A DNA stretch of 64,000 bases from an uncultured Actinomycetota bacterium. GTDB taxonomy: Bacteria; Actinomycetota; Humimicrobiia; Humimicrobiales; Humimicrobiaceae. A program made the position numbers and the translations under genes. The notes under the pieces were generated by a model. That model was given only the letters and a program-made list of their open reading frames with translations, did no database searches and was not told the DNA's origin. The stretch spans positions 11,071 to 75,070 of the forward strand of contig CAYPYW010000010.1 of NCBI GenBank assembly GCA_964415365.1, given 5' to 3'. This document shows, piece by piece, positions 1 through 64,000 of the stretch; the first letter of the stretch is position 1, and the number at the start of each line of letters is the position of its first letter.

Positions 1-201
1 TCGCTTTTTAAGAATTCCAAGCTCTTTGAAGAATATTTAGTAAATATGAAAATCATAGATTTAGTAGGAGCACTCCCTGGAAACGGAAGAGTAAATGCTC
101 TGAAAATTTTAAGGGATTTAAAAATAAGCCCCAATAAAAAAGTAGGTGGGCTGGGCAGAAATCAAAAACACAGTTTTTACCGGTTTTTTAAAATAGCCTA
201 G
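1..201 (+). CDS. 3'-partial CDS, actinobacterial-type integration host factor (MihF-like) C-terminus
   Basis: Frame 1 translation ...KIIDLVGALPGNGRVNALKILRDLKISPNKKVGGLGRNQKHSFYRFFKIA* aligns with mIHF C-terminal pattern (ALPKVGKVKAQEI...IAPTRRLRGLGDRQRKALLEKF); sits directly upstream of gmk as mihF does in Actinobacteria. Recalled from memory, not searched. Confidence 0.4.
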   Translation, partial: SLFKNSKLFEEYLVNMKIIDLVGALPGNGRVNALKILRDLKISPNKKVGGLGRNQKHSFYRFFKIA

Positions 202-223
202 GTTGTTGGATTTTCAATATTTT

Positions 224-802
224 ATGACAGGTAGAGGAAAATTATTCATTGTCTCAGGACCCTCAGGTTCAGGAAAAAGTAGCCTGATAAATGATATAGT
301 AAGCAAGTCAGATAATTTTGTAAGATCCATCTCAGTTACTACCAGACCCAAAAGAAAAGGTGAAACCGACGGTTACCAGTATCATTTTATAAGTAAGAGC
401 GAGTTCGATAAGCTTATAGAAAAGGATATGCTGCTTGAGTGGGTCTCCTACGCAGGTTATCTGTACGGCACTCCCAAGGGTTTTGTGACAGAGAATTTGA
501 GCAGGGGCAAGAATGTAATTCTTGTAATCGAGGTTCAGGGTGCCATGCAGGTTGTAAAAAAAATAAAGGAAGCTTACCTGGTCTTTATTACCACGTCTTC
601 ATTTGAAGAGCTGGAGAAAAGGATCAAAAAAAGAGGAGCTGACAGTTCGGAAGAGATAAAGAGGAGACTGGAAATCGCTAAAAGCGAACTGGATCATATG
701 AAACATTATGATTGCATAATCGTAAATAATAATTATAATGAAGCTTTGCTTAATTTAAAGAGAGTTCTAAATTCTCAAAAAGGAAGGAAAAAATCTAAAT
801 GA
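224..802 (+). CDS. gmk: guanylate kinase
   Basis: P-loop GPSGSGKSSL; TTRPKRKGETDGYQYHFISKSEF guanylate-kinase signature; ATG at 224 preferred over upstream TTG at 203. Confidence 0.9.
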   Translation: MTGRGKLFIVSGPSGSGKSSLINDIVSKSDNFVRSISVTTRPKRKGETDGYQYHFISKSEFDKLIEKDMLLEWVSYAGYLYGTPKGFVTENLSRGKNVILVIEVQGAMQVVKKIKEAYLVFITTSSFEELEKRIKKRGADSSEEIKRRLEIAKSELDHMKHYDCIIVNNNYNEALLNLKRVLNSQKGRKKSK

Positions 803-1038
803 AAGTGCAGTATGTTGATGAGTATGGAAAGAGTATAACCAGTAAATATAAATTGTGTATAGCGTCAGCTAAAAGAGCAAGAGAATTGGGGGAATATCTA
901 TCGGCGCAAAAAAATATGGAAAGGATAAGTGTGATAAAACCACTGGTTGATGTGGAATCACACGATCCGTTGGAGATTGCCTTTAATGAAATAAAAGAAG
1001 GAAAAGTAATTCTCGAAAAGAAGAAGGAATCTGTATAA
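799..1038 (+). CDS. rpoZ: DNA-directed RNA polymerase subunit omega
   Basis: 79 aa, KYKLCIASAKRARELG motif typical of RpoZ; ATGA overlap with gmk stop; conserved gmk-rpoZ order. Confidence 0.85.
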   Translation: MKVQYVDEYGKSITSKYKLCIASAKRARELGEYLSAQKNMERISVIKPLVDVESHDPLEIAFNEIKEGKVILEKKKESV

Positions 1039-1040
1039 TT

Positions 1041-2288
1041 TTGGCCTTAAATAAATCAATATTTTTAAAAAAAAAGATAGTTCTTGGAATTACTGCATCT
1101 ATTGCCGCTTATAAAGCAGCTTCGATTTGCAGCAGGCTGACTGGTATGGGTGCCGAAGTAATTCCGGTTATGACCCCGAATGCTCTTAATTTTATAACCC
1201 CTATAACTTTAAGTTCAATCTCCGGGAATAAAACTGTTGTAGAACAATTTGTAAATCAGAAGAAAATTTACCATATCTCACTTTCTCACAGTGCAGATAT
1301 TTTTTTAATTGCGCCGGCTTCGGCGGATATTATCTCAAAGTTATCTTACGGAATCGGTGATAATTTCTTGACCACGTCGGCAATTTCTGCTGCGTGTCCT
1401 GTACTGGTTGCACCGGCTATGAATGAAAGCATGTATCTTGACCCTGTGATTCAAAAAAATATTCAGCAGTTAAAAGAAAGCGGAAAGTATTTTTTTGTGG
1501 GACCGAAGAGCGGCAGGCTGGCCTGCGGTGAGGAAGGCCTGGGAAAGCTGGAAGATGAAGATGTCATAATTGAGAGGCTGGGAGAGCTTTTAAATTATAA
1601 TTCAGACCTTAAAGGTAAAAAAGTCGTAATTACTGCCGGCGGTACCAGAGAGTTTATTGATATTGTAAGATATATATCTAACAAATCCAGCGGAAAGATG
1701 GGTTACGCTCTGGCTGAGGAAGCCTATTTTAGAGGAGCCCAAAAAGTGGTTCTTATAAGCGCCAGCAGGAGCCTTCAGCCTCCGTACGGGGTGAAAGTTG
1801 AATATGCCCAGGATACGGCAGAGATGAAGAAAGCCCTTCTTAAATATTTTAACGGCAGCGATATTATTATAATGGCAGCTGCTATAAGCGATATAATTCC
1901 GGCTAAAAAATATGATTTTAAGTTAAAGAAAAAAGATGATATATTATCCAAAATAAGCTTTAAAGAGAATGAAAATATCCTGGAGCTATTGGCTAAAAAA
2001 AAGAAAAAGAGCCAATATCTGGTAGGTTTTGCTGCCGAGAGTGGTTACAGCACTGGGGATATCATAAAGAAGATTGGTGGCAGGAATATTGATATGATTG
2101 TGGCCAATGATATTTCCAGAAAGGGGATAGGCATGGAAAGCGATTATAATGAGGTTGACATAGTAAAACAGGATGGGTCTGTAAAAAAACTGGGCAGGGG
2201 CAAAAAGAGGATTGTTGCCAGAGGAATCTGGGATGAAATTGTAAAAAGTTCGATTAAGCTGGAAGGAATTAATAGGAGGAGTAAATGA
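1041..2288 (+). CDS. coaBC: bifunctional phosphopantothenoylcysteine decarboxylase / phosphopantothenate-cysteine ligase
   Basis: N-terminal flavoprotein motif ([16 protein letters not shown]), C-terminal CoaB ligase region, 415 aa; conserved position after rpoZ. Confidence 0.9.
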
Positions 2289-3490
2289 CAAAGAAAAAGG
2301 ATTTTATGTTTACTTCGGAATCAGTAACCGAAGGTCACCCGGATAAAATGGCTGATCAGATTTCTGATGCCATACTTGATGCTATGATAGCTGATGACCC
2401 CAAATGCAGGACCGCTATTGAAACTCTGCTTAAAACGGGGATTGTTATAGTGGCAGGTGAAGTTACTACTTCTACATATGTGGAAATACCTGATGTTGTA
2501 AGAGAGGTTGTTAAGAATATCGGATACACAAGGGCAAAATATGGTTTTGATTATGAGACCTGCGGCGTTATTACTTCTATTGGGAAACAGTCTCCCAATA
2601 TAGCCCGGGGTGTTAATAATGCTTATGAAGCCAGAGTGGGAAATGGATATGAGAATGAGTTCGATACCCAGGGTGCCGGGGATCAGGGAATGATGTTTGG
2701 TTATGCATGTAATGAAACCGAGGAACTGATGCCTCTTCCTATCCAGCTTGCTCACAGGCTGTCTCACCGCCTGTCCGAAGTCAGGAAAGCAGGGATTCTG
2801 CCATATCTGAGACCTGATGGCAAAACTCAGGTAACAGTAAGATATGAGAATGACAGGCCGGTTTCTGTTGAGACCGTTGTAATAGCCACCCAACATGCTC
2901 CTAATATTGATGTAGAATCTCAGATAGGACCGGATATGAGAGAATTTGTGATAAAACCAATTATTCCTGAACAATATCTAAGCAAGGATTTAAAGCTATT
3001 TGTTAATCCTACGGGGGAATTTACGATTGGCGGACCTATGGGTGATACAGGAGTTACCGGAAGGAAAATAATTATAGATACCTATGGCGGAATGGCAAGG
3101 CATGGAGGAGGCTGTTTTTCGGGAAAAGATCCTTCCAAGGTTGATAGGTCAGCTGCCTATGCAGTAAGGCATGTTGCCAAGAATCTGGTGGCAAGCGGTG
3201 CCGCTGATAAGGTGGAAATAGAGGTGGCTTATGCTATAGGTGTTTCACATCCGGTATCGGTTATGGTGGAAACATTCGGTACTGAGAAAGTGGATGTCAA
3301 AAAAATTGAAAAGGCGGTAAAGGAAGTATTTGACTTGAGGCCGGCAGCGATTATCAGGAATTTGAATCTGCTCAGGCCTATTTATAAAAAAACTGCGGCT
3401 TATGGCCATTTCGGAAGGCATGACCGGGATTTCACCTGGGAGAAGCTGGATAAAGTTGATGAAATCAAGAGTTCTCTGGACCTTAAATAA
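2285..3490 (+). CDS. metK: S-adenosylmethionine synthetase
   Basis: [25 protein letters not shown]; [19 protein letters not shown] motifs; 401 aa. Confidence 0.95.
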
Positions 3491-3504
3491 TTACTTTTGT
3501 TTAA

Positions 3505-5766
3505 ATGGTTGGAAATAACAAATATGCAGAGGTTTACGTAGATATAAAAGCCTTTGATATTGATCATGCTTTTGATTACAGAATACCCCCCAGTTTATCC
3601 TTGAATATTAATACCGGCAGAATTGTTAGGGTCCCTTTCAAAAATAGAATTGAAGTTGGTTATATTGTAAAAACCAAGAATAAGTCAGAACTAGAAGATA
3701 AGGAAATAAAAGATATTGCCGGAATAGTGGATGCAAAACCCGTCTTCGATCCCGGAAGATTGGAACTCATAAATTGGATCAGCCGGTATTATATCCAGCC
3801 TCTGGGGAGTGTAATTAAGTTTTTCCTCCCTCCCGGAGGAAAATACAAGCAGGCAATCGCAGATTCCAGAGTAAAATTAAAATTCAGGGATTATATAACC
3901 TTAAACAGGAATGAGTATAAGCTGGTAAAGGATAAGGTTAACTGGAAAAAAAATTATTCACAAAAAAAGGTAATTGATTATCTGATTTTACATGGAGAAG
4001 TTTTAAAAGAAAAACTGATAAAAGATACCGGCTCAAGCTACGCAGGTCTTACTGCTCTTGCAGATAAAAAAATTGTATCTGTAATTAAAAAGAGGCAGAA
4101 GCGGGATTTCAGGTATGATTACCAGCCTGATAAGAATTTAAAGAAAAAAAAGATAATCTTAAACTCCTATCAAAAAAATGCGCTGTCCAGTATAGAAAAT
4201 GCTATAGGTAAAAATATTTTTCATAAATTCCTGATTGAAGGTGTGACCGGCAGCGGAAAAACTGATATTTATATAGCCGCCTGCAGGGAAGTTCTGACTG
4301 GTAAAAAAAAAGCACTTGTTCTAACTCCTGAGATTTCCCTAACCCCCCAGCTGTTTTCGAGATTTGAATCCGAGTTTGGGTCCAGAGTGTGTGTGTATCA
4401 TTCCAATATGAGTGAAGCAGAAAGGTATGAAAGGTGGCTGGATATATGGAACGGTGAGTTTGATATAATAATAGGAACCAGATCTTCAATTTTTACTCCC
4501 CTGGACAACCTGGGCATAATAATAATGGATGAGGAGCATGACCCATCCTATAAAGAAGGAACCAGAGTCAGATATAATACCCAGGACGTAGCAATAAAAT
4601 TGGGGGAGATACTTGGAATACCGGTGGTCATGGGCAGTGCTACACCCAGTCTGGTTACCAGGTACAGGGCAGAAAACGAGGATAATTTTACCCTGCTTAA
4701 GATTCCGGTTAAAGCTCAAAGTAGCAGTTTATTAAAAATGGAAGTGATCGATCTTAAAAAAATAGACCGTTTAAAAGAGGATATAGTTATAACCGGTAAG
4801 TTATTTACTGCAATCAGAGAGGAATTGGAAAAAAGCAATAAGGTAATTATTTTTTTAAACAGAAGGGGCTATAGTAACTTTATAATATGCAATAAGTGTG
4901 GTGCTGTTCCCAAATGTCCTGCCTGTGACCTTTCCTATAATTATCATAGCGATCCCAAAAAACTGATATGCCACCACTGCGGCAGAGAGCAGGATTATAC
5001 CGGAAAATGTCCTGTTTGTGGTGCGGACAGTGTCTTTTTATATGGTACAGGAATTCAGAAGGTTCAGTCGAAACTTCAGATGAGATTCAAGAGTATCCCC
5101 ATACTCAGGATGGATTCCGATGTGACCGTAAAGAAGAAGTCACACCAGGAAATACTGGAAAAGTTCATTTCTCCCGGGGGATCGATTCTTATAGGTACCC
5201 AGATGATAGCCAAGGGACTTGATGTTGAGGATGTTACTCTGGTGGGAGTCATTAATTGCGATAGTATGTTGGGACTCCCTGATTATCATATGAATGAGAG
5301 AGTTTATCAGCTTATTACCCAGGTATCCGGAAGGGCTGGAAGAAAGAGAAAGAAAGGCAGGGTAATAATCCAGACCTACAATCCCGGAAGCAGGGTCATG
5401 AAAAACATACTTGCAAATGATTATGAATCATTTTACGGGCAGGAATTAGAAAACAGGAAAGAGCTCGACTATCCTCCTTTTTCCAACCTGGTAAATATTA
5501 TAATATCCGGCAAGGATGAGAATAGGGTGAAAAAAGATATAAAAGGACTATTTGAAAAAATAAGCGGAGCTGTTAAGATTGACAGCATACTGGGGCCGGC
5601 TCCTGCTCCTTTTCATAAGATAAATTTATTTTACAGATGGCATATAATAATAAAGTCTAAAAATGTAGATTTTTTGAATGAGGCACTGGCTAAAATATTA
5701 AAGAGGTTTAAAAAATTCGATGAAAATAAGATAATTGTTGATGTAGATCCGGTATGGATTTTGTAA
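3505..5766 (+). CDS. priA: primosomal protein N' (replication restart helicase)
   Basis: N-terminal YAEVYVDI...FDY.IP, Walker A GVTGSGKT, DEEH, Cys4 zinc-binding insert (CNKCG..CPAC..CHHCG..CPVCG); 753 aa. Confidence 0.9.
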   Translation: MVGNNKYAEVYVDIKAFDIDHAFDYRIPPSLSLNINTGRIVRVPFKNRIEVGYIVKTKNKSELEDKEIKDIAGIVDAKPVFDPGRLELINWISRYYIQPLGSVIKFFLPPGGKYKQAIADSRVKLKFRDYITLNRNEYKLVKDKVNWKKNYSQKKVIDYLILHGEVLKEKLIKDTGSSYAGLTALADKKIVSVIKKRQKRDFRYDYQPDKNLKKKKIILNSYQKNALSSIENAIGKNIFHKFLIEGVTGSGKTDIYIAACREVLTGKKKALVLTPEISLTPQLFSRFESEFGSRVCVYHSNMSEAERYERWLDIWNGEFDIIIGTRSSIFTPLDNLGIIIMDEEHDPSYKEGTRVRYNTQDVAIKLGEILGIPVVMGSATPSLVTRYRAENEDNFTLLKIPVKAQSSSLLKMEVIDLKKIDRLKEDIVITGKLFTAIREELEKSNKVIIFLNRRGYSNFIICNKCGAVPKCPACDLSYNYHSDPKKLICHHCGREQDYTGKCPVCGADSVFLYGTGIQKVQSKLQMRFKSIPILRMDSDVTVKKKSHQEILEKFISPGGSILIGTQMIAKGLDVEDVTLVGVINCDSMLGLPDYHMNERVYQLITQVSGRAGRKRKKGRVIIQTYNPGSRVMKNILANDYESFYGQELENRKELDYPPFSNLVNIIISGKDENRVKKDIKGLFEKISGAVKIDSILGPAPAPFHKINLFYRWHIIIKSKNVDFLNEALAKILKRFKKFDENKIIVDVDPVWIL

Positions 5767-5783
5767 ATTGGGGAAGGTAGGAA

Positions 5784-6281
5784 ATGGCAGTTAAAGAAAT
5801 AAGAAAGATCGGTGATCCGGTTTTAAGAGAAAAAAGTAAAGCAGTGGAAAAAATAGACGATAAGCTTGTTAGTCTGATTCAAGATATGACCGATACATTG
5901 AAAGAAGAAGGTGCAGCAGGTCTTGCTGCTCCGCAGATAGGGATAACAAGGAGAGTAATTGTTGTAAATTTTGGTGACAGTGTCAAGGCGTTTATAAATC
6001 CGGAAATCAAAGTTCTGAGCAGAAAAAAAATAGAAAGTAATGAAGGATGTCTGAGTGTCTATTCGATAAAAGATTTTTCTGTTAATAGATTTTCAAAAGT
6101 CAGAGTAAGGGCAAAAGATTCAAAAGGCAGTAATATCACAGTTGTGGCGGAAGATTTACTGGCAAGAATATTTCAGCATGAAATTGATCACCTTAATGGA
6201 ATATTGTACATAGATCGTCTTGAATGGAAATCAAGAAGAGAACTTCTTTCAAAGATTAATGATATCAAATCAAATGTTTAA
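5784..6281 (+). CDS. def: peptide deformylase
   Basis: GAAGLAAPQIG, EGCLS, QHEIDHLNG motifs. Confidence 0.9.
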   Translation: MAVKEIRKIGDPVLREKSKAVEKIDDKLVSLIQDMTDTLKEEGAAGLAAPQIGITRRVIVVNFGDSVKAFINPEIKVLSRKKIESNEGCLSVYSIKDFSVNRFSKVRVRAKDSKGSNITVVAEDLLARIFQHEIDHLNGILYIDRLEWKSRRELLSKINDIKSNV

Positions 6282-6296
6282 AATAAGGAGACTCGT

Positions 6297-7265
6297 TTGA
6301 GGATATTGTTTTTTGGCTCTTCCGAAATTTCAGTTCCATTCCTGGAAGAAATATATAAATCAAAACATGGCATATCTCTTGTTGTGGCTACTGTTGATAA
6401 GCCGGCAGGAAGGGGAAGAAAAACTTTACCTAATGTAGTAAAAAGCAAGGCTATTGAGTTGGGAATTGATTATATTCAGATTGAGAAGTTTGACAATATT
6501 TTTTTTGATAAGTTTACAAAATTAGGGTTTGACGGAATTGTAGTGGTTTCTTTCGGAAAGATATTTCCTGAAAAAATATTTAAATTGACATCTGCCCGGT
6601 GGTTAAATGTCCACCCTTCACTTCTGCCGCGGTATAGAGGTCCAACACCTGTTATAAGTACGCTCCTGAATGGTGATGAGGTAGGAGGGATCAGCATAAT
6701 GGATGTAGTGCCTGAGGTAGATGCAGGTGGTATATATGCTCAGGTGAAATTCGGTGTTGGAGAAGACGATAACCGTGACAGCCTGGAGAGAAAGATAATA
6801 GAATTTGGAAAATCCCTTCTGATTACGGTACTTGACCTTGTAGAGAGTGAGAGGATTAAGTCATATCCCCAGGATGAGGAAAGTGTGACTTATAGTCACA
6901 AAATTACAAAAGATGACCTGAAAATCAACTGGGGCAGCAGTGCGATGGAAATAGTTAATAAAATCAGAGCCTTCAGCTCAAGTCCAGGTGCCTATTTTCT
7001 GTGGAAGGATTCAAGAATTAAAATTCTTAAGGCAAGTGTCTTAGATAGAGCTATAACCAATGCCTGTCAGGATAAACTTAAAATTGATAAAAGTAAGAAG
7101 GATGGTTTTGTAGTTGAGGCTGATAAAAAAGCAGGTATTCTGGTTAAGTGTAATAAAGATGAAATAATAAAGATTGAGTTGCTCCAGCCTCAGGATAAAA
7201 AAACAATGTCTTCGGTGGATTTTATTAACGGATACGGACTTAAAGCTGGTGAAAGTTTTGAATGA
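6297..7265 (+). CDS. fmt: methionyl-tRNA formyltransferase
   Basis: TTG start with AGGAG RBS; HPSLLPRYRGPTP motif; def-fmt synteny. Confidence 0.9.
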   Translation: MRILFFGSSEISVPFLEEIYKSKHGISLVVATVDKPAGRGRKTLPNVVKSKAIELGIDYIQIEKFDNIFFDKFTKLGFDGIVVVSFGKIFPEKIFKLTSARWLNVHPSLLPRYRGPTPVISTLLNGDEVGGISIMDVVPEVDAGGIYAQVKFGVGEDDNRDSLERKIIEFGKSLLITVLDLVESERIKSYPQDEESVTYSHKITKDDLKINWGSSAMEIVNKIRAFSSSPGAYFLWKDSRIKILKASVLDRAITNACQDKLKIDKSKKDGFVVEADKKAGILVKCNKDEIIKIELLQPQDKKTMSSVDFINGYGLKAGESFE

Positions 7266-8805
7266 AAGAAAAATCAAAAAGAGATCCGGAATCAATCCAC
7301 GCAAAATTGCCCTTCTTATCTTAATCCAGTATTTTAAAAAGAGGGGATCCTTAAAAGATATAATAAATAGCTGCCTTAAGAATTATGAACTGTCAAAGCT
7401 CGACAGGCGTTTTATCTTCAATATAGCCAAGGGTACGGTAAGATATTACCAGAAAATTGATTTCATACTTTCTTTATTTTCAAATAAAGATATAAAAGAT
7501 ATTGATTTTGTGATTCTTAATATACTGCGCATGGGGATTTTTCAGTTGATTTATATGAGTAAAATTCCCGATTATTCAGCGGTTAATGAAAGTGTCCAGC
7601 TGGCAAAGAAAAATGCTGGCGTGTCTTCTTCCAAATTCGTGAATGCGATACTGCGTAAAATTAGTTCAATCCCGGACATGGATTCGTTTATAGAAGGGGA
7701 AATTAAAAGGGTGGCAAAGGACGAAACTGACAGAATCAGTATAAACTACTCTTATCCCGGATGGCTCATAAAGTACTGGCTCGACTGTTATGGAAAGGAA
7801 AAAACTGTTCTAATCTGCAGGTCGCTTAATGAAAACCCGCATACTTACCTGAGATTTAATAAAGATAAGATTGCAAGGGAAGAATTGTTTAAGGAGTTAG
7901 GCGTAAAATCAATTGATGGAAAATACTACAGTCAAAATGTTAAAGTCATACATGAATCTGCATCGGATGATATTGAAACAGAAGGTGATAATAATGAACA
8001 ATTTGTATCGAAGCATAGTATATTAGAAGATGTCATAGAAGTTTCCACCGTTCAGGATATTTCGGGAACTGATGTTTATAAGAAAGGCCTGGTTTCGATT
8101 CAGGATATCTCTTCTCAAATAGCTGTAAAGTATTTTCTAAATCCTCTCGGAAGTGAAAAAGTACTGGATGTATGCGCTGCACCCGGCGGAAAGACTGCAC
8201 ATATTGCCGAGCTTGTCGGGAATGATGGAGAGGTAATATCGGTTGATATAAACAGGAAGAGGCTAAAAATATTGCAGGATAATCTGAAAAGGTTAGACAT
8301 AAAGAATGTAAGAATTATAGAAGCTGATGCGGCCGGGCAGAATTTCCTGGAAAGAAGCGAAGGTGCTAAAAATAAAAGAAAACCTGATAGTTACACGGGA
8401 TATTTTGATAAAATTTTAATCGATGCTCCATGCAGCGCTTTTGGGACGATTTCCAAGAATCCGGATGCAAAGTATAGTAAAACAATGGATGATGTAATAC
8501 GCCTTTCTGAAATGTCTTACAGGATGATGGTAAATTGTGATACTTATCTAAAAGCTGGCGGAAAACTTGTTTTTTATACCTGCACACTTTCACCCACAGA
8601 AAATCAACAGGTGATAGGGAAGTTTTTGGAGGAATTTAAAGGTAAATATGTTATCGGGAAGCAGGTCATTTCTGATGAGCTGATATCCGTTTTAGAACAT
8701 AAAAAAATTATGTTAGGACCACGAGAAAAAACCTGCCTTGAAATTATGCCCTATTATTTTGAAAGTGAAGGCGGCTTCGTCTGCAGCCTGATAAAACGGT
8801 CATGA
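7258..8805 (+). CDS. rsmB: 16S rRNA (cytosine967-C5)-methyltransferase RsmB/Sun with N-terminal NusB-like domain
   Basis: NusB-like N-term (INPRKIALLILIQYF), SAM MTase motifs (DVCAAPGGKT, IDAPCS), PUA-like C-term. Six-frame ORF opens at 7174 and overlaps fmt; start assigned to TTG 7258 with GGTGA RBS 7 nt upstream (GTG 7249 is an alternative). Confidence 0.85.
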   Translation: MNERKIKKRSGINPRKIALLILIQYFKKRGSLKDIINSCLKNYELSKLDRRFIFNIAKGTVRYYQKIDFILSLFSNKDIKDIDFVILNILRMGIFQLIYMSKIPDYSAVNESVQLAKKNAGVSSSKFVNAILRKISSIPDMDSFIEGEIKRVAKDETDRISINYSYPGWLIKYWLDCYGKEKTVLICRSLNENPHTYLRFNKDKIAREELFKELGVKSIDGKYYSQNVKVIHESASDDIETEGDNNEQFVSKHSILEDVIEVSTVQDISGTDVYKKGLVSIQDISSQIAVKYFLNPLGSEKVLDVCAAPGGKTAHIAELVGNDGEVISVDINRKRLKILQDNLKRLDIKNVRIIEADAAGQNFLERSEGAKNKRKPDSYTGYFDKILIDAPCSAFGTISKNPDAKYSKTMDDVIRLSEMSYRMMVNCDTYLKAGGKLVFYTCTLSPTENQQVIGKFLEEFKGKYVIGKQVISDELISVLEHKKIMLGPREKTCLEIMPYYFESEGGFVCSLIKRS

Positions 8806-8859
8806 AACTTTCCCCAAAACAGCAAATCCTGGGTAGTATTAATAACTAAAGGTTTAAAA

Positions 8860-8868
8860 TAATAAATC
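8860..8868. repeat. 9-bp direct repeat TAATAAATC, left target-site duplication of MITE-like element
   Basis: Exact 9-bp copy immediately outside both terminal inverted repeats (8860-8868 and 9098-9106). Confidence 0.45.
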
Positions 8869-9097
8869 GGAAGCATCTAAAATTCCGTGATAGCGATAAA
8901 AGTAAAACTTTAAGGGCCAGGATGGGTTATTTCAAAAACACGCAAGCTTTTACCCAGCGAGAAAGAGCTTGCTCAGTTTCAGGCTTCGCTCTCCTCTTAG
9001 AAGAGGAACCATGCCCGCTTTGCCTTCAAATGGTTTTCTTAAGTAACCCGTCCTCGCCCATTAATTTATTTTTTATCACGAATTTTTAGATGCTACC
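8869..9097. mobile_element. MITE-like non-autonomous element (229 bp) with imperfect ~24-bp terminal inverted repeats and extensive internal hairpin potential
   Basis: 5' end GGAAGCATCTAAAATTCCGTGATA (8869-8892) matches the reverse complement of 3' end TATCACGAATTTTTAGATGCTACC (9074-9097) apart from 2 mismatches and 1 indel; flanked by a 9-bp direct repeat; no coding capacity; internal pairs (GGCCAGGATGGGTTA / TAACCCGTCCTCGCC, CCTCTT/AAGAGG). Confidence 0.45.
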
Positions 9098-9106
9098 TAA
9101 TAAATC
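9098..9106. repeat. 9-bp direct repeat TAATAAATC, right target-site duplication
   Basis: Exact copy of 8860-8868. Confidence 0.45.
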
Positions 9107-9113
9107 AATTATA

Positions 9114-9141
9114 TTGAAATAATCCCATAATATGTTAACAT
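9114..9141 (+). promoter_or_regulatory. putative vapBC promoter (TTGAAA-16-TAACAT) overlapping a 10-bp perfect palindrome ATGTTAACAT (9132-9141), a candidate RHH antitoxin operator
   Basis: Seen in sequence; half-site TTAACAT repeated at 9172-9178 abutting the vapB start codon. Confidence 0.3.
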
Positions 9142-9176
9142 AGAATATACAATTAATAATTAACTAAAAATTTAAC

Positions 9177-9440
9177 ATGGATACAAAAAAAAGAACACAT
9201 GTCGTAGTTCCAGAAGAATTAGTGGAGGAAATAGACAGACTTTCGGGGAAAAGGAAGCGTAGCTGGTTTATAACTCAGGCTGTAAGAAAAGAGATACAGA
9301 GATTAAATTTCCTTGATGCAGTAAAGGAAACAGCAGGAACCTGGAATGATAAAGATCATCCTGAATTCAAAAAAGGAGTTGAAAGCTGGGTAAGACGTCT
9401 GAGGGATGAAGACAAAAAGAGATTGAAGGATATGTTGTAA
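9177..9440 (+). CDS. vapB: ribbon-helix-helix (CopG/VapB-type) antitoxin
   Basis: 87 aa; N-terminal RHH pattern THVVVPEELVEEIDRL...RSWFITQAVRKEI; stop overlaps toxin start (TAATGG). Confidence 0.75.
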   Translation: MDTKKRTHVVVPEELVEEIDRLSGKRKRSWFITQAVRKEIQRLNFLDAVKETAGTWNDKDHPEFKKGVESWVRRLRDEDKKRLKDML

Positions 9441-9823
9441 TGGCTGAATATCTACTGGATACAACAATAATAATTGAACATCTCCGTGGTAATACAAAAG
9501 TAAGTTCCTGTCTGGAAGAAATAGGAATTAAAGGTGACATTGCGGGATGCTGTTGTATAAATATTGCCGAAGTTTATACTGGGGTTAAGGAAAAGGAGAA
9601 AGAGAAAACAGACAGATTTATTGAAAGCCTTTATTACTTTGAAGTGACTAAAGAGGTTGCTAGATTGGCCGGGAAACTGAAGCAAAAGTATGCTGGGAAG
9701 GGTAAAACATTGTCAATCGCTGATGTAATTATTGCAGCTACAGCAATGGTGTATGGTTTAACATTGATTACGAAAAATGTAAAGCATTATCCTTTTCCAG
9801 AGCTAGAAATTAACGAAATCTAA
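9440..9823 (+). CDS. vapC: PIN-domain ribonuclease toxin VapC
   Basis: 127 aa; LLDTTIIIE (first acidic residue), IADVIIAATA, LITKNVKHY PIN motifs; 4-nt overlap with vapB. Confidence 0.8.
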   Translation: MAEYLLDTTIIIEHLRGNTKVSSCLEEIGIKGDIAGCCCINIAEVYTGVKEKEKEKTDRFIESLYYFEVTKEVARLAGKLKQKYAGKGKTLSIADVIIAATAMVYGLTLITKNVKHYPFPELEINEI

Positions 9824-9963
9824 CTGCATATCATTTTTATTATAAGATAACACATTTGTAATTATCTGGTTTTATTAAAATATGATATATTTAAGTTGTT
9901 AAGGTAGTTCACCAAGATCTTTATAGACGGAATACCACGGATTCTTAAAGAATTAAAATAAAT

Positions 9964-12900
9964 ATGGAAGAGTTAAACAATATTGTTGCTTATTGGTATG
10001 ATTGTATCAAGAGTGAAGATATTTTAGAGAAAGATATTTCTATAAATGTCAGGAGTAAAGCAGTTCTTTACCCTTTTGATAATGATCCATTCATTTTTGA
10101 TAAAAGAGAAAATTCAGTCTTGGTGTCCGGAGACGGAAAATTGACTACTTTTTCAGAATATATCAGCATACGAGATTACGAGCCATATTATGGATATCCA
10201 ATTCTGTTTTATTTTGACGATAACTCAAAAAAATACTTGGTTGCACCTCTTTTTATAATTAAGGTGAAGTTCGTTGAAAAGGATAAGGGGCTACATCTAC
10301 AAAAAGATGAACAAAATCCTACTTGTGGAATTCAAGCATTTAGCAGGCTTGGATTTCGCACCGAGGAAATTGCTGATATAAGTCAACCTCTAGAAAGGTT
10401 ATTTAGAAGTGAGTTTTCTAATAGTAAAAATTTAGCAGAAAAATGTTTAGAGGTTATTCAAAAGGAAGCTGAGCTACCAATTAATGAGCCTATAGATCCT
10501 AATAGGTTAACCAACAGGGAAAAGATTTCGAAGAATATGGCTTCAGGTTTGTATAATAAAAGTTTAGTCTTTGCTGGTGAAAATACTGCTTATAACATTA
10601 GCCTGCTCCAAGACTTGCTAGAATTGAAAGAAAAAAATGATTTAGACAAGACTGCTCTTTCATTTATCCTTGAAAAGATATCTTCAGTTAAAGGAGTTGA
10701 AAAAACACCAATTCTTCCTTTTCCTTCAAATGAGTATCAAGTAAAAGCCCTACAGAATATATTTCAAAATAAGTTATCTGTCATTACCGGTCCACCTGGT
10801 ACTGGAAAAAGCCAATACATTTCAAATCTGTTGATTAACCTTTTTCTTGAAGGAAAGTCAGTTCTCTTTGTTAGTCATACTAATCCGGCAGTTGATGTTG
10901 TAAATGAAAAAATAAATCAACAATTTCGAAACTTGATGCTTCGGACAGGTAGAAAAGAATTTCGGCAAGAACTTAAAGGAAGGTTTAACGAATTAATTTT
11001 GGAGTCAGAAAGAAAACCATTGGAACAGGGACAGATAGGTCAAATTCAATCTATGTGGCAAACGATCTTGCAATATCGAGAAAGCTTGTTACAGCTAGAC
11101 CAGCTAGAACAACGATTTGAGGACAGTTATCTACCTTACAGTAATAGAAAAACTCCTTTTTACGAAGGTTATAATTTAGAACAATCATTTGAAGAATTAT
11201 CCCCCAATTTGAGGAAATTGGAAGTTATTAAAGAAAGATTGGAACATCTTAGGAGTAAAATAGAGAATAAACAATTTTCTTTATTGGAGAGAATTGTTCT
11301 CTTCTTATTTCCACATTATATTGAGAACAAAAAGGAAAGATTATTTTATAATTTGAGTCGTATTCTACCACTTAGTACTCTTAGGATTCTCCAGAATTCT
11401 ACGAAGCCTGCTCAGATTAGAAATTGGAACGACCAAGGATGGTTAAGACTGTCAGAATACCTTGAACTGTTAAAATACTTTTTCAAATTTGAAACAATCA
11501 GGCAGGAAATAGAAACTTTTCAACCCAGGGCGATTATTGAACAAAAAATTAGGAAGCTAGAAAAGGATTTTTGCGATGTTTCAAAAAGGTTTGTAAAGGA
11601 CATTTACATACAAAGAATGCTTGGGAAAGGTGAAAATGTTGGAAGGGTAAATTCATTTTTGTATCAAGTAGATTCTATTAGACCAAATGATGATGGTATC
11701 GATAGCTATTTATTTAAGGAAGCTCTTGATGCTTTAAAAATATGGTCATGTACTTTGAAATCAGTCAGAAGAACGTTTCCTCTAAGTCCTGGCATCTTTG
11801 ATTATGTAATTTTTGATGAGGCTTCACAGGTTGATCTACCCTCAGCAGCACCAGCTCTTTATAGAGCAAAAAGAGCTATTGTGGTTGGTGACCCTATGCA
11901 ACTTACGCATGTTGCTGGGTTAACCAGGGACATAGATAAGGGATTGGCTCGGATCCATGGACTAACGGAAAAGAAGAATATCTACCCTTCAAAGATAAGA
12001 TATTGCGATATTCCCCTTTATAGATCTGCAGAGAATTCTCTAAGTCATAAGCCCATACTGCTAATTAATCATTATCGGTCAGAAGACCAAATTATTGCTT
12101 TATGTAATCAGGCTTTTTATGGGGGGCATTTAAAAATAATGACCACTCTTGATTACGCCCGATACCCTAGCAGTTTACCATTAGGTATTCACTGGATTAA
12201 TTGTGAAGGTGAAGTTTTTAAACATCCTGCAGGGAGCAGAATAAATCGCGCTGAGGTCTTATTGGTAAATAAGGTTTTCCAAGATGTATTACAAGAAATA
12301 TCAGGGACAGATCTAAGTATAGGTATTGTCACTCCCTACTCTCGTCAACAGGACGCAATATACGAAAGAATTTCCCAATCAACATCGGCAGAACTTCTTG
12401 AGAGACATAATGTAAGAATCCTTACCGCTCATAAATTTCAGGGGTCTGAAAAAGACATAATGATATTTTCTTTAGTTTTGGCATCCCGCGGAAATGGAAG
12501 TAGTGATCGATGGTATAATATTTACCCTCAAATTTTGAATGTAGCCTTATCGCGGGCGAAGTATCTTTTATATATTGTAGGAGATAGAAACTTTTGTCAC
12601 GAACATTCCTGTTATAAAGAGCAAGATTGTGTACTAAAGCGATTGGTTAAAACTTATGACGATATTAAGAAGCAGGAAAAAGCTGAGGAATATACATTGT
12701 TTGAAAAGTTTGACTCTCCGACTGAAAGATTTCTTTTTGAGAAATTACAGAAGATAGATTTTGGGCGTCTTAAGTATAAATTGATTCCCAAGTTGGTCGT
12801 TAAGAGATATACACTAGATTTCGCACTTCTAGGTAAGAAAAAGATAGATATTGAGTGTGATGGCTACCAGCATACAATTATCGAAGGTTTCCCGGTATTG

Positions 12901-13029
12901 GAGGATGTCGCAAGAGACTATTTTTTGAAAGAGGAAGGGTGGGAAGTTTTTAGATTTCCTAATCATAGAATTTTGTCTCAAACTGATATTGTGATCGAAG
13001 ATATTTTAAATTTGTTGAAGGAGCCATAA
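9964..13029 (+). CDS. large multidomain protein: N-terminal DUF4011-like region, Dna2/Upf1-family SF1 helicase (AAA_11/AAA_12) and C-terminal DUF559/Vsr-like (REase_MTES_1575-type) PD-(D/E)xK endonuclease; candidate single-gene defence protein
   Basis: Walker A VITGPPGTGKSQY; motif II VIFDEASQVDL; VVGDPMQL; motif V/VI ILTAHKFQGSEKDIMIFSLV and ALSRAKYLLYIVGD; C-term LDFAL...IDIECDGYQH...DVARDYFLKEEGWEVFRFPNH matches DUF559/Vsr-like pattern; no SD; AT-richer than neighbours (about 28% vs about 39% GC in hand-counted 120-nt samples). Confidence 0.8.
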   Translation: MEELNNIVAYWYDCIKSEDILEKDISINVRSKAVLYPFDNDPFIFDKRENSVLVSGDGKLTTFSEYISIRDYEPYYGYPILFYFDDNSKKYLVAPLFIIKVKFVEKDKGLHLQKDEQNPTCGIQAFSRLGFRTEEIADISQPLERLFRSEFSNSKNLAEKCLEVIQKEAELPINEPIDPNRLTNREKISKNMASGLYNKSLVFAGENTAYNISLLQDLLELKEKNDLDKTALSFILEKISSVKGVEKTPILPFPSNEYQVKALQNIFQNKLSVITGPPGTGKSQYISNLLINLFLEGKSVLFVSHTNPAVDVVNEKINQQFRNLMLRTGRKEFRQELKGRFNELILESERKPLEQGQIGQIQSMWQTILQYRESLLQLDQLEQRFEDSYLPYSNRKTPFYEGYNLEQSFEELSPNLRKLEVIKERLEHLRSKIENKQFSLLERIVLFLFPHYIENKKERLFYNLSRILPLSTLRILQNSTKPAQIRNWNDQGWLRLSEYLELLKYFFKFETIRQEIETFQPRAIIEQKIRKLEKDFCDVSKRFVKDIYIQRMLGKGENVGRVNSFLYQVDSIRPNDDGIDSYLFKEALDALKIWSCTLKSVRRTFPLSPGIFDYVIFDEASQVDLPSAAPALYRAKRAIVVGDPMQLTHVAGLTRDIDKGLARIHGLTEKKNIYPSKIRYCDIPLYRSAENSLSHKPILLINHYRSEDQIIALCNQAFYGGHLKIMTTLDYARYPSSLPLGIHWINCEGEVFKHPAGSRINRAEVLLVNKVFQDVLQEISGTDLSIGIVTPYSRQQDAIYERISQSTSAELLERHNVRILTAHKFQGSEKDIMIFSLVLASRGNGSSDRWYNIYPQILNVALSRAKYLLYIVGDRNFCHEHSCYKEQDCVLKRLVKTYDDIKKQEKAEEYTLFEKFDSPTERFLFEKLQKIDFGRLKYKLIPKLVVKRYTLDFALLGKKKIDIECDGYQHTIIEGFPVLEDVARDYFLKEEGWEVFRFPNHRILSQTDIVIEDILNLLKEP

Positions 13030-13083
13030 CCATGATACTTCATCTAACACAGCTAAAAGATTCGTGCCTTATGGTACTCACCC

Positions 13084-13113
13084 AAATTTTTGCTCCGCAA
13101 AAATTTATTTTTA
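13084..13113 (+). terminator. Rho-independent terminator downstream of helicase-nuclease gene
   Basis: Perfect 10-bp stem AAATTTTTGC / GCAAAAATTT with 3-nt loop TCC, followed by ATTTTTA. Confidence 0.5.
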
Positions 13114-13220
13114 TATAATAAGTAAAAACATGAATGAATTGTATTCCAAAAAAGTGGAAAAGGAAGACATTGTTATTTTAACTGAGTATCGTTTCAAAAT
13201 GTTTGATGAAATATTTTTAC

Positions 13221-13412
13221 TTAGACTATTTTTTTAACCTTACCTGATGTCAAGCAGCTGGCACAGATATTTATAGTCTTAATCTCGCCTTTATATTCAA
13301 CCTTTGCCTTATGAATATTGGGCTTAAAGATCCTTCTGGTTTTTTTGTGTGAGTGACTTACATTATTTCCAAAAGATGTTTTTTTACCGCAAATTTCACA
13401 TACTCTGGGCAT
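13221..13412 (-). CDS. rpmB: 50S ribosomal protein L28
   Basis: MPRVCEICGKKTSFGNNVSHSHKKTRRIFKPN...CASCLTSGKV matches L28; only minus-strand gene in window; divergent from yloV as in Firmicutes. Confidence 0.9.
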   Translation of the reverse strand: MPRVCEICGKKTSFGNNVSHSHKKTRRIFKPNIHKAKVEYKGEIKTINICASCLTSGKVKKIV

Positions 13413-13648
13413 TTTTTCTCCTGTATATTTTAAAAAAATTTATATTTTAATTCCGGGGAATATTTATTTTATTAATTATAAATAAACCAGGAACGAATAT
13501 TAGCATTTTATTTTTCACTTTTCAAGGTAAATAAAAAAGTAATTAAGTGTTAATAGAAACAATTTTTAACCAATAAAGTCTTAAGGAATGTAGAAAAAAA
13601 GTGTGTCTGGATAAAGATTGTTTTATCCGGGTAGAAATGAGGCGAATT

Positions 13649-13658
13649 CTGATATAAT
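13649..13658 (+). promoter_or_regulatory. extended -10 promoter element (TGaTATAAT) for yloV
   Basis: Perfect TGnTATAAT 31 nt upstream of the yloV start; no clear -35. Confidence 0.35.
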
Positions 13659-13689
13659 ATATTAGAGTATTTAGCCATTTAACCCTGAA

Positions 13690-15456
13690 ATGGGTAAAGC
13701 TATGTTTAATGAAATAAACAAACAAGAGTTAGATAAAGTCATTGATATAATAATAGAGAATTTTAAGGAAAACGAAGATAAAATTAACGATATGAATGTA
13801 TTTCCTGTTCCTGACGGGGATACCGGTACCAATATGCTGCTTACTTTGAATTCAATCAAGGAAGAACTTTCAAAACTTAAGGATTTTTCTGTAGGAAATG
13901 TTCTGGAGAGAGCTTCATTTGGAGCATTAATGGGGGCCAGGGGAAATTCTGGTGTAATATTGTCTCAAATACTCAAGGGTTTTTTTGATATTATAACAAA
14001 ATGTGACAGTCTGAGTCTGGAGGTAATAAAAGAAGCACTGAGATCATCCAGAGATCTGGCCTATGATTCTGTACAGGATCCAACCGAGGGTACCATGCTT
14101 ACTACCATAAAAGATATCTGCAAGTTTGTGGATGATCTGACCAATCATACCGGTAAAATAAAACTGATAGAGCTCCTGGATAAAATTATTTTGGAAGCCG
14201 AAAAATCTGTTGAGAGAACCACTTTTCTCCTGCCTGTATTGAAAAAAGCAGATGTGGTGGATGCCGGAGCACAGGGTATCCTGGATATACTGATTGGAGC
14301 CAGAAAGGCAATGACCGATATCAGTAGTATAAATGGAAAATTGGAAAGGACACTTGTTGGAAGCGTAGGGAGCTTATCTTCCGGATCCGGCGGCAGTGGT
14401 AACCCCGGTAGTAACAGTTCGGAAAACAATAATCCTGACACCAATCCCGAAGCTGATATCCTGAAGGTTGGAAAGGAAAGTTTGGAAGAGGTAAAAAGAA
14501 GTTATGAAATCAAATACACTTATTGTACAGAATTCATATTAAAAGGCAGTGGGATAGATATAGAAAGACTGAGGGAAAGAATTGAAAGTTTTGGCGACAG
14601 TGCTCTGGTAGTCGGAAATGATAGTCTGGTGAAAATACATGTTCATACCAACCATCCCCATAAGGTTCTGAGGAGGGCGTTGAGTGAAGGTACTCTTCAC
14701 GATATTCAGATTAATAATATGAAAGATCAGAGAGAAGAGGTAACAGGAAAAGCAGAAGCAGTAGGGAAGGCAGAAACAACAGAAGAAAAGATGGAAGAAA
14801 GGAGAACACTAATAGCAGTAGCTAATGGTGAAGGATTGGAAGGGATATTTAAAAGTATTGGTGTAGATATTATTGTAAGCGGCGGACAAAGCATGAATCC
14901 ATCAACCTACGATATAGTAAAGGCTATAAATAGTACAGAAGCTTCTGAGGTTGTTATATTTCCAAATAATAAAAATATAATACTTACCGCTAATCAGGCA
15001 AAAAAGATTGTAAAGAATAAAGGTGTTTATGTGGTACCAACCAGAAGTATACCGGCAGGCATATCGGCAATACTGTCTTATAATCCTGATTCGGCCATGG
15101 AAGAGAATATGTGCGGCATGGAAGAAGCAGCTAAAAAGGTCAAAGACGGAGAGATAACCCAGGCAGTAAGAGATGCAAATCTTATGGTCGGTGAGATAAA
15201 AAAGGGCGAATATATCGGCCTGTCCAGCGGCAAGGTTAGAGTGATATCGGATAATGTGGTAGATGCCACTATTGATCTGATAAGAGACATTGCAGGTTCC
15301 ACTGAGGAAGTTATTACTTTTTACACCGGAAAGGATGCTGCACCGGAAGACATTGAAAGCATCAAAAAAGAGATCAAAAAGCATTTTCCCAGAATGGACA
15401 TAGAAATACATAAGGGTGAACAACCCTTATATCCTTATATATTTTCAATCGAATGA
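13690..15456 (+). CDS. yloV: DAK2-domain fusion protein YloV (DAK2 + DegV/fatty-acid-kinase-like C-terminal domain)
   Basis: DAK2 motif PVPDGDTGTNM; 588 aa; low-complexity G/S/N-rich linker (SLSSGSGGSGNPGSNSSENNNPD); conserved rpmB-divergent position. Confidence 0.8.
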   Translation: MGKAMFNEINKQELDKVIDIIIENFKENEDKINDMNVFPVPDGDTGTNMLLTLNSIKEELSKLKDFSVGNVLERASFGALMGARGNSGVILSQILKGFFDIITKCDSLSLEVIKEALRSSRDLAYDSVQDPTEGTMLTTIKDICKFVDDLTNHTGKIKLIELLDKIILEAEKSVERTTFLLPVLKKADVVDAGAQGILDILIGARKAMTDISSINGKLERTLVGSVGSLSSGSGGSGNPGSNSSENNNPDTNPEADILKVGKESLEEVKRSYEIKYTYCTEFILKGSGIDIERLRERIESFGDSALVVGNDSLVKIHVHTNHPHKVLRRALSEGTLHDIQINNMKDQREEVTGKAEAVGKAETTEEKMEERRTLIAVANGEGLEGIFKSIGVDIIVSGGQSMNPSTYDIVKAINSTEASEVVIFPNNKNIILTANQAKKIVKNKGVYVVPTRSIPAGISAILSYNPDSAMEENMCGMEEAAKKVKDGEITQAVRDANLMVGEIKKGEYIGLSSGKVRVISDNVVDATIDLIRDIAGSTEEVITFYTGKDAAPEDIESIKKEIKKHFPRMDIEIHKGEQPLYPYIFSIE

Positions 15457-16033
15457 TTTTACTGGATGGAGATGGGCTATTAGAATTATTTCTGGTAAAT
15501 TCAAAGGCAGAAAACTAAAACCTCCTTCGGATTATAAAATCAGACCTACTTTAGACAGTGTAAAAGAAAGTATTTTTAATGTTATTGGCAGCAGAATAGA
15601 AGGGTCAAACGTCCTTGATTTATTTGCGGGAACAGGCTCACTGGGAATAGAATCCTTAAGCAGGAACTGCAATCTGGTATATTTTGTAGATGAAAGCTTT
15701 GAGTCAATTAATCTTATAAGATATAATGTCACCTGTTTAAAAATCGAAAATGAGAAGTATAAAATAATCAGAAGTGACGTTCTGGAGTTTTTGCAATCTT
15801 ATGTGAACTCAAAATGGGATATAATCTTTATAGACCCGCCATATAAGATTGAAAGTGGTATAATGAGAAAAATATTTGGCGTTCTATCTGAAAAAAGAGT
15901 TAGCAGGGCTGATACTCTGATAGTATACGAATATTTTTTTAAGAGAGATGTCAGGGAAGAGATAGAGGGTTTGAAAAAAATTAAGGAATCACATTTTGGG
16001 GATAAAAGGGTGATTTATCTTTCTCCTTATTAA
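15416..16033 (+). CDS. rsmD: 16S rRNA (guanine966-N2)-methyltransferase RsmD
   Basis: GKFKGRKL, DLFAGTGSLGIESLSR, DPPY motifs; only canonical in-frame start is GTG 15416, which overlaps the yloV 3' end by 41 nt; start uncertain. Confidence 0.75.
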   Translation: MNNPYILIYFQSNDFTGWRWAIRIISGKFKGRKLKPPSDYKIRPTLDSVKESIFNVIGSRIEGSNVLDLFAGTGSLGIESLSRNCNLVYFVDESFESINLIRYNVTCLKIENEKYKIIRSDVLEFLQSYVNSKWDIIFIDPPYKIESGIMRKIFGVLSEKRVSRADTLIVYEYFFKRDVREEIEGLKKIKESHFGDKRVIYLSPY

Positions 16034-16056
16034 AATTAAGAGATAGGACTTAAACT

Positions 16057-16536
16057 ATGGAAAAAATAGCGCTATGCCCGGGAACCTATGATCCTTTGAC
16101 CGAGGGGCACAGGGATATAATTGAAAGAAGTTCAAAGATTTTCTATAAAGTGATAGTAGCCATATCTAAAGATACCAAAAAGAAACCTTTCTACACTGCG
16201 GAAAAAAGAGCTGGTTTTGCAAGGAGAGCATTGAAAAATCTGAAAAATGTGGAAGTTATTACTTTTGAAGGATTGCTGGTAGATCTGGCTAAAAAAGTAA
16301 AGGCTACGGTTATAGTCAAAGGTCTCAGAGCTATTTCGGATTTTGAGTATGAATTTCAGATGGCACAGATCAATAAAAAATTAAATCCGGAAGTGGAAAC
16401 TATGTTTATGGTGACCAATCCTAAATTTGCTTATCTTAGTTCCAGTGCGGTAAAAGAAGTGGCGGGATTCCAGGGCTGCATAAAAGGACTGGTTCCTGAA
16501 GAAATAGAGAAAGATATAATAAAAAGTTTTAAATAA
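16057..16536 (+). CDS. coaD: phosphopantetheine adenylyltransferase
   Basis: CPGTYDPLTEGHRDII (GTFDP.T.GH motif); 159 aa. Confidence 0.9.
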   Translation: MEKIALCPGTYDPLTEGHRDIIERSSKIFYKVIVAISKDTKKKPFYTAEKRAGFARRALKNLKNVEVITFEGLLVDLAKKVKATVIVKGLRAISDFEYEFQMAQINKKLNPEVETMFMVTNPKFAYLSSSAVKEVAGFQGCIKGLVPEEIEKDIIKSFK

Positions 16537-16561
16537 GAGTATTTTTAAGTAAAAAATAGAT

Positions 16562-17035
16562 ATGGAGAACGATATGAATGCATTTGAAATTGTAGACCGG
16601 ATTGAAGAATTCCTTGATAAAAGTAAAAGAATTCCATTTTCATCCAATTTAATTGTAAATGAGAATGAAATATACGACCTTCTGGATGAACTGAGGAATA
16701 TACTACCGGAGGAATTCAAGCAATCCAGATGGATTGTTAAAGAGAGAGAAAACATGATAGAGGAAGCTAAAAGGTACTCTGAAAGAGTAATAAAGGAGGC
16801 AAAAGAGAAAGCAGAAATTCTGGTCAGCGAAACCGAGGTACTAAAAGAAGCCAGCAGGAAATCTGAGGAATTAATGGCTGCAGTAGAAGCCAGAGCAAGA
16901 ACTATCAGACTGGAAGCTGAAGATTATGCCGATGAGAAGCTGGCAAACCTGGAAGCTGTGTTACATAAATTGTTAACTGCTATTGAAAAGGGAAGAGAAC
17001 AATTTAGAAGCACGCTGAGTTCGGGTGAGAAATAA
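16562..17035 (+). CDS. hypothetical coiled-coil protein (E/K-rich), function unknown
   Basis: 157 aa, heptad-rich EAKRYSERVIKEAKEKAEILVSETEVLKEASRK; occupies the position where Firmicutes have YceD/DUF177 upstream of rpmF, but lacks the YceD cysteine motifs. Confidence 0.5.
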   Translation: MENDMNAFEIVDRIEEFLDKSKRIPFSSNLIVNENEIYDLLDELRNILPEEFKQSRWIVKERENMIEEAKRYSERVIKEAKEKAEILVSETEVLKEASRKSEELMAAVEARARTIRLEAEDYADEKLANLEAVLHKLLTAIEKGREQFRSTLSSGEK

Positions 17036-17130
17036 TATTTGTTGAATAAATATTTTTTTATGTTATATTTATATATTTATGTTTGTTTATAACAAGTTTG
17101 TAACAAAGTATTCAGCAGGAGGATATAGTA

Positions 17131-17364
17131 TTGGCAGTACCAAAGAGCAAAGTATCAAAGTCCAAAAGAGATAAGCGTAGGACTCATGACCGTTTAAAAA
17201 TGGTGAATATTGTTGAATGCCCTAGATGCCATAGTAAAAAAATATCGCATAGGGTCTGTGAAAGTTGTGGGTATTACTCTGAACATGAGATAATAATATT
17301 TGAAGAGAAAGGCAAAAAGAAAGAAAAGAAAGAAACAAAAGAAACAAAGGAAGAACGCAAATAA
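17131..17364 (+). CDS. rpmF: 50S ribosomal protein L32 with K/E-rich C-terminal tail
   Basis: TTG start with AGGAGGA RBS; MAVPKSKVSKSKRDKRRTHDRLK...CPRCHSKKISHRVCESCGYY; about 20-aa KE-rich extension. Confidence 0.85.
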   Translation: MAVPKSKVSKSKRDKRRTHDRLKMVNIVECPRCHSKKISHRVCESCGYYSEHEIIIFEEKGKKKEKKETKETKEERK

Positions 17365-17385
17365 AATTGGATTTTAGAGAACTAA

Positions 17386-19503
17386 ATGGAGGTTTGTATT
17401 TTGAATTTGCGAGATTTTTTTTGTCCTGATTCCGTAGCAGTAATAGGAGCTGCCAGAGAGGAAAAAAAAGTAGGCCGCACTATACTGGATAGTATAATAA
17501 ACTCAGGGTTTAAAGGTAAGTTGTTTCCGGTAAATCCCAACGCAGACGAAATAGATGGCGTTAAATGTTATCACTCAGTTCTAGATATCCCCACTAATAT
17601 TGACTTAGCTATAATAGTTGTTCCTGTACAGTTTGTGCTGCAGGTTTTAGAAGAGTGCTCAAAGAAAAATGCCAAATGGGCTATTGTTATTTCTGCAGGG
17701 TTTAAAGAGACAGGAGTGGAAGGTGCAAAAAGAGAGACTCAGTTAATCGCGAAAGCAAAAGAGTATGGTATCAAGATACTGGGACCCAACTGTATGGGAA
17801 TCATTGATACTGAATGTCCGATAAATGCAACTTTCTCACCCATTATGCCTCCTAGAGGTAAGATAGGCTTTATATCACAATCAGGTGCACTGGGTAGTTC
17901 TATACTGGACTGGGCAAAAACATATAAAATAGGACTTTCAAAATTTGTGTCATTGGGCAATAAAGCTGATATTTCTGAAAACGATTTGTTTGATGACTGG
18001 GAAGATGACGAAAATACTAAAGTCATTACTGCATATCTTGAGGGCGTAAAATATGGTGTGGAGTTCATTAAAATATCCTCAAGAGTATCAAAAAGTAAAC
18101 CCATAATTGTCATAAAATCAGGAAATACGGATGCCGGAGCCAGGGCAGTTTCGTCCCATACTGGTACTCTTGCCGGTTCTGCTAAAGCTTATGAAGCAGC
18201 TTTTAAACAAACAGGAATTATAAGAGCTAATACTATAAGGGATCTTTTTAATTATGCCACGGCTTTTTCATATCAACCATTGCCTAAAGGTAAAAAAGTT
18301 GCAATAATAACAAATGCAGGCGGTCCCGGTATTATGGCTACCGATACCTGTGAGAAAAGTAATATATTACTGGCGAGTTTGAGCAAGGAAACCATAGATA
18401 GTTTGAAAGAGTTTTTACCGGAGGCAGCGAATTTTTACAATCCCATTGATGTACTGGGAGACGCACTGGCAGACAGGTATAAAAAAGCTCTGGAAGTAGT
18501 TATAAAGGACAGCAATGTTGATGCGGTAGTAGTGCTGCTTACACCACAGGCCATGACTCAGCCTTTTGAAACAGCCAGAGCAATTACGGAAGTAATGGAG
18601 AAAAGCGGTAAGGAAGTACCGGTAGTAATTAGTTTTATAGGAGGTGCTGGAGTCGAAAAAGCAGTGAAATATCTGACCGAGAGAAATATTCCAAATTTCG
18701 ATATTCCTGAAGAAGCAATAGACACATTGAAAGTTATGATGGAATATACAGACTGGAAGTCGAGAAAGAGCTTACCTGTTGAAAATTTTAGTGTTGATAA
18801 AGAAAGAGTTAAGGAAGTATTCAATCAGTGTCAGGCTGAAGGCAGGTCGGAATTAGGGGAAATGGAAGCGAGAAAGATTCTTGAAGCATATAGAATAAGG
18901 GTACCCAGAGCAGAACTGGCTCGTGGTATAGATGAGGCGAAAGAAATAGCAGGCCGGATTGGATATCCGTTGGTGCTGAAAATTGATTCCCCCAATATTT
19001 TGCATAAAACTGATGTGGGCGGTGTCAAAATCGGAATAGAGGATGAAAAAGAGCTGGAGGAGGATTATAACCAGATTCTTTTTAATGTGGGAAGATATAT
19101 GCCGGATGCCAATATACGTGGTATTCTGGTTCAGGAATTTGTTAAAGAAAAAAAAGAAACTATTATTGGGGTGAGTAAAGACCCACAGTTTGGGCCTATG
19201 ATTATGTTTGGACTTGGCGGGATATATGTTGAGGCACTAAAAGATGTTTCTTTTAGGATTGCCCCTTTAAACAGACAGATGGCCGGTGAAATGATAGAAG
19301 AAATTAAAAGTGTCAAGCTACTTAAAGGTACGAGAGGTGAAGATATTTCAGATATTGATAGTGTGATTGAAATCATGCTTAGAGTTTCCCAGTTGGTTAT
19401 GGACTTTCCGGAAATAATAGAAATGGATGTAAATCCTTTGTTTGTAAAAAAACAGGGTGAGGGATCTATTGCTGGAGACGCAAGAATAAGAATAGGAGGT
19501 TAA
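17386..19503 (+). CDS. ADP-forming acetyl-CoA synthetase (acetate--CoA ligase, fused alpha/beta; CoA-binding + ligase-CoA + ATP-grasp)
   Basis: N-terminal CoA-binding DSVAVIGAAREEKKVGRTIL, succinyl-CoA-synthetase-like flavodoxin domain, C-terminal ATP-grasp (GYPLVLKIDSPNILHKTDVGGV); 705 aa. Confidence 0.85.
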   Translation: MEVCILNLRDFFCPDSVAVIGAAREEKKVGRTILDSIINSGFKGKLFPVNPNADEIDGVKCYHSVLDIPTNIDLAIIVVPVQFVLQVLEECSKKNAKWAIVISAGFKETGVEGAKRETQLIAKAKEYGIKILGPNCMGIIDTECPINATFSPIMPPRGKIGFISQSGALGSSILDWAKTYKIGLSKFVSLGNKADISENDLFDDWEDDENTKVITAYLEGVKYGVEFIKISSRVSKSKPIIVIKSGNTDAGARAVSSHTGTLAGSAKAYEAAFKQTGIIRANTIRDLFNYATAFSYQPLPKGKKVAIITNAGGPGIMATDTCEKSNILLASLSKETIDSLKEFLPEAANFYNPIDVLGDALADRYKKALEVVIKDSNVDAVVVLLTPQAMTQPFETARAITEVMEKSGKEVPVVISFIGGAGVEKAVKYLTERNIPNFDIPEEAIDTLKVMMEYTDWKSRKSLPVENFSVDKERVKEVFNQCQAEGRSELGEMEARKILEAYRIRVPRAELARGIDEAKEIAGRIGYPLVLKIDSPNILHKTDVGGVKIGIEDEKELEEDYNQILFNVGRYMPDANIRGILVQEFVKEKKETIIGVSKDPQFGPMIMFGLGGIYVEALKDVSFRIAPLNRQMAGEMIEEIKSVKLLKGTRGEDISDIDSVIEIMLRVSQLVMDFPEIIEMDVNPLFVKKQGEGSIAGDARIRIGG

Positions 19504-19504
19504 G

Positions 19505-20569
19505 ATGGTACCGTTATTTTTTATTTCGAACCAACCTTTTTCTGGCAAGAGTTCAATGTGTGTAGGCGTAGGAAAATTATTTGCTGAAAAAGGTCTGAAG
19601 GTAGGATATATGAAGCCAGTGGGGACATTGCCAACACGGGTGGGAGGAATCATTACGGATGAGGATGCCCAATACATCTCAAGTATACTGGACGTAAAAG
19701 AAGAACTTGAAGATATATGCCCTATTGTACTGACCCAGCAATTCAACAGGGAAGGTCTGAAGGATAAAAATTTTTCTAAAGGGTTTATGGACTTAATTTC
19801 AAAAGCTTATCAGAGAATTCAAAAGGGTAAGGATATCGTAATTTTGGAAGGGGCTAAAAGTGTAGAGGACGGCTATTTCCTGGGAATATCCGCAGATAGA
19901 ATCTGTGGAAAGCTGGGGGCCAAAGCAGTTATGGTAGTTAAATATAGTTCTGAAATCGTGGATCAAATCCTTTATTTAAAAGAATTTTTAGGCGATTGCC
20001 TGGCAGGGATAATCATAAATTGGGTTCCAAGAAGTCAAGTAGAATACCTCGAAGAATTGATAGTTCCATTCCTGGTAAGAAATAAAATAGAGGTTTTTGG
20101 ATATGTAGTCTCAAATAAAATGCTGTCTTCTGTAAGCGTAAAGGAGATGTCCGAACTTTTAGGCGGACAAATAATTTGTGCTGAGGATAAAGTTGATGAA
20201 CTAGTAGAGACATTCATGGTTGGAGCTATGGGTCAGGAGCAGGCATTAAAGTTTTTCAGGAGAAAAGCCAATAAAGCAGTTATAACCGGTGGAGATAGGG
20301 CAGATGTTCAGCTTGCTGCACTGGAAACTCCTACCAAATGCCTTATACTTACAGGTAATTTCCAGCCGAGTAGCGTGGTTCTGGGAAGGGCTGAGGAATT
20401 AGGTGTCCCTATGATCCTGGTTAATTTTGATACTCTTACTGCGGTGGAAAAAGTCGGAGAAATTATTGGTCATGTAAGATTTCATGAAATTAAGAAGATA
20501 GATAAAATAGTTGAAGTAGTGCGGGAGTACATAGATATAAACAAGTTGATGGAAATGTCAAAAAAGTAA
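19505..20569 (+). CDS. stand-alone Pta N-terminal-like protein (AAA_26/CobQ-like P-loop fold + DRTGG domain)
   Basis: ITGGDRADVQLAALETP matches the DRTGG motif; N-terminal FISNQPFSGKSSMCVGVG P-loop-like; 354 aa; starts 2 nt after the ACD stop. Confidence 0.65.
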   Translation: MVPLFFISNQPFSGKSSMCVGVGKLFAEKGLKVGYMKPVGTLPTRVGGIITDEDAQYISSILDVKEELEDICPIVLTQQFNREGLKDKNFSKGFMDLISKAYQRIQKGKDIVILEGAKSVEDGYFLGISADRICGKLGAKAVMVVKYSSEIVDQILYLKEFLGDCLAGIIINWVPRSQVEYLEELIVPFLVRNKIEVFGYVVSNKMLSSVSVKEMSELLGGQIICAEDKVDELVETFMVGAMGQEQALKFFRRKANKAVITGGDRADVQLAALETPTKCLILTGNFQPSSVVLGRAEELGVPMILVNFDTLTAVEKVGEIIGHVRFHEIKKIDKIVEVVREYIDINKLMEMSKK

Positions 20570-20587
20570 TTACAGCCGAAATCAATT

Positions 20588-21607
20588 ATGGTGCAGTTCA
20601 ACTCAAACGGTTACTCAATTATTGTAGATGCAATGGGAGGAGATTTTGCTCCTGAGGAGATTGTTAAGGGTTCTATAGAAGCCACAGCAGCCTTCGGAAT
20701 AAAGATAAAATTGGTTGGAAGCATGGATAAGATTAAGGGAGTGGCAGCCTCCAGCCAGCTAGATCTGAATAGTATAGAGATTATTCCAAGTTCTCAGGAA
20801 GTAAGCATGAATGAATCTCCCTCTGAAGTATTAAAGAAGAAAAAGAATTCCTCAATATTTATAGGCTCTCAGCTTGTGTCCCAGGGTAGAGGGAATGCTT
20901 TTATTTCTGCCGGGAATACTGGTGCTGTGATGGCCTGTTCTCTTTTTAATATAAAAAGAATAGAGAATGTGCACAGACCTGCCATTGCAACAGTGATACC
21001 TCTAATAGATAAAAAGTTTGTATTGATTGATGCAGGGGCCAACGCTGATTGTAAGCCTCAGTATCTGGAGCAGTTTGCTATAATGGGGAAGATCTATTCT
21101 GAAAATATTCTTGGAGTAGAGAATCCAAGGGTAGCTCTTATCAATATCGGGGAAGAGGAAAAGAAGGGAAGCGAACTGGCTGTCGAGAGTTACAAATTAC
21201 TTAAGGATTGCCCGAAAATTAATTTTATCGGAAATATAGAAGGCAGGGAGCTGTTTGAAGGTGAAGCAGATGTAGCAGTTTGTGATGGTTTTGTAGGAAA
21301 CGTAATATTGAAGTTAATCGAGGGTATGGCGAATTTCTTTTTTGGGGAAATAAAACAGGTTTTAACTTCGAGCATACTGGCTAAAATTTCGGCTTTAGGG
21401 ATTAAGAGTTCCTTAATTAAGATGAAGAAGAAATTTGATTATGAGGAGTATGGTGGTGCACAACTTTTGGGATTAAACGGATTGGTAATAATATCTCACG
21501 GAAGTTCAAAGTCCAGAGCAATCAAAAATGCGATAAAAGCAGCGATGGAAGGTTTGAAAATAAATTTGACCAGCAAAATTAATGAAGAAATTAGTAATGC
21601 AAATTAA
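20588..21607 (+). CDS. plsX: phosphate acyltransferase PlsX
   Basis: [32 protein letters not shown] motifs; rpmF...plsX-acpP synteny. Confidence 0.9.
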
Positions 21608-21645
21608 ATAAAGGTAAAAGATTAACAATAGTAAAAGGAGCAAGA

Positions 21646-21882
21646 ATGGAAAATTTTGACAAGCTTAAGGAAGTTTTAGTCGATGTACTCGGCGCTAAAG
21701 AAGAGAACATTAAAGCTGAGAGTAAGTTTGTTGATGATCTGGGGGCTGATTCGCTGGATTTGGTGGAACTTATTATGGCATTCGAAGACAAGTTTGGAGT
21801 AGAAATAAGCGATGAGGATGCCGAAAAGATCGTCACGGTTAAGGATGCTCTGGATTATATTGAGACTCATTCAAAGAAGTAA
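21646..21882 (+). CDS. acpP: acyl carrier protein
   Basis: [30 protein letters not shown] with phosphopantetheine-attachment Ser. Confidence 0.9.
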
Positions 21883-21942
21883 TCCTGGATACAGATAAAT
21901 GAATCTTGTATCATAATTTTATAAGGTGGCGAAATTTATTTA

Positions 21943-22662
21943 ATGAGTAGTGATGACGAGGTCTTGAGGAATAGAGTAAGAAACTGGTTAAAAACTCTGG
22001 GAATTGATGCCGGAGATTTAAAAATTTATATACATAGTTTAACTCACAGATCTTTTGCACGTCAGATAGATGTTCAGTCGCGAGGTAACGAGCAGCTGGA
22101 GTTTTTAGGCGATAGTGTGCTTTCTTTTATCATTACATCATATTTATATGAGAAATACAGTAATTTGGCTGAAGGAAAGATGGCTAAGGTGAGAGCAGCC
22201 TTAGTGAATAGAAAGACGCTGTTCGAAATAGCCAAAAATGTAAAAATAGATCAGCAGGTACTTTTAAGTGAAAATGAGGAATCCTGTAAGGGAAGAAAGA
22301 AAATGTCTATTTTGGCTGACAGCCTCGAGGCTCTCATTGGTGCCATTTATATTGATAAAGGAATTGATTTTACTTTAAATTGGGTTCTGAAGAGGTATAA
22401 GAAGAAAATTGAGGAAAATATTAAAACTCCTGAGATTATAGATTATAAAACCTATCTTCAGGAAGTTGTTCAGGCGGATTATTCAAAACTTGCAAAGTAT
22501 AAATTGGTAAGATCAGAAGGTCCCGACCATAATAAATCATTTTATTCGGTGGTAATGATTGAAGATAAAATAGTCGGAGAGGGCAGAGGAAGAAGTAAAA
22601 AAGATTCTGAGCAGGATGCTGCAAAAAATACTTTAAAGACACTGTATAAATTGAAATTATAA
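21943..22662 (+). CDS. rnc: ribonuclease III
   Basis: RNase III signature NEQLEFLGDSVL; C-terminal dsRBD; 239 aa. Confidence 0.9.
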   Translation: MSSDDEVLRNRVRNWLKTLGIDAGDLKIYIHSLTHRSFARQIDVQSRGNEQLEFLGDSVLSFIITSYLYEKYSNLAEGKMAKVRAALVNRKTLFEIAKNVKIDQQVLLSENEESCKGRKKMSILADSLEALIGAIYIDKGIDFTLNWVLKRYKKKIEENIKTPEIIDYKTYLQEVVQADYSKLAKYKLVRSEGPDHNKSFYSVVMIEDKIVGEGRGRSKKDSEQDAAKNTLKTLYKLKL

Positions 22663-22683
22663 TTTTTAATTTGGGAATTAAAG

Positions 22684-24999
22684 TTGTACCTAAAGAACAT
22701 AACACTCCGAGGTTTCAAATCTTTTAAAAACAAAAGCAAATTATTTTTTGAACCGGGGGTCAGCGTAATCGTTGGGCCTAATGGAAGCGGTAAAAGTAAT
22801 GTGGCAGATGCTATCTCCTGGGTTCTTGGCGAGCAAAGCCCCAAATCTCTAAGGGGAAGCTCAATGGGAGACGTAATTTTCAGGAGCAAAGATGAAGAAA
22901 TGGCAATTGCTGAGGTATCCCTGATGTTCGATAACTCAAATAAATTATTTAATACGGAATTCAGGGATGTTAAATTTACCCGCAGGGTATTTTCCAGAGG
23001 AGGCAGCGAGTATTTCATAAATTCCTCACCCTGCAGATTATTGGATATCCAGGAACTTACTGCTGATAGCGGGATAGGTAAGGGCTTGCATATTATTATA
23101 AATCAGGGGCAGATTAATGAGATAGCGGTGCTTAAATCCATTGAGAGAAAGACTATTATAGATGAAATACTGGGAATATCAAAACATAAAGACAGGAGAA
23201 ATAAGTCACTGGCCAAGCTTCAAAAAGTAAAGAATGATGTTGAGAGAGTGGATGATTTGATGGAAGAGATAAGAAGAACGATGGATCCTCTTGAAATTGA
23301 AGCGAAAAGGGCCCTGAAATATGCTGAAATTTCCAATCTGCTGAAAAGTGAAGAGATCTCTCTTTTTATTGCCTATCTTAACCGGTTGAACAATGAATGG
23401 GAAAGCGAAAACGAGTCTTATAGTAAAAATAAAGACCAGTTGAAGGAAATCGGTGACAGGATTTTGGATATAGAAAAAGAGAGGGATGATCTTTTAAAGC
23501 TCAGTAGTAAAGAACGTGATGAATTCGAATTATGGAAGAATAAAATTGACTTATTCAATTCGGAAAAAAATAGCCTTGAAAATACTATAGCTCTGGTTGA
23601 GAGTAAGAGGAACGTATTCAGTACATTATATAACATGTTTGATCTCCAATTTACTGGTAATATTGAAAATACAGAAGTACCCCGGACTTCAGTGAAGAGC
23701 GGTAAAGATGATGAAGTTCCTTCCTTACAGCAGATATCAAATGGGCTTAAGAAAATTGATAGCCTGTTTTCGAATCTTTTGGAAGATCTGAAGAAAAAGT
23801 TAAAAGACAAAGATGCTCTTGACTATATTGAAAAGGAAGCAAAATCAATTGTAAAAGAGATAGGGAAATTATATAAGATAGTTGAGGCCGGCTGTCAATA
23901 TGAAGGTGGAAGCAGTAAAAAAGAACTTCAAAAAGAAGATGCAAGGAAAATTGATAATGCTAAGAAAAGGCTTGAACAAATTGGCAACATAAAAAGTATT
24001 TGCATGACTAACCTGGAAAGGTCTAAAAGAATTCGTTTACTTCTGAATGAATTTCTATCTGTTTCAGAAAATATGAAAAGAAGGCTTTACCCCGAGTTTG
24101 AGAAAAGGAGAGACTTAATCTCGAAAAATCAGGGCAAGGTAAACGAGTTGGAGAATCAAATAAATCAGTTAAACATCTCTAAATCAAACGTGGAAAATAA
24201 TATATACAAAATTGATCTAAAGAAGGAACAAATTAAAGAAAGGGTAGAAGCCATTACCGAAGGCATTGTTGACAATTATAATTTATCAATTGATTATGCC
24301 TTAAAGAGTTATAGCCCTGCAAACAACATTAGACAGTCCGAAATCAAGGTAAGAAAATTAAAGAATGAAATAAAGGAATTTGGGAATGTTAACCCTAATG
24401 CAGCAATTGAGTATAACAGAATTAAAAAGAGGTTCGATTTTCTGGCTGGCCAGAGGGTTGATTTGATTGAGAGCAAGAGAAATCTGGAAGAATTAATTAA
24501 AGATATAAATGAAAGGATGGCTGATTATTTCTTTAAAAAATTTGATGAGATCAACAGGTGTTTTAAAGGTTATTTTAAAACTCTGTTTCCTCTGGGCGAA
24601 GGTGAAATGCAACTTGAAAAAAGTGACGGGACTAGCGATGATGAGATAGGCGTGGATTTGAAGGTGGATATCGGCAATAATAAGTTTGTCCCTCTCTCCC
24701 TGCTATCGGGAGGAGAAAAGTCTCTGGTTTCTATGGCATTTCTTTTCTCTATCTATTCAATAAATCCTTCCCCTTTTTATGTCTTTGATGAAGTGGATGC
24801 TGCGCTGGATGATGCAAATATAAACCGCTTTCTGACTCTGGTAAAAAAATTTTCCGAGAAGCAGCAGATAATAATAATTACTCATCAGAAAAGAACGATG
24901 GAAGTTGCAGATACAATTTATGGAGTAACCATGCAGTCCAATGGAATTTCGAAGGTAATTTCAGAAAAAATCGGGAATAAATATGCGGAAGTTAATTAA
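22684..24999 (+). CDS. smc: SMC chromosome-segregation ATPase, unusually short (771 aa) with no recognisable hinge domain
   Basis: N-head FKSFKNKSKLFFEPGVSVIVGPNGSGKSNVADAISWVLGEQS; C-head LSGGEKSLVSMAFLFSIY...VFDEVDAALDD; middle (about aa 330-420) is a short non-coiled loop with no G-rich hinge motifs; conserved rnc-smc-ftsY position; TTG start. Confidence 0.75.
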   Translation: MYLKNITLRGFKSFKNKSKLFFEPGVSVIVGPNGSGKSNVADAISWVLGEQSPKSLRGSSMGDVIFRSKDEEMAIAEVSLMFDNSNKLFNTEFRDVKFTRRVFSRGGSEYFINSSPCRLLDIQELTADSGIGKGLHIIINQGQINEIAVLKSIERKTIIDEILGISKHKDRRNKSLAKLQKVKNDVERVDDLMEEIRRTMDPLEIEAKRALKYAEISNLLKSEEISLFIAYLNRLNNEWESENESYSKNKDQLKEIGDRILDIEKERDDLLKLSSKERDEFELWKNKIDLFNSEKNSLENTIALVESKRNVFSTLYNMFDLQFTGNIENTEVPRTSVKSGKDDEVPSLQQISNGLKKIDSLFSNLLEDLKKKLKDKDALDYIEKEAKSIVKEIGKLYKIVEAGCQYEGGSSKKELQKEDARKIDNAKKRLEQIGNIKSICMTNLERSKRIRLLLNEFLSVSENMKRRLYPEFEKRRDLISKNQGKVNELENQINQLNISKSNVENNIYKIDLKKEQIKERVEAITEGIVDNYNLSIDYALKSYSPANNIRQSEIKVRKLKNEIKEFGNVNPNAAIEYNRIKKRFDFLAGQRVDLIESKRNLEELIKDINERMADYFFKKFDEINRCFKGYFKTLFPLGEGEMQLEKSDGTSDDEIGVDLKVDIGNNKFVPLSLLSGGEKSLVSMAFLFSIYSINPSPFYVFDEVDAALDDANINRFLTLVKKFSEKQQIIIITHQKRTMEVADTIYGVTMQSNGISKVISEKIGNKYAEVN

Positions 25000-25855
25000 A
25001 AATCTAAGCTATATCTGGAATAAGTTTAAAAATGACCGCAAGTCATTCTGGGACGAGCTGGAAGAACAGATGGTAGCCAGTGATATCAGTGTTAATACTG
25101 TTGATAAAATATTGGGAGAGGTAAAAAATCACGTTTACGGTGAAAATGTAAATGATCTTGAAAAGATAAAATCTTTACTGAGAGAGCAAATTATAGAAAT
25201 TCTAAAGACCAATGGAAACAATAATTTAAAAATATCGCCAACCCCTCCCACAGTATTCCTGGTAGTGGGAGTAAACGGGGTGGGCAAGACTACTTCGGTT
25301 GCAAAATTAGCCCATATGTTTAAAGGAAATGGAAAAAAGGTTTTGATATCAGCAGCTGATACATACAGGTCGGCTGCTGTGGAGCAGATACAATATTATG
25401 CCGAAAAATTAGAGCTGGATATGGTCTATCACCAAAAATTTTCTGATCCAGGGGCGGTGGTCTACGATAGTGTAGAAAAAGCGAAGGCCGGGGGAATTGA
25501 CCTGGTTATAATTGATACTGCAGGGAGAATGCAAACTTCGTATAATCTTATGGAAGAGCTTAAAAAAATAAAAAAAGTGATCGGCAGGAGAATAGATCGG
25601 GAAGTGGATGAAATACTGCTTGTAATTGATTCCACCACTGGCCAGAATGCCAGAAGTCAGGCAGAACTTTTTAATGATTCACTGAGTCTGACCGGGATTA
25701 TTCTGACTAAAACAGATGGTACTTCCAGAGGCGGGATAGTGCTTACCATAAAAAATGATCTGGGTATACCCATAAAGCTGGTCACTGATGGTGAGAAATT
25801 AGATAACATACATTATTTTGATCCGGTTAAATTTACTGAATCAATATTCTCCTGA
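24983..25855 (+). CDS. ftsY: signal recognition particle receptor FtsY (NG domain only)
   Basis: GVNGVGKTTSVAKLA, DTAGR, TKTDGTSRGG motifs; 290 aa. Confidence 0.9.
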   Translation: MRKLIKNLSYIWNKFKNDRKSFWDELEEQMVASDISVNTVDKILGEVKNHVYGENVNDLEKIKSLLREQIIEILKTNGNNNLKISPTPPTVFLVVGVNGVGKTTSVAKLAHMFKGNGKKVLISAADTYRSAAVEQIQYYAEKLELDMVYHQKFSDPGAVVYDSVEKAKAGGIDLVIIDTAGRMQTSYNLMEELKKIKKVIGRRIDREVDEILLVIDSTTGQNARSQAELFNDSLSLTGIILTKTDGTSRGGIVLTIKNDLGIPIKLVTDGEKLDNIHYFDPVKFTESIFS

Positions 25856-25887
25856 TTACCGGTTTCAGGATAGAAGGGGGTTTGTGG

Positions 25888-27216
25888 ATGTTCGATCTAC
25901 TGACAACCAGGTTTGAGAATTTATTTTATAAAATAAGGAATAAAGGGAAATTAAGTCCAAGCGACCTGGACGATGCTTTAAGAGAGATCAAGCTGGCTCT
26001 ACTGGAAGCTGATGTGAATTTTAAGGTGGTCAAAGAGTTTCTGGAGAATGTAAAAGCAAAGGCAATAGGTGAAAAGATATTGGAAAGCCTGACTCCTTAT
26101 CAACAGGTCGTAAAAATAGTAAATGAAGAGATTACAAGAATGCTGGGTTCAGCCGGCGGTGGTATTACTTTTGCTTCAAAGGGACCTACAATTATAATGA
26201 CCGTCGGACTTCAGGGTACTGGAAAAACTTCATCTGTCATTAAGTTAGCTAATTTTTTAAAAGCCAGATTCCAGAAAAAAGTATCTATTGTTGCTGCAGA
26301 TGTGTACCGGCCTGCTGCAGTGCTGCAGCTTGAGGATATGGCAAAAAATATAAATGTAGATGTTTATTCTGAAAATAATTCGGACCCGGTATCCATATCG
26401 GTAAAAGGAATAGAGTTATTTAAAAAATCCGGAAGTGACGTAATTATAATTGATACTGCCGGAAGACTACATATTGATGAGAACATGATGAATGAGATTG
26501 CAAACATCAGAAATAAAGTAAGCCCACATCAAATATATCTGGTATTGGATGCTATGACCGGCCAGGAAGCTGTAAATATTGCCTCCAGCTTTAACCAGAG
26601 AGTTGAATGTGATGGAATAATCCTGACCAAATTGGATAGTGATACCAGAGGAGGTGCTGCACTCTCGGTTTATTATGTAGTTAAGAAACCGGTAAAATTC
26701 ATATCTAATGGGGAGAAAATTGAAGATTTTGATATATTTTACCCTGACAGGATAGCTTCCAGAATATTGGGTAAGGGTGATATTTTGACCCTGGTTGAGA
26801 AGGCGGAAAAAGTAGTAAGTGAAAAAGAAGCAAAGAGGATAGAAGAGAAGATATACAAAAATGAGCTAAATTTCGAGGATTTTATAGGGCAGCTTAAGAG
26901 TATAAAAAAGATGGGTTCACTGGATAAGATATTTTCGATGATGCCCATAGCCAATAAGAGTAAAATATTTAAGAATATAAAGCTTGATGATTCTCATCTG
27001 ACACGGATAGAAGCTATGATTAACTCTATGACTGTGGAGGAGAGAAGAAAACCACATATAATAAGCGGCAGCAGGAAAAAAAGAATAGCAAAGGGGAGCG
27101 GAACGTCGGTATCGGAAGTGAACAAGTTACTCGTACAATTCAGTAAGACAAAGCAAATGTTAAAACAATTTTCAGGGTTAAAAGGGAAATTTAATTTGCC
27201 TATTGGCAATTTCTAG
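25888..27216 (+). CDS. ffh: signal recognition particle protein Ffh (SRP54)
   Basis: NG domain GLQGTGKTSS, DTAGR, TKLDSDTRGG; M-domain; ATG 25888 with GAAGGGGG RBS preferred over TTG 25882. Confidence 0.9.
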   Translation: MFDLLTTRFENLFYKIRNKGKLSPSDLDDALREIKLALLEADVNFKVVKEFLENVKAKAIGEKILESLTPYQQVVKIVNEEITRMLGSAGGGITFASKGPTIIMTVGLQGTGKTSSVIKLANFLKARFQKKVSIVAADVYRPAAVLQLEDMAKNINVDVYSENNSDPVSISVKGIELFKKSGSDVIIIDTAGRLHIDENMMNEIANIRNKVSPHQIYLVLDAMTGQEAVNIASSFNQRVECDGIILTKLDSDTRGGAALSVYYVVKKPVKFISNGEKIEDFDIFYPDRIASRILGKGDILTLVEKAEKVVSEKEAKRIEEKIYKNELNFEDFIGQLKSIKKMGSLDKIFSMMPIANKSKIFKNIKLDDSHLTRIEAMINSMTVEERRKPHIISGSRKKRIAKGSGTSVSEVNKLLVQFSKTKQMLKQFSGLKGKFNLPIGNF

Positions 27217-27230
27217 GCAGAAAAAATATT

Positions 27231-27258
27231 TTGCAAGTTTTATAGAAAAATATATAAT
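27231..27258 (+). promoter_or_regulatory. putative sigma-70-type promoter for the rpsP operon (TTGCAA-16-TATAAT)
   Basis: Seen in sequence upstream of rpsP. Confidence 0.35.
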
Positions 27259-27303
27259 TATGAGAGCGTGGAGCTATCTATTTAAGAATTTGGAGGTTAC
27301 AGG

Positions 27304-27549
27304 TTGAGTGTAAAGATCAGGTTGAGTAGACTGGGTTCAAAGAAGAAGCCCTTTTATAGAATTGTAGTGGCAGATATCAGATCACCAAGAGATGGAAGGT
27401 TCATTGAAAAAATAGGAATATACGACCCGAAAAGTGATCCATCCAGGATAGAAGTGGACAAAGACAAAGCTCTTAACTGGATAAAGAAGGGTGCGAAACC
27501 TACAGATACAGTTCAAAAACTTTTTGATAAGATCGATTTAAAGAAGTAG
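27304..27549 (+). CDS. rpsP: 30S ribosomal protein S16
   Basis: TTG start with GGAGG RBS; [42 protein letters not shown]. Confidence 0.9.
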
Positions 27550-27577
27550 TCATTACAACTTAGACTGGAGGTAAATA

Positions 27578-27811
27578 GTGAAAGAACTACTGGAGTACAT
27601 GGTAAAAGAGCTGGTTGACAGCCCGGATAATGTTGAGATTACAGAAGAGGAGGAAGATGACAAAACAGTAATTTTTAAGCTTAAAGTGTCTGAAGAGGAT
27701 CTAGGAAAGGTAATCGGGAAAAAAGGAAGAACCGCAAATGCTTTAAGGGTCATAATGAGAGCTGCATCTGCTAAAAGAGGTAAGTCCTCTATAGTAAAAA
27801 TTATGGATTGA
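27578..27811 (+). CDS. KH-domain RNA-binding protein (YlqC/UPF0109 family)
   Basis: GTG start with GGAGG RBS; KVIGKKGRTANALRVIMRA KH motif; conserved between rpsP and rimM. Confidence 0.75.
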   Translation: MKELLEYMVKELVDSPDNVEITEEEEDDKTVIFKLKVSEEDLGKVIGKKGRTANALRVIMRAASAKRGKSSIVKIMD

Positions 27812-27860
27812 TAATTTATATATAAATATAGATAGTTCTATTTTAAACAGGCATTAGTGA

Positions 27861-28415
27861 ATGTCAGAAATAAATGTAGATGCAAGGTTAATTGGGATAA
27901 TCGGTAAGCCGCATGGAATAAGAGGGGAAACAGTTATAATGTTGCTTACCGATTATCCCAAAACTATTAAAAAGGGAGATATACTTTTTTTTGATAAAGA
28001 ATGTATCCGTAAAGCGGAAGTTGAAAATATCAGATGGAAGAGCGCAGGGAAGCTTCGTCTATTAATAATCAAATTTAAAGGTATAGACAGTAGGAGCGAT
28101 GCTGAAAGTTTAAAGGGTACAAATGTCTTCCGGAGTATAAAGGATGCCCCGAAGTTAAAAGAAAACCAGTACTGGATAGATGATATAATAGGCTGTATGG
28201 TTTACATAAAAAATAATATCTTTATCGGACCGGTAATAGATGTAGAGAGATTTGCCACCAATGATAATTTAACTGTAAGGATAGAGAACAGAAGTTTAAA
28301 TATAGAATGTACTGACAATGATATTTTTTATATTCCAGTTATTGAAAGTTATATCAGCAGTATAGATTTAAAAAACAAGAAAATAATATTAAAAAAAATT
28401 CCGGAATACATCTAG
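27861..28415 (+). CDS. rimM: ribosome maturation factor RimM
   Basis: LIGIIGKPHGIRGETVIMLLTDYP; PRC-barrel C-term; synteny. Confidence 0.85.
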   Translation: MSEINVDARLIGIIGKPHGIRGETVIMLLTDYPKTIKKGDILFFDKECIRKAEVENIRWKSAGKLRLLIIKFKGIDSRSDAESLKGTNVFRSIKDAPKLKENQYWIDDIIGCMVYIKNNIFIGPVIDVERFATNDNLTVRIENRSLNIECTDNDIFYIPVIESYISSIDLKNKKIILKKIPEYI

Positions 28416-28457
28416 AATTATTATATTTTTTCAATTTTTATAATCTTTCGTTTAGAA

Positions 28458-29159
28458 ATGTTAAAAATAGATGTTATAACAATTTTCCCAAAAATATTTG
28501 ATAGTATTATTGAATTTGGGGTTATAAAGGAAGCTTTTAAAAAAGGTATCTGCCGGTTAAATGTCTATAATTTAAGAGATTTTTCCAGTTATAAGCATGG
28601 AAAAGTTGATGATAGACCTTATGGCGGAGGTCCGGGCATGGTACTTATGCCAGAGCCAATAGACAACGCCATTGTTTTTATTAGGAAGAAGAACAAGATT
28701 AAAAATAAGGAAAGACAAAAGGTAGTGCTGCTTTCTCCCCAGGGAGAAAAGCTGGATCAGAATAAGTTAAAATATATGGCAGGTCTTGAAAATATAATAC
28801 TTGTTTGTGGAAGGTATGAGGGGGTTGACGAAAGGGTAATAGACTCTCTGATAGATCTTGAGATTTCTATAGGTGATTATGTGCTCACTGGTGGAGAAAT
28901 TCCGGCAATGGTTATAATAGATGGGGTGATAAGATTATTCCCTGGTGTGGTTGGAAAAGAAGAATCTTTAAAATCGGAATCTTTTGAAAAAAACCTGCTT
29001 GATTATCCCCAGTATACAAGGCCACCGGTTTTTAAAGGGCTGGCCGCTCCGGAAATTCTTTTGAGCGGAAACCATAAAAATATAAAGAAATGGAGAAAAG
29101 AAAAGTCAATGGAAATAACCAGAATAAGAAGACCGGATTTATTTGACAAAGATAGTTAA
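28458..29159 (+). CDS. trmD: tRNA (guanine37-N1)-methyltransferase
   Basis: IDVITIFPKIF...; VCGRYEGVDERV; SPOUT fold motifs. Confidence 0.9.
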   Translation: MLKIDVITIFPKIFDSIIEFGVIKEAFKKGICRLNVYNLRDFSSYKHGKVDDRPYGGGPGMVLMPEPIDNAIVFIRKKNKIKNKERQKVVLLSPQGEKLDQNKLKYMAGLENIILVCGRYEGVDERVIDSLIDLEISIGDYVLTGGEIPAMVIIDGVIRLFPGVVGKEESLKSESFEKNLLDYPQYTRPPVFKGLAAPEILLSGNHKNIKKWRKEKSMEITRIRRPDLFDKDS

Positions 29160-29217
29160 ATTAATTATATTTGTTTGGTTCTTATTAGAATGAAAAAGAG
29201 ATAGGTTGGAGAATAAA

Positions 29218-29559
29218 ATGAATAAACTGGATAAAATAGAAAGTAAATATGTAAAAACTGATATACCTGAATTTGGTCCCGGGGATAAAGTGAAGGTCAG
29301 GATAAAAATTAGCGAAGAAAATAAGGACAGAATTCAGGTCCTTGAAGGAATTGTAATAGGAATTAAAGGCTCCGGAATTGGTAAAACATTTACGGTAAGA
29401 AAGATCTCTTTTAACAATGTAGGTGTTGAGAGGACATTCCTTCTAAATTCGCCTGTAATCCAATCTATTGAGAGGGTCGGTGAAGGCCTGACAAGAAGAG
29501 CTAAACTATATTATCTCAGGGATAAAATCGGTAAAAAATCAAAAATCAAGTTTAAATAA
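29218..29559 (+). CDS. rplS: 50S ribosomal protein L19
   Basis: FGPGDKVKVRIKISEENKDRIQVLEGIVIGIKGSGIGKTFTVRKI; ATG 29218 with GGAG RBS preferred over TTG 29206. Confidence 0.9.
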   Translation: MNKLDKIESKYVKTDIPEFGPGDKVKVRIKISEENKDRIQVLEGIVIGIKGSGIGKTFTVRKISFNNVGVERTFLLNSPVIQSIERVGEGLTRRAKLYYLRDKIGKKSKIKFK

Positions 29560-29591
29560 ATAAGTGTGCAACCATTTAACTTTTTATATTA

Positions 29592-30134
29592 ATGCCTCTT
29601 GAAAATAAACAGGTTAACACCAGAAATAGAAGAATTTTTAAGGAATTTTTGGTGTACGTCATTATCATTTTAGCAGCAGTAATATCAGCCACTTTGATTA
29701 GAATTTTTATATTTGAACCTTTCATTGTTCCCACACCTTCAATGGAGCCAAAATTGCAAGTTGGAGATAAAGTAATAATTAATAAGCTGGCTTATAAATT
29801 CGGTTCCGCAAAAAGAGGAGATATTGTAGCATTTCATTCTCCGATAGAAGAAAAAGATCTGGTTAAAAGGGCTATTGCTATAGAGGGGGATGAAATTGTT
29901 CTAACCACTGAAGGTGAGATTTTTATAAATGGCGAAAAAATCGTTGAAAATTATCTACCGGGCGATCAAAATATATCCTATATCAATCAAACTGTGGTTG
30001 TCGGTGAAAATGAAGTATTCGTAATGGGAGATAATAGAAATAATAGTTTTGACAGCAGGTTTTTTGGGACGATTTCAGAGGATGATATATTCGGGAAATT
30101 TGTAATAATTTACTGGCCTCCATCCAGGTGGTAA
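29592..30134 (+). CDS. lepB: signal peptidase I
   Basis: N-terminal TM segment; catalytic box PTPSMEPKL (SMEPT); VMGDNRNNSFDSR box. Confidence 0.85.
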   Translation: MPLENKQVNTRNRRIFKEFLVYVIIILAAVISATLIRIFIFEPFIVPTPSMEPKLQVGDKVIINKLAYKFGSAKRGDIVAFHSPIEEKDLVKRAIAIEGDEIVLTTEGEIFINGEKIVENYLPGDQNISYINQTVVVGENEVFVMGDNRNNSFDSRFFGTISEDDIFGKFVIIYWPPSRW

Positions 30135-30147
30135 TTTTTCCAGCGGT

Positions 30148-30771
30148 ATGGAATTTAAGGAAATAAAGAGATTGGTGGATTTGTGCAGGTATGAGGATGA
30201 TCTGCATATTGCGGGCTATGAAAAAGTAGCCGGAGTCGATGAAGTAGGGAGGGGATCACTGGCTGGTCCTCTGGTTGCCGCGGCAGTTATTCTGGATAAG
30301 AAAAAGCTGATAATAGAAGATATAAATGATTCCAAGAAACTAACTGCAGAGAAAAGGAAATATGTTTTTAAAAAGGTAATTAAAAGTTGCCTGTGCTGGT
30401 CTGTAGTTAAAATCCCCCCCGATGAAATTGATAGGCTTTCAATAACAAAAGCTAATGCAATTGCATTTAGAAAGGCAATTAACAGCTTAAAAATAAAGCC
30501 GGATATTATTTTATCAGATCATATTAGTACGAATCTTGGTATTAAATATTTACCTATTGTCAATGGTGACCAACTCAGTATCTCTGTTGCTGCTGCCTCA
30601 ATAATTGCCAAAGTGATCAGAGATCAAATAATGTTTAAGTTCTCCAGGTATTATCCTGAGTATGGATTTGAACATAATAAGGGTTATGGCACCGTAAAAC
30701 ATTTGAAATCACTTCAAAAATATGGGCCGACACTTATTCATAGAGTATCTTTCAGAGGTGTTTTAAGTTAA
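30148..30771 (+). CDS. rnhB: ribonuclease HII
   Basis: GVDEVGRGSLAGPLVAAAVIL catalytic motif; 207 aa. Confidence 0.9.
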   Translation: MEFKEIKRLVDLCRYEDDLHIAGYEKVAGVDEVGRGSLAGPLVAAAVILDKKKLIIEDINDSKKLTAEKRKYVFKKVIKSCLCWSVVKIPPDEIDRLSITKANAIAFRKAINSLKIKPDIILSDHISTNLGIKYLPIVNGDQLSISVAAASIIAKVIRDQIMFKFSRYYPEYGFEHNKGYGTVKHLKSLQKYGPTLIHRVSFRGVLS

Positions 30772-30781
30772 TAGTTTTAAC

Positions 30782-31201
30782 AAAAAAATCGTAGGAAGAG
30801 CAGGGGAACTTATTGCCCGGAAATACCTGGAAGAAAAAGGATATTTTATCTTAGAAAGAAATTACAGGAATAAGTACGGCGAAATAGATATAATAGCCAG
30901 GAAGGGCAGGAATTTAATTTTTGTGGAGGTTAAAACCAGGACCAGTCTGGAATATGGATATCCACTGGAGGCTATTAATAAATTAAAAGCTATAAGAATA
31001 AAAAAATTAGCCAGTTTATATATTGCCACTGGTAAACTCTCGGCATTTGATCCCAGCTTTGATGTTATTTCTATAATCACAAGTAGTAGTTTTATTAAGG
31101 AATTAGCAGGGAAAGAAGATGCTCTGCAAAAAATAATCTTATCAAGTACCCTGAAGGATAATAAGAATCTGAAGATTGAACATATAGAGAACGCTTTTTA
31201 G
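30782..31201 (+). CDS. yraN: YraN/UPF0102-family endonuclease (PD-(D/E)xK); start codon unresolved
   Basis: KKIVGRAGELIARKYLEEKGYFILERNYRNKYGEIDIIARKGRNLIFVEVKTR matches the YraN family, including catalytic D (EIDII) and E.K (VEVK); frame opens after TAA 30764-30766, but the first canonical start (GTG 30923) lies downstream of the catalytic Asp; only ATC 30788 / ATT 30812 are in frame. Confidence 0.6.
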   Translation, partial: KKIVGRAGELIARKYLEEKGYFILERNYRNKYGEIDIIARKGRNLIFVEVKTRTSLEYGYPLEAINKLKAIRIKKLASLYIATGKLSAFDPSFDVISIITSSSFIKELAGKEDALQKIILSSTLKDNKNLKIEHIENAF

Positions 31202-31226
31202 AAAAGTTAATCTGAGAGCCCTGTAT

Positions 31227-31255
31227 TTGACGCAAAAAGAGCCCTAAAATATAAT
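31227..31255 (+). promoter_or_regulatory. consensus-like sigma-70 promoter (TTGACG-17-TATAAT) for the HD-GYP gene
   Basis: Seen in sequence; about 95-nt leader to ATG 31351. Confidence 0.45.
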
Positions 31256-31350
31256 ATCAATAGTTGGTATAAGTATTTATTATATTGTTGTAATATAATT
31301 AACATTGAAGGAATACCTAATATTTTTGTAGGCTATTTTAAAAAAAATTT

Positions 31351-33366
31351 ATGATGATAGTAAAAGAAGTTATAAAAAGTAAAACCAGTAATGATAAGAT
31401 ACAGCAGAAATTGGAAGATCTCGAACTTCTGAATTCTGTAAATATTGCTGTGAACCGTGGTGATAGTTTAAGTAAAATAATTGAACTTGTATCTGTAAAG
31501 GCCAGAAAGTTGTTTTCAGGTTTTGGAACAACTGTATATCTTCTAAGCGAAGATAAAAAGTATCTGGCAATTCGAAAACTTAATCTTCCGTCAGCAGTAG
31601 AAAAAAGGATAGAAAGTTTAATTGGGTTAAAAATATCCACGATAAAAATTCTCATTAAGAAGGGGGGTCGTTATTATAGGGCACTCAAAGAAAAAAAACC
31701 GCAAATTATAAATGATGCTGTTGAAATAAAAGAACTGTTGTGGGAATTGACTGAGACCATACCCGAAGATCAAAAAGCAGTAAAGGCAATGATTAAAAAA
31801 CTTATGCCGGCAATTTATAAGATTCTGGGTATAAAGTCGGTTATGATTGTTCCGCTTGTTACGGGAGGCAGGGTTTTAGGGATGCTGGATATTTCTGGAA
31901 GGAAGCCTTTTACAAGTTTTGATCTGGAGAGAATTAGTACTATTTCGGGACAGCTGGCTATTGCAATTAATAGAAAGCAAACAGAGGATGAGATAAGATC
32001 TATATTTGAAGAAATAAGGACAAGTGAAAACAGGTTTAAAAAATTATTCGAGCATATGAGCAGTGGCGTGGCAGTATATGAGGCTGTAGATGATGGAAGT
32101 GATTTTATCTTCAAAGATCTCAATAGAGCTGCGGAAAAGATAGATAGAGTTAAGAGAAAGGACATTATAGGTAAGAGTGTTCTGAAAGTTTTTCCAGGAG
32201 TAAAAGATTTTGGAGTTTTTGATGTTTTTAGGAGAGTGTATAAGACCGGTAGACCTGAAAAATACCCTATTTCTTTTTATGAGGATAACAGAATTTCGGG
32301 CTGGAGGCGTAATTATGTTTATAAGCTGCCTTCAGGGGAAATAGTAGCTGTTTATGATGATATAACCAGACAAAAAGAGGCGGAAGAATCATTAAGAATC
32401 AGTGAAGAGTTCAGTTCAAGTTTGATGGAAAATTCTTCCAGTCCTATTATGGTGGTGAATGCAGACATGTCCATAAGGTATGTAAACCCCGCACTGAAAA
32501 ATTTAGTTGGTTTAAAATCAAGTGAAATTTTAGATAAGAAACCGCCTTATCCGTGGTGGCCTGGAGAATTTAAGACTAAATATATCAGGGAATTTAAAAT
32601 AGTTTTAAGGAAGGGTTGCAGAAGGCGTGAGCTGCTTTTTAATAATAAGATGGGAGAAAAGTTCTGGGTTGAAGTTGATGGGAAGCCTGTATCCAGGAGC
32701 GGAGAGCTAAAATATTTGATAATAAATTGGTTTGATGTAACTGACCGTAAGATAATAGAGGATAATTTAAAAATAAGTTATAACAAACTGCAGAAAATGC
32801 TGGAAGGTACTATAGGTACATTAGCGACAATAGTGGAGACAAAGGATCCTTATACCTCCGGTCATCAAAAAAGAGTATCCAAACTGGCTGTAGCTATTTC
32901 AAGGGAACTTGGCCTGGAGGATAAAGTAATTGAATGTATAAGGACAGCGGCAGAGATTCATGACATAGGGAAAATAAATATACCTGCTTCAATTTTGACA
33001 AAACCTGGGAGATTATCGGATATAGAGTATGATATGATTAAAACCCATCCCCAGTTAGGTTACGATATGATTAATAAGATAGATTTTCCTACGCCCATTG
33101 CGGAGATTATACTCCAACATCATGAAAAACTGGACGGTTCAGGGTATCCCAGGGGTTTAAAAGGAAAAGATATAATGCTTGAGGCTAAAATATTGGCTGT
33201 AGCTGATATAGTGGAGGCTATGTCATCTTACAGGCCATACCGTCCTGCTCTGGGGCCAGGTATAGCAATCAAAGAAATTAGAAAAAATAGGGGTAAATTA
33301 TATGACCCCAGGATCGTGGATATCTGTATTAAAATTATTACCAAGAAAGGTTTTAAATTCAACTGA
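31351..33366 (+). CDS. GAF-PAS-PAS-HD-GYP signalling protein (putative c-di-GMP phosphodiesterase)
   Basis: HD-GYP motifs HDIGK and HHEKLDGSGYP in the C-terminal third; N-terminal GAF-like and two PAS-like regions (judged from pattern only); 671 aa. Confidence 0.8.
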   Translation: MMIVKEVIKSKTSNDKIQQKLEDLELLNSVNIAVNRGDSLSKIIELVSVKARKLFSGFGTTVYLLSEDKKYLAIRKLNLPSAVEKRIESLIGLKISTIKILIKKGGRYYRALKEKKPQIINDAVEIKELLWELTETIPEDQKAVKAMIKKLMPAIYKILGIKSVMIVPLVTGGRVLGMLDISGRKPFTSFDLERISTISGQLAIAINRKQTEDEIRSIFEEIRTSENRFKKLFEHMSSGVAVYEAVDDGSDFIFKDLNRAAEKIDRVKRKDIIGKSVLKVFPGVKDFGVFDVFRRVYKTGRPEKYPISFYEDNRISGWRRNYVYKLPSGEIVAVYDDITRQKEAEESLRISEEFSSSLMENSSSPIMVVNADMSIRYVNPALKNLVGLKSSEILDKKPPYPWWPGEFKTKYIREFKIVLRKGCRRRELLFNNKMGEKFWVEVDGKPVSRSGELKYLIINWFDVTDRKIIEDNLKISYNKLQKMLEGTIGTLATIVETKDPYTSGHQKRVSKLAVAISRELGLEDKVIECIRTAAEIHDIGKINIPASILTKPGRLSDIEYDMIKTHPQLGYDMINKIDFPTPIAEIILQHHEKLDGSGYPRGLKGKDIMLEAKILAVADIVEAMSSYRPYRPALGPGIAIKEIRKNRGKLYDPRIVDICIKIITKKGFKFN

Positions 33367-33455
33367 TTTTAAAATCTTTACCTTATAATTATTATAGTTA
33401 TTATAGCTAAAGACCTTTATCATCAATGAGACAATTTTTGGAAGGATAAAAGATT

Positions 33456-34010
33456 ATGAAACTTAAATATACGGAGATAGGAGTTTGCGGCCTTTCCTGT
33501 CGTCTCTGCCCGGGTTATGTTATGAAGACAAAGAGCAAGTGTCCTGGCTGTAAAACAGAGTGGCGGCTTGGTGGCCCATGCTCTATTCTGCATTGTGCTG
33601 TGAAAAGAAATATAGATTTTTGCGGTGATTGCGATGAGAGCAAAACCTGTGCGAAATGGAAAAGACACCGCGAGATGGGAAAGAAGTATGATTCATTTAA
33701 ATGTTATCAGAAACTTGAAGATGATATTGCTTTTATCCAAGAGCATGGCTTAGCTGAATTCAGGAAATCGCAAAAAGTCAGGGAAAAGCTGCTCTGGAAG
33801 ATGCTTGATGAATTTAATGAAGACCGCTCAAAAAGTTATTATTGTATTGCTGCAACAGTGTTAGAAGTAGATGAGCTGGAAAAGGCTATAGCGGAAGCCA
33901 GAAGCGGTTCTAAGGGTCTTAATATAAAAGAAAAAGCTAAACTACTTCATTCCATCCTGGATAGAATTGCTGCTGAGAAGAAATACTATTTAAAGTTAAG
34001 AAAAAAATAA
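33456..34010 (+). CDS. cysteine-rich DUF3795-like protein with extended alpha-helical C-terminal region
   Basis: CGLSCRLCPGY...CPGC...C..LHC...C.DC...C pattern resembles DUF3795 (recalled from memory); 184 aa. Confidence 0.45.
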   Translation: MKLKYTEIGVCGLSCRLCPGYVMKTKSKCPGCKTEWRLGGPCSILHCAVKRNIDFCGDCDESKTCAKWKRHREMGKKYDSFKCYQKLEDDIAFIQEHGLAEFRKSQKVREKLLWKMLDEFNEDRSKSYYCIAATVLEVDELEKAIAEARSGSKGLNIKEKAKLLHSILDRIAAEKKYYLKLRKK

Positions 34011-34072
34011 AAATACCTATACTTATTCTTCTTATAATTCACAATTACTTGAGCCTCATACTTATTATGTAA

Positions 34073-34101
34073 TTGACTATATGTGCATTTATGTATATAA
34101 T
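34073..34101 (+). promoter_or_regulatory. consensus promoter TTGACT-17-TATAAT ending 6 nt before the yifB ATG (predicts a leaderless mRNA)
   Basis: Exact hexamers and 17-bp spacer seen in sequence. Confidence 0.4.
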
Positions 34102-34107
34102 TAATCC

Positions 34108-35649
34108 ATGTTTTTCAAGCTGGACAGTTTCACATTAACTGGCATTGATGCTATAAAAGTATCGGTAGAGGTTCACATATCAAGAGGCCTTCCTGAATTT
34201 ATAATTGTAGGTCTGCCGGGGAAAGCTGTAAATGAATCAAGACAGAGAGTAAGATCTGCGATCATCAATAGCGGATTTGATTTTCCGGTTAAAAAAATAA
34301 TTGTAAATCTATCACCAGCGGATATAAAGAAAGACGGCTCTTTTTATGACTTACCGATAGCTCTTTCGATTCTTGCAGCCAGCGGCCAGATTAAATGTAA
34401 TATCTCTAAAGAATCATGTTTTGTAGGAGAACTGTCATTGGATGGAAGTGTAAATCCGGTGAAAGGTTTAATTTCTATGGCGGAGGAAGTGCGGAATATA
34501 GGTAAGAAATTCTTTTTCGTACCCCTCAAAATTGCGAGTCAGGCTTCTTTTATTTCCGGTGTAAATATAGTGGCGTGCAAAAATCTATCCGAAGCTGTAG
34601 AAGCTCTCTCCGGCAAAGAACAAACAGAAAAATTTATATGCGAGGATAAAAATATTTCAAATGTAGGGAATCATTACAATTTTGATTTTAAGGATGTGAA
34701 AGGTCAACTCAGGGCGAAGAGAGCACTGGAAATAGCCGTAAGCGGGAGACATAATATCCTGCTGGTCGGCCCTCCGGGTAGCGGTAAAACTATGCTTGCT
34801 CAGAGAGCTGTTACTATAATGCCGGACTTAAGCCTGGAGGAGTGTATTGAAGTTACTAAGGTCTATAGTTTATACGAAAAGTATACCAGTCATTTAATAC
34901 AGGAAAGACCGTTTAGAAGTCCTCATCACACCATAAGCAGAGCAGGACTTATCGGAGGAGGTATCAGTCCAAGACCCGGTGAAATCAGTCTTGCTCATAA
35001 GGGCCTGCTGTTTTTGGACGAGTTTTCACAGTTTCCCAAAAATTTTATAGAGGATTTGAGACAGCCTCTGGAAGATAAAAAAGTAATTATCACGCGGAAC
35101 CATCTTTCCTATAGTTTTCCCTGCAGTTTCATGTTAATAGTAGCTACCAATCCCTGTTATTGCGGGTATTTTGGGGATGAAAGAAGAAAATGTATTTGCA
35201 GTCAGAGAGAAATACAAAAATTCTGGAAGAAAATGTCTGGTCCTGTTATGGACAGAATTGATATGAGGGTCACTGTTGCCAGGCTTCCGGAAAGCAGTTT
35301 CATAAAAACTGAGTGCGGTGAGAGTTCAAATCAGGTAAAGAACCGTATCAGGAAATGCGTAAATGTGCAGAAATCGCGGTTCGGGCACGAAAATATCAAC
35401 TACAATTCTGAAATTGGAATAAATATTGTTAATAAGTGGTTAAAAGGTAATAAGAGCGTAAGGGATTTAATATATACAATTTCAGGAAAATATAATCTAA
35501 CAGCTAGGGGCATGGTAAGTATCTTAAAAGTTTCCCGGACTATAGCTGATCTTGAGGAAAGTAACACTATTGAAGAGCGTCATATTATCGAAGCTGTTCA
35601 TTACAGGGTTGGTTGTGATAATAATCAGAGCAGCAGTTTTCTTATATGA
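34108..35649 (+). CDS. comM: YifB/ComM family Mg-chelatase-like AAA+ ATPase
   Basis: N-terminus MFFKLDSFTLTGIDAIKVSVEVHISRGLPEFIIVGLPGKAVNESRQRVRSAIINSGF aligns residue-for-residue with E. coli YifB; Walker A GPPGSGKT. Confidence 0.85.
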   Translation: MFFKLDSFTLTGIDAIKVSVEVHISRGLPEFIIVGLPGKAVNESRQRVRSAIINSGFDFPVKKIIVNLSPADIKKDGSFYDLPIALSILAASGQIKCNISKESCFVGELSLDGSVNPVKGLISMAEEVRNIGKKFFFVPLKIASQASFISGVNIVACKNLSEAVEALSGKEQTEKFICEDKNISNVGNHYNFDFKDVKGQLRAKRALEIAVSGRHNILLVGPPGSGKTMLAQRAVTIMPDLSLEECIEVTKVYSLYEKYTSHLIQERPFRSPHHTISRAGLIGGGISPRPGEISLAHKGLLFLDEFSQFPKNFIEDLRQPLEDKKVIITRNHLSYSFPCSFMLIVATNPCYCGYFGDERRKCICSQREIQKFWKKMSGPVMDRIDMRVTVARLPESSFIKTECGESSNQVKNRIRKCVNVQKSRFGHENINYNSEIGINIVNKWLKGNKSVRDLIYTISGKYNLTARGMVSILKVSRTIADLEESNTIEERHIIEAVHYRVGCDNNQSSSFLI

Positions 35650-36782
35650 AAATCAGAAATGGAGAAAAAATATTATATATACTGGTTGAGAAAAAAGTTA
35701 AGCCTATGAGGTTTATAAGTGTATACAGGAACAATAACGGTGATATAAATAAAACTCTGGATTACTTTTTGAGACACGAGAATTTAAAGCTGAATTATGG
35801 TGGAACAAACGGAGAGAATCATAATCATATGGGTAGCAGCGGGAACTGTTACCAAAAGGTTATTGATTTCATTTTAAAAAATGAAGTGGGTTTGCTTGAT
35901 ATTGGCGAGGATAGCTATCCAAAAATATTAAGACAGATATATCTGCCTCCTCCCATATTATTTTTTAAAGGTAATAAAATAAAAGAAACAAAATTTTGTG
36001 TTGCCATTGTAGGCAGCAGAAAGTGTACTGCTTATGGACGTGAGGCAGCCGGGTATATAAGCAGAAATTTATCGGAAATCGGGATGACAGTTGTTAGCGG
36101 TATGGCAATAGGGGTCGATAGTTATGCCCATAAAGCGGCATTAGAGGGAAAGGGTGGAAGTATCGGGGTGCTGGGATGCGGTATTGATATCGTTTATCCG
36201 CCCGAGAATAAGTTTTTATATGAGGATATACTTCTGGACGGCAGTATAATAACTGAATTTCTTCCAAAAACTCCACCGCTTAAAAGTAATTTTCCGGTCA
36301 GAAATAGAATAATCAGTGGCCTTTGCAGAGGAGTTATAGTTGTGGAGGCAGGAGAAAAAAGTGGAGCAGTAATAACCTGCAAGATGGCACTCAGACAAAA
36401 CAGGGAAGTATTCGCAGTTCCAGGCAATATTTTTAATCCAATGAGCAGAGGGTGTCATAAGCTAATTAAAAATGGTGCGAAGCTGGTAGAATGTGTTGAT
36501 GATGTACTGGAGGAGTTTTCTCAGTATTATAAGGGAGATTTGAGGTTATATGGAAACCATGACAATGCCGACAACAAGGGATCTAACAACAGACATGATT
36601 CAGAGCTTCAGGGCTGTGAACTCAAGATATATGAGTTTATTGGATACAAACCAAAAAGTATGGAAGAGATAGTAAGATATTCAGGAATGGAGGTCAAAGA
36701 AGTCCTGAGGATATTGACCTCCCTTGAGATGAAGCAACTGATCAGTGAAGATAGTTTTAATAAATATAGTAGATTATTTTAA
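35646..36782 (+). CDS. dprA: DNA processing protein DprA (Smf)
   Basis: Rossmann-like core GSRKCTAYGREAAGYISRNLSEIGMTVVSGMAIGVDSYAHKAAL; C-terminal winged-helix-like tail; 378 aa. Confidence 0.85.
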   Translation: MKIRNGEKILYILVEKKVKPMRFISVYRNNNGDINKTLDYFLRHENLKLNYGGTNGENHNHMGSSGNCYQKVIDFILKNEVGLLDIGEDSYPKILRQIYLPPPILFFKGNKIKETKFCVAIVGSRKCTAYGREAAGYISRNLSEIGMTVVSGMAIGVDSYAHKAALEGKGGSIGVLGCGIDIVYPPENKFLYEDILLDGSIITEFLPKTPPLKSNFPVRNRIISGLCRGVIVVEAGEKSGAVITCKMALRQNREVFAVPGNIFNPMSRGCHKLIKNGAKLVECVDDVLEEFSQYYKGDLRLYGNHDNADNKGSNNRHDSELQGCELKIYEFIGYKPKSMEEIVRYSGMEVKEVLRILTSLEMKQLISEDSFNKYSRLF

Positions 36783-36838
36783 ATTTTGTTATTAAAATAG
36801 TAATATATTTTTATTGGAATCAGGCAGGGAGTATAAAA

Positions 36839-37261
36839 ATGGCGTTATTTCGCAGAAAAAAAATTGAAAAACCCAAGAGTCCTCTGGGTTCTGCATTGTA
36901 TAAGTACGATGATATCCTTAAAAAGGATTTAAAGAGAGTTTTGGATAGAATAAACACAAAGGGGAAACTCAATCCAGTAAGGGCCAGTATTGTTATCGAG
37001 GGTGCTGTTGGTAAGTTTGATGTAATACTTAATGACTTATCCAGGGAAAATTTGAAAATTGATTACAGGTCGGACAAAATAAGATATTTAATTATTGATA
37101 TGATAAATGGGCTAAAAACTTTTTTTAGTGAAGCAAAAGCCCTTGATTATGATCCGGTAAAAATGGAGGAGAATAAGAAACTTGCTGGAATGAGTGAGGT
37201 AGTAAAAATTCGGGAGATTATAAAAGGCAAGATGAAGGATATCGAGAGTGACTATTTATAA
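36839..37261 (+). CDS. hypothetical protein (140 aa), translationally coupled to xerC
   Basis: No recognisable motifs; stop is 2 nt before the xerC ATG. Confidence 0.45.
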   Translation: MALFRRKKIEKPKSPLGSALYKYDDILKKDLKRVLDRINTKGKLNPVRASIVIEGAVGKFDVILNDLSRENLKIDYRSDKIRYLIIDMINGLKTFFSEAKALDYDPVKMEENKKLAGMSEVVKIREIIKGKMKDIESDYL

Positions 37262-37263
37262 GT

Positions 37264-38178
37264 ATGAATTTGTTTAATTGTTTAGAACTATATATAAAGT
37301 ATCTGAAGTATGAAAAAAATTTATCTCTAAATTCTATAAATTCATATCAAAAAGATAACCTCCAATTTTTAAATTTTTTAAAAAGCAAGAACATTACTGA
37401 GACTACCGGGTTAAGTTTAGATATTTTCAGGGATTTTTTAAAATCTTTAGATAACCACAACTATTCAAACAGGACTATTATTAGAAAATATTCTTCCCTT
37501 GTGAATTTCTTTAGATTTCTTGAAAGAAATGATTATATTGATTTTCAGCTGACCCAGGCTATAAATGTTCCCAGAAAGCGTCACCGTTTTTATTCTTTTA
37601 TGTCTGTTAATGAAATAGAAAAACTGTTTGACAATTTTAAACCTGAGAACGATTTGGAGATAAGAGACAGAGCTATAATTGAATTACTTTATTCTACCGG
37701 GGCCAGGATAAGCGAGGTAGAGGGTTTAAAAATTGGGGATATTGATCTTCAGAATAGTGAAATAGTGGTGACTGGTAAGGGCAGAAAGCAGAGGTTGATT
37801 TACTTGAACCAGATGGCAGTATCCTGGATAAAGAGATATCTGGAGGTAAGAAGTAGACTGTTATATCCCGGGAAAGAGAGATATATAAAGGATAACCATT
37901 TATTTTTAAATAAATTTGGGAAGAGGTTATCCTCACGCAGCATGAGAACTATAGTTGAAAAATATGTAAGGAAAGCAGCTATCAGTAAGCATATCACACC
38001 TCACAGTATCAGGCACAGTTTTGCTACCCACCTGCTTCAGGAAGGAGCGGGGATAAGAGAGATCCAGGAACTTTTAGGTCATGAAAGCATATCTACCACG
38101 CAAATATACTCACATTTGAATGTTAAAAAGTTAAAAAAAGACTATAAGAAATTTCACCCCAGAGCGGAAATAAAGTAG
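37264..38178 (+). CDS. xerC: tyrosine site-specific recombinase XerC/XerD family
   Basis: N-terminal SAM-like domain (YLKYEKNLSLNSINSYQKDNLQFL); catalytic RDRAIIELLYSTGARISEV, HSIRHSFATHLL, LGHESISTTQIYSHL (R..H.R.Y). Confidence 0.75.
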   Translation: MNLFNCLELYIKYLKYEKNLSLNSINSYQKDNLQFLNFLKSKNITETTGLSLDIFRDFLKSLDNHNYSNRTIIRKYSSLVNFFRFLERNDYIDFQLTQAINVPRKRHRFYSFMSVNEIEKLFDNFKPENDLEIRDRAIIELLYSTGARISEVEGLKIGDIDLQNSEIVVTGKGRKQRLIYLNQMAVSWIKRYLEVRSRLLYPGKERYIKDNHLFLNKFGKRLSSRSMRTIVEKYVRKAAISKHITPHSIRHSFATHLLQEGAGIREIQELLGHESISTTQIYSHLNVKKLKKDYKKFHPRAEIK

Positions 38179-38357
38179 AGCAGGAATAGTATTTTTACTC
38201 TAATAATGTGACAATTTATTATTGATTATTTGATGAAATATATGTATTATGCTAGACTTGGACGTTGAAATCACACACACTACTTGTGGCATTATGGTGA
38301 AAAAATACGGCAGTTAAAGTAGTGGAGGAAAAACCATAAAAATGAGGAGGTATTATT

Positions 38358-39146
38358 TTGAGTATCGTAACTGTGAAGCAGCTTCTGGAGGTAGGGGTTC
38401 ACTTTGGTCATCAGACCAAGAAGTGGAACCCTAAGATGAAAAAGTACATATATACGGATAAAAATGGTATATATATAATTGACCTTCAGGAAACCCAGCG
38501 ACTCTTAATAGAGGCGTACGAATATGTAAAAAAAGTTGTCAGTGAGGGCGGGATCATATTATTTGTGGGCACAAAGAAGCAAACCCAGGATATAACTGAA
38601 TCTTATGCCAAAGATTGTGAAATGCCTTATGTTAGGAATAGATGGCTGGGAGGCACTCTTACTAATTTTGAAACCATAAGTAAGAGAACAAAAAGAATTG
38701 AAGAGATAGAAAAGATGGAAAAATCAGGTATTTTTGATAAGTTACCCAAAAAAGAAGTGCTGGGGATAAGGAAAGAGTATGAAAAGCTCCTTTTTAATAT
38801 TGGGGGCATAAGAGATATGAAAAAACTTCCCGATGTTCTCTATGCCATTGATCCTAATAAGGAGATGATTGCGATAAAGGAAGCAAGAAAATTGGGGATA
38901 CCTATTGTAGCTATAACAGATACAAATTGTGATCCTGATCTTATCGATTTTGTTATTCCGGGCAACGATGATGCAATTCGTTCCTGTAACCTGATAACCA
39001 GTGTAATATGCGAAGCTGTAAAAAAAGGGAAGGAACAAAAGATCAAACTGGAGGAGAGTCCGGAAGAAAAAGAAGCAAAGGAACTGGAGAAAGAGAAAAC
39101 TGAAGATGAGTTAGAAGATTTACCCGAAGATGATGTATGGGTTTAG
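38358..39146 (+). CDS. rpsB: 30S ribosomal protein S2
   Basis: TTG start with GAGGAGG RBS; [29 protein letters not shown]; acidic C-terminal tail. Confidence 0.95.
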
Positions 39147-39164
39147 AAATTATAGGGAGGAACA

Positions 39165-39764
39165 ATGGAAATTAAAGCTGAACTGGTCAGGGAGTTACGG
39201 GAAAAAAGTAATGCCGGAATGATGGATTGTAAGAAAGCTCTGGTTGATAGTAAGGGAGATATGAAGAAAGCAGAAGAGCTGTTAAAGGAAAGAGGACTGG
39301 CTCAAGCTTCTAAAAAAGCTTCCAGAGCCACAAAAGAAGGTCTAATCGATAGTTATGTGCATCTGGGTTCCAAAGTCGGGGTAATGGTTGAAGTTAATTG
39401 TGAAACCGATTTTGTAGCCAGAAATGAGATGTTTAAAAATTTAGTGCATGATATTGCACTTCATATTGCAGCAGCGGCACCCCTATATGTCTCCAAAGAA
39501 GATGTGCCTTTGGAGGTGCTGGAGAAAGAGAAAGAACTCTACAGGAAGCAAGCCATAAATGAAGGAAAACCTGAGAAAATTTTAGACAAGATTGCTGAAG
39601 GTAAGCTTAAGAAATATTATGAAGAGAACTGCCTTCTGGAACAGCCATTTGTAAAAGATAATGATGTAAAGGTAGGAGATCTGGTAAAACAAAATATAGC
39701 AAAAATCGGCGAGAATATAGTAATCAAAAGGTTTGCAAGATTCGTCCTTGGCGAAGAGAAGTAA
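39165..39764 (+). CDS. tsf: elongation factor Ts (short, about 200-aa form)
   Basis: [38 protein letters not shown]-like N-term; 199 aa. Confidence 0.9.
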
Positions 39765-39798
39765 GTGCTTTTAAATATTTTTTGCCTGAGGGCAATAA

Positions 39799-40527
<729 letters not shown>

Positions 40528-40530
40528 GAA

Positions 40531-41088
40531 ATGAAAGATGCATTAATGGTCGAAACAAAAAAAAGAATGAATCAAGCTCTGGAAAGAACCCAACATGAGT
40601 TTAATACTATCAGGACGGGAAGAGCATCTGTATCATTACTCGATAATATTTATATAGACTATTATGGCAGTAGGACTTTATTGAAACATATGTCTAACAT
40701 GAGTATACCCGAACCCAGGACTATTCTAATTTCACCTTACGAGCCAAAGTTTTTGAGGGAGATTGAGACTCAAATATCCAAATCTGATCTGGGCATCAAT
40801 CCATCAAATGACGGGAAAGTTATCCGGCTTAGCATACCTCCTTTAAATGAGGAAAGAAGGAGGGAATTGGTCAAATTAGTTAAAAAGATTGCAGAAGATG
40901 GAAGAATAGCTATCAGGAATATCAGAAGAGAAATAAATGACGAATTTAAAAAGTTGGAAAACGAAAGTAAAATAACAGAAGATGATCTGATAAAATCTCA
41001 AGGGGAAGTCCAGGAAATTACTGATGAGTTTATAGAGAAGGTTAATGATTCTTTGGCCCAGAAAGAAAAAGAAATCATGGAAGTGTAG
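40531..41088 (+). CDS. frr: ribosome recycling factor
   Basis: 185 aa, RRF pattern (IRTGRASVSLLDNI..., IRNIRRE...). Confidence 0.9.
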   Translation: MKDALMVETKKRMNQALERTQHEFNTIRTGRASVSLLDNIYIDYYGSRTLLKHMSNMSIPEPRTILISPYEPKFLREIETQISKSDLGINPSNDGKVIRLSIPPLNEERRRELVKLVKKIAEDGRIAIRNIRREINDEFKKLENESKITEDDLIKSQGEVQEITDEFIEKVNDSLAQKEKEIMEV

Positions 41089-41100
41089 GTAGGAAGTATT

Positions 41101-41862
41101 TTGAGTTTAATTTCTTCTATTTTTTCTTCCATAAGAGTTCCAACCGTAAAAGAACTAAAGAAAAATAATATTCCGGAGCATGTGGCTATTATTATGGATG
41201 GAAATGGCAGATGGGCTATGAAGAGAAAATTACCACGGTCTGCCGGTCATAGAGCTGGTGTTGAAGCTCTCAGGGATGTTATAGAGGTATGTATAGAATT
41301 AGGGATAAAGTTCTTGACCGTATATTCATTTTCCAGCGAAAACTGGCGGAGACCAAAAGACGAGGTGAATTTTCTTTTAAATCTATTCCTGGAAACATTG
41401 AGAGAAGAACTGGAGTCTCTGGATAGAAACGGAGTAAGAGTGAGATTGATTGGTAATAGAGAAGAAGTACCTTCTGAAATATTAAAAGCTTTTGAGAATG
41501 CGGAAAAGGAGACTGAGAATAATAATAAGTTATTTTTCAATATTGCCTTTAATTACGGCTCCAGACAGGAAATTGTAGGTGCAGTTAAAAGAATATGTAG
41601 AGCAGCTGCTAGAAATGATATAGATATTGAGAAACTGGACGAGAAGAATTTTTCAGAATATTTATTTACAGACAGCTACCCCGATCCCGATTTTTTAATT
41701 AGAACCAGTGGTGAATATAGAGTAAGCAATTTCCTGCTGTGGCAAATCGCATACTGCGAATTCTATTTTGTGAAAACACTCTGGCCGGATTTTAAAAAGA
41801 AAAACTTCTTAAAAGCTATTTATTATTACCAGTACAGAGATAGAAGATTTGGCGGGTTGTGA
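41101..41862 (+). CDS. uppS: undecaprenyl diphosphate synthase (cis-isoprenyl transferase)
   Basis: HVAIIMDGNGRWA, FSSENWRRP motifs; TTG start. Confidence 0.9.
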   Translation: MSLISSIFSSIRVPTVKELKKNNIPEHVAIIMDGNGRWAMKRKLPRSAGHRAGVEALRDVIEVCIELGIKFLTVYSFSSENWRRPKDEVNFLLNLFLETLREELESLDRNGVRVRLIGNREEVPSEILKAFENAEKETENNNKLFFNIAFNYGSRQEIVGAVKRICRAAARNDIDIEKLDEKNFSEYLFTDSYPDPDFLIRTSGEYRVSNFLLWQIAYCEFYFVKTLWPDFKKKNFLKAIYYYQYRDRRFGGL

Positions 41863-41868
41863 TTTCCT

Positions 41869-42942
41869 ATGCAAACTGTAACTACCATTTTCCAATATAT
41901 CCTGGCAATAGTCGGCCTGTCACTGATAGTAATTGTTCATGAATTTGGACATTTCTTGATGGCCAAGTTAAGCGGGATACATGTTGAAGAATTTTTTATT
42001 GGCTTTGGCCCGAAGCTCTTTAAATTTAAAGACAGGAGAGGTACTACTTATGGTATAAGTGCTATACCGGTAGGAGGATACAATAAATTACTGGGCATGG
42101 ATAGAAATGAATCTATACCCCCCGATCTGAAGAATAAAGCATTCCAGAACAAACCTTTCTATAAGAAACTGCTGGTCGCAGTAGGCGGAGTTGGTTTTAA
42201 TGTTATTTTTGCAGTGATATTAATGGGAATTATTTTAAGTTTTGCGCCTACGGCGATCATTGGTTTTGTCGAGGCCGAATCACCTGCTGATATAAACGGC
42301 TTCAAGATAGGTGATGAAGTTATTGCTCTAAATGATCAAAAAATTGAGAGCTGGGATGATTTTTCCACTATGACTAAAAAATATCCTGGCGAAGAAGTAA
42401 CTTATACTGTTATCCGTGAAGGGGAGGAAATAAAGCTGGAAGCAAAACTGGATGATGTGGAGGGCCAGGGATATCTGGGAATAAGTCCGCGGTACACTTT
42501 GAGTCCCCGGTATGCCATAAAGGAATATGGCTTTTTTGGAGTAATAAAAGAAAGCTTCAGGATAGTCTGGGATATAAGTGTCACTTATATAAAGCTGTTT
42601 GGAATGCTGTTTACAGGCAAAATACCTCTCAGTGAGGCCAGACCGGTTTCGCCGGTTGGACTGGTGAGTTTATTTCAGCAGTTTGCATCAGTAAGCATAC
42701 AGGATTTTATATTTTTTGTTGCACTGGTTTCTGTTTTAATGGGTTTCGGAAATTTAATTCCGATTATTCCTTTAGATGGAGGAAATATTATATTGATCAT
42801 AATCGAGTCTATAAGAAGAAAACCAATTCCAAGGAGAGTTCTGGAAATCCTCAATTTCGCAGGGGTATTTATTCTGGTTTCCATACTTATTATAGGCTTT
42901 GTTTTCGATATAATAAAACCTTTCAATATTAAAAATATGTAA
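41869..42942 (+). CDS. rseP: RIP metalloprotease RseP (M50 site-2 protease with PDZ domain)
   Basis: HEFGHFLMAK zinc motif in TM1; PDZ segment; C-terminal LDGG motif. Confidence 0.85.
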   Translation: MQTVTTIFQYILAIVGLSLIVIVHEFGHFLMAKLSGIHVEEFFIGFGPKLFKFKDRRGTTYGISAIPVGGYNKLLGMDRNESIPPDLKNKAFQNKPFYKKLLVAVGGVGFNVIFAVILMGIILSFAPTAIIGFVEAESPADINGFKIGDEVIALNDQKIESWDDFSTMTKKYPGEEVTYTVIREGEEIKLEAKLDDVEGQGYLGISPRYTLSPRYAIKEYGFFGVIKESFRIVWDISVTYIKLFGMLFTGKIPLSEARPVSPVGLVSLFQQFASVSIQDFIFFVALVSVLMGFGNLIPIIPLDGGNIILIIIESIRRKPIPRRVLEILNFAGVFILVSILIIGFVFDIIKPFNIKNM

Positions 42943-42966
42943 TAATTATCTGAGCAATAATTTCAA

Positions 42967-44040
42967 ATGCAAATAATAAGAAAAAAAACCAGGGTTGTTA
43001 AAGTGGGAAAGTTGAAAGTAGGAGGCGATAACCCTATTATTGTACAGTCCATGACTAAAAGTAAGCTGGAGGATCTGAGCACCATCAGAGATGAGATAAA
43101 AGAATTGATTGGAAGCGGCTGTGAACTTATAAGAATAGCAATACCGGAAAAGAAATCTATAAATTATCTTAAGAAATTAATTAATAAAGGAATTTTTACG
43201 GTTCCATTAGTAGCTGATATTCAATTTGACTACCAGTTGGCTCTTGATTGTATGGATATCGGAGTTGATGGTATAAGGATAAATCCGGGTAATATAGGGG
43301 AGCGCAGCCGGGTCTCGAAAATTGTAGAGAAAGCTAAAAGGAAAAGGATTGCGTTGAGGATTGGTGTCAATTCAGGTTCCATAGATAAAAAAATACTTAA
43401 AAAAAATAAGGGTAATATTGTCAATTCAATGGTTGAAAGTGCATTGGAAAGTGTTAAACTTTTAGAAAGTTTAAAATTCAATAATTTCAAGATATCGGCG
43501 AAAGCATCGTCAGTTCTTGATACTATAAATGTATATGAGGCAATATCAGATAAAGTCGATTATCCTCTGCATTTAGGTGTGACCGAAGCAGGACCTCCTT
43601 TTAGGGGCAGCATAAAGTCGTCGGTTGGTATTGGTATTTTATTATCCAGAGGGATAGGGGATACTATAAGGGTTTCGCTGACCGGAAAATCAACGGATGA
43701 AGTGAAAGCTGCGTACATAATTCTTAATAGTTTAAACTTAAGAAAAGTGGGAGTAGATATTATTTCCTGTCCCACTTGCGGGAGGACGGCAGATGATTTT
43801 CAGCAAATTGTATATGAAATTGAAGAACTAACTGCGGGTACTAAGAAGAATTTAAAATTGGCCGTAATGGGCTGTATTGTTAATGGTCCCGGAGAAGCAA
43901 AAGATGCAGATCTGGGGATAGCCTTTGGTAAAGAAAAGGCAGCCCTCTTTTTAAAAGGTAAAGTGGTAAAAAGAATAGGTAGAGATGTTGTAGTAGAAGA
44001 GATTAAAAAAGAACTTGAAAAAATTAATTTAAATAGGTGA
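42967..44040 (+). CDS. ispG: 4-hydroxy-3-methylbut-2-enyl diphosphate synthase IspG (GcpE)
   Basis: VKVGKLKVGGDNPIIVQSMTKSK; [4Fe-4S] cysteines CPTCGR...GC; 357 aa. Confidence 0.9.
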   Translation: MQIIRKKTRVVKVGKLKVGGDNPIIVQSMTKSKLEDLSTIRDEIKELIGSGCELIRIAIPEKKSINYLKKLINKGIFTVPLVADIQFDYQLALDCMDIGVDGIRINPGNIGERSRVSKIVEKAKRKRIALRIGVNSGSIDKKILKKNKGNIVNSMVESALESVKLLESLKFNNFKISAKASSVLDTINVYEAISDKVDYPLHLGVTEAGPPFRGSIKSSVGIGILLSRGIGDTIRVSLTGKSTDEVKAAYIILNSLNLRKVGVDIISCPTCGRTADDFQQIVYEIEELTAGTKKNLKLAVMGCIVNGPGEAKDADLGIAFGKEKAALFLKGKVVKRIGRDVVVEEIKKELEKINLNR

Positions 44041-44053
44041 AGGGGAGTTTGAA

Positions 44054-45325
44054 TTGAAGTTTTCTCAATTTTTTATTCCAACTTTAAAAGAGGAACCAAG
44101 TGAGGCTGAAATACCAAGTCATTCTTTAGCTCTAAGAGCTGGTCTTATAAGAAAAATTGCATCAGGTATTTATTCCTTCTTGCCACTGGGATTTAAGGTG
44201 CTAAGGAAAATCGAAGATATAGTCAGACAGGAAATGAATAATGCCGGTGCCGCCGAGCTAGTTTTACCGGTCATGCAGCCTTCTATTTTATGGGAAAAAA
44301 CAGGTAGGTGGGGAGAGTATGGCTCTGAGTTGTTCAGGTTGAGGGATAGAAACAAAAGGGACTTCTGTCTGGGACCTACCCACGAAGAGGTAATAACTTA
44401 TCTGGCGCATTCAGATTTGAAATCATATAAAGATTTACCTCTGAATCTTTATCAGATTCAGGTTAAGTTTAGAGATGAAATAAGGCCAAGATATGGGCTG
44501 CTGAGGGCCAGGGAATTTATTATGAAAGATGCCTATAGTTTTTGCAGGAATGATGATGACTTAGAAGTTATTTACAAAAAGATGTATGATGCTTATTGTA
44601 AAATACTTGAAAGAATTGGCCTTGAGTACAGGGTGGTAGAGGCTGAAACGGGACTGATTGGTGGAAGCTCTTCTCATGAATTTATAATACTTGCTGAAAA
44701 CGGTGAAGATAAATTGGTTTTTTGTCCGAAGTGCGGTTACTCGGCAAGTTTTGAAATGTCAGAGTCTGCATCCAAAACCGGCAGTGACAAGTGTATTAAT
44801 TGTGGGAGAAAGCTCAAATCCGAGAAGGGAATTGAGATTGGACATATTTTCAAACTGGGCCGTAAATATAGTGATAAATTGAATGCCAGGTTTCTGGATA
44901 TAGATGGGAAACTAAAATCTTTAATTATGGGCTGTTACGGAATGGGAATAACCAGGATGCTGGCAGCAGTGATAGAGCAATTGCATGATAGTAAAGGAAT
45001 AGTATGGCCTGTTTCTATAGCTCCGTTTGTAGTTAACCTTATAGTTACGACTATGGGGAATGAACAATTATCAAAAGCGGGCGATGTTGTATATGAAACT
45101 TTAATCAAGTCAAATGTTGAAGTTCTTTATGATGATAGAGATATAAACGCAGGGATAAAATTCAAGGATTCGGACCTGATGGGAATGCCTGTTAAATTTA
45201 TTCTGGGCAGGAAATTTCTGGATAATAAAATAATTGATGTTGAATACAGGAAAGATGGTAAGAAGATAGAACTACCCCTGGATTCAGTTCCTGAGTTTAT
45301 AAAAAAAATTAAAAACTGCGAGTAA
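44054..45325 (+). CDS. proS: prolyl-tRNA synthetase, bacterial-type but lacking the INS editing domain; contains a Cys4 cluster
   Basis: N-terminus MKFSQFFIPTLKEEPSEAEIPSHSLALRAGLIRK; motif 2 FRDEIRPRYGLLRAREFIMKDAYSF followed within about 25 aa by GGSSSHEF (no about 180-aa INS); CPKCG...CINCG; 423 aa. Confidence 0.9.
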   Translation: MKFSQFFIPTLKEEPSEAEIPSHSLALRAGLIRKIASGIYSFLPLGFKVLRKIEDIVRQEMNNAGAAELVLPVMQPSILWEKTGRWGEYGSELFRLRDRNKRDFCLGPTHEEVITYLAHSDLKSYKDLPLNLYQIQVKFRDEIRPRYGLLRAREFIMKDAYSFCRNDDDLEVIYKKMYDAYCKILERIGLEYRVVEAETGLIGGSSSHEFIILAENGEDKLVFCPKCGYSASFEMSESASKTGSDKCINCGRKLKSEKGIEIGHIFKLGRKYSDKLNARFLDIDGKLKSLIMGCYGMGITRMLAAVIEQLHDSKGIVWPVSIAPFVVNLIVTTMGNEQLSKAGDVVYETLIKSNVEVLYDDRDINAGIKFKDSDLMGMPVKFILGRKFLDNKIIDVEYRKDGKKIELPLDSVPEFIKKIKNCE

Positions 45326-45342
45326 CCCCAAGCTGCCTCAAG

Positions 45343-47511
45343 ATGGATAATCAAGAAAGTAAAATCGAAGGGATTTTAGAAAAGATTATTTTCAAAAATT
45401 CTGAGACTGGTTTTATGGTCGGAAAAGTAAGATCAGAGGATAATAATCTGGTGACCATTGTGGGAAATGCTTTTGAACTTCAGTGTGGTGAAAAACTGGA
45501 AGTGACCGGGAAATGGGTTTTAAATAAAAATTATGGGCGGCAGTTTGAAATTGAGAGCATTAAAACAGCTGAACCTGCTACTGTTGTCGGTATCGAGAAT
45601 TATTTAGGCTCAGGTATGATAAAAGGCATCGGTCCGGTAATGGCAAATAGAATAGTCTCTCATTTTAAGCTTGAAACTCTAAGGATACTGGATGAAGAGC
45701 CGAAAAGATTAAATGAGATAGATGGCATAGGTAGAAAAAGAATAAATTTAATCTTAGAGTCCTGGAAAAAACATAAGAATGTAAGAGAGGTTATGATTTT
45801 TCTGCAATCTCACGGAATAAGTACCACTTATGCTCTAAAAATTTATAATAATTACGGTGATAATTCCATAAGTGTTATAAAGACAAATCCCTATAGATTG
45901 TCTGAGGATATATTTGGAATAGGGTTTAAAACTGCTGATAAAATTGCGTTGATGACAGGTATTGAAAAAGATTCGCCATTCAGGATGAAGGCAGGAATAA
46001 TTCATTTATTAAGAGAGGCAGAAGATGGAGGACATTGCTACCTTCCATATGAAGAGTTTATCGAGATGGCAGAAAGTTTCCTGGGCACAGAGCTTGGAAG
46101 AATCACAGGTGCTTTAAGCGAACTGGAAAAAGAAGGAAAAATAATTGTTGTCAGAGATGACACGGATAAAGTATATCTTACAAATATTTATAATGCTGAA
46201 AAATATGTGAGTGAGAAAATCCTGGCTATTTTAGAAGGTGGTAAAGAAAATGAATCAGGAGAGGGTAGAAAGGGAAATATAAATCGCCTGATGAATGGCC
46301 TGGCTGCTGAAGAAAAGATAATACTGGATAGTATTCAGATGAAAGCCATTGAAAAGGCAGTATCCGAAAAAATACTGGTTATAACCGGAAGTCCCGGCAC
46401 AGGAAAAAGTACCATACTTAATTTCATAATAAAGATTTTTAAAAAGGAAAATAAAAGCGTTCTTTTAGGTGCTCCAACAGGGAGAGCTTCTAAAAGGTTG
46501 TGTGAGACCACTGGTAGAGAAGCCAAAACTATACACAGACTATTAAATTACAATCCGAAACTGAACAAATTTTTAAAAAATGAAGAAAATCCCCTTGAAG
46601 CAGATATCGTAATAATCGATGAAGCTTCAATGCTGGATATAAGGTTGATGAGGAATTTACTTTCAGCTGTTAAGCCACAGACCGGTATTATTTTTGTGGG
46701 TGATGTAGATCAATTGCCTGCAGTAGGTCCCGGGAATGTTTTAAGTGACATAATCAGTTCAGATACGGTTCCCGTAATTGAGCTTAAGAAAATATACAGG
46801 CAGGAGAGTGAAAGTCTTATTATATATAATGCCCACAAAGTCCGGGATGGCCAGTTTCCATATATCGGCAAACCAAAAAACAGTGACTTTTTCTTTATTG
46901 AAAAAGATGAGCCTGAAGAAGTTGTAAGTCTTATATTGAACCTTCTTACCAAAAGAATCCCCAAAAGCTTCAGTTATGATCCTGTTCACGATATCCAGAT
47001 TCTGGTTCCTACCAACAAAGGAACTGTTGGGGTTAATAATTTAAATTCCAGAATTCAGAATACTTTAAATTTTAACAGTCAAAAGGTTCTGAAGGGATCT
47101 GTGCAATATAGGTTGAATGATAAGGTAATACAGCTCAAGAATAATTACGAAAAAGATGTTTATAATGGTGATATAGGATTTATAAATAGCATAGATATGG
47201 AAGCTGAAGAAATCGGAGTAAATTTTGATGGAAAAACTGTTAGTTATGGTTTTTTCGAGCTAGATGAGATAGGTTTATCTTATGCTATATCTATTCACAA
47301 ATCTCAGGGGTCTGAATTTAAATGTGTTATAATACCCATTTTGACTTCCCACTATATGCTGTTACAGAGAAATTTACTTTATACGGCAATAACGAGAGCC
47401 AGAGAGCTTGCGGTAATGGTTGGAAGTAAAAAAGCGATAGGAATGGCAGTAAATAGAAATATTGTTGAGAAGCGGTATACCAGTTTAAAGGAATTGCTTA
47501 GAAATTTTTGA
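45343..47511 (+). CDS. recD2: RecD2-type ATP-dependent DNA helicase (RecD/TraA family)
   Basis: Walker A VITGSPGTGKST; VIIDEASM; N-terminal HhH/OB region; 722 aa. Confidence 0.85.
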   Translation: MDNQESKIEGILEKIIFKNSETGFMVGKVRSEDNNLVTIVGNAFELQCGEKLEVTGKWVLNKNYGRQFEIESIKTAEPATVVGIENYLGSGMIKGIGPVMANRIVSHFKLETLRILDEEPKRLNEIDGIGRKRINLILESWKKHKNVREVMIFLQSHGISTTYALKIYNNYGDNSISVIKTNPYRLSEDIFGIGFKTADKIALMTGIEKDSPFRMKAGIIHLLREAEDGGHCYLPYEEFIEMAESFLGTELGRITGALSELEKEGKIIVVRDDTDKVYLTNIYNAEKYVSEKILAILEGGKENESGEGRKGNINRLMNGLAAEEKIILDSIQMKAIEKAVSEKILVITGSPGTGKSTILNFIIKIFKKENKSVLLGAPTGRASKRLCETTGREAKTIHRLLNYNPKLNKFLKNEENPLEADIVIIDEASMLDIRLMRNLLSAVKPQTGIIFVGDVDQLPAVGPGNVLSDIISSDTVPVIELKKIYRQESESLIIYNAHKVRDGQFPYIGKPKNSDFFFIEKDEPEEVVSLILNLLTKRIPKSFSYDPVHDIQILVPTNKGTVGVNNLNSRIQNTLNFNSQKVLKGSVQYRLNDKVIQLKNNYEKDVYNGDIGFINSIDMEAEEIGVNFDGKTVSYGFFELDEIGLSYAISIHKSQGSEFKCVIIPILTSHYMLLQRNLLYTAITRARELAVMVGSKKAIGMAVNRNIVEKRYTSLKELLRNF

Positions 47512-47616
47512 TGAACTCCTCTCTGCCTGTTAAGTTACAATTTCACTGGTTTCATTAAAGTCTTCTATGTACATAGTCAGAATAGTCGTACAACACTTCG
47601 ATAATATAAGTACCGA

Positions 47617-47644
47617 TTGAATTTTTTCTATTTTATGATATACT
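47617..47644 (+). promoter_or_regulatory. nusA promoter TTGAAT-16-TGaTATACT (extended -10)
   Basis: Seen in sequence about 95 nt upstream of the nusA TTG start. Confidence 0.4.
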
Positions 47645-47680
47645 CTTAGAGAAATTTTAATGTGAATAGTTATTAAAAAT

Positions 47681-47704
47681 AGTGGGCTAGACCCACTTTT
47701 TTTT
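47681..47704 (+). terminator. intrinsic terminator-like hairpin + U-tract inside the nusA leader (candidate autoregulatory attenuator)
   Basis: AGTGGG-CTAGA-CCCACT stem-loop followed by 8 T; lies between the predicted promoter and the nusA RBS (AGGGGA 47725-47730). Confidence 0.45.
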
Positions 47705-47737
47705 AGTTTAAATTTTCTTATAGACAGGGGACTTAAG

Positions 47738-48796
47738 TTGAATAAAAAATTAATGGCGGCACTGGTAGAATTAGAAAAGGAAAAAGGCATAAGAATTGAC
47801 ACTCTGATAGAGGCTCTCAAAATTGCCTTTGTTTCAGCCTATAAAAAGAATTATCAGGTTGACTATGACTGTCGTGTGGATATAAACGAAAAAACCGGTG
47901 AAATAAAGGTATTTAAAATTTTGGATGAAGGTGGAAGTGAAGATAATACGGCAGAGGATAGCGGCAAGAGAAATGAAGTAGAGGTTACCCCGGATAATTT
48001 TGGAAGAATTGCGGCTCAAACTGCTAAACAGGTAGTAAGGCAGAGGATTAAGGAAGCAGAACGGGAGATTATGTATGAAGAATTTAAAGATAGAGCGGGA
48101 GATATGGTAACCGGTATTGTTCAGCAGAGTGATGCCAGATTTACTCTGGTGGATCTGGGTAAAGTAGAAGCGTTGCTTCCTCCGTATGAGCAGGTTCCGA
48201 GAGAGAGATATAAGCACGGCGAAAGAATAAAGGTTTATATTTCTGATGTAAGAAAAACAACAAAGGGGCCTCAGGTAATAGTATCCAGAACGCATACCGG
48301 TCTGATCAGAAAATTATTTGAATTAGAAGTACCCGAAATTTATGAAGGAATTGTAGAGATAAAAAGTATTTCCAGGGAAGCGGGTTACAGAACTAAGATT
48401 GCTGTTAGTTCAAACGAGAAGAATGTGGATCCCGTGGGAGCATGTGTTGGTCCTAAAGGTTCGCGGGTCAGAATGGTTGTTGACGAATTGGGAGGGGAAA
48501 AAATAGATATAGTAGAATATAGTGATGACATTGTAACCTTTATCAAAAATGCTCTAAGCCCGGCAAGAGTTTTAAAGGTGCTGACTGATGAGGATAAGAA
48601 GTTTGCATTAATTGTAGTTTCGAATGACCAGCTTTCTTTAGCAATAGGCAGGGAAGGTCAAAATGCTAGACTGGCAGCCAAATTAACCGGCTGGAAAATT
48701 GATATAAAGAGTGAGAAACAATTCGAAGAAGAGATGGATGAAGCCAGAAAAGAGAGATTAAAAAGTAAGGGAGAAGATACTGAAGTCAGCGAGTAA
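47738..48796 (+). CDS. nusA: transcription termination/antitermination factor NusA
   Basis: N-terminal MNKKLMAALVELEKEKGIRIDTLIEALKIAF; S1 and two KH domains; 352 aa, no C-terminal AR repeats. Confidence 0.9.
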   Translation: MNKKLMAALVELEKEKGIRIDTLIEALKIAFVSAYKKNYQVDYDCRVDINEKTGEIKVFKILDEGGSEDNTAEDSGKRNEVEVTPDNFGRIAAQTAKQVVRQRIKEAEREIMYEEFKDRAGDMVTGIVQQSDARFTLVDLGKVEALLPPYEQVPRERYKHGERIKVYISDVRKTTKGPQVIVSRTHTGLIRKLFELEVPEIYEGIVEIKSISREAGYRTKIAVSSNEKNVDPVGACVGPKGSRVRMVVDELGGEKIDIVEYSDDIVTFIKNALSPARVLKVLTDEDKKFALIVVSNDQLSLAIGREGQNARLAAKLTGWKIDIKSEKQFEEEMDEARKERLKSKGEDTEVSE

Positions 48797-48846
48797 TGTA
48801 ATTATTATAAGTTTCAGAAATAAATGATGGGCCACTTGAAGGTATT

Positions 48847-51183
48847 ATGAACGCAAAAAAAGAAGACAGTAAAAATAAAATTGAAAAGGAAGACGCAGCT
48901 GAGCCAAAAGATTTAAAGAAGGGTCAGTCAAAGAAGGGTAATGAGGCCAGAACTAAGAGTAAATCTCAGCCTGAGGACATGAGTTCGGCTAAGGGAACAA
49001 AGAAGCTAGAAGTTAAGACCGGAAGTAAGGGAAAAGTGTGGCCAAAAACAAAGAAGAAGGCTGGAACGGAAACCGGTGCTAAGAAGAAAACTGAAGTTAA
49101 AGCGAAACCGAAAGGCAAAACTCCGGCTGGAGTCAAAGCTGCAGGGAAGAGTGCTGCCGTAAAAGCAACAAAGAAAAAAGTCGAGGTTGAAACCAAAGAA
49201 GAACTCACAGTGGAAAGTGCAGCGGAAATTATAGAGAAACCAAAGGCAAAGGTTGATTGGGAAGAAGAGAAAAAATCAAGTATAAAGAGTGTAATTGATA
49301 GAGAACTTGATAAAGAAGAGAGGGAAGGAAGATTCAGAGTAAGGTTGATCCAGAGGAAAAAGGCTGCTCCTGGAAAGAAGGTAAAAGGCAAAGAAGCCCT
49401 AAAGGAAAAACAAAAAGAATTAGGAGAGAGATTAAAGAAAAGACCAGAGATAAAAAAAGTGATTGAAATTTCCGAAGGAATAACTATAAAACAGTTGTCG
49501 GAGAAAACAAATATTCCTTCAAGTGAAATGATAAAGCTGTTATTTAATATGGGTGAGGTTATTAACATAAACCAGTCCCTGAGCAAGGATTTAATAGAAT
49601 ACTTATCCCAGGAATATAATTTTAAATATCATATTGTAGGTTTTGAAGAAAAGTTAGATGAAGTTTATAAGGATTCTGAAGAGGATTTAGAATCCAGACC
49701 TCCTATTGTAACTATAATGGGACATGTGGATCATGGGAAAACAACATTGCTTGATGTCATCAGAGAAACGAATGTTGCAGTTAGTGAGGAAGGCGGAATA
49801 ACCCAGCGGATAGGCGCCTACCAGGTTGACTATAAGAGCAAAAAAATTACTTTTATAGATACTCCTGGACATGAGGCATTTACCTCTATAAGGACCAGAG
49901 GGGCAAAGGTTACCGATATTGCTGTTATTGTTGTTGCCGCTGATGACGGTATTATGCCTCAGACAGTAGAAGCGATAAATCATGCAAAAGATGCAGGTGT
50001 TCCCATTATTATTGCTATCAACAAAATCGACTTACCGAATGCAGATCCTGATAAGATAAAGAAAGGTCTTACCGAGTATAATTTGGTTCCTGAAGAGTGG
50101 GGTGGAGACACTGTTTGTATAGAGATTTCTGCTAAAGAAAAGACTAATCTGGATGAATTTCTGGAGATGATTCTACTGGTCGCTGATTTGAATGAAGTGA
50201 GAGGCAACCCTAATTCCGAAGGTACCGGGATTATAATTGAATCAAGATTAGATAAGGGTTTAGGTCCTGTGGGTACGGTTATAGTAAAGAGAGGAAAGTT
50301 AAAAGTAGGAGATTCTTTTGTTACCGGTGGTACGCTTGGAAGAATAAGGTCAATAAGGGATGAAAATGGTAAAAACCTGAAGGAAGCTATCCTGTCACAA
50401 CCGGTTGAAATCACAGGTTTTTCTCTGATACCGAAAGCCGGAGATAAATTATTTGTGGTTAAAAATGAAAAAGTAGCAAAAGAGCTTTTTAGCAGAAAAG
50501 ATTATGAGACAAAGATGATGAAAATTGCAGATTCAAGAAGAAGTTTAACTCTGGAAAAATTATCCGAATTATCAAAAGAAAGTGAAATAAAAAAATTAAA
50601 AATAATTCTTAGGGCAGACTTCGATGGCTCACTTGATGCAGTGGAAAAATCCTTAAGTAACATAAAAGAAGAAAAAGTAAAGATTGATATAATACACAAG
50701 GCAATTGGAGCTATAACCGATACTGATATACTGTTAGCTGCAGCTTCAAATGCAATTGTAATCGGTTTTGGTGTGGTTCCTACTCAAAAAGCAGATGAAT
50801 TATGTAAGAAGGAAAATGTAGAAGTCAGGACTTATGATATTATCTATAAATTAATTGATGATATCACCCTTGCCTTTAAAGGTTTACTGGAACCTGAAGT
50901 AAAAAGAATTGACAAGGGCAAGGCTGAAGTCAGAGAAATATTCAAGTTTCCAAAGATAGGGATAATTGCTGGTTCTTATATCCTTGAAGGTGAAGTTGAG
51001 AGAGGTAATTTAGTGAATGTGATAAGAGATGGGAATTTAATCCATGAAGGAAAAGTTACAACTCTTCACAGATTCAAGGAAGATGTTAAGAAGGTTTCAT
51101 CAGGATATGAGTGCGGCATAAGACTGGAGGATTTTCAGGATCTCAGTAAGGGCGATGTACTGGAATTCTATGAAGAGAAATAA
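48847..51183 (+). CDS. infB: translation initiation factor IF-2
   Basis: K-rich N-terminal region; G domain [26 protein letters not shown]; 778 aa. Confidence 0.9.
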
Positions 51184-51191
51184 TTTTTTAA

Positions 51192-51548
51192 ATGGTCGTG
51201 ATTTGGGTGGATAGAGTAAAAAAAGCGGAGATAGACCTGAAAAGAGAAATAAGTTTTATTATCAATACCAAAGTAAAAGATCCCAGAATAGGATTTATAA
51301 CTGTTACTGATACAAAATTATCTGTTGATTTTAAATGGCTGGATGTTTTTGTCAGTATTATGGGCAAAGAGAATGAAATAAATAGAAGCCTGGAGGGTTT
51401 GAAGAACTGTTGCGGTTTTATAAAGAAGAATTTGCAGCAAAGATTGAAGTTGAGAAATATGCCCAATATAAGATTTTTATATGATAAATCCATTGATAAT
51501 GGTATGAGAGTATCAGAAATACTGGGAACTCTGGATGAAGATAAATGA
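51192..51548 (+). CDS. rbfA: ribosome-binding factor A
   Basis: RVKKAEIDLKREISFIINTKVKDPRIGFITVTDTKLSVD; 118 aa. Confidence 0.85.
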   Translation: MVVIWVDRVKKAEIDLKREISFIINTKVKDPRIGFITVTDTKLSVDFKWLDVFVSIMGKENEINRSLEGLKNCCGFIKKNLQQRLKLRNMPNIRFLYDKSIDNGMRVSEILGTLDEDK

Positions 51549-51566
51549 TGTTAAGCAGGTAACTAA

Positions 51567-52562
51567 TTGGATATAGACAAGTTGTATAAACAGGTCTCAG
51601 AAATTATAAACAGCAATGATAATTTTTTGATTATCACTCATGTCTATCCGGACGGAGATTCACTGGGCTCACAGGTGGCTCTGTATCAATTAATATCCCG
51701 GTTAAAAAAGAATGTAGTAGCGATTTGTAACAGTGAACTGCCTTATCAATATAAATTTTTACCCTATTTAAGTGAAATTAAAAGAGATTTAAAAGAGATA
51801 GAAAATTACAGCAAAGGATATGTCTGTTTTTGTCTGGATTGTGCTGATGAAAATAGAATGAATCTGGATTTCGAAGTATTGAAGAATGATGCAAAGTGCG
51901 TAATAAATATAGATCATCATAGCAACAATACTGGTTTTGGCAATATAAACATTGTGGATGCGGAGAAATCTGCAACCGCTGAGATTTTATATGGGCTAAT
52001 ATATAAGTATTACCGGGAGCTTTTAGATCAGGAAATGGCTCTGGGTATCTATGCGGGGATATTGACTGATACCGGCAAGTTCCAGTATAGCAGTACTGAT
52101 TACGCTGTTCATGAAGTGGTAAGTAATCTTTTAAAGTTCAATCTGCATCCTTCTGAAATCCATAAGCATATATATGAGAATGAGCCTCTGGCAAGATTCA
52201 AGTTGATTCAGTTGATTCTTCAAAGAATTAAGTATATAGATTCTTGTGGGTTAATATATTCGTATGTTCTGGAAAAAGATTTTAAGAGGCTAAATTTGCC
52301 GTTCTCTGCTCAGGACGGGGTGATAAATCTGCTACGGAGTGCGGAGAAAGTAAGGATTGCTGCGTTGATAAAACAGACTGATAGAAAATGTTTTAAAATC
52401 AGCCTTCGTACCTCGGATAGGAATATCGATTTGGTCAAAGTTGCCAGCAGTTTTAAAGGTGGCGGGCACCAGATGGCTTCTGCCTATTCTGATAATGGAA
52501 GTTTGAGAACTGTAGTTAATAACTTAAGGAAATCAATAAGAGATAATCTAAATTATGAATAG
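51567..52562 (+). CDS. nrnA: DHH/DHHA1 phosphoesterase NrnA (nanoRNase / pAp phosphatase)
   Basis: DHH motifs THVYPDGDSLGS, DHH; DHHA1 GGGH near C-term. Confidence 0.8.
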   Translation: MDIDKLYKQVSEIINSNDNFLIITHVYPDGDSLGSQVALYQLISRLKKNVVAICNSELPYQYKFLPYLSEIKRDLKEIENYSKGYVCFCLDCADENRMNLDFEVLKNDAKCVINIDHHSNNTGFGNINIVDAEKSATAEILYGLIYKYYRELLDQEMALGIYAGILTDTGKFQYSSTDYAVHEVVSNLLKFNLHPSEIHKHIYENEPLARFKLIQLILQRIKYIDSCGLIYSYVLEKDFKRLNLPFSAQDGVINLLRSAEKVRIAALIKQTDRKCFKISLRTSDRNIDLVKVASSFKGGGHQMASAYSDNGSLRTVVNNLRKSIRDNLNYE

Positions 52563-53303
52563 TACCAATGTTAAATCTGATTTACTGGAAGATTTTAACG
52601 GCATAATATTAATAAATAAGTTGCCTGATATGACTTCTTATGACGTCATAAGGCGGATAAAGAGAGTTTTTTTTTAAAAAAAATTGGCCATGCTGGTACA
52701 CTGGACCCCATAGCAGAAGGCCTGCTTATTGTTTTAATAAATAAAGCCACTAAACTATTCGATTATTTTTTATCTTTGAGTAAAGAGTACATTGCAGATA
52801 TAAAACTAGGAGTAATTACTGATACATGGGATCTTTATGGAAAAGTTTTAGCTGTCAAAGAAGTCAGGAATGTTAGTGCCAAGGAAATATCCGGGATCTT
52901 GAGTAAATTCAAAGGTAAAATTGAACAGAAGCCACCGGTATATTCCTCAGTAAAGTATAAGGGAAGACCATCATATAAATTTGCCAGGGAGGGGCAGAGC
53001 GTGGATATAAAACCGAGAATGGTGAACATTTATGATCTGGAACTTATTTCTCTGGATGATGATTTACTTACAGTAAAAGTAAATTGTAGTTCGGGTACAT
53101 ATATCAGGTCTCTGGCTTATGAAATTGGAGAGTTATTAGGATGCGGCGCTTCAATAGAGGGACTAAAAAGAGCAAAAATCGGTGATTTTAAACTGGACGA
53201 CGGTATCGATGTAGCAAAGTTTCTGGAAAGCGACTTAGAAAAGGACGATTTGGAATCAAGCCCGTATATAATATCTATTGAAAAGTTACTGGATAAGATA
53301 TAA
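52555..53303 (+). pseudogene. truB: tRNA pseudouridine55 synthase TruB, interrupted by a frameshift in a T9A8 homopolymer tract (52667-52683)
   Basis: N-terminal frame MNSTNVKSDLLEDFNGIILINKLPDMTSYDVIRRIKRVFF* stops inside the T-run; C-terminal frame continues KKIGHAGTLDPIAEGLLIVLINKATK... (catalytic Asp motif GH.GTLDP), then the 175-aa listed ORF; one extra T (T10A8) or T8A7 would restore the frame. Confidence 0.7.
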
Positions 53304-53393
53304 GAAGATAAATTTAACTAAAAGTATTGTAATTTTTTGGCAGTTCAATAAAATCTAGTAGTTTGAGATTTTATAGGGTATCGGAGTGTTAAA

Positions 53394-54344
53394 TTGTCAG
53401 AATTATTAGAATTAGAAAAAATAGATAACAGTTATTTTAGGAATAAAAATGCGGTTGTGGTGATTGGGTTTTTTGATGGGGTACATCTTGGGCACAAGAA
53501 GATAATTGAGACCTGTGTCGAAAAGGCAAGGAAGATAAAAGGTGTTAGTATAGTTATGACTTTTAACAAGCCTCCGCTAAATGTAATAAAAAACGGAATG
53601 TATAAAAAACTTATAATTTCTTATGAGGAGAAGATAAAAATCATTAATAGTCTGGGGGTTAATTTTATTGTAACTGCCAATTTTGATTCTGATTTTTTAA
53701 TGCTGGAACCGGGACAGTTTTGCAGGGATGTGCTTATAAATAAGTTTTATATAAGAGAAATTTTTGTAGGAAGTGGATTTCGTTTTGGCTTTGAAGCCAG
53801 GGGAGATGTGCTTTTCTTAAAAAGGTTTTTAATGCCCTACAATATAAAGGTAAATGTAGTTCCTCTTCTGAAAATAAAGGGTGTGGTAGTTTCAAGTACT
53901 AACATAAGAAAGTATTATTCTGAAGGCAAGATAGAGGAGATAAGGGATTTATTGGGGAGGAATCCACAGGTTGAAGGGGTTGTCGTCAGAGGTGCTGGTA
54001 GGGGGAAGCAACTGGGATTCCCTACTGCCAATATAGATGTTTGCGAGGTTTTTGTAACTCCAAAAGATGGAGTTTATCTGGGTACTGTTGGGATTGATGG
54101 GGATGAGAATAAATTGTTTCCGGCCATTATAAATGTAGGAGACAACCCAACTTTTAGGGAATCAAAAAAATGGATAGAAGCTTTTATAATTAATTTCAAA
54201 AATAATATATATAAAAGGAAAATAAGGATTAGTTTTTTAGAAAGACTGAGGGATGAAATTATATTTGAGGGTAAGGATAAATTAATCAACCAGATGAGGT
54301 TGGATTTGGAGTATGCCAGTAAATATTTTAAGAGCAAAAGCTGA
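53394..54344 (+). CDS. ribF: bifunctional riboflavin kinase / FAD synthetase
   Basis: AVVVIGFFDGVHLGHKKII nucleotidyltransferase motif; C-terminal riboflavin kinase (PTANI) domain. Confidence 0.9.
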   Translation: MSELLELEKIDNSYFRNKNAVVVIGFFDGVHLGHKKIIETCVEKARKIKGVSIVMTFNKPPLNVIKNGMYKKLIISYEEKIKIINSLGVNFIVTANFDSDFLMLEPGQFCRDVLINKFYIREIFVGSGFRFGFEARGDVLFLKRFLMPYNIKVNVVPLLKIKGVVVSSTNIRKYYSEGKIEEIRDLLGRNPQVEGVVVRGAGRGKQLGFPTANIDVCEVFVTPKDGVYLGTVGIDGDENKLFPAIINVGDNPTFRESKKWIEAFIINFKNNIYKRKIRISFLERLRDEIIFEGKDKLINQMRLDLEYASKYFKSKS

Positions 54345-54493
54345 TGGGCTTACGGCTGATTTAAGGAAACTTCAAAAAGCCCCAAGAACAATTTCCTGCT
54401 GTAGAAGGGGTAAATAGTGGGATTTGATTAAATTGTAATTAATATAAGCTTGTGATAAATTATAGTACGAACATTTTGAGGAGGTGAAAAAAG

Positions 54494-54763
54494 TTGGCTT
54501 TAGTAAAAGAAGATAAGGAAAAGGTTATCGAGAAATTTAAAACTCATGAGAATGATACCGGTTCTTCTGAGGTTCAGATAGCTATTCTTACAAAGAAGAT
54601 TAACAGGCTGAATGAACATTTGAAGGCAAATAAAAAGGATCATCATTCCAGAAGGGGTCTGGTTGTTATGGTTGGTAAGAGAAAAAGACTTCTGGGATAT
54701 TTAAAAAATAATGACATAGCGAGGTATAAAAAAATAATTGGGGAATTAGGTTTAAGAAAGTAA
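54494..54763 (+). CDS. rpsO: 30S ribosomal protein S15
   Basis: TTG start with GAGGAGG RBS; [34 protein letters not shown]. Confidence 0.9.
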
Positions 54764-54817
54764 TTCTACATAAATGTTTTTTTGTTTCTGCAATTTAAAG
54801 GAGAATGTAAAATATAA

Positions 54818-56962
54818 ATGGAAAAAAGTTATACGATCGATATTGATGGAAAGAAAATGATATTTTCCACCGGTAAGATGGCCAGGCAGGCTAATTCAGT
54901 TTTGGTTAAATTTGGTGGAAACGGAGTATTAATTACTGCAGTTATGAATCAAAATCCGACTGGGAACACAGATTTTTTCCCCCTGGTAGTTGATGTTGAA
55001 GAGAGAATGTATGCGGCGGGCAAGATACCCGGGGGATTCTTTAAGAGAGAGGGCAGAGCCAGCGATAAAGCAATTCTTAACTCAAGATTAACTGATAGAC
55101 CCTTGAGGCCATTGTTTGATAAAAATATAAGAAATGAAGTTCAATTAATTGCCACGGTTATCTCTTTTGATCAGGTCAATCCCTATGATATTTCAGTAAT
55201 AAATGGTGCTTCAATGACGTTATATATATCGGATATACCGTTTGAGGGTCCTATAGGTGCGGTCAGAATTGGCAAAATAGGTGAGAGATGGATAATAAAT
55301 CCGGCTTACAGTGAGATTGAGGAAAGCATTATAGATATAGTGGTGGCTGGCACGGAAGAAGCAATATTAATGGTAGAAGCAGGCGGTAAGGAGGTACCTG
55401 AGGAAATAGTATTGGAAGCTATGGAAAGGGCACATGCCGAAATAAAAAAAATTATCAATTTCCAGAAAGAATTCAAAAAAATAGTAAGTAAAGAGAAAAG
55501 GGAAACTATTAATTTTGAATTGAACAAGGATGTTGAAAAAAAGGTAAGGAAATTAGCAGAAGGAAAGATTAAGGAAATTTTGGATGATGTTGTGAAATAT
55601 TCCGGGGATGATGAGAAAAAGGCTTTACTAGATGACACTGCTAAGGGTTATTACCAGGATAGAGTTCTGGTTATAAAAGAAGAAATTGAAAAAGAGCTGG
55701 AATCAGAATTTCCGGAAGATAAAGAGAGTATTGATGTAAGTTTTAACGAGCTTGAGAGAGAATTGGTAAGAAAGATGATCCTGGAGAAAGGAATAAGGCC
55801 TGATGGCAGAAAACCTGATGAGATAAGAGACATAAGCTGTGAAGTAGGTTTATTTCCGGAAACAACACACGGCATTGGCCTTTTCACCAGAGGGAAAACA
55901 CAGGCTCTTACTATATTGGCTTTAGGTTCGATAAGAGAAGCTCAGAAAATAGATAGTCTGGGAAAAGAGGAATTCAAGAGATACATACATCATTATAATT
56001 TCCCTCCGTTCAGCACTGGTGAAACCCGGCCACTGAGGGGACCGAGAAGAAGAGAAATAGGGCATGGAGCGCTGGCAGAAAAAGCTTTGCGACCTATGAT
56101 TCCTGATGAGGATAAATTTCCCTATGTCTTAAGATTGGTATCTGAGGTTTTGGAATCCAATGGCTCTACTTCAATGGCCAGTGTATGTGGAAGTACTCTG
56201 GCTCTAATGGACGCAGGAGTTCCAATACTAAATCCGGTTTCCGGCATAGCAATGGGCCTGATTAGAGGCGAAGATGATAAGTATATAATATTAAAAGATA
56301 TACAGGGTTTGGAAGATTTCTATGGTGATATGGACTTTAAGGTTGCAGGAACTAAAAATGGAATTACTGCACTACAGATGGACATGAAAATAAAAGGCAT
56401 TAGTCTGGATATTATAAAGAAGGCACTGGATAAGGCACGGGAGGGAAGATTATTCATACTGGAGAAAATGCTTGAAGTAATTCCTGAACCGAGAGAGAGC
56501 TTGTCCAAATGTGCACCGAAAATAACTACATTTAGAATTCCCAAGGAGAAGATTGGTGAAGTTATTGGACCGGGTGGAAAGAATATTAAAAGCATAAAAG
56601 AAGAATTTGATCTGGAAGAAATTGATATAAGTGATTATGACGGAGAAGGTATGGTTTCTATTATTTCCTCAAATGATACTAATATCGAAATGGCAAGGAA
56701 AAAAATAGAGGGAATGTTAAAGACTTTTGAAGATATAAAGGTAGGAGAAGAGTTTTTAGGAACCGTAGTGGGAATAACCAGCTATGGGGCCTTTATAAAT
56801 TTAATCCCTGGAATAGACGGACTTCTCCATATATCCAAAGTTACAAATAAAAGGATTAAAGACGTTAAGGATTATTTAAAAATGGGTGATAAAATACTGG
56901 TTAAAGTTGGTAATATTGATTCCAGAACTAAAAAAATAAGTCTGGAAAGAACCGATATCTGA
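54818..56962 (+). CDS. pnp: polyribonucleotide nucleotidyltransferase (PNPase)
   Basis: Two RNase PH domains, KH and S1 at C-term; 714 aa; rpsO-pnp synteny. Confidence 0.95.
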   Translation: MEKSYTIDIDGKKMIFSTGKMARQANSVLVKFGGNGVLITAVMNQNPTGNTDFFPLVVDVEERMYAAGKIPGGFFKREGRASDKAILNSRLTDRPLRPLFDKNIRNEVQLIATVISFDQVNPYDISVINGASMTLYISDIPFEGPIGAVRIGKIGERWIINPAYSEIEESIIDIVVAGTEEAILMVEAGGKEVPEEIVLEAMERAHAEIKKIINFQKEFKKIVSKEKRETINFELNKDVEKKVRKLAEGKIKEILDDVVKYSGDDEKKALLDDTAKGYYQDRVLVIKEEIEKELESEFPEDKESIDVSFNELERELVRKMILEKGIRPDGRKPDEIRDISCEVGLFPETTHGIGLFTRGKTQALTILALGSIREAQKIDSLGKEEFKRYIHHYNFPPFSTGETRPLRGPRRREIGHGALAEKALRPMIPDEDKFPYVLRLVSEVLESNGSTSMASVCGSTLALMDAGVPILNPVSGIAMGLIRGEDDKYIILKDIQGLEDFYGDMDFKVAGTKNGITALQMDMKIKGISLDIIKKALDKAREGRLFILEKMLEVIPEPRESLSKCAPKITTFRIPKEKIGEVIGPGGKNIKSIKEEFDLEEIDISDYDGEGMVSIISSNDTNIEMARKKIEGMLKTFEDIKVGEEFLGTVVGITSYGAFINLIPGIDGLLHISKVTNKRIKDVKDYLKMGDKILVKVGNIDSRTKKISLERTDI

Positions 56963-56990
56963 ATACTTTATTAGCGAGGTAGATAGAAAA

Positions 56991-58268
56991 ATAGTTTCTT
57001 CAAGTGGCTTAAAATTTGACAGTTATGAGATAACTGAATTAAATAACGGAATAAAAGTTATTAGTGAATATATACCCCATTTTAGATCAATATCGCTAGG
57101 TTTCTGGATACCGACTGGATCCAGAGATGAAGATAGAAGTATTAATGGAATTTCCCACCTTATAGAGCATCTTATTTTCAAAGGTACCAAGAAGAGGAGT
57201 TATAGAGATATAGCTATTGAGTTTGATTCAATGGGTGCTGAATTCAATGCATTCACTGATAAAGAAGATTGCTGTATTTATGCTGATTTCATTGATACCC
57301 ATCTGGATAATTGTACTGAACTGCTGTTTGATATATTGATGAATCCATCTTTCCTTACGGAGCATATCAAAACTGAAAAGAAGGTAATAGTTGAGGAAAT
57401 AAAGATGGTAGAGGACAACCCATCTGATAATATCATGAATTATTTCTATGAAACAATTTTAGATGGACATCCCTTGAGCTTACCAGTTTTGGGTACCAAA
57501 AATTCGCTCACGAGAATCAAAAAATCTACCATACTGGAATATTTTAAGGATAAGTTTAATATTAGCGGTATTGTTATCTCGGCTGCAGGTAATATAAAAC
57601 ATAGAGATTTAATAGATAGAATTAAAAAAAATACTGTTGGAGCAGGAGATAAAAGGCATCCAAAGAATTTTGTCAGACAGAAACCCCCGTCTAATGGAAG
57701 TGTTAAGAAGATATATAGCGGTAAAACGAATTCGATTCATATGTGTTTTGGGGGTCTGGGCTGCGGACGGGATAGCAAAGATAGGTATCCAATTTCACTG
57801 TTCACAAATTTACTTGGCGGAAGTATGAGCAGTAGATTATTTCAGAAAATAAGGGAAGAAGAAGGCCTGGCCTATTCAATTTTTAGTAGTAATGCTCAAT
57901 ATCTGGATACGGGTACAATAATTATATACTCAGCTTCTTCGCCTAAAAATGTTGAGAGAATTTTAGAATTAATTAAGAGCGAAATAAATAATATTATCAA
58001 GTATGGAGTAAAAGATGTTGAGCTGAAAAGGGCCAAGGAAAATTTAAAAGGAAATATTGTTCTGAGTGTGGAAGATATAAGTTCAAGGATGTTCAGGCTG
58101 GGAAAAGGGCTTTTATTTGATAAAAAAGTTTTGACTATTGACCAGATATTAAAGAAAATAGATAAGGTAGAACAAAATAATTTAAATGATGTAGTCAATA
58201 AGTATTTTAAGTTGGATAAGATGAGTCTGGTAGTACTGGGAAAATTAAATAAAGGCAGGTTATTATGA
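56991..58268 (+). CDS. M16-family (pitrilysin/insulinase-like) zinc peptidase; true start unresolved
   Basis: Inverted zinc motif HLIEHLIF (HxxEH) and N-terminal ...LKFDSYEITELNNGIKVISEY... are encoded upstream of the first in-frame ATG (57231); frame opens after TAA 56937-56939 and holds no ATG/GTG/TTG before 57231; coordinate 56991 (ATA, 10 nt after GAGGT) is only a placeholder. Confidence 0.7.
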   Translation: MVSSSGLKFDSYEITELNNGIKVISEYIPHFRSISLGFWIPTGSRDEDRSINGISHLIEHLIFKGTKKRSYRDIAIEFDSMGAEFNAFTDKEDCCIYADFIDTHLDNCTELLFDILMNPSFLTEHIKTEKKVIVEEIKMVEDNPSDNIMNYFYETILDGHPLSLPVLGTKNSLTRIKKSTILEYFKDKFNISGIVISAAGNIKHRDLIDRIKKNTVGAGDKRHPKNFVRQKPPSNGSVKKIYSGKTNSIHMCFGGLGCGRDSKDRYPISLFTNLLGGSMSSRLFQKIREEEGLAYSIFSSNAQYLDTGTIIIYSASSPKNVERILELIKSEINNIIKYGVKDVELKRAKENLKGNIVLSVEDISSRMFRLGKGLLFDKKVLTIDQILKKIDKVEQNNLNDVVNKYFKLDKMSLVVLGKLNKGRLL

Positions 58269-59062
58269 AAAGAATAGTGGTGTCTGGCATTTGTGGAAAT
58301 ATGGGGATATCTATTTCCAGGGAATTGATAAAAGAAGAGGAAATAGAATTGGTCGGAGGTTTTGATGTTATAAATGCAGGTGTTGATATAGGTGAGTTTT
58401 TAATTGGTAAGAAAACAGGGTACAAAATTTACAGTTCCTATGAAGATATTAAAGAATTGAGTCCGGATATTATTATTGATTTTACGAACGCTGATGCTGC
58501 CAGGAAGAATATTAATTGGGCTATTGATAATAATATAAATATAATAGTGGGAACTACTGGCTTGAGTAATGAGGATTTAAACAAAATTAAGAGTAAGGCT
58601 TTAAAATCCGGCAGTAAAACTCTTATTGCTCCCAATTTTTCTATTGGAGCTGTAATTATGATTAAAATTTCAAAGATGATATCAAAATATTTTGATAATT
58701 GTGAAATAATTGAACTGCACCATGATAAAAAGAAAGATGCTCCTTCCGGCACTTCTATATTGGCGGCGGACGAGATAAACCTTGAAAGCAATTTTAACAA
58801 GTCCAGGCTAAAAGAGGGTGAAACCGAGACCATAGAAGGTTGCAGGGGAGGATTTACTGGTGGCATTCATATTCATAGCATAAGACTGCCAGGACTGCTG
58901 GCACATCAGAATGTTATTTTCGGAGCAAAAGGTCAGACTCTATCTATAAAACATGACAGTCTGGACAGGTCATCATTTTATCCAGGTGTCATTCTTGCTA
59001 TAAGGAATCTTGATAAGCTTTCTAATTATACTTTTGGATTGGATAAGTTGATAGATATTTAA
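58265..59062 (+). CDS. dapB: 4-hydroxy-tetrahydrodipicolinate reductase
   Basis: N-terminal Rossmann VVSGICGNMG; C-terminal DapB domain; ATGA overlap with upstream stop. Confidence 0.9.
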   Translation: MKRIVVSGICGNMGISISRELIKEEEIELVGGFDVINAGVDIGEFLIGKKTGYKIYSSYEDIKELSPDIIIDFTNADAARKNINWAIDNNINIIVGTTGLSNEDLNKIKSKALKSGSKTLIAPNFSIGAVIMIKISKMISKYFDNCEIIELHHDKKKDAPSGTSILAADEINLESNFNKSRLKEGETETIEGCRGGFTGGIHIHSIRLPGLLAHQNVIFGAKGQTLSIKHDSLDRSSFYPGVILAIRNLDKLSNYTFGLDKLIDI

Positions 59063-59088
59063 TCGTATTATTATTTGAGGAGGATTAT

Positions 59089-59973
59089 ATGATAAATATA
59101 GGTGAGGTAATTACAGCTGTAGTAACGCCATTTGATAAAAACTATAATCTGGATCTGGATTCTTACAGAAAGCTTATAAGCTATTTGATTGATGAGGGAA
59201 GTGATGGAATCGTAATATCGGGCTCCACTGGAGAATCTTCAACCCTGGACGACGATGAAAAGATAAGATTATTTAAATTTGCGAAAGATAATTTCGGGGA
59301 TAAAATTAAAATTATTGCCGGAACGGGTTCTAATGATACCAGACATTCTATAGAGTTATCGAAGGAAGCAGAGAAGGCAGGAGTGGACTGTCTGCTGCTT
59401 GTTGCGCCTTATTATAATAGACCTTCTCAGTGGGGTCTTTTTAAACATTTTGAGGCAATTGCCGGCGAGGTTAAAGCTCCTATAATACTATATAATGTTC
59501 CTTCAAGAACTTCATCTAATATAAGTTCAAAAACCTGTGTGGAATTGTCAAAAATTAATAATATTTGTGGAATCAAGGAAGCCAGCGGTGACATGAGACA
59601 GATTTCGGAAATAATCAGGGATACTGGTGAGGATTTTCTGGTATACAGTGGAAATGATGGCGATACATTACCCATATTATCTCTGGGTGGATATGGAGTT
59701 ATTAGTGTTGCTTCTCATATTATAGGCAGGGAAATAAAAGAAATGATAACCAGTTTTAAAAGAGGGGACTATAGAAAAGCGGCTAAACTGCACCGGGATC
59801 TGGTAGATATATTTCATGGAATTTTTATAGCTACAAATCCGGTTCCTATTAAAGAGGCGTTAAATTTAAAGGGTATCAATGTTGGTCCATGCAGACTTCC
59901 ATTATGCCCTATGGAAGATAAAGAACTAATGGCTTTTAAGGAGATTCTAAGAAAGCATGAGATAATTAATTAG
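59089..59973 (+). CDS. dapA: 4-hydroxy-tetrahydrodipicolinate synthase
   Basis: AVVTPFDKN...; DHDPS fold pattern including ...YNVPSRT...; 294 aa. Confidence 0.9.
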   Translation: MINIGEVITAVVTPFDKNYNLDLDSYRKLISYLIDEGSDGIVISGSTGESSTLDDDEKIRLFKFAKDNFGDKIKIIAGTGSNDTRHSIELSKEAEKAGVDCLLLVAPYYNRPSQWGLFKHFEAIAGEVKAPIILYNVPSRTSSNISSKTCVELSKINNICGIKEASGDMRQISEIIRDTGEDFLVYSGNDGDTLPILSLGGYGVISVASHIIGREIKEMITSFKRGDYRKAAKLHRDLVDIFHGIFIATNPVPIKEALNLKGINVGPCRLPLCPMEDKELMAFKEILRKHEIIN

Positions 59974-60003
59974 CTAGAGGTGAGATTTTGTAAGTAAATA
60001 ATT

Positions 60004-61680
60004 ATGGCAAGAAAAACCAGTTTAAAATTAATACCGTTGGGAGGTCTTAGTGGTATTGGCAAGAATATGATGATCCTTGAAAAAGATAATCATATTATAA
60101 TTGTTGATTGCGGAATAATGTTTCCGGAAGATGATATGCCAGGAGTTGATTTTATAATACCGGATTTTTCATATGTTAAGAAAAATGAAAGTAAAGTAAA
60201 AGCAATAATACTTACCCACGGGCATGAAGATCATATAAGCGGTCTCCCGTTTTTATTTAAAGAAATTAGTGCACCACCTGTATTTGCTACTAAGCTTACT
60301 ATAGGTTTAACTAAAATAAAGTTCGATAGCTCGCGAAATGTGATTCCTGTTAACTATAATGAGATTGATCCTGATGAGCCATTGGACATAGGACCGTTTC
60401 ATATAGATTTTTTCAGGGTCAATCATAGTGTACCGGATGGTGTTGGATTGATTGTAAAAACGGATGTAGGAACTGTAGTCCACACTGGAGATTTTAAATT
60501 TGATTATGCACCTATTGATAATAGAGTTACCCAATTTTCAAAAATTGCCAGGGCCGGTGAAGAAGGTGTACTGGCTCTTTTATGCGATAGCACTAATGCG
60601 GAGGAAATAGGATATACTCTTCCGGAAAAAGATGTGGGTAAAACGCTGTTTGAAAAATTTGAGAAGGCTTCGAAAAGAATTATTGTTGCCACTTTCTCTT
60701 CTCATATACACAGGATACAACAAGTACTTGATGTGGCTAACAAACTGGAAAAAAAAGTCGCTATTTCCGGTAAATCAATCCTGAAAACTATTAGAATTTC
60801 TGCCGAATTAGGCTACTTAAAGATTCCTGAAAATACTATAGTTCCGATATCCAAAATTGATGAGTTCCCTATAAAAGAAATAGTAATACTTTCTACAGGG
60901 AGTCAGGGTGAGCCACTATCAGCTCTGAACCGAATGGCTCTGGGAGAACATAAGAGAGTTAGCATTATGAAGGGGGACATGGTGATAATCTCAGCTTCAC
61001 CAGTTCCGGGAAATGAAAGAGCTATATCCAATACTATTAACAGGCTCATAAAACAGGGAGCAGATGTTTTTTATGAATCTATCGCAGGTGTTCATGTGTC
61101 CGGTCACGCCGCACGGGAAGAAATAAAAATTATGATAAATTTGGTAAATCCCAAATACTTTATTCCTATCCATGGAGAAGATAAACATAAAATTCAGAAT
61201 GCACAAATAGCAGAGTCGATGGGGATAAATGAAAAAAATATCATTATAGCTGAAGACGGCGATATTATTAAAATGAATTCTAATTTTTGCAGGGTTTCGG
61301 GTAACTTGCATCCACAAACTATTTATGTGGATGGTGTTGGTATGGGGAATATAGAAGATATAGTTCTTAAAGACAGAAAAGCATTATCGAGGAGTGGAAT
61401 TATATTTATAGTAATCGGGGTAGATTATATCGGGAAAAAAATTTTGTGTGAGCCTGATTTTATCCTGAAGGGGATAATATATATTGAGGATTTGAAGAAA
61501 CTTTTAAGTGAAGCTAAGAAAATTATAAGGGATTCAATAAAAACATGTTTTGATAACAATATGGTAGGCAGAGCAGTGATAGAAGATTCTGTCAATGACA
61601 GGATGGAAAAATTTATTTTTAAAAAAGCAGGAATAAGACCTATAATAATAACCAAGATTCTTAGTCTTGACAAACATTAA
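60004..61680 (+). CDS. rnj: ribonuclease J
   Basis: Metallo-beta-lactamase motif THGHEDHISGLPFL; beta-CASP and C-terminal domain; 558 aa. Confidence 0.9.
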   Translation: MARKTSLKLIPLGGLSGIGKNMMILEKDNHIIIVDCGIMFPEDDMPGVDFIIPDFSYVKKNESKVKAIILTHGHEDHISGLPFLFKEISAPPVFATKLTIGLTKIKFDSSRNVIPVNYNEIDPDEPLDIGPFHIDFFRVNHSVPDGVGLIVKTDVGTVVHTGDFKFDYAPIDNRVTQFSKIARAGEEGVLALLCDSTNAEEIGYTLPEKDVGKTLFEKFEKASKRIIVATFSSHIHRIQQVLDVANKLEKKVAISGKSILKTIRISAELGYLKIPENTIVPISKIDEFPIKEIVILSTGSQGEPLSALNRMALGEHKRVSIMKGDMVIISASPVPGNERAISNTINRLIKQGADVFYESIAGVHVSGHAAREEIKIMINLVNPKYFIPIHGEDKHKIQNAQIAESMGINEKNIIIAEDGDIIKMNSNFCRVSGNLHPQTIYVDGVGMGNIEDIVLKDRKALSRSGIIFIVIGVDYIGKKILCEPDFILKGIIYIEDLKKLLSEAKKIIRDSIKTCFDNNMVGRAVIEDSVNDRMEKFIFKKAGIRPIIITKILSLDKH

Positions 61681-61704
61681 TTAAAATTTAAATCCTTAAA
61701 AAAT

Positions 61705-63981
61705 ATGACTGGAAGAAATCATAAGAGAAAAAAAACAATAAAAGCTCGGAATAGATCAGATTCGGCCAACCCTAAAAATAGAAAAAAATATGTTAAGAGA
61801 AGAACCGAGGTCTATGGTGTTTTAATAATAGCAGTTTCGGTGCTACTATTTATCAGTGTATACGGCTTTTCGGATTCTGGTGTTGTAAATGCATCAGTGA
61901 ATGATTTTTTGTCTTTTACTTTCGGAATCGGTAAATTTTTAATACCTTTTATGCTTTTAATCTGGGGTTTTAGTTTCTTCCTGAAAAGAATCCGCCTTTT
62001 ACCTTCGAGTTTTGGTTGGGGATTTTTCTTGTTATTTTTCTCTATACTGGGAATTGTAAGCAACAACTTTAACTACACAAATATTTTTGATGAGGTTCTG
62101 GTAAAGACTAGAGGAGGGATCACAGGGGCCGGGATTTTTTATGGATTGTATAAACTTTTTAGCAGTGCTGGTGCTGTGGTAGTACTGGGGGTTCTGCTGG
62201 TTATATCGGTATTAATTATTACTAAAATATCCCTGATAGATGTTGCTAAAAAAATAGTCTACTTATTTAAAAAGATGAATTTCAGGGCTGCAGGTAATTT
62301 ATTCAGGAGACATGCCGTAGATAAATTTGCCGTTGAATCGAAAGAACCGGTAATGAATAATAATGAATACAAAAATCAGGAGAAGGTTGAATTAAAAAAG
62401 GCCAGAGTTATCGAAGATACTAACAAAATGCTTAAGGGAAGAGTGGAAATACCAGAAGAACTTATTAAGAAAGCTGGCACAGTTGAAGTTGAGAGCAACC
62501 AATTAAAGATACCGATAATAAAAAACAAAGATCTGGGGACTAGTTACAGAATGCCTCCTATAAATTTACTAAAGAAATCCAAAAACCTGCCATCTAAATT
62601 ATATAAGCAAGGCGTAAAGGAAAGGGCATATACCTTAAACAGACTATTCAATGATTTTAATTTGGATGCCAAAATAGACAGGGTAGTTGGTGGTCCTACG
62701 GTAACACTTTATGAACTAAAACTTTCACCCGGGGTTAAAGTGCAAAGATTACTCAGTCTGGAAGATGATTTCTGTGTCGCTCTGGGCTCACCGGATTTAC
62801 GGATTCTTACACCTATACCCGGGAGATCTGCCATTGGTATAGAAGTTCCTAATAGTGTCAGAAGTATAGTTACTCTGGGAGATATTTATTCTGAGAGTGA
62901 TAAGAATCTAACCGATAATTTATTGAATGTTCCACTGGGGAAAAGCCTCTCCGGGAATATTGTTTACATGGATATAACTAAAATGCCACACATACTTATT
63001 GCCGGTGCTACTAATTCCGGGAAAAGCTCGTGTCTTAACAGCATTATAATTTCTCTTCTAATGAAGGTAAGTCCTAGCAACGTCAGATTTATTATGATTG
63101 ACCCAAAGATGGTGGAGCTCAGTATTTATAATGGAATACCCCATCTTTTATCTCCGGTCGTAATCAATCCAAAGAAAGCTTCCTCAGCCCTTTCATGGAT
63201 AGTGGAAGAAATGGAAAACAGGTTCAAGAAACTGGTTAGAAGAAATTTTAAGTCCCTGGAAATGTACAATTTTGAGGCAGAGAGAAGTGAGAGTGAGGAT
63301 GAGAATTTTAAGCCCTTACCATATATACTGGTCTTTATCGATGAACTGGCTGATCTGATGATGTTATCAGCTTCGGAAGTGGAGGACAGCATATGCAGGA
63401 TTGCGCAAATGGGGAGAGCAGTTGGCATTCATTTGATAATATCAACCCAGAGACCTTCAGTTAACATAATAACTGGTCTGATTAAAGCAAATATACCCTC
63501 GAGGATTGCGTTCATGGTTGCATCAAGTGTGGATTCCAGAGTTATCCTGGACTGTAATGGAGCAGAAAAATTAGTGGGTAAAGGAGATATGCTATATCTA
63601 CCCTATTATTCCAACAGACCGGAAAGAATTCAGGGAGCTTTCGTGACTTCAAGCGAGATAGAGATGGTCACCGGATATATAAGAAATATCGGTACTCCTG
63701 AGTACAGCCTGGAAATTTCGAAAAGAATAAGTGAGGAAAAAAAAGATATACATGATGAAGATGACCTGTTCTACGAGGCTTTAAGAGTAGTCGTAGATTT
63801 TGGACATGCATCAGCTTCGTTATTACAGAGGAGACTGAAAATAGGTTATTCAAGAGCCGCGAGAATTATTGATCAAATGGAAGATAGAGAACTGATTAGC
63901 GGTTTTGACGGCAGTAAACCCAGGGAAGTATTAATCTCAAAGGAAGATTTAATCAAAATGCTGGAAGAAAAAGAAAGTTAG
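61705..63981 (+). CDS. ftsK: DNA translocase FtsK/SpoIIIE
   Basis: N-terminal TM helices; Walker A AGATNSGKSS; Walker B FIDELADLM; C-terminal gamma winged helix LLQRRLKIGYSRAARIIDQME. Confidence 0.9.
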   Translation: MTGRNHKRKKTIKARNRSDSANPKNRKKYVKRRTEVYGVLIIAVSVLLFISVYGFSDSGVVNASVNDFLSFTFGIGKFLIPFMLLIWGFSFFLKRIRLLPSSFGWGFFLLFFSILGIVSNNFNYTNIFDEVLVKTRGGITGAGIFYGLYKLFSSAGAVVVLGVLLVISVLIITKISLIDVAKKIVYLFKKMNFRAAGNLFRRHAVDKFAVESKEPVMNNNEYKNQEKVELKKARVIEDTNKMLKGRVEIPEELIKKAGTVEVESNQLKIPIIKNKDLGTSYRMPPINLLKKSKNLPSKLYKQGVKERAYTLNRLFNDFNLDAKIDRVVGGPTVTLYELKLSPGVKVQRLLSLEDDFCVALGSPDLRILTPIPGRSAIGIEVPNSVRSIVTLGDIYSESDKNLTDNLLNVPLGKSLSGNIVYMDITKMPHILIAGATNSGKSSCLNSIIISLLMKVSPSNVRFIMIDPKMVELSIYNGIPHLLSPVVINPKKASSALSWIVEEMENRFKKLVRRNFKSLEMYNFEAERSESEDENFKPLPYILVFIDELADLMMLSASEVEDSICRIAQMGRAVGIHLIISTQRPSVNIITGLIKANIPSRIAFMVASSVDSRVILDCNGAEKLVGKGDMLYLPYYSNRPERIQGAFVTSSEIEMVTGYIRNIGTPEYSLEISKRISEEKKDIHDEDDLFYEALRVVVDFGHASASLLQRRLKIGYSRAARIIDQMEDRELISGFDGSKPREVLISKEDLIKMLEEKES

Positions 63982-64000
63982 AAATCTTTGAGAATTCCAA

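Follow-up and report, generated by a model that had tools for sequence, protein, structure and literature searches.

Between the core genes rsmB and rpmB of this genome lie ~4.4 kb of accessory sequence, and the question raised by the locus is whether this interval was acquired as one piece in place of a conserved gene block, as proposed in the initial annotation, or was built up by separate insertions. We consider it probable that the interval is a layered insertion hotspot between the convergent rsmB and rpmB genes, in which four insertions are stacked and a helicase-nuclease cassette is the newest.

Host lineage and the rsmB-rpmB interval

In the 64-kb stretch of DNA analysed (the window), rsmB forms the left core flank (7258..8805, forward strand), having Pfam NusB and Methyltr_RsmB-F domains and a 100% match to P0001; its start is probably GTG at 7249 or TTG at 7258, and the ORF as listed begins at 7174, overlapping fmt. 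The right core flank is rpmB (ribosomal protein L28; 13221..13412, reverse strand; Pfam Ribosomal_L28), which is convergent with rsmB and adjoins rsmB or its cargo in ~35 related loci. The interval contains a 229-bp element with inverted repeats, an 87-aa/127-aa PIN pair and a 1021-aa helicase-nuclease. This order, continuing into rpmB and fakA/yloV (13690-15456), had been described correctly, as had the upstream order priA-def-fmt-rsmB. No yloU/Asp23 ORF was found between rpmB and fakA.

The genome had been described as Firmicute-like, but its RsmB is 56-75% identical to that of MAGs of Candidatus Hydromicrobium/Humimicrobiaceae (Actinomycetota), which are the nearest genomes; the host is a low-GC member of the class Humimicrobiia, phylum Actinomycetota. 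A search for rlmN, prkC and rpe elsewhere, made together with prpC, rsgA and thiN using queries from a verified Clostridia locus, gave no match either in the window or, across 40 related loci, at a distance of up to 10 kb from rsmB, while as a control the same queries did match Bacillota loci, the block following rsmB in Clostridia/Bacillota. The rlmN-prpC-prkC-rsgA-rpe block occurs at the rsmB-rpmB site in none of the ~40 related genomes compared, and in ~14 of the more distant ones the gap between the two genes is 8-59 nt. The ancestral state in the lineage is rsmB directly adjoining rpmB, and the proposed replacement of a conserved block had to be abandoned. That the interval is accessory and variable among relatives was borne out, with vapBC occupying the site in 10 loci, a GNAT gene in more than 10, and other cargo (AraC and WD40, an Rce1-like protein, a metallophosphoesterase and unknowns) or a near-empty gap in others.

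The low GC content claimed for the island was not recovered by windowed GC and codon analysis. The helicase gene has 34.6% GC against 36.8 +/- 2.2% in 47 other window genes (z -1.0), with z-scores relative to window genes of -1.7 for GC3 and -2.0 for synonymous-codon fit, and the composition of vapB and the PIN gene is normal for the window. The stretches of lowest GC are intergenic (9751-10250) or surround the core gene rpmB. Weak Shine-Dalgarno sequences had also been taken as a sign of foreign origin, but in a rough scan the core was missing in 31 of 54 window genes, rsmB and fakA among them.

Resident genes and the MITE

The pair identified as vapBC is indeed a vapBC-like PIN module. Upstream of it, a conserved region (9107..9176, forward strand) is 81-88% identical in DNA to the spacer between rsmB and vapB in most of the nine matching relatives (76% in locus L018) and includes a promoter-like site (9114-9141, TTGAAA-16-TAACAT, TG-extended), matches of this kind being no commoner than chance in the region. 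The vapB-like antitoxin candidate (9177..9440, forward strand, 87 aa) has no Pfam match and a weak NCBIfam YlcI/YnfO_N match (25.1 bits, cutoff 30); it is found at equal length and position in 10 relatives with 76-93% aa identity and a dN/dS of 0.03-0.09. Its stop codon overlaps the start (TAATG) of the PIN-domain, VapC-like toxin candidate (9440..9823, forward strand, 127 aa), which matches Pfam PIN with 55.6 bits (cutoff 23.6) and NCBIfam VapC models under their own cutoffs, and in which residues D7, E44, D95 and N113 were read at the usual spacing. Eight relatives carry the PIN ORF at full length (76-87% aa identity; dN/dS 0.05-0.11), and partial copies are present in L017 (91% over 78 residues) and L006 (a 41-aa remnant). 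The dS of vapBC is 0.8-1.3 against 0.37-0.83 for core genes to L005, and the divergence of the pair is about equal to that of the flanking core genes. Taken together, vapBC is a vertically inherited, old resident of the site under purifying selection (dN/dS 0.03-0.11), gained at the clade level and kept, presumably as an RNase toxin-antitoxin module.

A second resident, also of clade level, is a GNAT acetyltransferase gene beside rpmB. It has been cut here to a stump (13130..13237, forward strand), detected by tblastn against the gene start in more than 10 relatives, in which ~30 N-terminal codons are homologous before the frame enters the 3' end of rpmB. Given that the intact gene of relatives encodes 156 aa (Pfam Acetyltransf), ~380 nt have been deleted in the window. 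The spacer 3' of the PIN gene (9824..9911) aligns with the ancestral PIN-GNAT spacer over its first ~28 nt, and its last ~60 nt are common to L008 only (blastn 85% over 88 nt, L008 only), a locus with a different cassette-like insert at the corresponding position.

The element next to rsmB is a MITE, as had been claimed. It spans 229 bp (8869-9097) with 37-nt imperfect terminal inverted repeats, and is bordered by a 9-bp target-site duplication, TAATAAATC, at 8860-8868 and 9098-9106. As relatives align from 9098 onward only, their sequence represents the empty site. Metagenome loci contain 59 near-full copies of the family, 80-90% identical and each bordered by a 9-bp duplication of its own, and the parent element, 1378 bp long and sharing these ends, codes for a UPF0236 transposase, which we take to belong to the ISLre2 family. 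In line with a mobile repeat, the same genome as assembled independently in Logan (L001) breaks off within the left inverted repeat of the MITE. These data support a lineage-specific acquisition by transposition, in which the non-autonomous UPF0236 (ISLre2-type) derivative inserted between rsmB and the vapBC promoter, producing the duplication.

The helicase-nuclease gene and its cassette

The remaining gene (9964..13029, forward strand; Pfam AAA_11, AAA_12 and DUF559) encodes a protein of 1021 aa that joins an Upf1-like SF1B helicase to a DUF559/Vsr-like nuclease at its C terminus; the N-terminal ~250 aa are conserved among homologs and match nothing known. Sequence matches in the PDB were Upf1/Sen1/DNA2/IGHMBP2 and 3hrl, the last also being found by Foldseek (TMt 0.80) with a predicted structure of poor quality (mean pLDDT 62.7). 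The motifs GPPGTGKS (276-283) and DEAS (618-621) and residues D952/E964/D966/H970 are invariant in 28 homologs, the catalytic motifs of the window protein are intact, and a dN/dS of 0.12-0.14 indicates selection on the protein. The gene is absent from all 40 related rsmB loci, supporting a lineage-specific, horizontally acquired insertion.

The gene lies within an integron-type gene cassette of 3.2 kb (9921..13106, forward strand) with 78-85% DNA identity to loci L082-L091, in which the helicase copies occupy five different neighbourhoods of unrelated contigs. The homology takes in the ORF, ~40 nt before it and ~80 nt after it, running from 9924, 9931 or 9964 to 13091, 13106 or 13110 in L082-L084 and L087-L091, and being limited to the ORF (9963-13013) in L085 and L086. 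The leader (9921-9963) begins TTATAGACGGAATACCACGG. Alignment and a consensus fold place a truncated attC at 13037-13106, with R'' (ATCTAAC, 13042-13048), L'' (GCTAAAAG, 13052-13059) and hairpins at 13064-13077 and 13084-13106. Its L' and R' boxes are missing, and the loss of this 3' arm should leave an integron integrase unable to mobilise the cassette. A Rho-independent terminator had been proposed to close the island; the hairpin at 13084-13106 is indeed followed by a T-rich tail, but it has 2 G-C pairs only, and so the terminator scan made no call.

Some helicase copies are found in co-oriented arrays with attC-like sites, called by hand-built criteria, a stricter finder recovering just 1-5 sites. 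In L085, GTTA[AGT]NN occurs in 14 of 15 spacers (shuffle mean 5.4, maximum 10), at least eight spacers fold as 60-150-nt AAC/GTT-closed hairpins (z -3 to -9), and the helicase's own site reads GGCTAAC...GTTAGCT. In L087, the attC of the upstream cassette ends GTTATAT precisely where homology to the window starts, and its R'' (ATATAAC), when reverse-complemented, reads G plus TTATAT; here and in L082, the left homology end is a cassette start set by the neighbouring attC. An unrelated MAG (L048) has the same attC type, 88% identical, behind a gene that is likewise unrelated. Such comparisons fix the cassette boundaries and place homologous copies in arrays, and they suggest insertion by an integron integrase, the cassette with its single gene entering the PIN-GNAT spacer. 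The base preceding the cassette start is T, against the G expected for a G/TT crossover; with L' and R' also missing, a junction made by integrase would need a later small deletion, or else another entry route was used. No integron integrase was seen in the annotated part of the window (~30 kb being unannotated for one).

Alternative readings and known systems

That MITE, vapBC and helicase-nuclease arrived as a single islet replacing the block is very improbable: gene content and upstream order are as described and the block does follow rsmB in Bacillota, but the host belongs to Actinomycetota, no relative has the block here, the compositional signal is absent, and distant relatives have rsmB abutting rpmB. 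Of the "horizontally acquired defence/addiction islet" what stands is the lineage specificity of the helicase-nuclease and the MITE; vapBC, which 10 relatives have at the same position and whose composition is normal, is ancestral by comparison with the helicase, shared with none. An assembly or binning artefact with a chimeric helicase segment is the least probable reading. The contig is a metagenome assembly, and the independent Logan assembly (L001), ending at the MITE, leaves the helicase junctions uncovered; arguing the other way, both junctions lie on one contig in lineage-specific sequence (PIN spacer to the left, GNAT stump and rpmB to the right), synteny resumes exactly on either side, and in GC and codon use the helicase is near the host. 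Entry of the gene without an integron, by illegitimate or homologous recombination after transformation, with the 3' module as a co-transferred terminator or 3' UTR, is unlikely. It would agree with the missing boxes and junction G, the lack of an integrase in view, the terminator-like hairpin and T-run, and the more distant homologs (62-66% aa), which lie outside arrays and lack the attC-like 3' module, but not with the cassette starts in L087 and L082, the hairpin-bearing arrays of the nearest homologs or the module behind an unrelated ORF in L048.

Given its domains and mobility, the helicase-nuclease may be a stand-alone nucleic-acid-targeting defence protein, in which ATP-driven translocation would deliver the nuclease. 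A housekeeping accessory in DNA repair or RNA processing, or a selfish gene without host benefit, is a lesser though real possibility. In its favour are the JGI name 'very-short-patch-repair endonuclease', the Vsr-like DUF559 domain, and the work of the closest solved helicases in RNA surveillance and replication. None of the curated PADLOC and NCBIfam defence models was passed, matches to MkoA/MkoC, PDC-S37, ProA, Hhe and PLuB covering the helicase core only, far under curated cutoffs (MkoC 1e-55, MkoA 1e-53; ProA 131 bits, cutoff 1500; Hhe 83, cutoff 2000); no recognisable defence island surrounds the window copy, and neighbours in other genomes are mainly metabolic or unknown genes. However, a patchy, cross-phylum, solitary and cassette-borne gene fits a core repair function poorly, the protein is under selection, and compact defence genes are reported to be abundant in integron cassettes (Darracq et al. 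2024, 10.1101/2024.07.02.601686).

Like other core-gene hotspots, the site holds differing accessory genes by relative at one intergenic position, toxin-antitoxin and nuclease genes included; unlike them, it is a convergent, terminator-to-terminator gap between two translation genes, with neither integrase nor tRNA. Its vapBC pair resembles type II VapBC modules in the small upstream ORF overlapping the PIN ORF and in being conserved as a unit, and differs in an antitoxin without a Pfam family and a toxin not passing the NCBIfam VapC equivalogs; VapBC is usually strain-variable, whereas this pair keeps to a single chromosomal site throughout a genus-to-family-level clade. The MITE agrees with ISLre2-derived MITEs in its length of hundreds of bp, terminal repeats common to a 1.38-kb transposase element, 9-bp duplications and many copies; its family is unnamed in the libraries searched (no Rfam match), and it is carried by uncultured bacteria from lakes and sediment.

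Single-protein helicase-nuclease anti-phage systems include Nhi, Hna, Hhe, the type II Mokosh protein MkoC and ProA. The protein described here shares with them an SF1 helicase core and nuclease on one polypeptide encoded by a solitary, patchy, mobile gene, and differs in its C-terminal DUF559/Vsr-like nuclease and unmatched N-terminal region.

The cassette was compared with those free of complete integrons (CALIN, singles and secondary-site insertions; Cury et al. 2016, PMC4889954; Neron et al. 2022, 10.1101/2022.02.28.482270) and with cassette-borne defence genes of sedentary chromosomal integrons (Darracq et al. 2024). It is atypical in its large size, truncated attC and left junction without the canonical G, and in its actinobacterial-class host, integron parts being very rare in Actinobacteria (Cury et al. 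2016; Neron et al. 2022) and no integrase being known from the host lineage. It is typical of integron cassettes in its single ORF, short leader and 3' imperfect palindrome with RYYYAAC and partner boxes, and in having near-identical copies in co-oriented arrays with spacers ending in GTTAGGC-like sites. As in the systems compared, there is no integrase nearby and the cargo resembles a compact single-gene nuclease system.

Gene content of the rsmB–rpmB interval and its state in related genomes

The gene order given in the initial annotation was borne out by the ORF list and Pfam scans. A run of gmk, rpoZ, coaBC, metK, priA, def, fmt and rsmB (ending at 8805) is followed by a short non-coding element of 229 bp (the MITE, 8869–9097), an 87-aa ORF regarded as an antitoxin candidate (9177–9440), an overlapping PIN-domain ORF (9440–9823), a gene (9964–13029) whose 1021-aa product combines AAA_11/AAA_12 helicase domains with DUF559 at its C-terminus and, on the minus strand, rpmB (13221–13412), after which come fakA/yloV, rsmD, coaD and the usual plsX-rnc-smc-ftsY-ffh-rimM-trmD-rplS run. 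The host had been taken to be Firmicute-like (Bacillota), but it is the gene order alone that resembles Firmicutes. The best RsmB homologs (56–75% identity) come from Candidatus Hydromicrobium, Candidatus Humimicrobiaceae or Actinomycetota MAGs, FakA and CoaD likewise have their closest relatives in Candidatus Hydromicrobium/Humimicrobiaceae MAGs, and Hydromicrobium is placed in the class Humimicrobiia of the phylum Actinomycetota (NCBI taxonomy). Scans of the whole window for Rfam families (at gathering threshold) and tRNAs were both empty, so that neither the MITE nor the module 3' of the helicase gene belongs to a known RNA family and no tRNA marks the site.

Two features lie downstream of the interval. 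At only 771 aa, the SMC-family ORF (22684–24999) is short by the standard of bacterial SMCs; it may be a compact lineage-specific form or reflect the way the ORF was called. Between the divergent rpmB and fakA, the 277-nt non-coding spacer (13413–13689) is 85% identical in DNA to that of the related locus L005, and a core of ~120 nt is still ~81% identical in L026 and L027, whose RsmB is only 57% identical. The spacer has no Rfam family and no yloU/Asp23 ORF and may be a leader or regulatory element.

Related loci were collected by an alignment-based scan of species-representative genomes, which returned approximately 40 rsmB loci with 10-kb flanks; the same scan with a single RsmB sequence gave no matches, and an alignment of homologs was needed. 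Window proteins were then placed in these loci by tblastn. Among the more distant relatives (RsmB 41–60% identical), about 14 have rpmB on the opposite strand only 8–59 nt after rsmB. The gap holds the 87-aa/127-aa pair in 10 loci of closer relatives and a 41-aa PIN remnant in the related locus L006, while a 156-aa GNAT acetyltransferase gene adjoins rpmB in more than 10 loci. Other cargo in closer relatives includes an AraC regulator with a 672-aa WD40 protein, an Rce1-like protein, a metallophosphoesterase and several unknowns.

It had been proposed that the interval replaces a conserved rlmN-prpC-prkC-rsgA-rpe block. As a positive control, these genes and thiN were found downstream of rsmB in Acetivibrio mesophilus (L060, Pfam-verified), and block queries from this locus matched 6–17 Bacillota and other loci (tblastn, E<1e-6). 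The same queries had no match at this threshold in the 64-kb window or in the 40 related loci (up to 10 kb from rsmB). Given this result and the near-empty site of the distant relatives, there was no replaced block; the ancestral state is that of two adjacent convergent genes, the gap having been filled since. Alignment of the interval with relatives, which the initial annotation had suggested, revealed variable cargo but no such block at this site in the ~40 relatives, and the region is a variable hotspot, an ordinary kind of thing.

Composition was also said to mark the island. The helicase gene has a GC content of 34.6% against 36.8 ± 2.2% in 47 other window genes (z −1.0), with z −1.7 for GC3 and −2.0 for synonymous-codon fit; vapB and the PIN gene are unremarkable, and the windows of lowest GC are intergenic, including conserved DNA around rpmB. 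A Shine-Dalgarno core, the weakness of which had been considered a further sign of foreign origin, is absent upstream of 31 of the 54 genes in a rough scan, rsmB and fakA included. With the helicase gene near host values and the lack of this core widespread, neither property separates the island from the core genes. Promoter-like and terminator-like sites in the island were not above shuffled controls in number. The observation itself was real and its reading right in spirit for part of the DNA, but its Firmicute context and the block replacement do not hold: a Firmicute-looking gene order had suggested a deletion and replacement that never occurred.

Putative toxin-antitoxin pair, acetyltransferase stump and MITE

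The PIN ORF matches PF01850 with 55.6 bits (cutoff 23.6), and VapC equivalogs of NCBIfam match its product only at scores below their cutoffs. The 87-aa ORF overlaps its start by 1 nt and has no Pfam match, with a weak YlcI/YnfO_N match of 25.1 bits against a cutoff of 30; no antitoxin family of Pfam or NCBIfam passed. Ten relatives have the pair at this position and with unchanged lengths, at 76–93% aa identity, with dS of 0.8–1.3 and dN/dS of 0.03–0.11, and the flanking core genes have dS of 0.37–0.83 against L005. The divergence of the pair is thus similar to that of its neighbours and consistent with vertical descent. Conservation in relatives extends to the 70 nt upstream, in which there is one promoter-like site. 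The pair appears to be an old toxin-antitoxin pair, consisting of a candidate PIN toxin and a candidate antitoxin, and its joint conservation in the 10 relatives lends indirect support to such a function. At the other end of the interval, 13130–13218 corresponds to the first ~30 codons of the 156-aa acetyltransferase of relatives; its frame enters the 3' end of rpmB and therefore ~380 nt are missing. The GNAT gene is decayed here, and a similar stump occurs in the related locus L007.

The MITE (8869–9097) has imperfect inverted ends of 37 nt and is bounded on both sides by a direct 9-bp repeat, TAATAAATC. It encodes no transposase, its sole ORF being of 55 aa and without a family. The sequences of relatives match the window only from 9098 on and so present an empty site; the MITE is a fresh insertion. 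In one metagenome scan, a 21-nt end pattern located the inverted-repeat end in 111 stretches, 59 of which contain near-full copies at 80–90% identity, most of them 220–235 bp long. Copies have 9-bp duplications of their own, which were present with at most one mismatch at 38 of 77 end pairs. A second, independent assembly of this genome (L001, a contig of Logan SRR14802574) ends inside the left inverted repeat at window position 8898, as is expected of a multi-copy sequence. Three metagenome loci, L135 (1513–2890), L145 and L150, hold a 1378-bp element with the same ends, the 423-aa ORF of which in L135 matches Pfam UPF0236 with 68.6 bits (cutoff 24.3). This element is likely the autonomous parent of the family. 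Another candidate, locus L103 with inverted MITE ends 2.5 kb apart, was rejected as an autonomous element as it holds a UvrD gene and no transposase; the stretch (5512–8021), with its UvrD-type helicase gene between the inverted ends, looks composite and has no matching target duplication.

Cassette-like features of the helicase-nuclease unit

The helicase gene is absent from every one of the approximately 40 related rsmB loci. There are many homologs, and their conservation is unusually high: relatives that match over the full length, at 77–84% aa identity, lie on short metagenome contigs, the C-terminal half is 60–80% identical in proteins named for Aminicenantales, Bacteroidales, Schekmanbacteria, Aerophobetes, Gribaldobacteria and Thermoflavifilum, and the homolog search returned the identical protein (P0121), of which an exact look-up had given no record. 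A scan of viral contigs found no relative, hence there is no evidence of a phage carrier. Five contexts of the closest relatives all have different neighbours, yet their DNA is 78–85% identical to the window. In the four closest copies (L082, L083, L084 and the L087 group), homology runs from 9924–9964 to 13091–13110, that is, over the ORF with up to ~40 nt upstream and ~80 nt downstream, and in L085 and L086 the match is limited to the ORF (9963–13013). Genes flanking the copies carry inconsistent taxon labels by cluster names (Dehalococcoidia, Thermodesulfobacteriota, 'bacterium'). The flanks of two more distant homologs, L203 and L205, are without an attC-like module. A 64-aa HTH_3 (Xre-like) gene stands before the 925-aa homolog of L205 (7784–10778; Thermoflavifilum thermophilum) and may regulate it.

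Integron cassettes are delimited by attC sites with RYYYAAC and GTTRRRY boxes, crossover taking place between G and TT. On sequence grounds, the helicase units appear to have the defining features of such cassettes and sites. The 3' module starts with ATCTAAC just past the helicase stop codon, and in L087, L084 and L048 a partner arm ~90 nt downstream ends in GTTAGAC, GCTAGGT or GTTATCT; complete attC-like sites are present in the homologous copies of L087, L084 and L085 and in L048. Upstream of the helicase, the neighbouring gene in L087 and in L082 is followed by a palindrome of its own that ends in GTTATAT or GTTAGGC exactly where homology starts, and homology to the window begins at the TT of this upstream GTT site. 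In L087, G plus TTATAT is the reverse complement of the upstream cassette's own ATATAAC box.

In L085 and L087 the helicase-type unit is part of arrays that share one orientation and are bounded by GTTRRRY sites. Strict and relaxed attC finders, both requiring an ungapped L-stem, returned 1 and 5 sites and missed sites obvious by eye; they were replaced by motif-enrichment and constrained-folding tests. In L085, a stretch of a 192-kb ENA contig, the helicase lies among at least 14 co-oriented, mostly unannotated ORFs (1659–15732), with GTTA[AGT]NN in 14 of 15 spacers (shuffle mean 5.4, maximum 10); at least eight spacers fold as 60–150-nt hairpins closed by AAC/GTT (z −3 to −9), and the helicase's own site reads GGCTAAC...GTTAGCT. 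This stretch would be a large cassette array. The sequence of the attC module does not recur within the helicase contigs, and the arrays are therefore not homogeneous. By eye, the array of L087, which has the closest helicase homolog, begins right after a tRNA-like gene (1448–1620), with no integrase between the two. L048, a Candidatus Phoenicimicrobium oleiphilum MAG, has an 89-nt attC-like site (15846–15934, AGCTAAC...GTTATCT) that is 88% identical to window 13037–13111, follows an unrelated 346-aa ORF and has an N-terminal integrase fragment and a DNA methylase as neighbours. This type of attC-like site occurs in more than one phylum.

The window copy starts with the leader TTATAGACGGAATACCACGG at 9921 and keeps the 5' two-thirds of its putative attC, up to 13106, with R'' (ATCTAAC), L'' (GCTAAAAG) and the central hairpins. 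As the L' and R' boxes are missing from the complete R''-L''...L'-R' arrangement, the copy is a cassette remnant that would not be mobilisable. The left junction reads ...GATCT followed by TTATAGAC, the cassette side of which fits G/TTRRRY, the preceding base being T and not G. No recombinase was found among the annotated ORFs of the window up to 33 kb. We read this copy as a stranded cassette that arrived either by integrase insertion with later erosion or by another recombination route; secondary-site insertion and decay are among the listed sources of lone attC sites (Cury et al., PMC4889954).

Approximately 60 nt just left of the cassette (within 9824–9911) are common to L008 only, so that two distinct species share an inserted piece within 88 nt after the PIN stop codon. 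In L008 (12219–12590) the 88-nt left piece is followed by GTTAAGCGAAATACAACGG and a 55-aa SAM-methyltransferase-like stump ending at motif I. This different cassette-type unit, starting GTTAAGCGAAAT..., occupies the position of the window cassette in the spacer between the PIN and GNAT genes. A common left piece before different units could mean that both species have the same docking site or that a small array once stood here. A wider proposal, which we consider doubtful, is that the Humimicrobiia, a lineage of Gram-positive type, repeatedly captured integron cassettes at a docking site that lacks an integrase. Were this so, integron-style exchange would extend to a phylum regarded as almost closed to it, and such capture would deliver the 1021-aa Upf1-like helicase/Vsr-like nuclease as a new single-gene defence family.

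Predicted role of the helicase-nuclease and comparison with known systems

The helicase core is of the Upf1-like SF1B type (AAA_11/AAA_12, Pfam), with sequence matches in the PDB to Upf1, Sen1/SETX, DNA2 and IGHMBP2. Walker A and B and the downstream helicase motifs are present, and GPPGTGKS (276–283), DEAS (618–621), VGDPMQL and QGSEKD are invariant in 28 homologs. The C-terminus matches DUF559 (PF04480) with 49.2 bits against a cutoff of 20.6, and D952, E964, D966 and H970 of this domain are invariant in the same number of homologs; it is predicted to be a DUF559/Vsr-like PD-(D/E)xK nuclease. Because the AlphaFold model is poor (mean pLDDT 62.7), its use was limited to this nuclease domain, which superposes on 3hrl (TMt 0.80) and the I-Bth0305I homing-endonuclease domain (TMt 0.71) in Foldseek, and to family-level helicase matches; it gave no assignment for the N-terminal domain. 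Against its homologs the protein has a dN/dS of 0.12–0.14.

Matches to named defence systems were considered and rejected. The PADLOC and NCBIfam models concerned (MkoA/MkoC of Mokosh, PDC-S37, ProA, Hhe and PLuB) match the helicase core only, with PADLOC hits covering just part of each profile, and scores are far below cutoff (in NCBIfam, ProA 131 bits against 1500, Hhe 83 against 2000, PLuB 82 against 999); the protein is therefore not a member of any of these systems. No partner genes of multi-gene systems were found, the gene being solitary with differing neighbours in the window and seven other contexts. With moderate confidence, we propose a single-protein, nucleic-acid-targeting defence in which ATP-driven 5'–3' translocation would be coupled to cleavage. 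The main rival is that the enzyme would serve in repair or RNA processing. Defence is the most likely role in view of the solitary, mobile, patchy and apparently cassette-borne state of the gene and of a reported abundance of compact defence genes in integron cassettes (10.1101/2024.07.02.601686). The protein is an uncharacterised, highly conserved, cross-phylum helicase-nuclease and a testable candidate defence gene.

The interval is built of an old, putative toxin-antitoxin pair, the decayed GNAT gene, a fresh MITE whose parent can be traced and what appears to be a stranded integron-type cassette. The ~40 relatives show a naturally near-empty gap filling layer by layer, a datable case of a gap between convergent core genes turning into an accessory hotspot, and a widespread MITE family is documented along with its likely parent IS. 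The putative cassette would be an integron-type unit stranded in Actinomycetota, where integron components have been reported to be very rare (Cury et al., PMC4889954; Neron et al., 10.1101/2022.02.28.482270).

Follow-up and report, generated by a model that had tools for sequence, protein, structure and literature searches.

A gene-less miniature element with the ends of a Mutator-like insertion sequence lies upstream of a vapBC promoter in an uncultured Actinomycetota bacterium

Here we describe a 229-bp element that lies between rsmB and a vapBC operon in a 64,000-nucleotide stretch of DNA from an uncultured Actinomycetota bacterium, the whole of which is referred to as the window. We read this element, with a probability of roughly 0.93, as a non-autonomous MITE that has the ends of a 1,378-bp Mutator-like insertion sequence (IS) of the UPF0236 / ISLre2-ISKra4 group. 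An initial annotation of the window had proposed a transposase-mobilised miniature element with terminal inverted repeats (TIRs) and a 9-bp target-site duplication, and this proposal is upheld by copies in other genomes, by an empty site in a relative, by a parent IS and by the choice of target. To judge by sequence comparison, the MITE belongs to a previously unnamed IS group inside the known Mutator-like ISLre2/ISKra4 clade. For the window, the insertion would be benign, as the vapBC promoter downstream of it is intact; the element is neither the border of an island nor an RNA gene.

Architecture of the element

Direct reading of the window gives an element of 229 bp (Table 1), with TIRs of about 24 bp and an identical 9-mer at both ends, as initially annotated. 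The flanking repeats of TAATAAATC are exact, and the tenth base no longer matches. Compared without gaps, the left end has 21 of its 24 positions in common with the reverse complement of the right end, GGTAGCATCTAAAAATTCGTGATA; the '2 mismatches and 1 indel' given earlier are an equivalent gapped reading of these 3 differences. On the + strand, the element starts with an end of the IS-left type, which has a GGA tip, and finishes with one of the IS-right type. The window, with a G+C content of 36%, has two occurrences of the TIR core pattern where chance would give 0.04, and its + strand has the 9-mer TAATAAATC only four times in 64 kb. No second copy of the element was found in the window, either by blastn or by a TIR search with 3 mismatches, which returned only the element's own two arms.

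The inverted-repeat arms extend inward beyond the TIRs, with 8869-8905 facing 9061-9097 and 8899-8938 facing 9035-9074, so that each arm comprises about 70 nt. The further interior complementarity and the small hairpins of the initial annotation are confirmed. Its statement that the element holds no ORF needs correcting, as an ORF of 55 codons with an ATG start is present at 8922-9089. The non-coding reading nonetheless holds, because this ORF has no Pfam match and is disrupted by frameshifts (indels of 1-2 nt) in other copies.

Table 1 Coordinates of the element, its parts and the adjoining features in the window
Feature	Position	Strand	Remarks
MITE	8869..9097	+	IS-left-type end (GGA tip) on the left, IS-right-type end on the right, in + strand reading
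Left TIR GGAAGCATCTAAAATTCCGTGATA	8869..8892	+	Matches L110, a full-length IS copy, over 24/24 positions of its left end
Right TIR TATCACGAATTTTTAGATGCTACC	9074..9097	-	Reverse complement GGTAGCATCTAAAAATTCGTGATA; IS-right (GTT-tip) type with 3 substitutions, by comparison with IS right ends
Left target-site duplication copy TAATAAATC	8860..8868	.	Read directly; single copy at the L122 empty site
Right target-site duplication copy TAATAAATC	9098..9106	.	Read directly
Left subterminal arm ('X' module) and inner-stem arm	8893..8938	+	Pairs with 9035-9073; from inverted repeats and compensatory changes among copies
Right inner-stem and subterminal arm ('Y' module)	9035..9073	+	From inverted repeats and copy alignment
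Terminator-like core hairpin	8929..8974	-	Stem 8942-8951/8963-8972, then GTGTTTTTG on the minus strand
Second small core hairpin TCCTCT-TAGA-AGAGGA	8992..9007	+	Predicted fold; pair 147:152 changes from UA to CG in 13 copies
rsmB (16S rRNA m5C967 methyltransferase), upstream neighbour	7249..8805	+	Pfam NusB and Methyltr_RsmB-F; 518 aa, identical to P0001; outside the element
vapBC sigma-70-type promoter	9114..9141	+	Promoter scan; conserved in L122 and L123
vapB-like antitoxin, 87 aa	9177-9440	+	Same pair after rsmB in L122 and L123
PIN-domain toxin	9440-9823	+	Pfam PIN; overlaps the antitoxin gene; operon 9177..9823 downstream of the targeted promoter

Genomic setting and an empty site in a relative

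All genes around the element lie on the + strand, in the order priA, def, fmt, rsmB, element, antitoxin, PIN toxin, helicase, fakA and rsmD. The duplication begins 55 nt past the rsmB stop, in agreement with the distance annotated initially. The helicase gene (9964-13029) encodes an SF1 helicase of 1021 aa with a DUF559 endonuclease domain. Named homologues of the RsmB protein are labelled Actinobacteria or Actinomycetota, 'Candidatus Humimicrobiaceae' or 'Candidatus Hydromicrobium'.

Through their RsmB proteins, we retrieved the closest relatives for which usable contigs were available. In one of them, L122, whose RsmB is 73% identical, the same two genes, for the 87-aa and PIN proteins, come immediately after rsmB. 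The spacer between rsmB and vapB reads ...TTTTAAAATAATAAATCCTATTGCATTGACATAATCCCATAATATGTTAACAT (in longer form ...GATTTTAAAATAATAAATCCTATTGCATTGACATAATCCCATAATATGTTAACAT...) and contains one TAATAAATC and no element, after which the conserved vapB promoter region follows. Compared with this spacer, the window displays a clean insertion of 238 bp (229 + 9). Judged from the two sequences, the site is empty at the L122 junction, which is how an insertion is classically proved, and the MITE landed in a spacer between rsmB and vapB that was already there.

The vapBC promoter consists of a -35 box (TTGAAA, 9114-9119), a 16-nt spacer with a TG and a -10 box (TAACAT, 9136-9141). The vapB promoter region is conserved in L122 and in a further relative, L123, although RsmB identity is no higher than 75%, and within it a perfect 12-bp palindrome, TATGTTAACATA, extends over the -10. 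Because the core promoter and this palindromic operator were left intact, the insertion is probably near-neutral for vapBC.

Copies elsewhere carry their own duplications

We scanned for the TIR core with the pattern AGCATCTAAAAWTYCGTGATA in a database with one genome per species and in the JGI metagenomes. Nine contigs matched among the species representatives, all of them genomes other than the source of the window, and eight of the contigs came from five Actinomycetota MAGs (three in one MAG); 111 loci were obtained from the JGI metagenomes. The ninth contig, of a cyanobacterial MAG (L003), was rejected as a chance match, since only 30 nt match, within sequence that is otherwise unrelated, and the rest of the element is absent. 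Viral contigs contained neither the TIR nor the core. When the 229-bp element was aligned to the scanned loci using blastn, about 80 full-length copies were found at 72-90% identity, up to four on one contig; the nearest copies elsewhere are only 90% identical to the window element. All of the 53 non-redundant copies that were aligned are intergenic, located between rather than inside long ORFs. Other miniatures, of 134-137, ~190 and 336 bp, have only their ends in common with the window element.

Target-site duplications were counted in 64 non-redundant TIR-bounded elements, namely MITEs of all size classes and three full-length IS copies. The duplication is an exact 9-mer in 24 of these elements, a 9-mer with one mismatch in 7 and an exact 8-mer in 9. 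The duplicated sequences are AT-rich, and nearly all differ between insertions. A single copy conserved in orthologous position across relatives, or the absence of the 9-mer repeat from other copies, had been put forward initially as a finding that would speak against mobility. Instead, the element is multi-copy in related genomes and metagenomes, with different flanks, its site is empty in a relative, and other copies have 8-9-bp duplications of their own.

A parent insertion sequence with the same ends

The first clue to the parent of the family came from a locus (L007) with a TIR stub, 78 codons from the C-terminal part of a transposase gene, and a right TIR; its peptide matches the NCBIfam ISKra4 and ISLre2 models with E values of ~1e-9. 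Searching the retrieved loci with this peptide in tblastn, we obtained five full-length IS copies of 1377-1379 bp (L054, L055, L064, L069 and L110). They contain a single ORF of ~423 aa, the stop codon of which lies within the right TIR. The left end of the IS reads GGAAGCATCTA(A/T)(A/T)ATTC(C/T)GTGAT..., and it is the L110 copy that is identical to the left TIR of the window over all 24 positions; the right end reads ...TATCACGGAATTTTAGATGCTAAC. The two ends are asymmetric, the tips being GGA and GTT, and the subterminal sequences differ as well. Another candidate for a full-length IS, L022, with a pair of TIRs 2.5 kb apart, proved to consist of a MITE and, apart from it, a solo end; the gene between the two encodes a host UvrD-type helicase.

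The transposase passes the Pfam UPF0236 cut-off (68.4 bits; cut-off 24.3) and falls below the curated cut-offs of NCBIfam ISLre2 (NF033529; 150.9 bits, cut-off 200), ISKra4 (NF033572; 143.7-147.1 bits, cut-off 205) and ISH6 (81 bits, cut-off 240). Its listed NCBIfam matches comprise ISLre2, ISKra4, ISH6, a Mycoplasma ICE family and, weakly, ISL3; the IS256 model is absent among them. Annotated ISLre2 and ISKra4 transposases on plasmids are only 22-26% identical to it in tblastn (22% for annotated ISLre2), and plasmids therefore provide no close named IS. In a large protein collection, relatives of the transposase are unnamed or called 'UPF0236 family protein', and the close ones (>73% identity) are found mostly on contigs of ~1.4 kb. 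With scores below the cut-offs and an identity of 22-26%, we assign the family at the level of superfamily and clade: the profile scores place the parent IS as a deep branch of the Mutator-like ISLre2/ISKra4 clade, and not as a member by the curated thresholds. The initial guess of an IS256 or IS4-like family is thus superseded, IS256 being a distant superfamily relative and IS4 unrelated. The hosts of the parent IS are related uncultured Actinomycetota, described by some sources as Humimicrobiaceae- or Hydromicrobium-like.

Similarity between the MITE and the IS stops about 25-45 nt from the ends, and the interior of the MITE, ~180 bp in length, is unrelated to the IS. A simple internal deletion of the IS as the origin of the MITE is ruled out by this lack of interior similarity. 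The transposase of the IS, supplied in trans, would have bound both ends of the element, cut it out or copied it, and inserted it by way of a 9-bp staggered cut, so duplicating TAATAAATC. Whether the window element could move today is uncertain, because its right TIR, as compared in sequence, differs from the IS-right consensus at 3 positions.

Insertion 16 bp upstream of promoters

Prokaryotic Mutator-like elements generate direct repeats of 8 or 9 bp (Guerillot et al. 2014, PMC3942029). Among them, TnGBS/ISLre2 and part of the ISKra4 elements choose sites 15-17 bp upstream of the -35 box of a sigma-A promoter, with a peak at 16; for TnGBS/ISLre2, it is IR-right that adjoins the promoter, and the asymmetry of the two IRs sets the orientation (PMC3942029). 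The same paper ties promoter targeting to a signature motif of the transposase, a conserved Asp between domains N1 and N2. We scanned 159 non-redundant element ends, each with 70 nt of flank, for outward-reading promoters by means of a simple consensus. The -35 box is located 16 bp from the element end at 21 ends, 15 bp at 7 and 17 bp at 5, with 0-3 ends at each of the other offsets. Thirty-three of the 56 outward promoter predictions are at 15-17 bp (binomial p = 4e-23), a proportion to be read alongside the fact that, in this simple scan, only about a fifth of all ends have a promoter call at that distance. Neither the inward-reading nor the shuffled controls displayed an offset peak. The promoters at 15-17 bp are found at 21 of 59 ends with the GTT tip (IS-right) as against 3 of 48 with the GGA tip (IS-left; Fisher p = 3e-4). 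Two of the full-length IS copies, L064 and L069, also follow the 16-bp rule.

The window copy follows the published TnGBS/ISLre2 target rule: its IS-right-type end finishes at 9097, exactly 16 bp upstream of the vapBC -35, with the 16 bases TAATAAATCAATTATA between the two. L123 has a decayed IS, with the C-terminus of a transposase and a right TIR, whose end lies 16 bp upstream of TTGACA, the -35 box of the vapB orthologue. This is a second insertion at the same promoter, as promoter targeting predicts.

Fold, core hairpins and inversion isomers

Both strands of the element are predicted to form a long rod whose tip is branched. On the + strand the energy is -83.6 kcal/mol (z = -7.7 relative to shuffles), and on the - strand z is -6.2; the shape is presumably due to the extended inverted repeats. 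The rod is retained across 53 copies, with double changes at 16 of the 34 consensus pairs; one covarying pair in the TIRs, for instance, is C-G in 23 copies and U-A in 20.

Within the rod lies a core that is the best-conserved interior part of the copies, which are 72-90% identical. It includes a terminator-like hairpin with a stem of 9-14 bp followed by GTGTTTTT, retained in most of the 51 copies that were folded. The stem exists in several compensatory versions (GCAAGC/GCTTGC, GCAGGC/GCCTGC, GCGGTC/GACTGC and GCTGGC/GCCAAC). An automated terminator scan, in which loops are limited to 8 nt, therefore called none in the window copy, and the hairpin emerges when the copies are folded one by one. 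Matches to the core only, as returned by blast, are decayed MITEs with one TIR left. Since the loci were selected by their TIRs, free-standing cores may occur elsewhere.

When the core is taken as the reference, all four combinations of the subterminal arm modules and the tips (GGA or GTT) are found, and the segments between the nested inverted repeats have therefore been inverted repeatedly. The orientation of the core with respect to the targeted promoter is unbiased (10 against 7). As for the genes on either side, the core reads in the direction of both at 23 sites and against them at 9, in counts that still include a few duplicates. Selection against terminator-sense insertions between co-transcribed genes could be the cause of this trend. 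The conserved core hairpin may stop transcription that enters from one side, and no directional role is evident.

Alternative readings

The element had also been taken initially to mark the left boundary of an island, which would make it an att-like scar at the edge of a genomic island with vapBC and the helicase gene. Relatives do vary in the region that follows rsmB, and the SF1-helicase/DUF559 gene is missing between vapC and fakA in L123. However, in both L122 and L123 vapBC occupies the same place after rsmB without this element, and because L122 has vapBC already adjoining rsmB, the element does not form the edge of an island by which vapBC arrived. The insertion into an existing spacer is also clean, and within the window the far flank of the variable region shows neither another copy nor a repeat that matches; together, these points leave the boundary reading with a very small probability. 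A scan of the window found neither tRNA nor tmRNA, and the site is therefore not a tRNA-linked integration site. Slighter still is the chance that the element arose in situ, by decay (internal deletion) of a full-length IS that once stood here. Deletion remnants of the IS do exist, L007 and L059 each being a TIR stub with 78 transposase codons, and it is at this very promoter that L123 retains its transposase C-terminus and right TIR. Yet outside the terminal ~25-45 nt, the window element does not resemble the IS, and a unit of 220-240 bp recurs at about 80 different sites with duplications of its own, and has therefore spread as a unit.

A first reading that centres on RNA has in its favour the very stable predicted fold on both strands and the compensatory changes in the stems. 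It is a stand-alone structured ncRNA gene or cis-regulatory RNA, such as an rsmB 3'UTR or a vapBC leader, with stems formed by the inverted repeats, next to which the 9-mers would be a coincidence; a structured small RNA had also been named initially as the alternative to a MITE. But the element is missing from the orthologous site of L122, which retains both neighbours, dozens of copies stand beside unrelated genes with an 8-9-bp duplication each, the element shares identical ends with an IS that encodes a transposase, and the 134, 190 and 336 bp classes of MITE have nothing but the ends in common. The Rfam check that had been proposed gave nothing meaningful: with Rfam 15 there was no match at the gathering threshold in the whole window, and between 8700 and 9300 a search at E <= 10 returned only noise (E >= 0.85), so no known RNA family is involved. 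Inspection by eye and one scan of the window copy revealed no convincing internal promoter, and the core occurs in either orientation. An independent RNA gene is excluded by the copies, their duplications, the empty site, the parent IS and the choice of target, and the chance that this stand-alone or cis-regulatory RNA reading holds is very small.

A less remote idea, though one we consider unlikely, is that the MITE has an added role, its core acting as an intrinsic terminator or small RNA and the element as a mobile transcription stop near promoters. In its favour, the core is the best-conserved interior part and is not derived from the IS; its hairpin is followed by GTGTTTTT in most copies and has many compensatory stem variants, the second hairpin covaries, and the excess of co-directional cores is what selection against polar insertions in the terminator sense would give. 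On the other side stand the lack of an Rfam family and of a convincing internal promoter, and the fact that the core faces either way with respect to both the arms and the promoter, which argues against a directional function tied to the targeted promoter; moreover, covariation in palindromic DNA can arise through arm-to-arm correction or inversion, without selection on RNA. It is more doubtful again that the core, of ~125 nt, is a captured terminator or small-RNA module maintained by selection, that the family is a mobile insulator and that core inversion is a DNA switch. If that were true, the blocked side would change whenever the core inverted between the arms of the stem, and a simple DNA-inversion switch would operate over dozens of promoters in these uncultured Actinomycetota.

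Relation to known elements

Bacterial MITEs such as the Correia elements of Neisseria, ERIC, RUP and BOX are 100-300 bp in length, have TIRs and a target duplication, are intergenic and present in high copy number, and fold into hairpins. They are mobilised in trans by the transposase of a cognate IS, and some have terminator or promoter activity. The window element resembles them in being short, in its TIRs and duplication, in the intergenic location of its copies and in its hairpin fold. It differs in its sequence and in its parent IS, and its family uses a fixed distance of 16 bp from promoters rather than a short target motif, has an interior that did not arise from the parent IS by deletion and includes inversion isomers.

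The closest likeness among Mutator-like elements is to ISLre2/TnGBS (p-MULT 3; PMC3942029). The parent IS is likewise small (1378 bp), with a single UPF0236 ORF for which ISLre2 is the best NCBIfam model, and its family has 8-9-bp direct repeats, asymmetric IRs and insertion 16 bp upstream of the sigma-A -35 with IR-right at the promoter. By contrast, its transposase scores 150.9 against a cut-off of 200 and is ~22% identical to annotated ISLre2 transposase, its hosts are uncultured low-GC Actinomycetota and not Firmicutes, Fusobacteria or Synergistetes, and the window element itself is a gene-less derivative. Gene-less derivatives of the ISLre2/TnGBS group are not described in PMC3942029 or in the literature that we searched.

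The score of the parent transposase with ISKra4 (p-MULT 4), 143.7 bits, is nearly equal to that with ISLre2, although it too is below the curated cut-off (205), and Actinobacteria are among the reported ISKra4 hosts. Some ISKra4 members target sigma-A promoters and make 8-9-bp repeats; those that do so have near-perfect IRs and insert in both orientations (PMC3942029). In this respect the present family differs, being strongly end-biased (21/59 versus 3/48), with unequal IS tips and subterminal sequences. IS256 (p-MULT 1) belongs to the same Mutator-like DDE superfamily and makes 8-9-bp duplications, with no promoter preference on insertion (PMC3942029).

What is new here is modest: a MITE/IS family in an uncultured actinomycetotal lineage, and a targeting rule that also holds for miniature derivatives. 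Fixed-distance promoter targeting is thereby extended to a divergent clade of UPF0236 transposases in uncultured low-GC Actinomycetota and to their miniatures. As each IS-right-type end points to a sigma-70-type promoter 16 bp away, such ends could be used for promoter annotation in these lineages independently of experiment. Members of the family also break assemblies and should be masked or flagged in annotation: two Logan contigs from a source-like sample (SRR14802574), 100% identical to the window where compared, offer indirect support for multiple copies there, as they break inside the element, one stopping at 8897 and the other beginning at 9018, which is typical assembler behaviour at repeats.

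Inversion isomers of the MITE

The copies of the MITE are inversion isomers, as seen in alignment A3, which holds 53 of them (for example, L049:7175-7403, L022:5512-5741, L013:265-500 and L081:3584-3813; L-numbers denote loci from genomes and metagenomes). The subterminal arm modules X (GCAATAAAAGTAAAACTTTAAGG) and Y (AAAAAATAAATTAATGG) differ, and with the orientation of the core fixed, these modules and the GGA and GTT tips are found in all four combinations. The isomer breakpoints fall within the perfect inner stem GGCCAGGATGGGTTATT. This pattern suggests repeated inversion between nested inverted repeats. Two Logan contigs, L001 (SRR14802574_207804) and L126 (SRR14802574_314135), stop within the MITE, at window positions 9018 and 8897, respectively; over the stretches compared, both match the window at 100% identity.

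Of 51 copies examined for it, most retain the terminator-like hairpin of the core, whose stem occurs in several compensatory versions. It was absent from the automated terminator scan because of the loop-size limit of that scan.

Features of the MITE, related elements and neighbouring genes
Feature	Location	Strand	Details
X / Y arm modules	window 8893-8938 / 9035-9073		alignment A3
Terminator-like hairpin	window 8929-8974	-	stem 8942-8951/8963-8972, then GTGTTTTTG on the minus strand
vapB promoter region	window 9114-9142; L122 about 9655-9690; L123 6636-6665		near-identical sequence
SF1 helicase (AAA_11/AAA_12)	window 9964-13029		1021 aa; C-terminal DUF559 endonuclease-like domain; between vapC and fakA
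Decayed parent-IS copy	L123 6440-6621 (GCA_030665745.1, DAOUZF010000015.1)		transposase C-terminus and right TIR, without left end
~190-bp miniatures	L008:6108-6297, L084, L087, L074		TIRs as in window MITE
134-137-bp miniatures	L020:3909-4042, L080, L065:3209-3345		TIRs as in window MITE
336-bp miniature	L065:1825-2160		TIRs as in window MITE

Other miniature elements sharing the TIRs

Several of the 134-336-bp miniatures are flanked by 9-bp duplications. The interior of the L008 miniature, the only one whose interior was read, is AT-rich and unrelated to the window MITE. Several MITE families appear to be served by the same transposase.

Promoter targeting at vapB and fakA

The vapB promoter region is near-identical in three relatives, although their RsmB proteins share 75% identity or less. 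Its -10 box is overlapped by a perfect 12-bp palindrome, TATGTTAACATA (window 9131-9142), the likely operator for autoregulation by the antitoxin. In L123, a relative with rsmB and vapBC, the remnant of the parent IS ends 16 bp upstream of the -35 box of the orthologous vapB; the same promoter was therefore struck independently, or anciently, in this relative. In the relative L053 (about 2604-2660), a consensus TTGACA promoter precedes fakA, and a TIR end sits 16 bp upstream of it. This is a further example of the targeting rule published for TnGBS/ISLre2, at a gene also found in the window; fakA and rsmD of L053 are 54-57% identical to those of the window.

Variable region downstream of rsmB

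Every relative examined has a different region downstream of rsmB. In L123, vapC is followed by fakA across a 717-bp spacer that holds no called gene, and the helicase/DUF559 gene is therefore the locally variable insert. In the same relative, rsmB and the IS remnant are separated by a GGDEF/HD gene.

Follow-up and report, generated by a model that had tools for sequence, protein, structure and literature searches.

A validated anti-phage gene, Hhe (HheA; Gao et al. 2020), encodes a single protein that joins a DUF4011 domain, an SF1 helicase and a Vsr endonuclease. The E. coli Hhe, to which the demonstration is confined, protects against lambda, T3, T7 and PhiV-1 and is inactivated by the nuclease mutation E1731A. 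Large proteins that combine an SF1 helicase with a Vsr nuclease (MTES_1575-type, with extra HEPN, transglutaminase and wHTH domains) were predicted to act in modification-independent restriction by Anantharaman et al. (2013). Hhe itself is represented by the NCBIfam model NF042953 ("DUF4011 domain-containing anti-phage protein Hhe", equivalog cut-off 2000 bits) and by the PADLOC model PDLC02194.

Here, we analysed a 64,000-nucleotide stretch of DNA from an uncultured Actinomycetota bacterium (hereafter the window) that carries a much smaller gene of similar layout. The original prediction, made from the sequence of this stretch, had proposed a single-gene defence protein whose architecture has no experimentally assigned function. 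The latter statement has to be corrected, as Hhe is a validated anti-phage protein that loses defence in the E1731A mutant.

Domain architecture of the helicase-nuclease

The open reading frame (9964-13029, + strand) is real and intact: it starts with ATG and runs for 3066 nt without interruption, encoding 1021 amino acids. Pfam recovered the three-part architecture that had been proposed, an unassigned N-terminal domain followed by an SF1B helicase (AAA_11, AAA_12) and a Vsr/DUF559 nuclease. All motifs quoted earlier for the helicase core and the nuclease signature were found, and they are invariant in an alignment of 20 family members.

The SF1B core of the Upf1/Dna2 type occupies residues 251-880 (10714-12603, +). 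AAA_11 matched residues 255-443 plus a second stretch (E 4e-22) and AAA_12 residues 691-875 (E 5.7e-29), and structure matches of the core were UPF1, Dna2, Sen1 and IGHMBP2, with E values from 2e-20 to 4e-9. Helicase motifs Q, I, Ia, II, III, IV, V and VI are all present and intact, including the Q-motif NEYQ (256-259), Walker A GPPGTGKS (nt 10789-10812, K282), motif II DEASQ (nt 11815-11829), motif III VVGDPMQL, motif V TAHKFQGSEKD and motif VI ALSRA. Residues G276-S283 (Walker A), D618-Q622, G642/D643/P644/Q646, T821-E829 and S863-A865 are invariant in the 20-member alignment. Judged by its motifs, the SF1B motor is intact. Alignment and model place an all-helical, coiled-coil-like insertion of ~260 residues between motifs Ia and II (10996-11778, +), which is ~90 residues longer in the 1012-1021-aa subclade than in the ~925-aa class (alignment columns 420-645). 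In the full-length AlphaFold2 model, built from a 20-sequence alignment, poor overall (mean pLDDT 61, pTM 0.38) and used for this insertion only and not for fold search, the helices spanning residues 358-604 are long and have pLDDT values of 75-90.

The C-terminal domain, residues 919-1018 (12718-13017, +), is a DUF559/Vsr-like PD-(D/E)xK nuclease. Pfam DUF559 (PF04480) matched with an E value of 5.6e-13 (49.2 bits against a cut-off of 20.6), and MTES_1575 stayed under its own cut-off. An alignment to 3HRL, a solved DUF559 structure (E 3.4e-8), retains D...ExDG..H...RF, and the full superfamily signature D...(V/I)ExDG..H...R..L...G..V.RF is present. Invariant residues in the 20-member alignment are D952, E964, D966, G967, H970, R984, D985, W993 and R997. 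The candidate catalytic residues D952, E964, D966 and H970 are all among them.

Upf1-like motors act on RNA too, which counts against taking DNA as the settled substrate. The protein could serve in RNA-directed defence or surveillance in the manner of Upf1 or Mokosh, with the motor on foreign transcripts or RNA-DNA hybrids and the nuclease on the hybrid or on nearby DNA. Consistent with this, the closest relatives of the motor are the RNA helicases UPF1/NAM7 (E 2e-20), Sen1 and IGHMBP2, and among defence profiles the Mokosh helicases MkoA and MkoC score best. However, the Vsr/DUF559 fold is a DNA endonuclease fold, the DNA enzyme Dna2 was matched equally well over the same region, and no PLD or RNase domain was among the Pfam matches at E<=1. 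We therefore consider an RNA-directed function quite improbable.

The N-terminal domain (residues 1-250; 9964-10713, +) is family-specific and received no Pfam, NCBIfam or PADLOC assignment. Its model, a long three-stranded beta-hairpin sheet with helices, was confidently predicted and had no structural neighbour in the PDB. Conserved residues include Y10/C14/E18, Y76-G77-Y78-P79, P95-L96-F97, N198 and L214/L218/L221. The suggestion that KKYLVAPLFIIKVKF corresponds to DUF4011 gained weak backing. Pfam DUF4011 (PF13195) was without a match in the protein at E<=1, and among 52 N-domains of the family it matched only one, at a noise-level E value of 0.013. However, when the N-domain profile was compared by hhalign with an alignment of 45 DUF4011 sequences, the match had 60% probability (P 8.8e-5) over 102 columns, centred on the APLF hairpin and aligned exactly on the segment in question, and single-sequence comparisons with DUF4011 aligned the same hairpin motif. 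This weak but coherent signal suggests that the N-domain may be remotely DUF4011-like. The domain is nearly always fused to this type of helicase core, whose C-terminal effector is swapped on the N-domain and helicase chassis: it is MTES_1575/DUF559 in most cases and SLFN_AlbA_2 or a caspase domain in one case each. We propose that the N-domain is a sensor or regulatory module; as a predicted fold with no solved relative, it may define a sensing module distantly shared with DUF4011.

The insert and its host locus

The helicase-nuclease gene was absent in all ~20 related genomes with the priA-def-fmt-rsmB-[vapBC]-rpmB locus, and the cargo of the rsmB-rpmB interval varies among these relatives. 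This confirms the predicted horizontal acquisition and also shows that the gene is not the orthologue of a housekeeping helicase conserved at this locus, the outcome that would have spoken against a defence role. These comparisons mark the gene as accessory and as a recent arrival at this locus, in the form of a bare 3.2-kb cassette.

The insert spans ~9912-13107 (~3.2 kb) and consists of a 52-nt leader, the open reading frame and a conserved 3' terminator region. Similarity to the gene-less syntenic loci L081 and L082 (L numbers denote loci compared) ends at ~9911, where the leader begins (9912-9963, +). The leader terminates in TTAAAGAATTAAAATAAAT, the local form of a motif found upstream of close homologues in unrelated hosts. 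Its consensus, AAAGGATTGAAAT, lies 8-10 nt ahead of the ATG, is common to L007, L008, L010, L011 and L001, and is a weak RBS-like element. The 3' region (13030-13107, +) was recognised by similarity downstream of homologues and travels with the gene: 53 nt at 90.6% identity directly follow the homologue in a Ratteibacteria MAG (L010), 25 nt at 92% identity are found in L007, and the region can be aligned with L004 and L011 as well. It closes with an AT-rich hairpin and T-run (~13085-13107, AAATTTTTGC-TCC-GCAAAAATTT), probably the cassette's own terminator, and pairing in the second hairpin is retained despite substitutions on both sides. An apparent likeness of the 3' flank to the gene-less locus L078 was dropped, as it was unsupported by blastn-short. 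The Rfam scan of the whole window returned no matches. No recombinase, integrase, transposase or partner gene accompanies the insert, and the search for terminal inverted repeats or a target-site duplication at its ends gave only AT-rich chance matches.

Could the acquired gene be an inactive relic, no longer functional in this genome? We regard this as extremely unlikely. The residue E308, at least 90% conserved in the family beside motif Ia, is P in the window copy, and the RBS-like motif is degenerate (AAAGAATT versus AAAGGATT). However, the 3066-nt frame is unbroken with all catalytic motifs intact, and the five deviations of the protein from positions conserved in at least 90% of the family are typical, other members having one to eight.

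Native sequence resumes to the right of the insert with the 5' remnant of a GNAT acetyltransferase gene (~28 codons; 13130-13216, +). The stretch from 13123/13130 to 13216 was matched by blastn to L083, L104, L081 and L078-L080, with the full GNAT gene present in L083 and L104. To the left lie vapB (9177-9440, +) and vapC (9440-9823, +), a toxin-antitoxin pair outside the cassette. The same pair occurs at the same site, with 74-94% amino acid identity, in eight relatives that lack the helicase (L077, L081-L084, L097, L101, L104), and is therefore resident rather than co-acquired. The earlier description of an island with vapBC and a MITE was thus misleading. The element described as a MITE is a single-copy sequence of ~229 bp (8869-9097) with 37-nt inverted ends that match at 76%. 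Two further arguments for acquisition were weak: the gene was called much AT-richer than its flanks, although its GC content of 0.346 differs little from the 0.364 of the remaining window, and its lack of a Shine-Dalgarno sequence, though real, is shared by 28 of the 46 large ORFs of the window.

The host locus also bears on a role as an accessory helicase-nuclease of DNA repair or recombination, either in Dna2/AddAB-like end processing or in helicase-assisted very-short-patch repair. Relatives carry the JGI annotation "very-short-patch-repair endonuclease", and the combination of helicase and nuclease follows a logic shared with Dna2. Against this, the gene is missing in all ~20 syntenic relatives, its distribution is patchy and horizontally transferred, and it lacks the cytosine methyltransferase partner that vsr normally has in dcm. 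In addition, every housekeeping model remained below its cut-off (IGHMBP2 97.8 versus 348.9 bits, RecD2 46.8 versus 500, RecD 34.9 versus 310). Together, these points make a repair function very improbable.

Spread of the family and readings of its function

Relatives at 60-84% amino acid identity occur in more than 20 lineages, including Planctomycetota, Atribacterota, Aminicenantes, Bacteroidota, Nitrospinota, CPR/Patescibacteria, Gammaproteobacteria and an archaeal Methanofastidiosum MAG. In 22 of the 24 loci with at least 1 kb of flank, the AT content of the gene exceeds that of its flanks (0.334 versus 0.501 GC in Thermoflavifilum). By these sequence comparisons, the gene family has moved promiscuously between lineages by horizontal transfer. 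That many homologues sit on contigs barely exceeding the gene was also considered as a sign of mobility and rejected, since the spread of contig sizes in the collection gives the same pattern. Among PLSDB plasmids, the 813 records obtained by tblastn stayed below 60% identity and never spanned 80% of the query, and IMG/VR viral contigs contained only relatives of 25-30% identity over most of the protein.

Most long contigs carry the homologue alone amid core housekeeping genes (pheST/mutS, sdh/der, gatCAB/rpmB) rather than in a defence island, which counts against a defence role. On the other side, the 150 neighbouring ORFs from 24 loci gave raw matches to the defence models PDC-S01 (three), SoFic (two), AbiEii, RT_VI, HEC-06 and AriA (two), along with two integrases. 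No conserved partner gene of at least 70 aa was found in 25 loci. An XRE HTH gene of 64-72 aa ends no more than ~10 nt from the start codon in the ~925-aa subclade only; a rescan for short ORFs found none in the window.

Such a distribution could also be produced by a selfish, self-propagating helicase-nuclease cassette, maintained by homing-like or break-induced insertion or by post-segregational killing, with defence as a by-product. This would explain the tight limits of the insert, the joint movement of leader, ORF and ~80-nt 3' region between phyla in the absence of integrase, transposase, terminal repeats or target duplication, and the solitary copies between housekeeping genes. The 60-84% identity across phyla and to one archaeal MAG, the low GC content whatever the host, and the fact that the gene encodes its own nuclease and motor point in the same direction. 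However, no pair of empty and filled sites reveals a defined target sequence, the differing insertion sites lack a common motif, and free-standing homing genes are normally small and found in phages, introns and inteins. Moreover, there is no antitoxin or methylase partner to make the gene addictive, and some copies are decaying, with that of L008 frameshifted and that of L010 carrying 984 inserted nucleotides. On balance, we consider a selfish cassette unlikely. Rather unlikely, too, is an autonomous mobile unit of an undescribed kind, in which a "homing" helicase-nuclease ORF with leader and terminator would insert without a recombinase via breaks made by its own motor and nuclease, crossing phyla and possibly domains, whether it defends its host or not.

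We favour, with some reservation, a different reading of the sequence data: that the gene encodes a horizontally acquired, free-standing Hhe-like protein ("mini-Hhe") whose most likely role would be single-protein, modification-independent defence against invading DNA. Defence models (MkoC, MkoA, PDC-S37, Hhe and ProA) account for all of the closest profile matches, which counts for defence, as do the invariant catalytic motifs, the Hhe precedent, the accessory nature and horizontal spread of the gene, the exchange of C-terminal effectors, the XRE gene of one subclade and the defence or mobile-element genes near some homologues. The Hhe and ProA thresholds missed by a wide margin, the solitary position in most long contigs, the lack of a conserved partner gene and the lack of close relatives in PLSDB and IMG/VR count against it, as does the absence of any sign of how self DNA would be spared. 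In the mechanism we envisage for the mini-Hhe, the N-domain, possibly together with the coiled-coil insertion in domain 1A, would detect a feature of foreign or replicating DNA or hold the enzyme auto-inhibited. The motor would load at a 5' single-stranded tail or fork and translocate 5'->3' on ATP, the direction taken by Upf1, Dna2 and RecD2. Translocation would carry the C-terminal Vsr-like nuclease along the DNA, and nicking or cutting would destroy the invader. Expression is probably low or controlled, as the XRE-type repressor gene directly precedes the helicase gene in one subclade.

Should a defence role hold for the compact family, helicase-Vsr nucleases of the Hhe type would gain a member roughly half the size of the smallest one known, and its 925-1021 aa would make it a tractable protein for studying how enzymes of this class recognise and destroy foreign nucleic acid, a question on which our literature search found no paper. 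The family is common in uncultivated lineages, including CPR bacteria, which have small genomes and few known defences, and the PADLOC models match it only partially. As it also lies far under the NCBIfam cut-offs of Hhe and ProA, adding it could alter the defence inventories of these lineages. The naked 3.2-kb cassette, moving between phyla at protein identities of up to ~80%, would likewise offer a clean case of how a single defence gene travels.

Relation to described helicase-nucleases

Among housekeeping helicases (IGHMBP2 family, RecD, RecD2, Dna2-like), no equivalog cut-off was reached, and the gene is not conserved at the locus in related genomes. With Upf1/Dna2-type SF1B enzymes the protein shares motor family and motif set, making 5'->3' polarity likely. 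As in Dna2 and Nhi, a nuclease is carried on the motor, but theirs is N-terminal and of another family, whereas the one described here is C-terminal; the PADLOC Nhi model gave no match at E<=0.1. The predicted parallel to Nhi is therefore not borne out at the profile level, and that to Mokosh type II holds for the helicase only. Mokosh models are the top-scoring PADLOC defence profiles for the core (MkoC E 3e-55, MkoA E 3e-53), and MkoC also places helicase and nuclease on one polypeptide. However, the best stretch of the MkoC match is confined to helicase residues 606-903, domain order and N-terminal regions are unlike, and the PLD nuclease of Mokosh is absent. By its domain content, the protein lies outside Mokosh type II.

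The PADLOC candidate PDC-S37 matched residues 612-972 (E 1.6e-37). As the match crosses from helicase domain 2A into the nuclease signature, the junction of helicase and Vsr-like nuclease is shared, although only positions 938-1293 of the 1550 in this computational candidate were matched. ProA (NCBIfam NF058533) and other DUF3320-type giants also combine an SF1 helicase with a Vsr-type nuclease, and the helicase 2A region scored 131 bits against a cut-off of 1500. These proteins have ~1900 aa (1937 in a Sphingobium plasmid example), with DUF3320/wHTH and other domains absent here. A literature search on PDC-S37, ProA and DUF559-helicase defence found nothing specific.

The strongest parallel in layout is with Hhe, as in both cases one gene encodes, in the same order, a DUF4011 or putatively DUF4011-like region, an SF1 helicase of the AAA_11/AAA_12 type and, at the C-terminus, a Vsr-family nuclease with its acidic residues. 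The two nevertheless differ in several respects. Hhe has ~1800-1900 aa against 1021 here, and the window protein scored 83.4 bits against the NF042953 cut-off of 2000, outside that family model. The PADLOC Hhe match (E 3.5e-16) has its best stretch in the Walker A region only (residues 257-319), the nuclease of the window family fits DUF559 better than MTES_1575, a long coiled-coil insertion lies in domain 1A, and the N-domain, unrecognised by Pfam DUF4011, shows only a remote likeness. Taken together, these comparisons favour reading the window protein as a new, compact form of Hhe-like protein that probably acts against foreign DNA.

Domain architecture of the helicase-nuclease

The open reading frame (ORF) at 9964-13029 on the plus strand was found as the original prediction described it, running uninterrupted from an ATG start and encoding 1021 amino acids. 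The originally proposed architecture holds: Pfam assigned AAA_11 (residues 255-443 plus a second stretch), AAA_12 (residues 691-875) and DUF559 (residues 919-1018; 49.2 bits, cut-off 20.6), with MTES_1575 below threshold and no coverage of the N-domain (residues 1-250). By sequence, the nearest solved structures are the SF1B helicases UPF1/NAM7, Sen1, Dna2 and IGHMBP2; the final 100 residues come closest to 3HRL, a DUF559 'endonuclease-like protein'. Helicase domain 1A holds a helical insertion of ~260 aa.

In a 20-member family alignment, the helicase motifs Q, I, Ia, II, III, IV, V and VI are all invariant, including motif I (GPPGTGKS, with K282) and motif II (DEASQ), as is the nuclease signature (D952, E964-x-D966-G967, H970, R984-D985, W993 and R997). 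The window copy departs from positions conserved in at least 90% of members five times, and the other members do so one to eight times. Motor and nuclease are intact, and judged by these motifs the protein looks enzymatically competent; that it is a dead relic is very improbable.

A profile of the N-domain matched only 101 clusters at E <= 0.001 among 1.84 billion cluster representatives. A domain census of 31 of the more distant matches, mostly full-length, found AAA_11 in 30 and AAA_12 in 29, together with MTES_1575 in 22 and DUF559 in 20; the N-domain is therefore specific to this helicase chassis. Behind the same N-domain and helicase, a Schlafen AlbA_2 domain (residues 919-1051) replaces the Vsr-like nuclease in P0151, a distant protein of 1067 aa, and a caspase domain (Peptidase_C14) does so in another member of the alignment of such proteins (A3). 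Thus, the C-terminal effector is swappable on this chassis.

The N-terminal region had been tentatively equated with DUF4011. Pfam did not detect DUF4011 in the window protein, and among 52 family N-domains a single match was at noise level. Starting from two annotated DUF4011 helicase-nucleases from plasmids, we collected homologues into a 45-sequence alignment, to which hhalign matched the N-domain profile with 60% probability (P 8.8e-5, 102 aligned columns), placing the family hairpin VAPLFIIKVKF on the DUF4011 hairpin APLLLxPVxLxR. Two single-sequence comparisons with DUF4011 proteins aligned the same hairpin motif. The guess therefore survives as a probable, unproven remote homology and not as a Pfam assignment. 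The fold of the N-domain is unsolved, which is an unusual feature of the family.

The insertion locus and its occupants

Scanning metagenomes with the DAK2-domain protein encoded nearby yielded 29 loci of related organisms (60-82% identity), onto which the window genes were mapped. The gene order priA-def-fmt-rsmB-[vapBC]-[GNAT]-rpmB-DAK2-rsmD-coaD is kept in these relatives, and the helicase-nuclease is missing from all ~20 loci spanning the interval. It is a recent insertion and not a conserved helicase. Horizontal acquisition, as originally proposed, is upheld by this absence, although neither of the arguments first offered carries it: the missing Shine-Dalgarno sequence does not hold as an argument, and the GC difference in the window is small (0.346 for the gene versus 0.364). 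The absence from relatives also speaks, together with sub-threshold model scores, against an accessory repair enzyme, a role that we consider quite improbable. The vapBC genes, which had been taken to form an island with the helicase-nuclease, lie at the same place in 8 relatives without it and are therefore residents of the locus that were not co-acquired; vapBC is missing from most other relatives.

Nucleotide homology to the relatives reaches ~9911 on the left and restarts at ~13125 on the right, within what is left of the 5' end of a GNAT gene. About 80 nt 3' of the stop codon are conserved beside homologues from unrelated hosts (90.6% identity over 53 nt in a Ratteibacteria MAG; kept also in L004, L011 and L007), terminating in a hairpin and T-run whose pairing is maintained through compensatory changes, and a AAAGGATTGAAAT motif is common to the homologues within ~25 nt before the ATG. 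From the homology edges and conserved flanks, the mobile unit therefore spans ~9912-13107 and consists of leader, ORF and terminator. Neither a recombinase gene nor terminal inverted repeats nor a target duplication turned up at the cassette.

The GNAT acetyltransferase gene between vapC and rpmB is intact in two relatives (L083, 1004-1476; L104, 378-850), retains only ~28 codons in the window (13130-13216) and is truncated in another way in L077 and L101. Because these truncations differ, the gene decayed independently at this spot. Other relatives carry different cargo between rsmB and rpmB, namely a 342-aa ORF (L090, 5585-6613), two ORFs of 261 and 143 aa (L097, 8160-9493) or a SAM-methyltransferase-like fragment (L081, 2820-3113; L082). 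The interval behaves as a variable spot.

Between rsmB and vapB lies an element of ~229 bp (8869-9097), originally labelled a MITE, whose ends are 37-nt imperfect (76%) inverted repeats. In L077 and L101 the corresponding spacer measures just ~100 bp, so the element is an insertion; the window and all fetched loci yielded no further copy, which leaves its identity as a MITE unproven. Across the window, all 46 large ORFs (>=150 aa) are on the plus strand; over the profiled part (1-25000) GC skew stays positive and its cumulative value climbs steadily. This suggests that the 64 kb lie on one replichore with extremely co-oriented genes. Rfam models, those for tRNA and rRNA included, gave no score above threshold anywhere in the window.

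Distribution and genomic context of the family

A word-indexed search returned 581 clusters at E <= 1e-10, the best 120 of the 581 at 53-84% identity, and relatives in species-representative genomes share 52-81% identity (most 59-81%). The lineages comprise Pirellulales and other Planctomycetota, Atribacterota, Ratteibacteria, Aminicenantales, Aerophobetes, Spirochaetota, Gammaproteobacteria, Thermoflavifilum (Bacteroidota), Nitrospinota, Nitrospirae, Syntrophaceae, many CPR/Patescibacteria and a Methanofastidiosum MAG. This is an accessory gene of a horizontally spreading family, whose cross-phylum spread as a naked cassette is unusual. No close relatives were found on PLSDB plasmids or in IMG/VR. 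GC content of the family gene is ~33-38% in any host. Of the 24 loci offering 1 kb or more of flanking sequence, 22 have a gene richer in AT than its surroundings (in Thermoflavifilum, GC is 0.334 versus 0.501). Two copies are disrupted. In the Ratteibacteria homologue (L010), residue 235 is followed by an in-frame insertion of 984 nt (979-1962) that closes with a stop codon, and residues 233-235 occur twice at the junction, as would be expected of an element that had inserted and produced a short target duplication. In the Methanofastidiosum copy (L008), the reading frame shifts between residues 212 and 230.

No neighbouring gene is conserved across 25 loci, and on long contigs the helicase-nuclease is usually alone amid core genes. 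The surroundings are nonetheless mixed, since the 150 flanking ORFs included some defence-model matches (PDC-S01, SoFic, AbiEii, RT_VI, HEC-06 and AriA) and two integrases. The solitary, housekeeping-gene contexts, the tight insert boundaries and the lack of a detectable recombinase would all fit a primarily selfish, self-mobilising cassette, which we nevertheless regard as unlikely.

Re-scanning the loci for short ORFs revealed an XRE-family HTH gene (64-72 aa) directly upstream of the helicase-nuclease in a subclade of ~925-aa proteins, ending at most ~10 nt from the start codon. The gene, whose product includes the sequence IETLKKIAKGLNVSVDDLIK, is intact in five loci (L017, 9784-9978; L019, 154-381; L022, 166-387; L018, 217-441; L020, 270-470) and persists as decayed, frameshifted remnants in four (L021, L023, L028 and L030). 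The same re-scan found none beside the helicase-nuclease in the window's own subclade. The XRE gene may control helicase-nuclease expression, and its presence in one subclade, which recalls the controller proteins of restriction systems, suggests a need to keep expression in check.

Relation to known defence systems

Membership failed for every named defence system. The protein scored 83 bits with the Hhe model (cut-off 2000) and 131 bits with the ProA model (cut-off 1500), the PADLOC Hhe model matched best over the Walker A region only, there was no Nhi match, and all housekeeping helicase models remained under their cut-offs. Such wide shortfalls from the curated thresholds of all named defence families are an unusual feature. 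The profiles scoring best on the motor were those of Mokosh (E 3e-55 and 3e-53). However, Mokosh has a PLD domain and the window protein lacks any; an RNA-directed, Upf1/Mokosh-like activity seems improbable.

The defence-like character originally proposed holds, and we infer that the helicase-nuclease is probably a free-standing defence enzyme. The N-domain and/or coiled coil would serve in sensing or gating, the SF1B motor would load on 5' single-stranded tails or forks and then move 5'->3', and the Vsr-like domain would nick or cut the tracked DNA.

On the conjugative Sphingobium plasmid p1 (L006), a gene for a 'BPTD_3080 family restriction endonuclease' (1-2463) is followed immediately downstream by one for a 1937-aa ProA/Hhe-like helicase-MTES_1575-DUF3320 protein (2591-8404), and the pair may constitute a two-gene defence locus.

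A prediction from 2013 cast giant SF1-helicase-Vsr-nuclease-wHTH proteins as modification-independent restriction-like enzymes. Hhe, carried in genomes under the annotation 'DUF4011 domain-containing protein', is a validated defence gene whose single protein combines DUF4011, an SF1 helicase and a Vsr endonuclease, so the original view that this architecture has no experimentally assigned function is superseded. It protects against lambda, T3, T7 and PhiV-1, an activity lost in the nuclease mutant E1731A; our literature search found no mechanistic study of it. The window protein would be Hhe-like in its working, yet it falls outside the curated family. At roughly half the size, it has no DUF3320/wHTH, its nuclease is of the DUF559 and not the MTES_1575 type, its N-domain is divergent, and its helicase domain 1A bears the ~260-aa insertion. 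The helicase-nuclease is a compact variant of the known helicase-Vsr nuclease single-gene systems.
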